From positions 3,536,153-3,560,152 of the forward strand of contig OZ253944.1 of NCBI GenBank assembly GCA_965267265.1: a DNA stretch of 24,000 nucleotides, read 5' to 3'. Numbering within the stretch: position 1 is the first letter of the stretch; each line of letters begins with the position of its first letter. The position numbers were made by a program, and so were the translations under genes. The DNA is from Parvibaculaceae bacterium (GTDB lineage: Bacteria > Pseudomonadota > Alphaproteobacteria > Parvibaculales > Parvibaculaceae). This document shows positions 1 through 24,000 of this stretch, in pieces. The notes under the pieces were generated by a model. It searched no databases. It had not been told where the DNA came from and saw nothing but the letters and a program-made list of their open reading frames with translations.

Positions 1-492
1 AGTCACCTCCGTGATGATTTCATCTTCCTCGAGGGCCGTTTCAAACATGCCCGTGAAGTAAGGTTCAGCATCGATTAAGCGCTTGGTGGTGTGGATCTTG
101 GCGTCGAGGCCCAGCACTGCAGCTGGGTAATCCGCCGCAGGGTCGTTGTTTGCAAGCGATCCTCCGATGGTGCCGCGATTGCGGACCGCCGGGTCACCGA
201 TATGGGAGGCCAGCTCCGCGAGTGCCGGCAGGTGTTTGGCGACTTCGGCAGAAGCGGCGACGTCCGCGTGTGTTGTGGCGGCGCCGATGGTGATTGCGTC
301 GCCTTCAGCTTTGATGAAATTGAGGTCCGCAATGTTACCGATATCGACAAGGGTTGCCGGCATCGCAAGCCGTTGCTTCAACGTTGGGATTAAGGTTTGT
401 CCTCCTGCGAGGAGCTTGTTTTCATCATTTGCGGCGAGAAGGTCAGCAGCTTCGGCGACAGTCTGTGCGCGGTGATAGTCAAACTGGTACAT
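1..492 (-). CDS. coxM: Mo-hydroxylase FAD-binding medium subunit (CoxM-like), 3'-truncated by the window edge
   Basis: Absent from the ORF track because it has no stop in the window. Manual reverse translation from ATG at 492..490 gives MYQFDYHRAQTVAEAADLLAANDENKLLAGGQTLIPTLKQRLAMPATLVDIGNIADLNFIKAEGDAITIGAATTHADVAASAEVAKHLPALAELASHIGDPAVRNRGTIGGSLANNDPAADYPA..., open to position 1. This is the typical FAD_binding_5 / CoxM-XdhB pattern (GGQTL, RNRGTIGGS). A GAGGAAG RBS lies in the 9-nt gap after the coxL stop. Confidence 0.85.
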   Translation of the reverse strand, partial: MYQFDYHRAQTVAEAADLLAANDENKLLAGGQTLIPTLKQRLAMPATLVDIGNIADLNFIKAEGDAITIGAATTHADVAASAEVAKHLPALAELASHIGDPAVRNRGTIGGSLANNDPAADYPAAVLGLDAKIHTTKRLIDAEPYFTGMFETALEEDEIITEVT

Positions 493-501
493 GGGTCTTC
501 C

Positions 502-2862
502 TCAATCGGCAGCGAGTGACGGGGTGGCGAGCGCCGCCCAAACACGTGCGGGGGTTGCTGGCATTTCAATTTCTCGGACGCCTAGAGCATCCGTAATGGC
601 GTTGATGACGGCTGGAGGTGATGCGATCGCACCGGCCTCACCACAGCCTTTCATGCCCATGGGATTGGACGGGCAGTCTGTCTGGGTGAAGCCCAGATTA
701 AAGTCTGGCAGGTCGTCGGCGCGGGGCATGCAATAGTCCATATAGGAACCGGTGATGAGCTGGCCGGTTTCGTCATAGTGAGCTGCTTCAAAGAGCGCTT
801 GTCCAATCCCCTGGGCAATGCCGCCCTGAACCTGTCCTTCGACGATCATTGGATTCACGATGACGCCGAAATCATCGACGGCGACAAAATTCACGATCCG
901 TGTCACCCCCGTTTCTGAATCGATTTCGACTTCGCAAATGTGACAGCCTGACGGGAAGGTGAAATTGAGCGGGTCATAGAATGCACTTTCCTTGAGGCCC
1001 GGCTCGAGCTCCGCGGTTGGGAAACCGTGCGCGGTGTAGGCACCAAGGGCGAGTTCCGCCCAGGCCAGCTCCTTATCGGTGCCAGCGACAGTAAAGACAC
1101 CATCTTTAAGCTCAATGTCGCCCGCGTCCGCTTCCATCAGGTGTGAGGCGATCTTCTTGGCTTTCGCTTCGATCTTATCAAGCGCATTTGCCAGAGCGCT
1201 CATGCCGACAGAGCCGGATCTGGAGCCATAGGTGCCCATCCCGAACTGGACGCGGCCTGTGTCGCCATGAATGATTTCGACATCTTCGATGGGGACGCCA
1301 ATCCGTTCACAGACAAGCTGTGCGAAGGTGGTTTCATGTCCTTGGCCATGACTATGGGCGCCGGTGAAGACTTCGATCTTGCCTGTCGGGGCCACTTGAA
1401 CTTCAGCACTTTCCCAAAGGCCCACGCCAGCGCCGAGGGACCCTACGGCCGCGGAAGGGGCCAGGCCGCAGGCCTCGATATACGTTGAGAAACCGATGCC
1501 GCGTTTTTTGCCCCGGCTCTCCGCCTCCGCCTTGCGAGCCGGGAAATTTTCGTAGTCAACCAGCGCCAGCGCTTTGTCGAGTGACGCTTCATAATCCCCA
1601 ATGTCATAGTTCATGATGACGGGGGTTTGGTGCGGGAAGCTGCGAATGAAATTTTTCCGCCTCAGTTCGGCAGGATCGAAGTTCAGTTCGCGGGCAGCAG
1701 TTTCCACAAGCCGTTCGATCAGATAAGTCGCTTCCGGCCGACCGGCGCCACGATAGGCGTCTACGGGCGCCGTGTGGGTGAAGACCCCATCCACTTCAAC
1801 GTAAATGGCTGGCAAGGCATATTGGCCTGAGAGCAGGGTGCCATAGAGATAGGTCGGTACCGATGACGCAAAGGTGGAGAGATAAGCGCCGAGATTGGCT
1901 TTGGTCTGGACATGCAGCCCGAGAAACGTCCCGTCCTCGGCGAGAGCCAATTCCGCGTGGCTGACATGGTCGCGGCCATGGGCGTCTGAAAGAAAGGACT
2001 CGCTGCGTTCCGCCGTCCACTTGATGGGACGTTTGATCTTTGCCGAGGCCCAGGCGCACGCTGTCTCTTCTGCGTAGATGAAGATTTTGGAACCAAATCC
2101 GCCACCCACGTCAGGTGCGATGACCCTGAGCTTGTGTTCGGGCGCGACCCCTACAAAGGCAGACAGCACAAGCCGTGCTACATGAGGGTTCTGGCTCGTG
2201 GTCCAGAGCGTGTATTCATCTGTGCCGCTGTCATAATCCGCAATGGCTGCCCTGGGTTCCATGGCGTTGGGAATAAGGCGATTGTTGGCGAGATCCAGCT
2301 TGATGATGTGTGCAGCGTTCTTAAACGCCGCTTCTGTCTCCGCCTTGTTTCCAAGCTCCCAGTCAAAGCTCGTATTGTTGGGCGCTTCGGCATGGACCTG
2401 AGGAGCTGATCCGTCCTGAGCGGAGCCCACATCTGCGGCCGCATCCAACACGTCGTAATCGACGTCGATGAGTTCAGCAGCGGACTTCGCTTGGGCGTAG
2501 GTTTCGGCCACCACCATCGCAACGTGGTCGCCGACATAGCGCACCGTGTCTTCTGCGAGGATCGGGTGTGCGCCAGCCTTCATTTCCGAGCCGTCTTTGG
2601 AGTGGACGGTCCAACCGCAGATCAACCCGCCGAGCCCATCAGCCGCCACATCAGATCCCGTAAAAATGCTGACAACACCTGGTGCTGCAACCGCTTCCGT
2701 CAGATCAATGCCATTGATTTTCGCGTGCGCATGGGGGCTGCGCAGAAAATATGCATGGGTTTGTCCTGGTCGGTTCAGGTCGTCTGTATAGCGTCCGGCA
2801 CCGGTAATGAAGCGCTTGTCTTCCTTGCGGCGGACGGCCTGTCCTATTCCTGTCGTGCTCAT
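502..2862 (-). CDS. coxL: Molybdopterin-binding large subunit of a form II CO-dehydrogenase-like hydroxylase (CoxL-II)
   Basis: 786-aa ORF with the aldehyde oxidase/xanthine dehydrogenase a/b-hammerhead and Mo-cofactor-binding pattern. Active-site loop reads [12 protein letters not shown] (AYRGAGR = form II, not AYXCSFR of genuine form I CODH). S-L-M gene order also fits form II. Confidence 0.9.
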
Positions 2863-2893
2863 GAATTCCTCCTCCCGGAATTCCCGTGCTGAC

Positions 2894-3361
2894 TCAAGCG
2901 GGCGTGGTTTCTGCAGCGTCTAGAATGGATTTGACGATGTTTTGGTAACCGGTGCAGCGGCAGATATTGCCTTCAAGCTCGGCACGGACCGTTTCTTCGT
3001 TCAAGTTTGGAATCCGATCGATCATGTCGACTGCTGTCATGATCATGCCGGGCGTGCAGAAGCCACACTGCAGGCCATGATTTTCTTTGAAGGCTTTTTG
3101 CACCGGATGAAGCTCATCACCGTTCGCCAATCCTTCAATAGTTGTAATGGTGCTGCCTTCGGCCTGCAGCGCGAGCATCGTACAGGCTTTGACGGCTTTT
3201 CCGTCCATGTGAATGACGCAAGCGCCGCATTGGCTTGTGTCACAACCAACATGGGTACCGGTCAGGCCCAGGTTCTCACGAATGAATTGGACCAGTAGTG
3301 TGCGGCCTTCGACGTCACCCGATACAGGTTTGCCGTTGACTGTCATAGAGACGAGAGCCAT
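2894..3361 (-). CDS. coxS: [2Fe-2S]-binding small subunit (CoxS-like)
   Basis: 155 aa. Two 2Fe-2S cysteine clusters are present: [10 protein letters not shown] (plant-type) and QCGFCTPGM...CRCTGY. GGAGGAACC RBS upstream. 31 nt upstream of coxL. Confidence 0.92.
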
Positions 3362-3501
3362 GGGTGGTTCCTCCCGAGGTTAGGCAGCGACCGATTTTGG
3401 CCGCCAGGACGTTCGCAGGCGCCCTTTGGGTTTCTTTGAAATAAGTCTCTGCGCTTGCTCGGTCGGCGTCAAGCCGCGCGGTGCCAAGTGCTGAACGCGC
3501 G

Positions 3502-4086
3502 TTACATAGTAACGACGTAGATCGCAATCAATGCGCCAGCGATCACAAGTGTGCCCCACATCCATGGAGCCAAGCCCATTCCGGCTTCCTCGTCAGGCAC
3601 GAGGGGTACATGAGTTGGCGCAATCGCGTCGACTTCTTCCTCTGTGGTGCCACCGGTGATGGCCGCGAACGAGGTAAAGAACTCGTCAGCCATTTTCTTG
3701 GCCGTAGAGTCAATGAAGCGCTGTCCAACCTGGGCGAGCTTGCCGCCGACGGTTGCTTGGACTTCATAGCTTAAGAGAGTGCCGTCTCCGTCTGGCGTCA
3801 GCTTTACGACGGCAGAGCCTTTCGCAAAGCCAGCCGCACCGCCTGATCCTTCGCCGCTGATTTTGTACCCGTTGGGCGCATCAATGTCAGAGAGTGTCAC
3901 ATTGCCTTTAAACTTGGCGCTGACCGGCCCGACTTTGGCTTTTGCTACGGCAGCGAATTCGGTATCGCTTATCTTTTCCACGCTTTCAGCGCCTGGAATG
4001 GACTGGTGCAGGACTTCCGGGTCGTTAAGCGCAGCCCAAACGTCAGCTTGTGGGGCAGGAATGCGGAATTCGCCAGTCATTTCCAT
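3502..4086 (-). CDS. coxG: CoxG-family (SRPBCC) protein with an acidic linker and a C-terminal transmembrane anchor
   Basis: N-terminal ~143 aa match the CoxG pattern (MEMTGEFRIPAPQADVWAALNDPEVL..IPG...VGPVSAKFKG...GGKLAQVGQRFID..AKKMADEFF). The C-terminus adds TTEEEVDAIAPTHVPLVPDEEAGMG followed by the hydrophobic LAPWMWGTLVIAGALIAIYVVTM. Confidence 0.85.
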   Translation of the reverse strand: MEMTGEFRIPAPQADVWAALNDPEVLHQSIPGAESVEKISDTEFAAVAKAKVGPVSAKFKGNVTLSDIDAPNGYKISGEGSGGAAGFAKGSAVVKLTPDGDGTLLSYEVQATVGGKLAQVGQRFIDSTAKKMADEFFTSFAAITGGTTEEEVDAIAPTHVPLVPDEEAGMGLAPWMWGTLVIAGALIAIYVVTM

Positions 4087-4128
4087 AACAGGTGGCCTTT
4101 TTTGCTCAAGAACGGTCGGAGTGATCCG

Positions 4129-5823
4129 TCACATATAGTTTAGCAGAAGCGTCGCGCCAAGGAGCACAGCAATCCAAAGCACCATTGATCCAGTGGGCCA
4201 AGCGCGGGCAAGGAGGCCTTCTGTACCATGCGCCCGGCCAAGGGCCGCGATCCCTATGTTTATGCTGCGCAGTCCCATACCGATAAGACCGCCCCAAACC
4301 GAACTGACGAGCGAACGAATTCCTTTGATCAGCGCCGGTCCCAACTTTCGATAGGTCCAATCGAAGTCCAGATTTACGGATTTCAGTTCGGGCGGATAGA
4401 TGCCGGTTCTCATCAACACCGTAAATGCGAGCGCTGAGAAGAAGAGCAGCTGCAGCTGGGTCACCACATGGGTGGTGGTATAGGGCACATAGTCTACTTC
4501 GTAAGGCAGCAACGCATAGAGGGGGTCTGGATAGACTCCGATCGCGATGCAGAGGAAGGCAGTCAAGCCCATGGCCAGCAACATATTCCAGGGTGCTTCC
4601 TTTGGACGGAGGCCACTGTCATGCGCAAAGAAGGCGAAATAGGGGATCTTGATGCCAGAATGGTGGAAGACGCCTGCTGACGCGAAGAGTAGGATACCCC
4701 AAACGATGTAATGCCCTTCATGCACGGACGCTGACAGGATCAGTGATTTCGTGACAAAACCTGAGAAGAGCGGGAAGGCCGAAATGGATGCGGCGCCGAT
4801 CACGCAGAAGAGCATGGTGAGCGGCATGGTTTTGTAGAGACCGCCCAGCTCAGAGCCCTTGGCCGTGCCTGTCCGGAAGAGGACAGCGCCCATACTCATG
4901 AACAAGAGGGCCTTGTAGAGAATATGGGCAAATGCATGGGCGGCTGTACCATTCAGCGCCAGTTCCGTTCCAACGCCAACGCCCACGACCATAAAGCCCA
5001 ACTGATTGTTGAGACTGTAGGCAAGCACTCGACGCAGATCGTTCTCGATCACAGCATAGAAGATCGGGAAGAGCGTCATGGTGGCGCCGATATAGATTAG
5101 GATCTCGGTGCCAGCGAAACCACGTGCCAGAGCATAGACAGCGAGTTTTGTGGTGAAGGCGGAGAGTACGACCGTGCCAGTGACCGTCGCAGCGGGATAG
5201 GCATCCTGAAGCCAGTTGTGGAGCAGCGGAAACGCGCACTTGATGCCAAAGGCGATGAAGATGAACCAGGTGGCGGGGCTCCCGAGCGTCATCGCTTCAA
5301 AGGCAATAGAGCCCGTATCGTGGTATTGAAGGACGACGCCCGCGAGCAGTATGACACCAGAGCCCACCTGAATGATCAGATAGCGCAAGCCGGTCCAGTA
5401 GGCGCCTTCTGTGCGCCTCGCCCAAATCAGGAAGACAGACGCAATGGCTGTGCCTTCCCAGAAAATGAACAGCGACACAAGGTCGCCCGCAAAGACCGCT
5501 CCGATGGCCGCCCCTGCATAGAGCAGCGACATGGTTTGCTGGATGGTATCCCGCACATGCCAGGCATAGATCAGCGCCAGGAAGGCGGCGAGGGAGAATA
5601 TGAGTCCGAATATGGTCGAGAGCTTGTCGACGCGCAGCAGGGTGAGTTCCTGTCCGACCAGGGTGAATTGACCATGCATGCCCTCCGGCATCATCCAGAT
5701 GAAATAGGCACTGATGACCGGCACAATTGCGGCAGCGAGGGCGCGGGGGTGGCCATTTGGTATGAGCGGCAGCAGCGCTGCACCGACAACAAACAGGAGG
5801 AAAGGCGGGAACAGATCAGTCAT
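4129..5823 (-). CDS. mrpD: Antiporter-like subunit, MrpD/NuoM-N family (third proton-conducting membrane transporter paralog)
   Basis: 564-aa polytopic membrane ORF. Signature HNWLQDAYPAATVTGTVVLSAFTTKLAVYAL resembles the MrpD/NuoN TM7-8 motif. Its ATG overlaps the upstream small ORF by 8 nt. Confidence 0.8.
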   Translation of the reverse strand: MTDLFPPFLLFVVGAALLPLIPNGHPRALAAAIVPVISAYFIWMMPEGMHGQFTLVGQELTLLRVDKLSTIFGLIFSLAAFLALIYAWHVRDTIQQTMSLLYAGAAIGAVFAGDLVSLFIFWEGTAIASVFLIWARRTEGAYWTGLRYLIIQVGSGVILLAGVVLQYHDTGSIAFEAMTLGSPATWFIFIAFGIKCAFPLLHNWLQDAYPAATVTGTVVLSAFTTKLAVYALARGFAGTEILIYIGATMTLFPIFYAVIENDLRRVLAYSLNNQLGFMVVGVGVGTELALNGTAAHAFAHILYKALLFMSMGAVLFRTGTAKGSELGGLYKTMPLTMLFCVIGAASISAFPLFSGFVTKSLILSASVHEGHYIVWGILLFASAGVFHHSGIKIPYFAFFAHDSGLRPKEAPWNMLLAMGLTAFLCIAIGVYPDPLYALLPYEVDYVPYTTTHVVTQLQLLFFSALAFTVLMRTGIYPPELKSVNLDFDWTYRKLGPALIKGIRSLVSSVWGGLIGMGLRSINIGIAALGRAHGTEGLLARAWPTGSMVLWIAVLLGATLLLNYM

Positions 5824-6172
5824 TGATCGTCTCCCGGCTTAGTTGGTCTTCGGGAAACGGCTCCGACTCAACATCTTTGGGTGAGTAATAGTCTTCGTCA
5901 CGCTTGAGGACCACGCGCATGGCACGTGCGCAGATGACGAGCGCAGCGCACATAAAGAATCCGTAGGCGGCGTAGAAGCCGGGAATGTCTTCAATGTCGA
6001 GATAGCTGTGCTTGTGATACATAAAGTCGGCTGCGACCAGGCCGGCGCAGAGAATGAAGAGCGCATAGACGATGCGGTCGACATTTTTCATATTGTCGAG
6101 CCAAAGTAGCTTGCGCCCGAGCCAAGGGAGCTTTGACGGATCTGTTTCGGGTGTCTTCATGTCGTCACTCAT
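5816..6172 (-). CDS. Small 2-TM membrane protein of unknown function embedded in the Mrp-like cluster
   Basis: Start re-set to MSDDMKTPETDPSK... (ATG 6172..6170), which forms an ATGA overlap with the stop of the upstream antiporter-like gene. Two hydrophobic helices (IVYALFILCAGLVAADFMY and FYAAYGFFMCAALVICARAM) and an acidic C-terminus. I recognise no family. The longer track ORF (to 6286) would overlap the upstream gene by 118 nt. Confidence 0.6.
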   Translation of the reverse strand: MSDDMKTPETDPSKLPWLGRKLLWLDNMKNVDRIVYALFILCAGLVAADFMYHKHSYLDIEDIPGFYAAYGFFMCAALVICARAMRVVLKRDEDYYSPKDVESEPFPEDQLSRETIND

Positions 6173-7677
6173 GGCTGGGGTGTCCCTTCCGGGAAGGCGA
6201 CCGGCTCGATCAAGGTGTAGATGTCGCCCGCATAAAAGAAGAGCAACAGGCAACCGATGGCCGTGAGGCAGGGTGGGACAACGCACCAGAGTGGCGCTTC
6301 TTGAATGCCCTTAGAAGGCACTGCGGCTGCGCCAAGCGAATGTGCGACCGGGCCAGGATTTCCCCTATAGAAGCCGCGCGCGACAACCGGCAGCAGGTAG
6401 GCGATGTTGAGAAGGGAACTCGCCATAAACACGACCATCATGATGATCTGGCCTGCGTCTGCGGCACCGAGCATCAGGTACCATTTGGACCAGGCGCCTC
6501 CTAAGGGCGGCAATCCGATAATGGAGAGGGCGCCGATAAAGAAGGCAGCGTAGGTGAAGGGCATCGCACGACCCAGACCATCCATGTCACTGATCTCAGT
6601 CTTGTGGGTCGCAACATAGATTGCGCCTGCGCACATAAAGAGGGTGATCTTGCCCATCGCATGCATGGCAATGTGCATGGCACCACCCATAACGCCTAGC
6701 GATGTGGCCAGCGCCATGCCGAGGGTGATGTAAGACAGCTGACTGATAGTTGAATAAGCGAGCCGTGCTTTCAGATTGTCTTTCGTCATGGCGACGATCG
6801 AGGCCGCCAGGATGGAGAAGGCGGCGAGCCACATGAGCCAATCTGCTGCGCCCGTCGTCGCCAGGAGGTCTATCCCGAAAATGTAGACACCCACTTTGAG
6901 CATGGTGAAGACACCGGCCTTCACGACGGCAACGGCATGCAGCAGGGCGCTGACTGGTGTCGGTGCCACCATAGCCGCCGGCAGCCATCGGTGAAACGGC
7001 ATCAGGGCCGCTTTGCCGATGCCAAAGGCGTAGAGCGCTAGCAAGAATGGTAGGAGTGTTGGATCGATCTTGTCCGCCAGGATGCCGCCCTGCTCGAAGT
7101 CCAGCGTTCCCGCGACAACCCATGTCCAGACGATTGCGACGAGCTGAAATCCAATGGAGGTGGTGATTAGAATACCTAGATAGGTGCGCGCACCTTTCCG
7201 TGCGACATCGGTTTCTTTGTGGGCAACCAGAGGGTAGGTTGAAAGGGTGAGCACTTCATAAAAAATGAAGAGCGTGAACATGTTGGCCGCGAAGGCGATG
7301 CCCATGGCCGCGGATATGGCAATCGCGAAGCAGATATAGAACCGGGTTTGGTTGGTCTCATTGTTCCCGCGCATGTAGCCTATAGAATAGAGCGCGGTAA
7401 CGATCCAGAGCCCTGCGGCCACGACGCCAAACAACATACCCAGAGGTTCAATTTCAAAGGCGAGTGACAGGCCTGGCAGCACATCAAACCAATGCGCCGT
7501 CGGTTGCGCGCCGTCGAGGACCGTTTGCAGCAATCCCAACACGATCACGAAAAGCCCGCCGGCGGTGAGAAGACTCACAGCCTCGCGGAGGTTCGGCTGC
7601 TTATCCAATACAGCCAGCAGGATCGTAGCGGCAGCAGGCAGGAGGATGGTAAGCGTGATTGCGAGTTCAGGACTCAT
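6169..7677 (-). CDS. Antiporter-like subunit resembling the N-terminal NuoL-like core of MrpA (no MrpA C-terminal domain)
   Basis: 502-aa polytopic ORF. Motif HRWLPAAMVAPTPVSALLHAVAVVKAGVF matches the NuoL/MrpA-type WLPxAMxxPTPVSALxHAxxxVxAGV signature as I remember it. Its length covers only the ~14-TM core. ATGA overlaps at both ends. Confidence 0.75.
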   Translation of the reverse strand: MSPELAITLTILLPAAATILLAVLDKQPNLREAVSLLTAGGLFVIVLGLLQTVLDGAQPTAHWFDVLPGLSLAFEIEPLGMLFGVVAAGLWIVTALYSIGYMRGNNETNQTRFYICFAIAISAAMGIAFAANMFTLFIFYEVLTLSTYPLVAHKETDVARKGARTYLGILITTSIGFQLVAIVWTWVVAGTLDFEQGGILADKIDPTLLPFLLALYAFGIGKAALMPFHRWLPAAMVAPTPVSALLHAVAVVKAGVFTMLKVGVYIFGIDLLATTGAADWLMWLAAFSILAASIVAMTKDNLKARLAYSTISQLSYITLGMALATSLGVMGGAMHIAMHAMGKITLFMCAGAIYVATHKTEISDMDGLGRAMPFTYAAFFIGALSIIGLPPLGGAWSKWYLMLGAADAGQIIMMVVFMASSLLNIAYLLPVVARGFYRGNPGPVAHSLGAAAVPSKGIQEAPLWCVVPPCLTAIGCLLLFFYAGDIYTLIEPVAFPEGTPQP

Positions 7678-9191
7678 TGGGTGACTCCCTCGCTTGCCAG
7701 ATCGGTCACCGAATAGAGCGCATTCGCAGCAACGGATGCCGCATCGCTGGTGAGCTCGCTGTTGATCCCAAAGTAGATGCTTGCCGCGACCAACGCATAG
7801 GTCGGCAGGATCATTGAGATCGGCGCCTCCTTCGCAGGGCGTCCGTCGGGCACAGGTTCTAGATACGCCACCTCAACAACCCGCCAGACGTAGACTACGG
7901 CGATGAGAGAGGAAGCGACGATCAGGCCAGCAATGAGAAGTGAGCCCGTCTCAAGCGACGCCTGGATCAAGTACCATTTTGAGATGAAGCCGACTGTCAG
8001 CGGAACCCCGATCAGGCTCAGGCCGCCGGCGGCCAGCGCGGCGGTCGTCCAAGGCATCGTCTTGCCTATGCCCTTAAGGTCGCCCAAGCGGCTGGATCCC
8101 ACCTGATAGACAAAACAGCCGACCGCCAAAAAGAGTGCCCCTTTGGTCACCGCATGGTTGAAGAGATGAATAATGCCCGCGGTGACGCCAGCTTCTGTCA
8201 GGAGTGCGACACCCAACAGCATGTATCCCACCTGTGCGACACTCGAATAGGCAAGCAGGCGCTTGATATCTTCCTGAAAGACCGCGGCGATTGAGGCCGC
8301 AAACATCGCCACAATAGCAAGAGGCATCACCACATACTCGAATGTCAGTCCCTGAATAGGATGATCGAACTGGAACACGGTGAACATGAAACGGAGCAGA
8401 ACATAGAGAGCTACTTTTGTGGCCGTCGCCGCCAGAAAGGCGGTTACTGCTGGTGGCGCGTAGCTATAGGCGTTTGGCAGCCACAGGTGCAGCGGGAACA
8501 TAGCGAGCTTTAGACCCATGCCCACCAGAATGAAGACGAAGGCGACGCGCGTTACGCGTGTGTCACCAACCTCTGGCAGGCGTACCGCAAGGTCGGCCAT
8601 GTTGAGCGTGCCAGTGACCATATAGAGGAAGCCCAGACCGATCACAAAGAAGGTTGCGCCGATCGTGCCCATGATCAGATAATTGTAAGCGGCTGTGAGC
8701 GCGCGCCGGTCCCGCTTGGCCCCGAAGGCAACAAGCGCATAGGTAGATAGGGATGATATCTCCAGGAACACGAACACGTTAAAGGCGTCACCTGTTGCTG
8801 CAACACCTAGCAACCCCGTCAGACAGAGTAGGTAACAGGTATAGAAATAGGCGTGAGTTGAGGCATCAAAATCCCGCTCAATGCTTCTACGGGCATAGGG
8901 AAGCACCAGCGCACCGACCAGCGATACAATGAACAGGACAAAGGCGTTGGCGGCGTCGATCCTGTACTCGATGCCCCAAGGCGGTGCCCAACCGCCCATC
9001 TGGTAGGAGATGACCGATCCGTCGAGCACAGACGCAAGAAGCAGCGCTGAAACGACGAAAGCTGCGGCTGACGCGACAAAAGCGATGCCCCAGGCCAGGT
9101 GCCGGTTCATAAACAACGCGCAGAGCGGCGCAGCGATAAGAGGTATGACTACCTGCAACGCAGGCAGATGAGGCGTGAGACTGCTCAACAT
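7674..9191 (-). CDS. mrpD: Antiporter-like subunit, MrpD/NuoM-N family
   Basis: 505-aa polytopic ORF. Motif HLWLPNAYSYAPPAVTAFLAATATKVALYVLLRF is MrpD/NuoN-like. It starts 3 nt after the mrpC stop. Confidence 0.8.
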   Translation of the reverse strand: MLSSLTPHLPALQVVIPLIAAPLCALFMNRHLAWGIAFVASAAAFVVSALLLASVLDGSVISYQMGGWAPPWGIEYRIDAANAFVLFIVSLVGALVLPYARRSIERDFDASTHAYFYTCYLLCLTGLLGVAATGDAFNVFVFLEISSLSTYALVAFGAKRDRRALTAAYNYLIMGTIGATFFVIGLGFLYMVTGTLNMADLAVRLPEVGDTRVTRVAFVFILVGMGLKLAMFPLHLWLPNAYSYAPPAVTAFLAATATKVALYVLLRFMFTVFQFDHPIQGLTFEYVVMPLAIVAMFAASIAAVFQEDIKRLLAYSSVAQVGYMLLGVALLTEAGVTAGIIHLFNHAVTKGALFLAVGCFVYQVGSSRLGDLKGIGKTMPWTTAALAAGGLSLIGVPLTVGFISKWYLIQASLETGSLLIAGLIVASSLIAVVYVWRVVEVAYLEPVPDGRPAKEAPISMILPTYALVAASIYFGINSELTSDAASVAANALYSVTDLASEGVTQ

Positions 9192-9194
9192 TTC

Positions 9195-9608
9195 TTAGCG
9201 TTCTCCGCCTGCCGTTGTGGCGTTTCTCGCCATCTCTTGTTCAATATCGAAGATTTCATCTTCTTCGATTGTGTCGAAGCTCTCGCGAATGCGGATGATC
9301 AACGCAAGCCCCAGAGCAGTCGTGGCGACACCAACGACAATGGCCGTCAGGATGAGCACATGCGGAAGCGGATTGGAGTAGACCTCTTCCTCATTGCCGG
9401 TGAGGATGGGGGCTGTGCCTCCGAATATTTTCGCCATGGATATGTAGAGCATAAAGACCGACACCTGAAACAGGTTGAGGCCGACGATCTTTTTAACCAG
9501 GTTGCCGCGGCTCACCACAACATAAAGACCGATCATCATCAGGACGATGGTCATCCAGTAGTTGTAGTGGCCCACAAAAAATTCGGCTGTCATTCCGTCC
9601 CACATCAC
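9195..9608 (-). CDS. mrpC: Cation:proton antiporter subunit C (NuoK-like)
   Basis: 137 aa, 3 TM. GNLVKKIVGLNLFQVSVFMLYIS and NPLPHVLILTAIVVGVATTALGLALIIRI are typical of MnhC/MrpC. 4-nt overlap with mrpB. Confidence 0.8.
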   Translation of the reverse strand: MMWDGMTAEFFVGHYNYWMTIVLMMIGLYVVVSRGNLVKKIVGLNLFQVSVFMLYISMAKIFGGTAPILTGNEEEVYSNPLPHVLILTAIVVGVATTALGLALIIRIRESFDTIEEDEIFDIEQEMARNATTAGGER

Positions 9609-10048
9609 CAGTCAGTGTCCTTGATATCAGGCGCGCGCGACGCAAACGCTATGAAGACGGCAATCATCACACTTGCGACGGTCAGTCCGACACCCGCCTC
9701 AACGAGGATGATGCCCAAATGTTGACCGCCAACCGCATGCTCGGCGTCTGCTAGGGCGGAATAGTCTAGGAAGTTCTTGCCTCGAATGAAGCTAACAGCG
9801 CCGGTTCCTGCATAGAGGAGGACCCCGAGCGCGATACCGGCGCGAACGACCGCCGGCGGTGCCACCTGCCGCAGCTTGTCCAGGCCATAGACGAGCCCAT
9901 AAAGGATGAAGCCCACGGCAAAAATCACACCAGCCTGAAAACCGCCACCTGGACCAAAGTCGCCATGGAATTGGACATAAAGAGCGTAGAGCAGAATAGG
10001 TGGAATGAGCATCTTTGAGACGACGCGTAGTATGAAGTGATGATCCAT
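9605..10048 (-). CDS. mrpB: Cation:proton antiporter subunit B (MnhB domain)
   Basis: 147 aa. Contains the MnhB hallmark HGDFGPGGGFQAGVIFA. Its start overlaps the upstream stop (TGATG). Confidence 0.8.
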   Translation of the reverse strand: MDHHFILRVVSKMLIPPILLYALYVQFHGDFGPGGGFQAGVIFAVGFILYGLVYGLDKLRQVAPPAVVRAGIALGVLLYAGTGAVSFIRGKNFLDYSALADAEHAVGGQHLGIILVEAGVGLTVASVMIAVFIAFASRAPDIKDTDW

Positions 10049-10566
10049 CAGGTATCTGCCCCCTCGCCATCATCTTCACGTCGGCGCCTTGTTGAGCTGT
10101 GGAGCAGCACAATGACCCCTATTCCCGCTGTGAAGATAACCACAACTTCGCCGAGCGTGTCATATCCCCTGTAGGAAGCGAGGACGGCGGTGACAATATT
10201 GGGAATGTCAATTTCCTTAGGTGTGCGGTCGATGTATTCCGGCGCCACATGTTTTTGCACGGGGGTATCGGCCGAACCAAAGGGCGGTAGATCAGCCGTG
10301 CCGTAAAGAAGCGCAGCGCCGGTCACAAATACAACGAGGAGCGGCAAAGCCCTGGAATGCTGCGCCGGTTTTTCTTCCTGCCTTGTCAGAGCCAGGGTCC
10401 CGAGCATGAGGACCGTCGAAATGCCCGCACCGACGGCGGCTTCTGTGAAGGCAACGTCGACGGCGTCCATCGCAACGAACAGACCAGCAGAGAGCAGACT
10501 GAACACGCCGGACAGCATGACGACAGCGAATAGGTTCCGCAGTTTCATGATCGCGATAGCTGTCAC
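10048..10566 (-). CDS. MbhD/MbhE-like subunit (DUF4040 plus MnhB-N-like segment; corresponds to the MrpA C-terminal / MrpB N-terminal region)
   Basis: 172 aa from GTG at 10566. DVAFTEAAVGAGISTVLML resembles the DUF4040/MbhD motif. NIVTAVLASYRGYDTLGEVVVIFTAGIGV resembles the MnhB N-terminal motif. The reading frame stays open upstream to 10620 and encodes a further hydrophobic helix, so the true start may be the ATA at 10608 (see findings). Confidence 0.7.
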   Translation of the reverse strand: MTAIAIMKLRNLFAVVMLSGVFSLLSAGLFVAMDAVDVAFTEAAVGAGISTVLMLGTLALTRQEEKPAQHSRALPLLVVFVTGAALLYGTADLPPFGSADTPVQKHVAPEYIDRTPKEIDIPNIVTAVLASYRGYDTLGEVVVIFTAGIGVIVLLHSSTRRRREDDGEGADT

Positions 10567-10604
10567 GATAAGAAAGCTGAAAAGGATGATGTCGATATAC
10601 GCTT

Positions 10605-10952
10605 CTATGACTTTGTCCCTTTCACATCTTCGTCATCATCGTTCTTGACCTCACCAAGCGGCCGAATGCCAGCGACGTAAGCCGCATTGGCGACGGCATG
10701 GGTGCCTGTCGGGCTTGTCAGGAAGACAAACAGGCCGATCAAGATGAGTTTGATCGTGACTTGGGTAAGGCCAGCCTGGAAAATCATGCCGAGCAGAATA
10801 AGTTCAGCCCCCGCGGTATCGATCACGCCCGCGCCATGTAGCCGCGACCAGAAGTCAGGCAAGCGGATCATGCCAAGTGCACCGACAATCAGAAAAAATC
10901 CGCCGAGAGCGAACGAAATCCAGCTGGCGATGTCGAGAGCGAGATCGATCAT
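10605..10952 (-). CDS. mrpG: Cation:proton antiporter subunit G
   Basis: 115 aa. GALGMIRLPDFWSRLHGAG matches the MnhG/PhaG pattern. 4-nt overlap with mrpF. Confidence 0.8.
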   Translation of the reverse strand: MIDLALDIASWISFALGGFFLIVGALGMIRLPDFWSRLHGAGVIDTAGAELILLGMIFQAGLTQVTIKLILIGLFVFLTSPTGTHAVANAAYVAGIRPLGEVKNDDDEDVKGTKS

Positions 10953-11254
10953 TCGGCCGCGCTCCCTTTGTTTTCGTTAGTAGGGATGTGTGACGTCCGA
11001 CCAAGCGCCCGATACCGGAAGAATTTGAGAATTGCGATTGTTCCAACGAAGTTGATGAGTGCGTAGAGCAGGGCGATATCGAGAAACTCAGGGCGTTCCG
11101 TCAGGAATCCAATCAGGCCAATGATCAGGACAGTCACCGTACCGAAGGCATTCACGGCCAATACGCGGTCATAAACCGTCGGTCCAAGAAAGGCCCTGAT
11201 GAGGATGAGTGCCATCGCGACAGAGACGGCCATGGTTGCGGCAGTAAACATCAC
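10949..11254 (-). CDS. mrpF: Cation:proton antiporter subunit F
   Basis: 101 aa, 3 TM. RAFLGPTVYDRVLAVNAFGT matches the MnhF pattern. 4-nt overlap with mrpE. Confidence 0.75.
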   Translation of the reverse strand: MMFTAATMAVSVAMALILIRAFLGPTVYDRVLAVNAFGTVTVLIIGLIGFLTERPEFLDIALLYALINFVGTIAILKFFRYRALGRTSHIPTNENKGSAAE

Positions 11255-11730
11255 GAGCGGCTCTCCACGGCAGAAACGCGCGCGCCCATATCATTGAGGG
11301 CGGCCAAATCGGCTGCGTCATCGGTCAGAGCATGGACCAGAAAGGAGTTACGTTCGGTCTCAACTGTGATCGTTCCAGGGGTCAAAGTGATCGAGTTTGC
11401 AAAAGTAACCCGTCCCACATCCGTTACCTGGTCGGCGGGAACATTGATCAGCCGCTGATTGAGCCGCATGCGGGGCGAAAGAATAACTTTGGAGACCGCC
11501 CAGTTAGCTTTGCCAATTTCTGAAGAGAGCCAAAAAAGGTATCCAAATACACCAAACTTCAATTGCAGCGGGATCGATTCATGATCGACGACCTCCATGC
11601 GCGCCGCGATGTAGACACAGGCAACACATGACGCGACTCCGAGACCCAAAAGCAGCGTGTTATCTAGATATCCTGATAGAAGAAGCCAGAGACCAAAAAG
11701 GCCCAAGCCCATAGTGACGGCGTGAATCAT
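11251..11730 (-). CDS. mrpE: Cation:proton antiporter subunit E
   Basis: 159 aa. Two N-terminal TMs, then ANWAVSKVILSPRM...FANSITLTPGTITVE, typical of MnhE. It is the first gene of the cluster, and a 328-nt divergent intergenic region lies upstream. Confidence 0.8.
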   Translation of the reverse strand: MIHAVTMGLGLFGLWLLLSGYLDNTLLLGLGVASCVACVYIAARMEVVDHESIPLQLKFGVFGYLFWLSSEIGKANWAVSKVILSPRMRLNQRLINVPADQVTDVGRVTFANSITLTPGTITVETERNSFLVHALTDDAADLAALNDMGARVSAVESRS

Positions 11731-11924
11731 ACCCCTGCTTTCGGACTAATAGCGCAATTTTGTTTTTTGTCATTGTTGCGCTGATCCTCGGAACGTGCTG
11801 CGACGGTCTCACTCTTTCTTCGTGTTTACCTTCAACAGCTCATCTCTTTTCTTAATCGCTCATCGTTAAGCCTGCAAGACGTGTGGACATTGAGGTACGC
11901 CTAAGCAAAAGCTGCGCTAGTGGG

Positions 11925-11953
11925 TTTGGCCGCGACGGAAAAATCTGTATAAT
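11925..11953 (+). promoter_or_regulatory. Candidate sigma70-type promoter for the cold-shock-domain gene
   Basis: Perfect TATAAT at 11948..11953, preceded by TG. TTTGGC/TTGGCC lies 16-17 nt upstream as a weak -35. This would give a ~100-nt 5' UTR, consistent with the long leaders known for csp genes. Sequence pattern only. Confidence 0.4.
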
Positions 11954-12064
11954 TAACCATTGCCTCTTTGGGGGGGGCACGCTGAAGATCAAAGACGGCC
12001 GGTCTGCCGCATGTGTGAGTTGCGTGAGTAGCGGTACCATATCCGGTCTGATTTCGGGGTGGGG

Positions 12065-12631
12065 ATGGAAGAACAATTCGAATCCACCGGTGAATCACCC
12101 GAAACGACTGTTGAAATACACGGCGTTGTTAAGTGGTTTGATTCGGTAAAGGGGTACGGGTTCCTGGTACCAGATGATGGTGCCGCGGACGTGTTGGTAC
12201 ACTCCTCGTGTTTGCGTCAGTTTGGGCGTGATACGTTAGAGGAAGGGGCCACGATTACCTGCGAGGCCGTAAAACGGCCAAAGGGCATGCAGGCTTCTAA
12301 GATTCTTGAGATTGATGACAGTACGGCGGTGCAGACAGCGCCCATCCGGCCGGCTGACAAAAATCCAGAGACAGCAGTGGTGCCGGTCGGTGATTTTGAG
12401 GTCGCTGTGGTGAAGTGGTTTAACCGGGCGCGCGGCTATGGTTTCGTCACGCGTGGTGATGGGACGCCCGACATCTTCGTGCATATGGAGACGTTACGAC
12501 GCTTTGGCATTCGGGAACTGGTGCCCGGCCAAGAGGTAAGTGTGCGGTTTGGTGAGGGACCAAAGGGTCTTATGGTGGCGGAAATATCCGCAAGCGGCGA
12601 CTCCAGCGATACGCCAGAGGATACGCATTAG
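12065..12631 (+). CDS. Cold-shock-domain protein with two tandem CSDs
   Basis: Two CSD units: [29 protein letters not shown] and [32 protein letters not shown] (RNP1-like K/RGYGF). Start placed at the ATG at 12065, after a GGGGTGGGG purine tract. The track ORF begins at GTG 12059. Two-CSD Csp proteins are known in alphaproteobacteria (Caulobacter CspC/CspD). Confidence 0.85.
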
Positions 12632-12689
12632 GTTCTGAGACAGCCACAAGATCAGGTGCAATTCAGCTCTCTCTGGTCTATGCAGTGCC

Positions 12690-13145
12690 ATGTCTAAATC
12701 TTCGAAACATTCTCGATTAAGCGACGACGAGTACCCGTGGAACCCTCCAGAAGGGTTTCAGGAATCCACTACGCGCGGTCCCTACACGAGCCATAATGGA
12801 CCTTTTTTCCACAAAACAACTGATGATGGCTTTTGGCACGGGGTGAGGGTGCAAAAGCGCCATTGCAATTCTAAAGGCATCACCCATGGCGGCATGCTGA
12901 TGGCCTTCGCGGATGGGCTTCTGGGGACCGCGGTCTATCTCGAAACCAAGACCGTGGCGCTGACGGCTCGCATGAATTCAGACTTTCTGTCATCGGCGAG
13001 GCCCGGCGAGTGGCTTGAGGGCACTGCCCGCGTCACGCGCGCCACTTCATCGGTAGCGTTTTGCGAGGCAGAACTCTATGTGGGCCACCGCTCGGTGCTC
13101 CGCGCCACGGGCGTTTTCAAGCTCATGCAGCGGCACCGGGAATAG
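12690..13145 (+). CDS. PaaI-family hotdog-fold thioesterase
   Basis: 151 aa. GITHGGMLMAFADGLLGTAV is the typical PaaI/4HBT-type motif, with a C-terminal beta-sheet segment (ARVTRATSSVAFCEAELY). Confidence 0.7.
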   Translation: MSKSSKHSRLSDDEYPWNPPEGFQESTTRGPYTSHNGPFFHKTTDDGFWHGVRVQKRHCNSKGITHGGMLMAFADGLLGTAVYLETKTVALTARMNSDFLSSARPGEWLEGTARVTRATSSVAFCEAELYVGHRSVLRATGVFKLMQRHRE

Positions 13146-13229
13146 GTAGTCCGGCCGACCGGAATTTTGGCCGATTTTCTTCGATTTGGGCATTGCACCA
13201 AAAGCAAAGGGGCGCTAACAAGGCGCCGT

Positions 13230-13306
13230 CGGGGCATGGCGCAGTCTGGTAGCGCACCTGGTTTGGGACCAGGGGGTCGCAAGTTCGAATCTTGCTGCCC
13301 CGACCA
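13230..13306 (+). tRNA. tRNA-Pro (anticodon UGG)
   Basis: Manual cloverleaf: acceptor CGGGGCA/TGCCCCG; D stem GCGC/GCGC; anticodon stem CCTGG/CCAGG with loop TTTGGGA; T stem GCAAG/CTTGC with loop TTCGAAT; discriminator A; encoded CCA. Confidence 0.93.
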
Positions 13307-13362
13307 GCTTTCCCAGAATTAAACTGATCGACCCAAGCGTGATGTATTCACGCGGAAATGAA

Positions 13363-13391
13363 TTGACATGAGACGTGTCATTAGTTTCTAT
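13363..13391 (+). promoter_or_regulatory. Candidate promoter with an overlapping imperfect palindrome upstream of the dehalogenase gene
   Basis: TTGACA at 13363..13368. A weak -10-like TTCTAT sits 17 nt downstream. The inverted repeat TGACATG-aga-CGTGTCA (13364..13380) overlaps the -35. AGGAGA RBS at 13408. Pattern only. Confidence 0.3.
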
Positions 13392-13418
13392 GGATGCAAC
13401 CAATAACAGGAGACGTCC

Positions 13419-14420
13419 ATGAAAGTTCTGCGCACCCCCGAAGAGCGATTCGAAAACCTGCCTCTGTACCCATTTGCCCCCAATTATTGCGACGTTGATG
13501 ATGGCGAGGGCCATGTCGTGCGAATGCATTACGTCGACGAAGGGCCGAAAGACGGGTCCATCATCCTGGCGATGCATGGGCAACCGGTCTGGTCTTACCT
13601 CTACCGGAAGATGATTCCCTTATTCACGGCCAAGGGGTACCGCGTAATTTGCCCGGATCTCATTGGCTTCGGTCGGTCAGATAAGCCAACCAGCATCGAT
13701 GACTACACTTATGCCCGACATGTCGGCTGGGTGACGTCCCTGGTGGCGCAGCTTGATCTGCAGAACGTCACTTTCTTCGGCCAGGACTGGGGTGGGCTCA
13801 TTGGCCTCCGCGTTGTCGCCGAAAATGAAGGACGGTTCGCTCGGGTTTGCATCGGGAACACCGGTCTGCCGGACGCCAAAGATACGCCGATGGAAATGGC
13901 GCCCAAGATGCACGCCTATTATGAGAGCATTGAGGTTCCGACCGCCGAGAACTTGGCGACCCACTTTATTGAGAATACGAATGGGATGGGTTTCTTGCAT
14001 TGGGTGAAGTTTGCGGCGGAAGCCACTGATTTTGTTGTCTCAAGCATGGTCCAGAACAGTTCGCCGGTTGGGATATCTGACGAGGAAGCTGCCGCGTTTG
14101 ATGCGCCATTCCCAAGCGATGAGTATATGGTTGGGGCCCGCAAGTTTCCCTCGTTGGTGCCGATCATCCCAGATAACCCAGCTATTCCGGCAAATCGGGC
14201 GGCCTGGGATGTCTTCCATAAGTGGGAGAAGCCGTTTCTCACGGCGTTCAGTGATATGGACCCCGTCACAGCGGGCGGCGAGGCGCGGTTCCAAGAGGAA
14301 GTACCAGGCGCCAAGGGTCAGCCCCACACAACCATCACCACAGCGGGTCACTTCCTGCAGCATGATCAGCCGGAGGCCCTCGCGACCGTCATTATGGATT
14401 TCATCGAAGCCAATCCATAA
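13419..14420 (+). CDS. Haloalkane dehalogenase, HLD-I (DhlA-like) subfamily
   Basis: 333 aa. It is collinear with my recollection of Xanthobacter DhlA: RTPEERFENLPLYPFAPNY vs RTPDQRFSNLDQYPFSPNY, HGQPVWSYLYRKMIPLF vs HGEPTWSYLYRKMIPVF, and GQDWGG vs VQDWGG. All pentad positions look conserved (see findings). Confidence 0.8.
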   Translation: MKVLRTPEERFENLPLYPFAPNYCDVDDGEGHVVRMHYVDEGPKDGSIILAMHGQPVWSYLYRKMIPLFTAKGYRVICPDLIGFGRSDKPTSIDDYTYARHVGWVTSLVAQLDLQNVTFFGQDWGGLIGLRVVAENEGRFARVCIGNTGLPDAKDTPMEMAPKMHAYYESIEVPTAENLATHFIENTNGMGFLHWVKFAAEATDFVVSSMVQNSSPVGISDEEAAAFDAPFPSDEYMVGARKFPSLVPIIPDNPAIPANRAAWDVFHKWEKPFLTAFSDMDPVTAGGEARFQEEVPGAKGQPHTTITTAGHFLQHDQPEALATVIMDFIEANP

Positions 14421-14449
14421 GCTGGCCCCCAGGAAGATGGGGGAAAGCC

Positions 14450-15349
14450 ATGAGTTGGTGGATGACAGGGCTTCTGGGCCTGATAGTAATTCTGGGAGTT
14501 GGCGGCCTTTACCTTTGGCATTCAAATGTGCCGCCCAGGCCTTCCGTGGGCGTGGCGACGACCTTGGTCAGCGGCGACGAAACACGCGGCTACTATGTCT
14601 CAGGCACCGGCCCGTCAATTGTTCTGCTAGCGAGCCTTGGGCGCGCAGCGAGTGATTTCAACGAGTTAGTCGTCAGTCTTAATCAGGCAGGTTATCGGAC
14701 GATTGCTATCGATCCGCCGGGCATCGGCGAAAGCACGCTGATGGGCTCGGAAGGCATGACGGGCCACGACCTCGCGGACGGGGTCCATGAGATCGTTAAA
14801 AAGGAAGTGCCAGCCGGAGAGCAATTTGCTGTGCTCGGTCACGCCTTTGGCAATCGCATCGCGCGGACCTATGCGGCTGACTATCCCGAGCGGGTCGCGG
14901 CAACAATCCTGGCGGCTGCAGGGGGCAAAGTCGCGATTGATCCGAAAGCTGCTGAAGCGCTCAGAAGCAGCTTTTTGACGTTCATGCCGGATTGGTGGCG
15001 GCGCCCGAAAGTGCGCTACGCGTTTTTCAGCGGTGACAATGAAATACCGGACTATTGGATGGGCGGATGGTCTACGGGCACCGCGCAGCTGCAGGGACAC
15101 ACCACCCGCATCACGCCGTCAGCAGACTTTTGGGGCGGTGGCACCGCGCCCATGCTGGTCGTTCAGGCCATGGATGACACGATCGCCCCACCGGAGCACA
15201 CGGCCGTGCTCTTGAAGGAGGAGTTTGGAGACCGGGTGACAGTCGCTGAAATCGAAAATGCAGGCCATGCGCTGTTGCCAGAACAACCAGATCAAGTCGC
15301 TGAAGCGGTACTCGGGTTCCTGAATATCCATCACCCGGCTGATCGTTAA
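14450..15349 (+). CDS. Membrane-anchored alpha/beta-hydrolase-fold protein with a non-canonical (Ala) nucleophile elbow
   Basis: 299 aa. N-terminal TM WWMTGLLGLIVILGVGGLYLW. Alpha/beta-fold landmarks are IAIDPPGIGES, elbow VLGHAFGN (G-H-A-F-G), acid VVQAMDDTIAP and His ENAGHALLPEQP. It starts 29 nt after the dehalogenase stop. Confidence 0.7.
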   Translation: MSWWMTGLLGLIVILGVGGLYLWHSNVPPRPSVGVATTLVSGDETRGYYVSGTGPSIVLLASLGRAASDFNELVVSLNQAGYRTIAIDPPGIGESTLMGSEGMTGHDLADGVHEIVKKEVPAGEQFAVLGHAFGNRIARTYAADYPERVAATILAAAGGKVAIDPKAAEALRSSFLTFMPDWWRRPKVRYAFFSGDNEIPDYWMGGWSTGTAQLQGHTTRITPSADFWGGGTAPMLVVQAMDDTIAPPEHTAVLLKEEFGDRVTVAEIENAGHALLPEQPDQVAEAVLGFLNIHHPADR

Positions 15350-15570
15350 GCCGCGGCGGCGGGGGTAAAATCAATCGGGATTTCGTTGAGCCAGAAGGCT
15401 CGCTTCACGAAATGCTGGAGGTCATCTGTGGGATAGCACATATGTCCGCCCGCGAGGTGGTGGGGTGCAAATTCGAGGATGAACTCGACATCCAGCCAGT
15501 TGAAGCCAAGGCGATTGAGCTTCCGGGCAGCTTCTGCGGCGGTGATCGTCTTCTGAGAAGTGTTGGTCAT
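15346..15570 (-). CDS. Small hypothetical protein (74 aa)
   Basis: Start re-set to ATG 15570 (MTNTSQKTITAAEAARKLNRLGF...), preceded by GGAGAGG 6 nt upstream. Third codon positions are G/C-rich like neighbouring genes. I recognise no family. Its stop overlaps the convergent hydrolase stop (TTAA). Confidence 0.5.
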   Translation of the reverse strand: MTNTSQKTITAAEAARKLNRLGFNWLDVEFILEFAPHHLAGGHMCYPTDDLQHFVKRAFWLNEIPIDFTPAAAA

Positions 15571-15793
15571 GATTGGCCTCTCCATAACGCACGGGTGGAC
15601 GATTTCGGATAGCGGCTGTTTGCCGCTCTGTGATGCGCCTTTGTCTAAGGATCGGCCATGACCACTATTTGTCTTGGGTGCGATAGTTTGGTGACGTAAT
15701 TGAGCCCGTTCCGGGACGCCAAGCTCTTGATTTTTTGACACAAATCAGGCGATACAGTGCACAAGACGCTGATTTGATCTTGAGGATTGTTCC

Positions 15794-16099
15794 ATGCTTG
15801 CACGCATCTATAAGCCTGCGAAAACTGCGATGCAGTCCGGCACCGCCAGAACGCGGAAGTGGGTCTTGGAATTCGAAGCTGAACAGGCGCGGTCCATTGA
15901 CCCGTTAATGGGATATACCAGCTCCGCCGACATGAACTCACAGGTGAAGATGGAGTTCGACAGCAGGGAGCAGGCCGTCGCCTATGCCGAGAAACATGGG
16001 ATTGCCTATCAGGTGATGGAACCTAAAAAGGGCAAGAGGGCCATTAAGGCCTATTCCGACAATTTCAAATTCGGCCGGATTGGCCAATGGACTCACTAA
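15794..16099 (+). CDS. ETC complex I subunit conserved-region protein (NDUFS4 / 18-kDa AQDQ subunit homolog)
   Basis: 101 aa. ARIYKPAKTAMQSGTARTRKWVLEFE...DPLMGYTSSADM...F.S.EQAVAYAEKHGIAY matches the NDUFS4-like family pattern (PF04800) found as stand-alone genes in alphaproteobacteria. GAGGA RBS. Confidence 0.85.
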   Translation: MLARIYKPAKTAMQSGTARTRKWVLEFEAEQARSIDPLMGYTSSADMNSQVKMEFDSREQAVAYAEKHGIAYQVMEPKKGKRAIKAYSDNFKFGRIGQWTH

Positions 16100-16131
16100 G
16101 TAGGCGACGCTTGCGTTCTGCGCACAGGTTA

Positions 16132-16208
16132 GGTCCCGTAGCTCAACTGGATAGAGCAGCTGCCTTCTAAGCAGCAGGTTCGAGGTTCGAGTCCTCGCGG
16201 GATCGCCA
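16132..16208 (+). tRNA. tRNA-Arg (anticodon UCU)
   Basis: Manual cloverleaf: acceptor GGTCCCG/CGGGATC (one G-U); D stem GCTC/GAGC; anticodon stem GCTGC/GCAGC with loop CTTCTAA; T stem CGAGG/CCTCG with loop TTCGAGT; discriminator G; encoded CCA. Confidence 0.92.
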
Positions 16209-17297
16209 ATTTGGTCCTTTTGATAGGAACCGACCAACAGCTGATCTTGCCTGCAGTGCAGGTTTCTCCACGAAATGCCATGACAAGATGGCAATTGCGA
16301 GTGTCGCTGATCCTGCGATGAGGAAAACTGAGATCGGTGACAGGTTGGGGTCTGATGCAATCACTGCTTGCTGAATTGGGTAGGCGTAAATGTAGACGCC
16401 ATATGAATAATCGCCCAGCCTGTTGAATTTGCGGATAGGTCCGGCCGGGACATAGGCAATCCACAGAACCGCGTAGCCGACAGCTAAATAAAGCGCAAGT
16501 GTTCCGAGCGCCATGCCATGGGATAGGTAGGCAAGAAGTGCCGCTGCCGCTACCCCGCTCCAATGAAGAGGTATCCTTGTCCGATAGTAATAGGCACAGA
16601 CGCCAATTCCGAAACACAGGCCAAATCGTACGACACTGCCGTATGGCGTTTGCGGGTCATTCGCCATCGCTGTTTGGGACAAAAGCAACAATACACAAGC
16701 TGCCCCCAATGCGGCGATAGTGAAACGCCCTGGGGATCTGAGGAACCCTAACATGCCGGCCAGCATGAGACTTATGTAACAAAGAAGTTCGTAGCGAATG
16801 GTCCAAAGGGAGGCATTCACATTCAACGCGTCAGGCGTATTTGTAAACAAACCCGGCAGTGTTCTGTCGGTCTCGACAAGACTGCCTACAGAAAGAAGGT
16901 AGGCCCAAGTTTCTTGGGCTGAAAAATAGCTTGTCGATGGCAAGTCAGATAATGCAGCACCAAAGAAAAACACGATAAGAAATGCGTAGACCAAGATGGC
17001 GGGATAGATCCTCAGCACACGAGCAGTAATGAAGGAGACTGGTGAAGGGGTTCGGTCCCATGACTGCATCACCAAGAGGCCGCTGATCACAAAGAAGATG
17101 TTGACAGCATGAGCGCCGAGCGTAAATCCGGTTGCTTCGAGTAGGGGGCGATAGGGATCGTTTGCGCCAAAAACGACAGAATAGGAGTGCGAAAAAAGCA
17201 CCAAAAAGGCGGCAATCAATCTGGTCAGATTGAAATTGTTGTCACGCCCATCCGTGAATTGAGACAGATGGTGTTGTGTTGAACGAATAGACGGCAT
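16167..17297 (-). CDS. Acyltransferase family 3 (OafA/YrhL-like) integral membrane protein
   Basis: About 10 TM. The N-terminal motif NFNLTRLIAAFLVLFSHSY is typical of acyltransferase_3. Start set to ATG 17297 (MPSIRST...) behind a GAGGGA RBS. The track ORF starts at 17339. The last 14 codons run antisense through the 3' half of tRNA-Arg. Confidence 0.8.
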   Translation of the reverse strand: MPSIRSTQHHLSQFTDGRDNNFNLTRLIAAFLVLFSHSYSVVFGANDPYRPLLEATGFTLGAHAVNIFFVISGLLVMQSWDRTPSPVSFITARVLRIYPAILVYAFLIVFFFGAALSDLPSTSYFSAQETWAYLLSVGSLVETDRTLPGLFTNTPDALNVNASLWTIRYELLCYISLMLAGMLGFLRSPGRFTIAALGAACVLLLLSQTAMANDPQTPYGSVVRFGLCFGIGVCAYYYRTRIPLHWSGVAAAALLAYLSHGMALGTLALYLAVGYAVLWIAYVPAGPIRKFNRLGDYSYGVYIYAYPIQQAVIASDPNLSPISVFLIAGSATLAIAILSWHFVEKPALQARSAVGRFLSKGPNWRSREDSNLEPAA

Positions 17298-17597
17298 GGT
17301 TTCCCTCGTTGCAAAATGGGACCCAAAACCACAGCTCATTAGCGGCCATGTAAGGCGTCATTGCATTAGTACCCGCACGGTGTCCCGTTTTGAGACGACA
17401 TCGACCCTTTTGAAGATTCGTCGCAAAAAACGAGCCGGTTACTGCGAAATCCCTAAAACCATTGTGGCGCTCTGATGTTGCAAGAGATCATCCAAACACT
17501 GTCCATTGGCTGATCGGATGTTGCGACCTGTGCAAATCGATTAGAGTAGTGTACGGCGGGTGTAAACAGTGTCGGAGCTGATGGTGCAGGGCCGCAA

Positions 17598-18287
17598 ATG
17601 CCAGAAATGAAACTCGCAAAGCCGATGTTTGACATCGGATTAGCCACCAACAAGCTCGAGGACACGCTCTCTTTCTGGCAGAAGGATGTGGGGGTCCCGT
17701 TCGACCATGTGTTGAAGATCAGACGCGGACAGAACCAGCATCGGCATGACCTGATGGGCTCAGTCCTCAAGATCAATCATCTTGAAGAAACAATCCCCGA
17801 CACGCCGCCGGCGGGCTACCTAGAGCTGTTGGTAGCCAGTGACAAGAAGCCGGCCAGCCTTACCGATCCGGATGGCAATGCCGTGTCGCTTGTCACGCCT
17901 GGATCCGACGGTGTGACGCAGATTGCTGTCCGGTTGGGTGTGCGTGATCTTGAAGCCCATAGGCGTTTCTATGCCGACGCATTTGGTTTCTCCGAGAGAC
18001 CCTACAGCAAGGGTCTGGCATTCCAAGCGGGCGAGGGAGTGATTTTGCTGGAACAAGATGCCAATGCACCCAGCGATGCTGAATTTCAGGGGAAGGGATG
18101 GCGCTACATCACCTTTCAGGTCTTCAAGGTCGATGAGGAACACAAACGTGTCCTTGATGCCGGTGGTGGTGAGGCGCTCGCGCCGGTGACACTTGGCAAA
18201 ACGGCGCGCATTTCTATGGTCCGCGATCCTGACGGAAACTGGATTGAACTCTCACAACGCGCGTCGATCGTCGGAAGTCTGGAGTAG
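17598..18287 (+). CDS. VOC (glyoxalase / bleomycin resistance / dioxygenase) superfamily protein, two-module
   Basis: 229 aa. Two beta-alpha-beta-beta-beta-like halves end in DPDGNAVSLV and VRDPDGNWIELSQ, the typical glyoxalase-fold C-terminal strand motif. Confidence 0.7.
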   Translation: MPEMKLAKPMFDIGLATNKLEDTLSFWQKDVGVPFDHVLKIRRGQNQHRHDLMGSVLKINHLEETIPDTPPAGYLELLVASDKKPASLTDPDGNAVSLVTPGSDGVTQIAVRLGVRDLEAHRRFYADAFGFSERPYSKGLAFQAGEGVILLEQDANAPSDAEFQGKGWRYITFQVFKVDEEHKRVLDAGGGEALAPVTLGKTARISMVRDPDGNWIELSQRASIVGSLE

Positions 18288-18301
18288 CTGATTTTGGGCA
18301 C

Positions 18302-18898
18302 TCAATGCCAGCTGGGGTCGTGGGTGGCCTGATAGGCGGGCCTGTCTTTCAGACGCCTTACATATGCTCTCAATTTGTCACTCGGATGCTCGATCGACCC
18401 GGTCTGAATGAAAAAATCCACAGTGCCGCCGAAGACGATATCGGCTGCAGTGAATTGATCCCCCAGGGCCCAACCGCTCTCGGGGGTCATCGCTTCAATG
18501 GTCGCCAGGCATCGTTCCAGGTCACCAAAGCCCACTGACATGCTCGGGTAGTCACTAACGTTCATCGATTTGACCGTGAACATTGGCTCCAGCGTGGTCC
18601 CCGGCACGAACATGTACCGATAATACTGCCCTCGGGCGGGGGAATTCACAGCGGGTGCGAGCCCTTTTTCAGGAAACTTGTCGGCGAGGTAGGCGCAGAT
18701 GGCGGCGACCTCCGTGACGATGATGTCCCCGTCAGTCAGCACAGGTATTTTGCCCATAGGGTTGATCGCTCGGAATTCGGCAGTTGCTGTTTCGCCAGAC
18801 TGCAGGTCGACGAGAATCTGCTCGGGTTCAACGCCCAGTTCGGCGAAAATCCAAAGCGTGGTCATCGCTCTGCTCATGGGGTTGTAGTAGTGTTTCAT
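18302..18898 (-). CDS. Glutathione S-transferase family protein
   Basis: Start set at MKHYYNPMSRA (ATG 18898, AAGGA RBS 6 nt upstream). INPMGKIPVL..D..IVTEVAAICAYLADKF is the classic GST N-terminal thioredoxin-fold motif. The C-terminal helical domain has FTAADIVFG. Confidence 0.85.
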   Translation of the reverse strand: MKHYYNPMSRAMTTLWIFAELGVEPEQILVDLQSGETATAEFRAINPMGKIPVLTDGDIIVTEVAAICAYLADKFPEKGLAPAVNSPARGQYYRYMFVPGTTLEPMFTVKSMNVSDYPSMSVGFGDLERCLATIEAMTPESGWALGDQFTAADIVFGGTVDFFIQTGSIEHPSDKLRAYVRRLKDRPAYQATHDPSWH

Positions 18899-18985
18899 CT
18901 GAAATCCTTTCGACACAGCTGCTGAATAGCAGGACGTTCCTGACACCCCGCTGGCAGCAGGAGTGACCTGGCACGTGCGCCTGTG

Positions 18986-19690
18986 TTACTCCGCTGCGTC
19001 TTGATCCTTGCGTTCGGCCTCCGCGTCGAATTGTTCGAGTAGTTGCCGAATATATTTCGAAACAGCGGCATCCTCCGTAGTTTTCCCGCGCATGCCTTTT
19101 GGGGCAGAGAGCTGGATGAGCTTGGCGTCTAACTCTGGCGGGATATGGATGGTCCGTGCACGTAGCCGAGGCTGCTCGCCAGGCTCCAGGCGACTCTCTG
19201 TCTCCTGACCGGATGGCAGTTGCGTAGCACAGGCTGGGCACGTCTTGGCGCGCCAAGGCGCCCGGGCATTGCAGGCAGGACAGATCTTCCATTTCGTCTG
19301 GGTTAGGAAACTCAACACGATCAGTGTGGTTACACCGACGACGACCGACATCTCCGCGAATAGGCGGAACGTCGCAAAGTCGATGATTGAGCTTTTTGGG
19401 GTCAGATCGCCTGGGTCAACCAGGCCGGTTAGCGCTGCAATGCTGAGGGGGACAATGATCGCGAGTGTCTGGGCGAGGGCAGCGATGCCTGCCCAAAGAA
19501 GGATGCTGCGGCCCTTGAAATGACTGGCTACAAAGGCGGAGAGCAAGACAAAGACGAGCATCACGCTGGCGAGTAGTAACAGTCCTTCCCAATTGGGCTG
19601 GAGGAGCCCTAATTCTGCCAATTTTTCTGCTATCAACGACACAGCATTGTGACCAATCGTTAACTTGGCAAGGAGCCAATTCCTCGCCAA
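18986..19690 (-). CDS. Membrane protein with a cytoplasmic CxxC-X10-CxxC zinc ribbon and a C-terminal ribbon-helix-helix-like tail
   Basis: 234 aa. Three hydrophobic helices, then KICPACNARAPWRAKTCPAC, then RTIHIPPELDAKLIQLS...EDAAVSKYIRQLLEQF (strand-helix-helix pattern). I recognise no named family. Confidence 0.6.
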   Translation of the reverse strand: MARNWLLAKLTIGHNAVSLIAEKLAELGLLQPNWEGLLLLASVMLVFVLLSAFVASHFKGRSILLWAGIAALAQTLAIIVPLSIAALTGLVDPGDLTPKSSIIDFATFRLFAEMSVVVGVTTLIVLSFLTQTKWKICPACNARAPWRAKTCPACATQLPSGQETESRLEPGEQPRLRARTIHIPPELDAKLIQLSAPKGMRGKTTEDAAVSKYIRQLLEQFDAEAERKDQDAAE

Positions 19691-19758
19691 TGCTCTTCAA
19701 GTGACACTATAGTTGGATGTAAGCTTACCGCTGAATTCAGAGAATTGGGTAAACGACC

Positions 19759-20484
19759 ATGACGAACCATCGCGCACCTCGAAACAGAGCTAAAGCGGCT
19801 GTTATTTCCGATGAGAACGGGCACTTTCAGCGTCTCGCAATTGGCATGCTGGCCGCTCTTCTTTTGGCAGCGGCGGCAGTCGGCGCGATGATGTCGCAGA
19901 GCGGTGCGGCTGAACCTGCTGCGGAGGCTCCAGCAGTCGCGAGCGAAGCCACGGGCCACGATCTGTATCGGCGTGGTTATTACGAAGAAGCGATTGCGGA
20001 GTGGACGAAAGCTGCTGACGAGAATGGTGACGCCGGTGCCGCCTTTCGTCTTGGCGAGGAATATTTCGACGCCAAGGTTGTAAAGCGAGATGTGCCGAAG
20101 GCCGTCAAATATCTCACCCTCGGCGCTGAAGGTGGGGACGATCGTGCACAACAGGACCTGGCCACAATGTACGACAATGGCTGGGGTGTGACTGCAGATG
20201 TCGACAAGGCGGCTTATTGGTACTTAGAAGCGGCCAAGCGGGGCAGCGCGGTGGCCCAATACAATATCGCGACGATGTACGAGACCGGCACAGGCGTCGA
20301 ACAAGATATTGAGAAAGCGTACATGTACTACCTGCTTGCAATACAGGGCGGATTTCCTCACTTCGCGACAACTGAACTTGAAAATGTTTCGCGGACAATG
20401 ACTGCAGAGCAGATCAAAGAGGCGACCGTCATGGCCCGTGAATTCAAGCCTTTGGGTGATGAGTCCGAAGAGCGCGACAGCTGA
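19759..20484 (+). CDS. Sel1-like repeat (SLR/TPR-like) protein with an N-terminal signal/anchor
   Basis: 241 aa. Hydrophobic LAIGMLAALLLAAAAVGAMM, followed by about 4 Sel1 repeats (AAFRLGEEYFDAKVVKRDVPKAVKYLTLGAEGG, AQQDLATMYDNGWGVTADVDKAAYWYLEAAKRG, AQYNIATMYETGTGVEQDIEKAYMYYLLA). Confidence 0.85.
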   Translation: MTNHRAPRNRAKAAVISDENGHFQRLAIGMLAALLLAAAAVGAMMSQSGAAEPAAEAPAVASEATGHDLYRRGYYEEAIAEWTKAADENGDAGAAFRLGEEYFDAKVVKRDVPKAVKYLTLGAEGGDDRAQQDLATMYDNGWGVTADVDKAAYWYLEAAKRGSAVAQYNIATMYETGTGVEQDIEKAYMYYLLAIQGGFPHFATTELENVSRTMTAEQIKEATVMAREFKPLGDESEERDS

Positions 20485-20487
20485 AAC

Positions 20488-20536
20488 AAGTGCGGCTCGC
20501 GCAATAATGACGCATTGGTAAAGCCGCACTTTTCTG
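20488..20536 (+). terminator. Rho-independent terminator candidate after the Sel1-repeat gene
   Basis: 10-bp perfect stem AAGTGCGGCT (20488..20497) / AGCCGCACTT (20522..20531), followed by a TTTTCTGTT tail. The 24-nt loop is unusually long. It begins 3 nt after the stop codon. Confidence 0.55.
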
Positions 20537-20654
20537 TTAATCTTAAGATGTATCGTGCGCGGTTTGACGTAGCGACGACCAACAAAAATAACAATTGCTG
20601 ACCGATATCTGGGCGCTAGTTGGAAACGTTTGACTCTCAGGAGAGGGGTGTCTC

Positions 20655-22046
20655 ATGAAATCTGTATTTACAAAGGGCTCTAACAGGCTGTTAGCGGCGT
20701 CGCTGGCGGCCGGGATGAGCCTTATGGCACTGCCGGCGATGGCGGGTGTGAGCGAAAGCGAGGCAGCGCGCCTGGACGGTGACCTCACCCCCATGGGTGC
20801 TGAACGAGCCGGCAACGCGGCGGGGACCATTCCGGCCTGGACCGGCGGGATATCCAGCCCACCTGCCGGGATCACCTATACAATCGGAGACCATCATCCG
20901 GATCCTTTCGCAGATGATGAAATCCTCTTCACGATTACACCAGAGAATGCGGCAGAATATGCGGACAATCTGACGCCGGGCCATCTGGCTCTCCTGAACA
21001 CCTATGATACCTACAAGATGAATGTGTATCCGTCTCGGCGGTCCTGTGCGTTTCCTGAAGCGGTGTATGAAGCAAACCGGGCGAACGCGGTGAACGCATC
21101 ACTCGTCGCAGGTGGTAATGGCGTGGATGGGGCGTTACTTGGCATACCATTCCCGATCCCGGAAGAAGGTGTCGAAGTTGTCTGGAACCACAACCTTCGC
21201 TATCGCGGTCACAAGCTGACACGTCAATTCTCCGCCTTCTCGCCCTCCTTTGGTGGCGGGTTCACACCCATCGTGGTGCGCGACCAGGTCATCTTTACCT
21301 ACGCTGATCCAACAACGGAAAATTTCGCGGATCTCAACAACATTTCACTGAAGTATATGCAGACCGTTGTTTCGCCTGCGCGTCGCGCCGGCGAAATCAT
21401 TCTGGTGCATGACACGATCAATCAGGTTGCTGGACCTCGTAATGCTTGGTCCTACAGCCCTGGCACGAGGCGCGTCCGTCGTGCACCGACGATTGCTTAT
21501 GACAATCCGCAAGCCTACTCAGATGGCCTGCAGACGGCTGACAATTTCGACCTGTTTAACGGTTCGCCGGACCGGTACCAGTGGGAAATGCTCGGTAAGC
21601 AGGAAAAATACATTGCTTACAATAGCTATAGGATTGGCTCCGACGACCTGACCTACGAGGAAATTTCTCAGGAACGCCATGTTGACCAGGACCTGCTGCG
21701 CTACGAACTGCATCGTGTTTGGGCAGTTGAAGGTAAGTTGAACGAAGGCCAACGGCACATCTATACCCGTCGCGTGAAATACATGGACGAAGATAGCTGG
21801 ACCATGGCAGCTGCCGAACTCTATGACGGTCGTGGCGAGTTGTGGCGGACGCAGGAAGCCCACATCATTCAATATTATGACGTGCCGACCTGTTTCAACG
21901 GTTCTGAAATTGTCTACGACCTTATCGTCGGTCGGTATGTCGTCCAGGGATTGAAAAATCAGGAACCGATGATCAACTTCTTCGCTGATGAGTTGAACGA
22001 AGAACAGTTTACGCCTTCCGGTGTTAGGGCAGCCGCGAGCCGCTGA
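20655..22046 (+). CDS. DUF1329 domain-containing periplasmic protein (LolA-like fold family)
   Basis: 463 aa. Signal peptide LLAASLAAGMSLMALPAMAG. The N-terminal motif LTPMGAERAGNAAGTIPAWTGGI is characteristic of DUF1329 as I remember it. GGAGAGG RBS. Confidence 0.7.
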   Translation: MKSVFTKGSNRLLAASLAAGMSLMALPAMAGVSESEAARLDGDLTPMGAERAGNAAGTIPAWTGGISSPPAGITYTIGDHHPDPFADDEILFTITPENAAEYADNLTPGHLALLNTYDTYKMNVYPSRRSCAFPEAVYEANRANAVNASLVAGGNGVDGALLGIPFPIPEEGVEVVWNHNLRYRGHKLTRQFSAFSPSFGGGFTPIVVRDQVIFTYADPTTENFADLNNISLKYMQTVVSPARRAGEIILVHDTINQVAGPRNAWSYSPGTRRVRRAPTIAYDNPQAYSDGLQTADNFDLFNGSPDRYQWEMLGKQEKYIAYNSYRIGSDDLTYEEISQERHVDQDLLRYELHRVWAVEGKLNEGQRHIYTRRVKYMDEDSWTMAAAELYDGRGELWRTQEAHIIQYYDVPTCFNGSEIVYDLIVGRYVVQGLKNQEPMINFFADELNEEQFTPSGVRAAASR

Positions 22047-22069
22047 CCTAAGTCTCTTTCTAAAATGAG

Positions 22070-22102
22070 AGGCGGGTGCATTGTGAATGTACCCGCCTTT
22101 TG
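22070..22102 (+). terminator. Rho-independent terminator after the DUF1329 gene
   Basis: 8-bp stem AGGCGGGT (22070..22077) / ACCCGCCT (22091..22098), a 13-nt loop and a TTTT run directly after. It sits 24 nt after the stop. Confidence 0.7.
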
Positions 22103-22135
22103 TATGCTCGACTCCAGGATTGAGGGGGGAAGGGT

Positions 22136-23446
22136 ATGTCGCGTACTGAATGGCAAAACTGGTCAGGCTGGGTGGCGTCGCGCCCGGTCGAGTTTCATCG
22201 GCCGGAAAATGAGGCCGAGCTCGCAGAGCTTATGGCTGATTGTGAGGAGCCTATCCGGGTGGCAGGGTCCGGCCACTCCTTCACACCCATCTGTGAAAGC
22301 AACGGAGCCCTATTTTCGCTCGAAAACATGAGTGGTTTGATCGCCGTTGAAAGAGACGCTGCCAGAGCGCGGGTGAAGGCGGGGTCGACGATCAGAGATC
22401 TCGGCCCTTTATTGCACAAGGCGGGGCTTGGGCTCCTCAATCAGGGTGATATTGATCGGCAAGCCATTGCGGGGGCAGTCGGCACCGGCACGCACGGAAC
22501 TGGGAAAGAGCTAAAAAGCATCTCAGCGGCCGTGACAGGTTTTCGGCTTGTGGTGCCCGGCGGTGATGTCCTGGAATGTTCGGCAGACAAGAACTCAGAA
22601 GTCTTTCATGCGGGTCGGGTCTCTATGGGCAGTCTCGGGATCATGTCGGAGATTGAGCTGCAATGTGCGCCTGCTTATGCGTTGGAGGAGCGTGGCGGAC
22701 GGCTCTCGGTCGGAGAGTTGTTTGACACTCTGGATGCCCTGAGGGACGGGAATCGTCATTTTGAGTTCTTTTGGTTTCCCTTTGCCGACGACGTCTTGAT
22801 CAAGACACTGAATGTTTCCGATACCGAGCCCAAGGCCCGCAAGCGAGCGCCGGATGGGCAAGATGGCCCTGCCGATATCACGTTCCGTAGACTCTGTGAG
22901 ATCAGCAGGTTCGCACCATTTCTTCGCGGCCGACTCCAGAAACAGATGACCGAGCAGGGGGGTGCGCGGTATTCGGGGGATCATCCCGGACGGTCTCGCT
23001 GGTCTCACGACGCGTTTCCGAGCGACAGGAATGTGCGCTTTAACGAGATGGAATATGCCGTGCCGGCTGAAAGTGGGTCCGATTGTGTTCGAGACGTTGC
23101 CGAACATATGCGTTCGTCTGGTGTGAACTTCCTGTTTCCAATCGAGTACCGATATGTCGCTGCCGATGATGCGTGGCTTAGTCCCTTCTATGAGCGAGAC
23201 TCTGTGACGATCTCAATCCATCAGTATCACAAGCAGCCTTACGCCAAGTTGTTTGACGGCGTTGAGAATATCTTCCGAAAATATGAAGGGCGACCGCATT
23301 GGGGAAAACTGCACACATTGGAGGCAGACGACCTGCAGGCGCTCTATCCAAGATGGTCGGATTTTTGTGATGTGCGGAAACGCATCGATCCAGATGAGCG
23401 GATGTTGAATCCGTTTCTACGAAAGATCTTCGGTGTACCAGACTAA
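22136..23446 (+). CDS. FAD-dependent D-arabinono-1,4-lactone / L-gulonolactone oxidase family oxidoreductase
   Basis: 436 aa. NWSGWV..P, IRVAGSGHSFTP (FAD_binding_4 with the His used for covalent FAD in this family), the FEFFWFP motif and the C-terminal ALO-domain RPHWGK. Confidence 0.85.
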   Translation: MSRTEWQNWSGWVASRPVEFHRPENEAELAELMADCEEPIRVAGSGHSFTPICESNGALFSLENMSGLIAVERDAARARVKAGSTIRDLGPLLHKAGLGLLNQGDIDRQAIAGAVGTGTHGTGKELKSISAAVTGFRLVVPGGDVLECSADKNSEVFHAGRVSMGSLGIMSEIELQCAPAYALEERGGRLSVGELFDTLDALRDGNRHFEFFWFPFADDVLIKTLNVSDTEPKARKRAPDGQDGPADITFRRLCEISRFAPFLRGRLQKQMTEQGGARYSGDHPGRSRWSHDAFPSDRNVRFNEMEYAVPAESGSDCVRDVAEHMRSSGVNFLFPIEYRYVAADDAWLSPFYERDSVTISIHQYHKQPYAKLFDGVENIFRKYEGRPHWGKLHTLEADDLQALYPRWSDFCDVRKRIDPDERMLNPFLRKIFGVPD

Positions 23447-23667
23447 TCTTCATCGAAGAGGGCGATGGTCTGGCCTTCTTCGACAGGGTCTTCTTCGGCA
23501 ACCAAGATTTCAACGAGCGTTCCGTCGGCGGGCGCCATGATCGGGATTTCCATCTTCATCGATTCCAGAATGAGGATGGGGTCGTCTTCATCGAGCTTGT
23601 CCCCAGCTTTTGTTTCGATCTTCCAGACTTTGCCCGTGATCTCGCTTTTTACTTCTATTTGCGCCAC
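23443..23667 (-). CDS. Stand-alone biotinyl/lipoyl-domain carrier protein (BCCP-like, 74 aa)
   Basis: ITGKVWKI..K.GD.L...D.ILILESMKMEIPI.AP.DG.L matches the biotin attachment consensus E(A/S)MKM. There is no N-terminal BCCP linker. Its stop overlaps the convergent oxidase stop by 4 nt. Confidence 0.8.
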   Translation of the reverse strand: MAQIEVKSEITGKVWKIETKAGDKLDEDDPILILESMKMEIPIMAPADGTLVEILVAEEDPVEEGQTIALFDED

Positions 23668-23723
23668 GGTGATCTCCCATGAATTCCGATTTGTTTTTCT
23701 TACTCTATCACGAGGCTGGCGCC

Positions 23724-24000
23724 TTATCGAAGGGCTTCCAGTTCAATGTCGGAGGTTAGGACGACCGCCTTCAAGAGGGCCCAAATCGGTCGGCCAGGTT
23801 GCAAGTCCAACTCTTTGGCCGCACGTTGTGTGATACGGGCCCAGACGGCAGGCGCGTCATTGTTGCCTAAGGGTCGAACAAGCACGTCTACCTGAGCGCC
23901 GCCGGCTTCGGTCATGACCCCTACCTCACCTGCGATAACGTTTCTTATTGAGAGGCCGGAAGGTTCCGCAGTCGAGAGCACAATGTCGCGCGCACGTATG
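23724..24000 (-). CDS. modC: Molybdate ABC transporter ATP-binding protein, C-terminal TOBE domain (5'-truncated by the window edge)
   Basis: The frame is open beyond the track's GTG start up to the window end (…IRARDIVLSTAEPSGLSIRNVIAGEV…VWARITQRAAKELDLQPGRPIWALLKAVVL). It is collinear with the E. coli ModC C-terminus as I recall it (RIQASDVSL…TSIRNVLRAKV…[30 protein letters not shown]). Confidence 0.75.
   Translation of the reverse strand, partial: IRARDIVLSTAEPSGLSIRNVIAGEVGVMTEAGGAQVDVLVRPLGNNDAPAVWARITQRAAKELDLQPGRPIWALLKAVVLTSDIELEALR

What the first reader, a model, noticed from the sequence alone, without database searches (positions are those of the whole stretch)
1..11730. Fourteen-gene same-strand supercluster joins an Mbh/Mrp-type membrane module to a membrane-tethered form II Mo-hydroxylase (coxG-coxSLM)
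**What the sequence shows**
- Every gene from mrpE (11730) to the truncated coxM (1) is on the minus strand.
- Within the Mrp-like part, all junctions are overlaps or gaps of 3 nt or less. The one exception is a 38-nt gap that a non-canonical start probably closes.
- coxG starts only 42 nt after the last antiporter-like gene (4087..4128). I see no hairpin plus T-run there.
- coxS follows 140 nt later (3362..3501). I see no convincing intrinsic terminator there either.
- CoxG here carries a C-terminal TM helix, so the soluble CoxSLM-type enzyme could be held at the membrane next to the Mrp-like complex.

**Precedent**
Mrp-derived modules are known to fuse with redox modules. Examples are complex I, Mbh, Mbx/Mbs, and the Thermococcus CODH-hydrogenase-Mnh cluster.

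**Why this would be new**
No NuoB/NuoD/NuoH (MbhJ/L/M)-like connecting subunits are present. Any energetic coupling of a molybdo-flavo-FeS hydroxylase to a three-pump Mrp module would therefore need an interface that has not been described.

**Null hypothesis**
A Na+(K+)/H+ antiporter operon may simply sit next to a cox-like operon.
Basis: partly seen in the sequence, partly recalled or inferred. Interest (0 to 1): 0.75.

Follow-up and report, generated by a model that had tools for sequence, protein, structure and literature searches.

The report
Mrp antiporter operon beside cox-like operon
A ten-gene Mrp-type cation/proton antiporter operon lies directly upstream of an ordinary quinone-linked molybdenum dehydrogenase (coxG-coxSLM) operon, and comparison with about 170 related loci indicates two self-sufficient neighbours kept together by family-level gene order, not a new coupled respiratory machine.

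Summary
Fourteen minus-strand genes run from mrpE (11730) to a cut-off coxM (1). The junction sizes are as stated, CoxL is form II (AYRGAGR), and CoxG has a C-terminal TM helix. The 38-nt gap is closed by an ATA start.

The coupling interpretation is not supported.
1. **Mrp is usually alone.** The same 10-gene Mrp occurs in 80 species genomes (Alpha-, Beta-, Gammaproteobacteria, Gemmatimonadota). coxG directly follows D3 in only 10, those with a family name all Parvibaculaceae/Rhodobiaceae, where unrelated flanking genes are equally syntenic. Thirteen other alphaproteobacterial loci have coxG or cox within 10 kb, but divergent or separated by unrelated genes. Fifty-seven have none.
2. **Cox is usually alone.** Of 80 metagenomic loci with CoxL 60-72% identical, only 2 carry Mrp.
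3. **The two blocks separate.** One locus keeps the CSD-coxG context with no Mrp.
4. **Separate promoter-like element.** A cTTGAC-N17-nAnACT element lies between coxG and coxS in 15 of 16 loci.
5. **The CoxG tail is already known.** TM-anchored CoxG is the published quinone-shuttle architecture, and it occurs in most cox loci that lack Mrp.

Most likely these are two autonomous units, with possible read-through into coxG. Residual interest is the loose Mrp-cox proximity seen in several alphaproteobacterial lineages.

The parts
11251..11730 (-). mrpE, the first gene of the Mrp operon
   Evidence: Pfam MNHE, E = 8e-28. It is the first gene of the conserved order in 80 loci.
11849..11877 (-). Candidate mrp promoter: TTGCAG, 17-nt spacer, TAAGAA
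   Evidence: Aligned and conserved upstream of mrpE in the window, L001-L004 and L010. This is a consensus resemblance only, with no transcript data.
10949..11254 (-). mrpF
   Evidence: Pfam MrpF_PhaF, E = 1e-19.
10605..10952 (-). mrpG
   Evidence: Pfam PhaG_MnhG_YufB, E = 6e-25.
10048..10606 (-). Fused MbhD/MbhE-like subunit (the MrpA C-terminal domain, DUF4040). It starts at an ATA that overlaps the mrpG stop codon.
   Evidence: Pfam MbhD plus MbhE. The nearest solved chains are MBS 6u8y_E and 6u8y_D, MBH 6cfw_E and 6cfw_D, and the C-terminal part of MrpA. The N-terminal extension aligns with orthologues.
9605..10048 (-). mrpB
   Evidence: Pfam MnhB, E = 3e-29. NCBIfam PRK12508 scores 188.6 bits against a cutoff of 120.
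9195..9608 (-). mrpC (NuoK-like)
   Evidence: Pfam Oxidored_q2. NCBIfam PRK07375.1-6 scores above its cutoff.
7674..9191 (-). Antiporter-like subunit D1 (MrpD/NuoN-like)
   Evidence: Pfam Proton_antipo_M, E = 1e-63.
6169..7677 (-). Antiporter-like subunit D2 (resembles the N-terminal part of MrpA and NuoL)
   Evidence: Pfam Proton_antipo_M plus a weak Proton_antipo_N match.
5816..6172 (-). Small conserved membrane protein of 118 aa, with two hydrophobic segments that look like TM helices, lying between D2 and D3
   Evidence: It has no Pfam or PDB match. It has an ATGA overlap with D2 and an 8-nt overlap with D3. tblastn finds a homologue at the same position in 78 of the 79 loci that hold sequence upstream of D3.
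4129..5823 (-). Antiporter-like subunit D3 (PRK12668 type), the last Mrp gene
   Evidence: NCBIfam PRK12668 scores 732 bits against a cutoff of 564. The nearest solved chains are MBS H and H', MBH H, and MrpD/MrpA. Charged residues such as E123, K195, K226 and K359 are invariant in alignment A1.
4133..4160 (-). Promoter-like sequence inside the 3' coding end of D3: TTGGCG, 16-nt spacer, CTATAT
   Evidence: Present in the window, L001-L004 and L028, but not in L008, L010, L011 or L016. It may be a by-product of the Leu-Gly...Tyr-Met codons. Its status is uncertain.
4087..4128 (-). D3-coxG intergenic gap of 42 nt, with a ribosome-binding site and no terminator
   Evidence: The gap is 32-63 nt in all 10 adjacent loci and its sequence is not conserved.
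3502..4086 (-). coxG: SRPBCC domain, linker, and a C-terminal TM helix (a quinone-shuttle-type anchor)
   Evidence: Pfam COXG, E = 1e-37. The architecture matches published M. smegmatis CoxG (PMC12202499).
3444..3472 (-). Conserved promoter-like or operator-like element between coxG and coxS: TTGACG, 17-nt spacer, GAGACT
   Evidence: The cTTGAC and nAnACT blocks are the only conserved columns of the gap. They occur in 9 of 9 adjacent loci and 6 of 7 comparable non-adjacent loci. The background rate of the pattern is 0.003 per 150 nt.
2894..3361 (-). coxS, the small subunit with two [2Fe-2S] clusters
   Evidence: Pfam Fer2_2 plus Fer2.
502..2862 (-). coxL, a form II large Mo-cofactor subunit (AYRGAGR at residue 369)
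   Evidence: Pfam Ald_Xan_dh_C, MoCoBD_1 and MoCoBD_2. The motif is shown. It scores below the NCBIfam cutoffs for CO dehydrogenase (646 against 991) and for glyceraldehyde dehydrogenase (675 against 790).
1..492 (-). coxM, the FAD subunit: the N-terminal 164 aa, cut by the window edge
   Evidence: Pfam FAD_binding_5, E = 1e-47. In relatives the cluster continues with coxD (AAA), coxE (VWA), a split xdhC and mocA.

Best explanation
The region holds two self-sufficient gene sets that are neighbours by descent.

**1. A Group 3 (irregular-order, Mbh/Mbs-like) Mrp cation/proton antiporter with ten subunits.**
- The gene order is E-F-G-MbhD/E-B-C-D1-D2-small-D3.
- By homology to solved Mrp complexes, it uses the proton-motive force to move Na+ (or K+) through three antiporter-like subunits and the E/F/G end. 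This step is inferred, not shown.

**2. A form II cox-like molybdo-flavo-iron-sulfur dehydrogenase of unknown substrate.**
- Its electrons go CoxL (Mo) to CoxS (two [2Fe-2S] clusters) to CoxM (FAD), and then to a quinone.
- The membrane-tethered CoxG extracts the quinone from the bilayer and presents it to CoxM. This step is inferred from the published M. smegmatis mechanism.
- The cluster continues beyond the window with its own maturation genes: coxD, coxE, xdhC and mocA.

**Transcription.**
- The Mrp genes are translationally coupled and probably start from a promoter near 11850-11877.
- coxG, 42 nt after D3, is probably reached by read-through, or by a weak promoter embedded in the D3 end.
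- coxSLM... has its own conserved promoter-like element at 3444-3472.

The only link between the two modules is indirect. Both act on the same membrane energy budget: cox feeds the quinone pool, and Mrp spends proton-motive force.
For: - **Mrp stands alone in most lineages.** In 80 species genomes the 10-gene order is conserved. In 57 of them nothing cox-like lies within 10 kb, apart from one locus (L047) with an unrelated cox paralogue. The neighbours differ by clade and are housekeeping genes: RodA/PBP2, DAHP-synthase-family, glycosyltransferases, MsrB, HemD/X/Y and NUDIX.
- **Cox stands alone in most lineages.** Of 80 metagenomic loci with CoxL 60-72% identical to the window's, 2 carry Mrp. 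Among loci with coxG first and at least 5 kb of upstream sequence, the count is 2 of 13.
- **Direct adjacency (10 of 80) is limited to a few related lineages.** Those with a family name are Parvibaculaceae or Rhodobiaceae; three are unclassified alphaproteobacteria. There the flanking NDUS4, 4HBT thioesterase, two-domain cold-shock gene and alpha-amylase are conserved as well. The linkage is therefore no stronger than general regional synteny.
- **The blocks are separable.** One locus has the same NDUS4-4HBT-CSD context running straight into coxG with no Mrp.
- **Other arrangements are not one operon.** In the 13 loosely linked loci, cox is divergent from mrpE or separated from D3 by an aminotransferase, an MFS transporter or other unrelated genes.
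- **Internal promoter-like element.** It is conserved between coxG and coxS in 15 of 16 loci, against a background of 0.003 per 150 nt. Non-adjacent coxG genes have their own CTTGCC-N17-CTAnGT element.
- **The TM-tailed CoxG is the known quinone-shuttle architecture** (PMC12202499). It occurs in 18 of 30 CoxG proteins from the reverse survey, nearly all without Mrp.
- **No coupling subunits.** No NuoB/D/H-type subunit occurs in the window.
Against: - **The linkage is not limited to very close relatives.** Within Parvibaculaceae it persists down to 69% D3 identity and 57% CoxG identity, with a consistently short D3-coxG gap of 32-63 nt.
- **Proximity beyond the adjacent clades exceeds chance.** Thirteen further alphaproteobacterial loci keep coxG within 10 kb of this Mrp in at least three different arrangements. 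Nine show further cox genes. Two end just after coxG, one has coxG alone, and one pairs it with a different large subunit. This is far more than the roughly 1% I estimate for random placement (my estimate, not computed). One metagenomic lineage with a divergent D3 (42% identity) also has coxG directly after D3 (L090). That pattern could reflect selection for proximity.
- **No expression data were available.** The promoter-like elements are consensus and conservation inferences only.
Confidence: 0.78

Rival explanations
1. This is a loose functional association (an 'uber-operon') without physical coupling. The Mrp antiporter and the cox-like dehydrogenase are co-expressed under the same conditions, for example salt or alkaline stress combined with energy limitation. 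Electrons from the cox substrate would top up the quinone pool and the proton-motive force that Mrp consumes. Selection would then keep the two units close together.
For: - Cox lies within 10 kb of this Mrp in 23 of 80 loci, in several arrangements: directly downstream, 1.7-8.6 kb downstream, divergent upstream, and beside an inverted small-D3 pair in L080.
- The D3-coxG gap is short in all adjacent loci.
- No terminator lies between the two units.
Against: - Unrelated neighbours are retained across the same lineages. The cold-shock-domain gene is retained to about the same extent, and ABC transporter genes, an NMT1-like binding protein and DUF192 in fewer loci. This points to slow decay of an ancestral region rather than selection.
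- Variable insertions between D3 and coxG are tolerated.
- Linkage is absent in 57 of 80 Mrp loci and 78 of 80 cox loci.
- The units have separate conserved promoter-like elements.
Confidence: 0.16
2. This is a new redox-driven ion pump. CoxSLM would dock, through the CoxG TM tail, onto the three-pump Mrp module (perhaps at D3 or the small subunit). It would drive ion translocation through an interface that replaces the NuoB/D/H (MbhJ/L/M) connecting module.
For: - Same-strand contiguity, with coxG directly after D3 in 10 genomes and in L090.
- The nearest solved relatives of D3 and of the split D/E subunit are the redox-coupled MBS and MBH complexes rather than a bacterial Mrp.
- In L080, cox sits next to the small-D3 pair after a rearrangement.
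Against: - No quinone-site or E-channel subunit is present to transmit redox energy.
- The CoxG tail motif (S/L-P-x-x-W followed by a hydrophobic helix) is the same in loci with and without Mrp.
- The D3 C-terminus is conserved whether or not cox is nearby.
- Each module occurs alone in most lineages.
- CoxG already has a sufficient published role as a diffusible quinone carrier.
- In many loci the two sets are on opposite strands or separated by unrelated genes.
Confidence: 0.04

Closest known systems
Group 3 (irregular-order) Mrp/CPA3 antiporters, for example the Aphanothece halophytica mrpCD1D2EFGAB cluster, shown to act as a Na+/H+ antiporter (Ito et al. 2017, PMC5703873)
   Same: - All Mrp subunit types are present.
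- MrpA is split into an antiporter-like part and a short DUF4040 (MbhD/E-like) part.
- There is more than one MrpD-like gene.
- The gene order E-F-G-A'-B-C-D-D is a cyclic permutation of C-D-D-E-F-G-A-B.
- The cluster stands alone, with no redox module.
   Different: - It has a third antiporter-like subunit (D3, PRK12668 type).
- It has a conserved 2-TM small protein between D2 and D3.
- No member of this 10-gene form has been tested biochemically, as far as my searches show.
Membrane arms of the Pyrococcus MBH (PDB 6cfw) and MBS (PDB 6u8y) respiratory complexes, and the stand-alone archaeal Mrp
   Same: - These are the nearest solved sequences for D3 (MbsH, MbsH', MbhH) and for the D/E subunit.
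- The gene order is the same: MbhA-B-C-D-E-F-G-H corresponds to MrpE-F-G-D/E-B-C-D.
   Different: MBH and MBS carry the NuoB/D/H/I-type module (MbhJ-N) that couples redox chemistry to the pumps. Nothing of that kind is present in the window.
Mo-CODH/xanthine-oxidase-family enzymes served by the CoxG quinone shuttle (M. smegmatis; Kropp et al. 2025, PMC12202499)
   Same: - CoxS, CoxL and CoxM subunits are present.
- CoxG has an N-terminal SRPBCC domain, a flexible linker and a C-terminal membrane helix.
- coxG lies in the same cluster as the structural genes.
- Maturation genes coxD, coxE, xdhC and mocA lie downstream.
   Different: - CoxL is form II (AYRGAGR, not the CO dehydrogenase active-site loop) and scores below the CO dehydrogenase equivalog cutoff. 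The substrate is therefore unknown.
- The gene order is coxG-S-L-M, with coxG first and set off by a promoter-like gap.
Thermococcus onnurineus CODH-hydrogenase-Mnh cluster
   Same: An Mrp/Mnh-type module is encoded next to an enzyme annotated as CO dehydrogenase.
   Different: From general knowledge, not tested here: that system uses an anaerobic Ni-CODH feeding an Mbh-type [NiFe] hydrogenase, which has the NuoB/D/H-like coupling subunits. Here the enzyme is an aerobic-type molybdenum hydroxylase that reduces quinone, and no hydrogenase or coupling subunits are present.

Membership tests
Mrp / CPA3 multisubunit cation:proton antiporter (Group 3) | Homologues of all seven Mrp subunits (A-G) encoded together | tested here: met
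   E, F, G, B and C each match their own Pfam family. MrpA is represented by D2 (the antiporter part, with a weak Proton_antipo_N match) plus the MbhD/E-like gene. MrpD is represented by D1 and D3.
Mrp / CPA3 multisubunit cation:proton antiporter (Group 3) | Antiporter-like subunits keep the conserved charged channel residues | tested here: inconclusive
   Glu and Lys residues such as E123, K195, K226 and K359 are invariant in the 15-sequence D3 alignment. I did not map them onto a solved structure.
Mrp / CPA3 multisubunit cation:proton antiporter (Group 3) | Measured Na+(K+)/H+ antiport activity | not testable with these tools
   This needs vesicle assays or complementation of a salt-sensitive E. 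coli strain.
MBH/MBS/complex I-type redox-driven pumps | NuoB/NuoD/NuoH/NuoI (MbhJ/L/M/N) coupling module encoded with the membrane arm | tested here: not met
   None of the window ORFs scanned carries these domains. None was among the recurrent neighbour families that I annotated from the 80 loci.
Form II cox-like molybdenum hydroxylase (xanthine oxidase family) | CoxL with the AYRGAGR active-site motif, a CoxS with two [2Fe-2S] clusters and a CoxM with FAD, in S-L-M order | tested here: met
   AYRGAGR lies at residue 369. The order is read from the coordinates.
Form I [MoCu] CO dehydrogenase | Score above the CO_dehy_Mo_lg equivalog cutoff, and the form I active-site loop | tested here: not met
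   TIGR02416 scores 646 bits against a cutoff of 991. The motif is AYRGAGR.
CoxG quinone-shuttle / membrane-anchor proteins | COXG (SRPBCC) domain, linker and C-terminal TM helix, encoded with coxSLM | tested here: met
   Pfam COXG, E = 1e-37. The hydrophobic tail is shown.
CoxG quinone-shuttle / membrane-anchor proteins | Binds quinone and docks on CoxM | not testable with these tools
   This needs lipid mass spectrometry or structural work. No multimer modelling tool was available.
Single 14-gene operon ('supercluster') | Same strand, short gaps, no terminator | tested here: met
   No terminator was found.
Single 14-gene operon ('supercluster') | No conserved internal promoter | tested here: not met
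   A conserved cTTGAC-N17-nAnACT element lies in the coxG-coxS gap in 15 of 16 loci.
Single 14-gene operon ('supercluster') | Linkage conserved across families and orders | tested here: not met
   Direct adjacency occurs in 10 of 80 loci; those with a family name are Parvibaculaceae or Rhodobiaceae. In 13 of 80 loci cox is loose or rearranged, and in 57 of 80 it is absent. In the reverse survey 2 of 80 loci carry Mrp.

The most novel reading that the evidence does not exclude
The repeated closeness of this cox orthologue to this three-pump Mrp is real and selected. It is seen in Parvibaculaceae, in several unnamed alphaproteobacterial lineages and in one lineage with a very divergent D3, and it survives inversions and insertions. 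The reason would be that the membrane-tethered CoxG-CoxSLM enzyme docks on the D3/small-subunit end of the Mrp complex. That would make a molybdenum-hydroxylase-driven or -regulated ion pump that lacks the canonical NuoB/D/H coupling module.
Probability: 0.04. Interest if true: 0.85.

Novelty: new member of a known kind. Interest (0 to 1): 0.25.

Why it matters
If the two modules were coupled, this would be a new way of attaching a redox enzyme to an Mrp-type pump, and that would bear on how complex I-like machines evolved. The evidence instead points to an ordinary juxtaposition.

What remains useful:
- **A clean description of a widespread but uncharacterised 10-gene Mrp form.** It has three antiporter-like subunits, a conserved small membrane protein with no family assignment, and a split MrpA.
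- **A conserved regulatory element in a common form II cox cluster.** It lies between coxG and coxS.
- **Cultured strains in which co-transcription or association could be tested cheaply.** These are Tepidicaulis marinus, Parvibaculum indicum DSM 25305 and strain Mf 1.05b.01.

Tried and rejected
- **Riboswitch or known RNA in the gaps.** Rfam gave nothing, either at gathering thresholds over the whole window or at E <= 1 over 3300-4200.
- **Hidden terminator or stable RNA structure in the two gaps.** Fold energies do not differ from shuffles, and the terminator scan found none there.
- **A different redox partner beside this Mrp in other clades.** Recurrent neighbours are unrelated housekeeping genes.
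- **Showing that Mrp moved horizontally without cox.** I built D3 and concatenated D1+D2+D3 neighbour-joining trees. The cox-less Rhodobacterales and Rhizobiaceae-labelled loci group beside the two cox-adjacent clades. The deep nodes have only 47-60% bootstrap support, so I draw no conclusion.
- **A promoter for coxG inside the D3 3' end.** The sequence TTGGCG-N16-CTATAT is present in the window's own clade but not in L008, L010, L011 or L016. The Leu-Gly...Tyr-Met codons could explain it, so I leave it as uncertain.
- **Literature on an Mrp-cox or Mrp-CoxG link, or on this Mrp form.** Nothing was found.
- **Pfam and PDB searches for the small subunit.** No hit.
- **First ORF caller.** My first crude caller picked antisense shadow ORFs. 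I replaced it with a caller trained on codon usage before reading the neighbourhoods (then).

Full report
**1. What is in the window**

- The Mrp part is mrpE (11251-11730), mrpF, mrpG, a fused MbhD/MbhE-like gene, mrpB and mrpC. These are followed by three Proton_antipo_M proteins: D1 (7674-9191), D2 (6169-7677) and D3 (4129-5823, NCBIfam PRK12668, above cutoff).
- A small ORF lies between D2 and D3.
- Then come coxG (3502-4086), coxS (2894-3361), coxL (502-2862) and the first 164 codons of coxM (1-492).
The 38-nt gap after mrpG is closed by an ATA start at 10606, because the upstream in-frame peptide aligns with the N-terminus of the Tepidicaulis orthologue.
- The small gene starts at ATG 6172, forming an ATGA overlap with D2. 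It encodes 118 aa with two hydrophobic segments that look like TM helices, and it has no Pfam or PDB match.
- CoxL carries AYRGAGR, which marks form II. CoxG ends in a hydrophobic helix.
- Neither intergenic gap holds a terminator, a stable fold or a known RNA family.
- The nearest relatives of the window are in Parvibaculaceae. D3 is 89% identical to that of strain Mf 1.05b.01.

**2. The Mrp side of the neighbourhood survey**

A scan of one genome per species with a D3 profile found at least 590 matches, and the best 80 loci were kept. They come from Alpha-, Beta- and Gammaproteobacteria and one Gemmatimonadota genome, with D3 62-89% identical to the window's.

The 10-gene order, small protein included, is conserved nearly everywhere. 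The position of cox differs:

| Arrangement | Loci | Notes |
|---|---|---|
| coxG directly after D3 | 10 of 80 | L001-L004, L008, L010, L011, L016, L028, L069. Those with a family name are Parvibaculaceae or Rhodobiaceae; three are unclassified alphaproteobacteria. |
| An orthologous coxG (52-69% identical) within 10 kb, arranged differently | 13 of 80 | Nine also show coxS with coxL or coxM (CoxL 56-64% identical where present). Two end just after coxG, one has coxG alone, and one pairs it with a different large subunit. Some are divergent upstream of mrpE (L023, L036, L046, L074, and L032 at about 3.7 kb). Some lie 1.7-8.6 kb downstream, past an aminotransferase, an MFS transporter or other unrelated genes (L071, L049, L034, L055, L042, L025, L068). 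One sits beside an inverted small-D3 pair (L080). |
| No orthologous cox within 10 kb | 57 of 80 | In 6 of these, less than 1 kb follows D3, so they are uninformative about the downstream side. One (L047) has an unrelated cox paralogue nearby. |

In the 57 loci without cox, the neighbours are specific to each clade and unrelated to redox chemistry. They include RodA/PBP2, a DAHP-synthase-family enzyme, glycosyltransferases, MsrB, prolyl oligopeptidase, HemD/X/Y and NUDIX. No other redox module takes the place of cox.

**3. The cox side**

In relatives the cox cluster continues beyond the window. The full order is coxG-S-L-M, then coxD (AAA), coxE (VWA), a split xdhC and mocA. It is a complete enzyme-plus-maturation unit.

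- **Close CoxG homologues.** I looked up nine homologues 58-69% identical to the window's CoxG.
  - Eight showed the same region of about 20 kb: NDUS4, 4HBT thioesterase, a divergent two-domain cold-shock gene, Mrp, cox, and often an alpha-amylase.
  - Within this family the functionally unrelated flanks are therefore as conserved as the Mrp-cox junction.
  - The ninth has the same NDUS4-4HBT-CSD context running directly into coxG, with no Mrp.
- **Metagenome scan.** A scan with a CoxL profile, headed by a consensus sequence so as not to favour one lineage, returned 80 loci whose CoxL is 60-72% identical to the window's.
  - Only two carry Mrp. In L090 coxG lies directly after a divergent D3. 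In L118 there is a 1.4-kb gap.
  - Restricting to loci with coxG first and at least 5 kb of upstream sequence gives 2 of 13.

**4. Transcription signals**

- **coxG-coxS gap.** Aligning the gap shows only two conserved blocks, cTTGAC and nAnACT, 17 nt apart (window 3472-3467 and 3449-3444).
  - They occur in 9 of 9 adjacent loci and in 6 of 7 comparable non-adjacent loci.
  - The pattern occurs at 0.003 per 150 nt in the 2.9 Mb of locus sequence.
  - I read this as a promoter, or a promoter plus operator, for coxSLM. The generic scan missed it because its -10 hexamer is weak.
- **coxG where it is not adjacent to D3.** It has its own upstream CTTGCC-N17-CTAnGT element.
- **coxG where it is adjacent to D3.** The gap is 32-63 nt, not conserved in sequence, and holds only a ribosome-binding site. 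Read-through from mrp is the simplest inference.
- **A possible embedded promoter.** A promoter-like sequence inside the D3 end (4133-4160) exists in the window's own clade, but coding constraint may explain it.
- **Upstream of mrpE.** A candidate mrp promoter is conserved there.
- None of these signals is backed by transcript data.

**5. The proposed physical link**

- That tail is the normal architecture of CoxG. [quoted passage not shown] It extracts menaquinone and delivers it to the FAD site of CoxM. CoxG is associated with non-CODH family members as well (PMC12202499).
- In my reverse survey, 18 of 30 CoxG proteins have such a tail, and nearly all of them come from loci without Mrp. The tail motif (S/L-P-x-x-W, then a hydrophobic helix) looks the same with or without Mrp.
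- The D3 C-terminus is likewise conserved irrespective of cox.
- So neither partner shows any feature specific to the adjacency, and cox already has a complete electron route to quinone.

**6. Comparison with known systems**

- The Mrp is a Group 3 (irregular-order) Mrp in the sense of Ito et al. 2017 (PMC5703873). It has a split MrpA and several D genes, like the cyanobacterial mrpCD1D2EFGAB cluster that works as a Na+/H+ antiporter. It differs in having a third D subunit and the small protein.
- By sequence, D3 and the D/E subunit are closest to the MBS and MBH membrane arms (6u8y, 6cfw) and next to bacterial Mrp structures.
- The MbhJ-N coupling module that defines those respiratory complexes is absent, however.
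- The cox part is a typical form II cluster of unknown substrate. It scores below the equivalog cutoffs for CO dehydrogenase and for glyceraldehyde dehydrogenase.

**7. Verdict**

- **Shown.** The anatomy; the distribution of the linkage; the separability of the two blocks; the conserved element in front of coxS; and the generality of the CoxG tail.
- **Inferred.** Antiport activity; quinone delivery by CoxG; read-through into coxG; and promoter function.
- **Best reading (about 0.78).** These are two autonomous units, adjacent by descent in Parvibaculaceae.
- **Rival 1 (about 0.16).** A looser physiological or regulatory association is possible, because cox stays within 10 kb of this Mrp in several other alphaproteobacterial lineages despite rearrangements. 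However, an unrelated neighbour, the cold-shock gene, is retained to about the same extent in the same lineages, and others in fewer loci. Insertions between the two units are also tolerated.
- **Rival 2 (about 0.04).** True energetic coupling is not excluded, but nothing found here supports it.
- I found no paper describing this juxtaposition.

Noticed in passing
window 10604-10606 (minus strand): The mbhD/E-like gene appears to start at an ATA codon overlapping the mrpG stop (sequence TCATAG). The same GTCATAGAAGC sequence is in L001. Tepidicaulis has ATG at the equivalent position, and the encoded N-termini align.
   Followed up: yes
window 5816-6172 (minus strand); same position in 78 of the 79 loci among L001-L080 that hold sequence upstream of D3: A small protein of 83-129 aa, with two hydrophobic segments in the window copy, always lies between D2 and D3, usually translationally coupled to both. 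It has no Pfam family and no PDB sequence match. It is an uncharacterised conserved subunit of this Mrp form.
   Followed up: partly
L058 8128-11620; L060 8127-11620: In two gammaproteobacterial metagenome-assembled genomes, the D2-small-D3 trio stands alone. No mrpE/F/G/A'/B/C genes lie within 10 kb upstream, and the region downstream shows no Mrp hits either. This suggests that the trio is a separable sub-module.
   Followed up: no
window 3444-3472 (minus strand); coxG-coxS gaps of L001-L080: A cTTGAC-N17-nAnACT element is conserved between coxG and coxS across lineages whose CoxL proteins are only 56-65% identical. It is probably the promoter or operator of this form II cox family. The regulator is unknown.
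   Followed up: partly
window 12059-12631 (plus strand): A gene for a 190-aa protein with two cold-shock domains is divergent from mrpE. This pairing is conserved in Parvibaculaceae and in seven other loci (L025, L030, L047, L049, L055, L066, L071). It is retained about as widely as the Mrp-cox proximity.
   Followed up: partly
window 13230-13306 and 16132-16208 (plus strand): tRNA-Pro(TGG) and tRNA-Arg(TCT) bracket a segment of about 2.9 kb holding two alpha/beta-hydrolase genes (13419-14420 and 14450-15349). Several Parvibaculaceae relatives have an NDUS4-like gene near this position instead.
   Followed up: no
L071 13393-15526; L023 657-4049; the P0236 locus: Some related cox clusters run coxG-(x)-coxS-coxM with no coxL between S and M, and no coxL in the sequence held. 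The large subunit must be encoded elsewhere or has been lost.
   Followed up: no
L090 4962-9925: In a metagenomic lineage with a divergent D3 (42% identical), coxG still directly follows D3. About 2.1 kb has been inserted between coxG and coxS. The content of the insertion was not examined.
   Followed up: no
L080 1-17220: Here the mrpE-to-D2 block is inverted relative to small-D3. The full cox cluster, preceded by a DUF4149 gene, is divergent from small-D3. This shows that the Mrp operon can be split between D2 and the small gene.
   Followed up: partly
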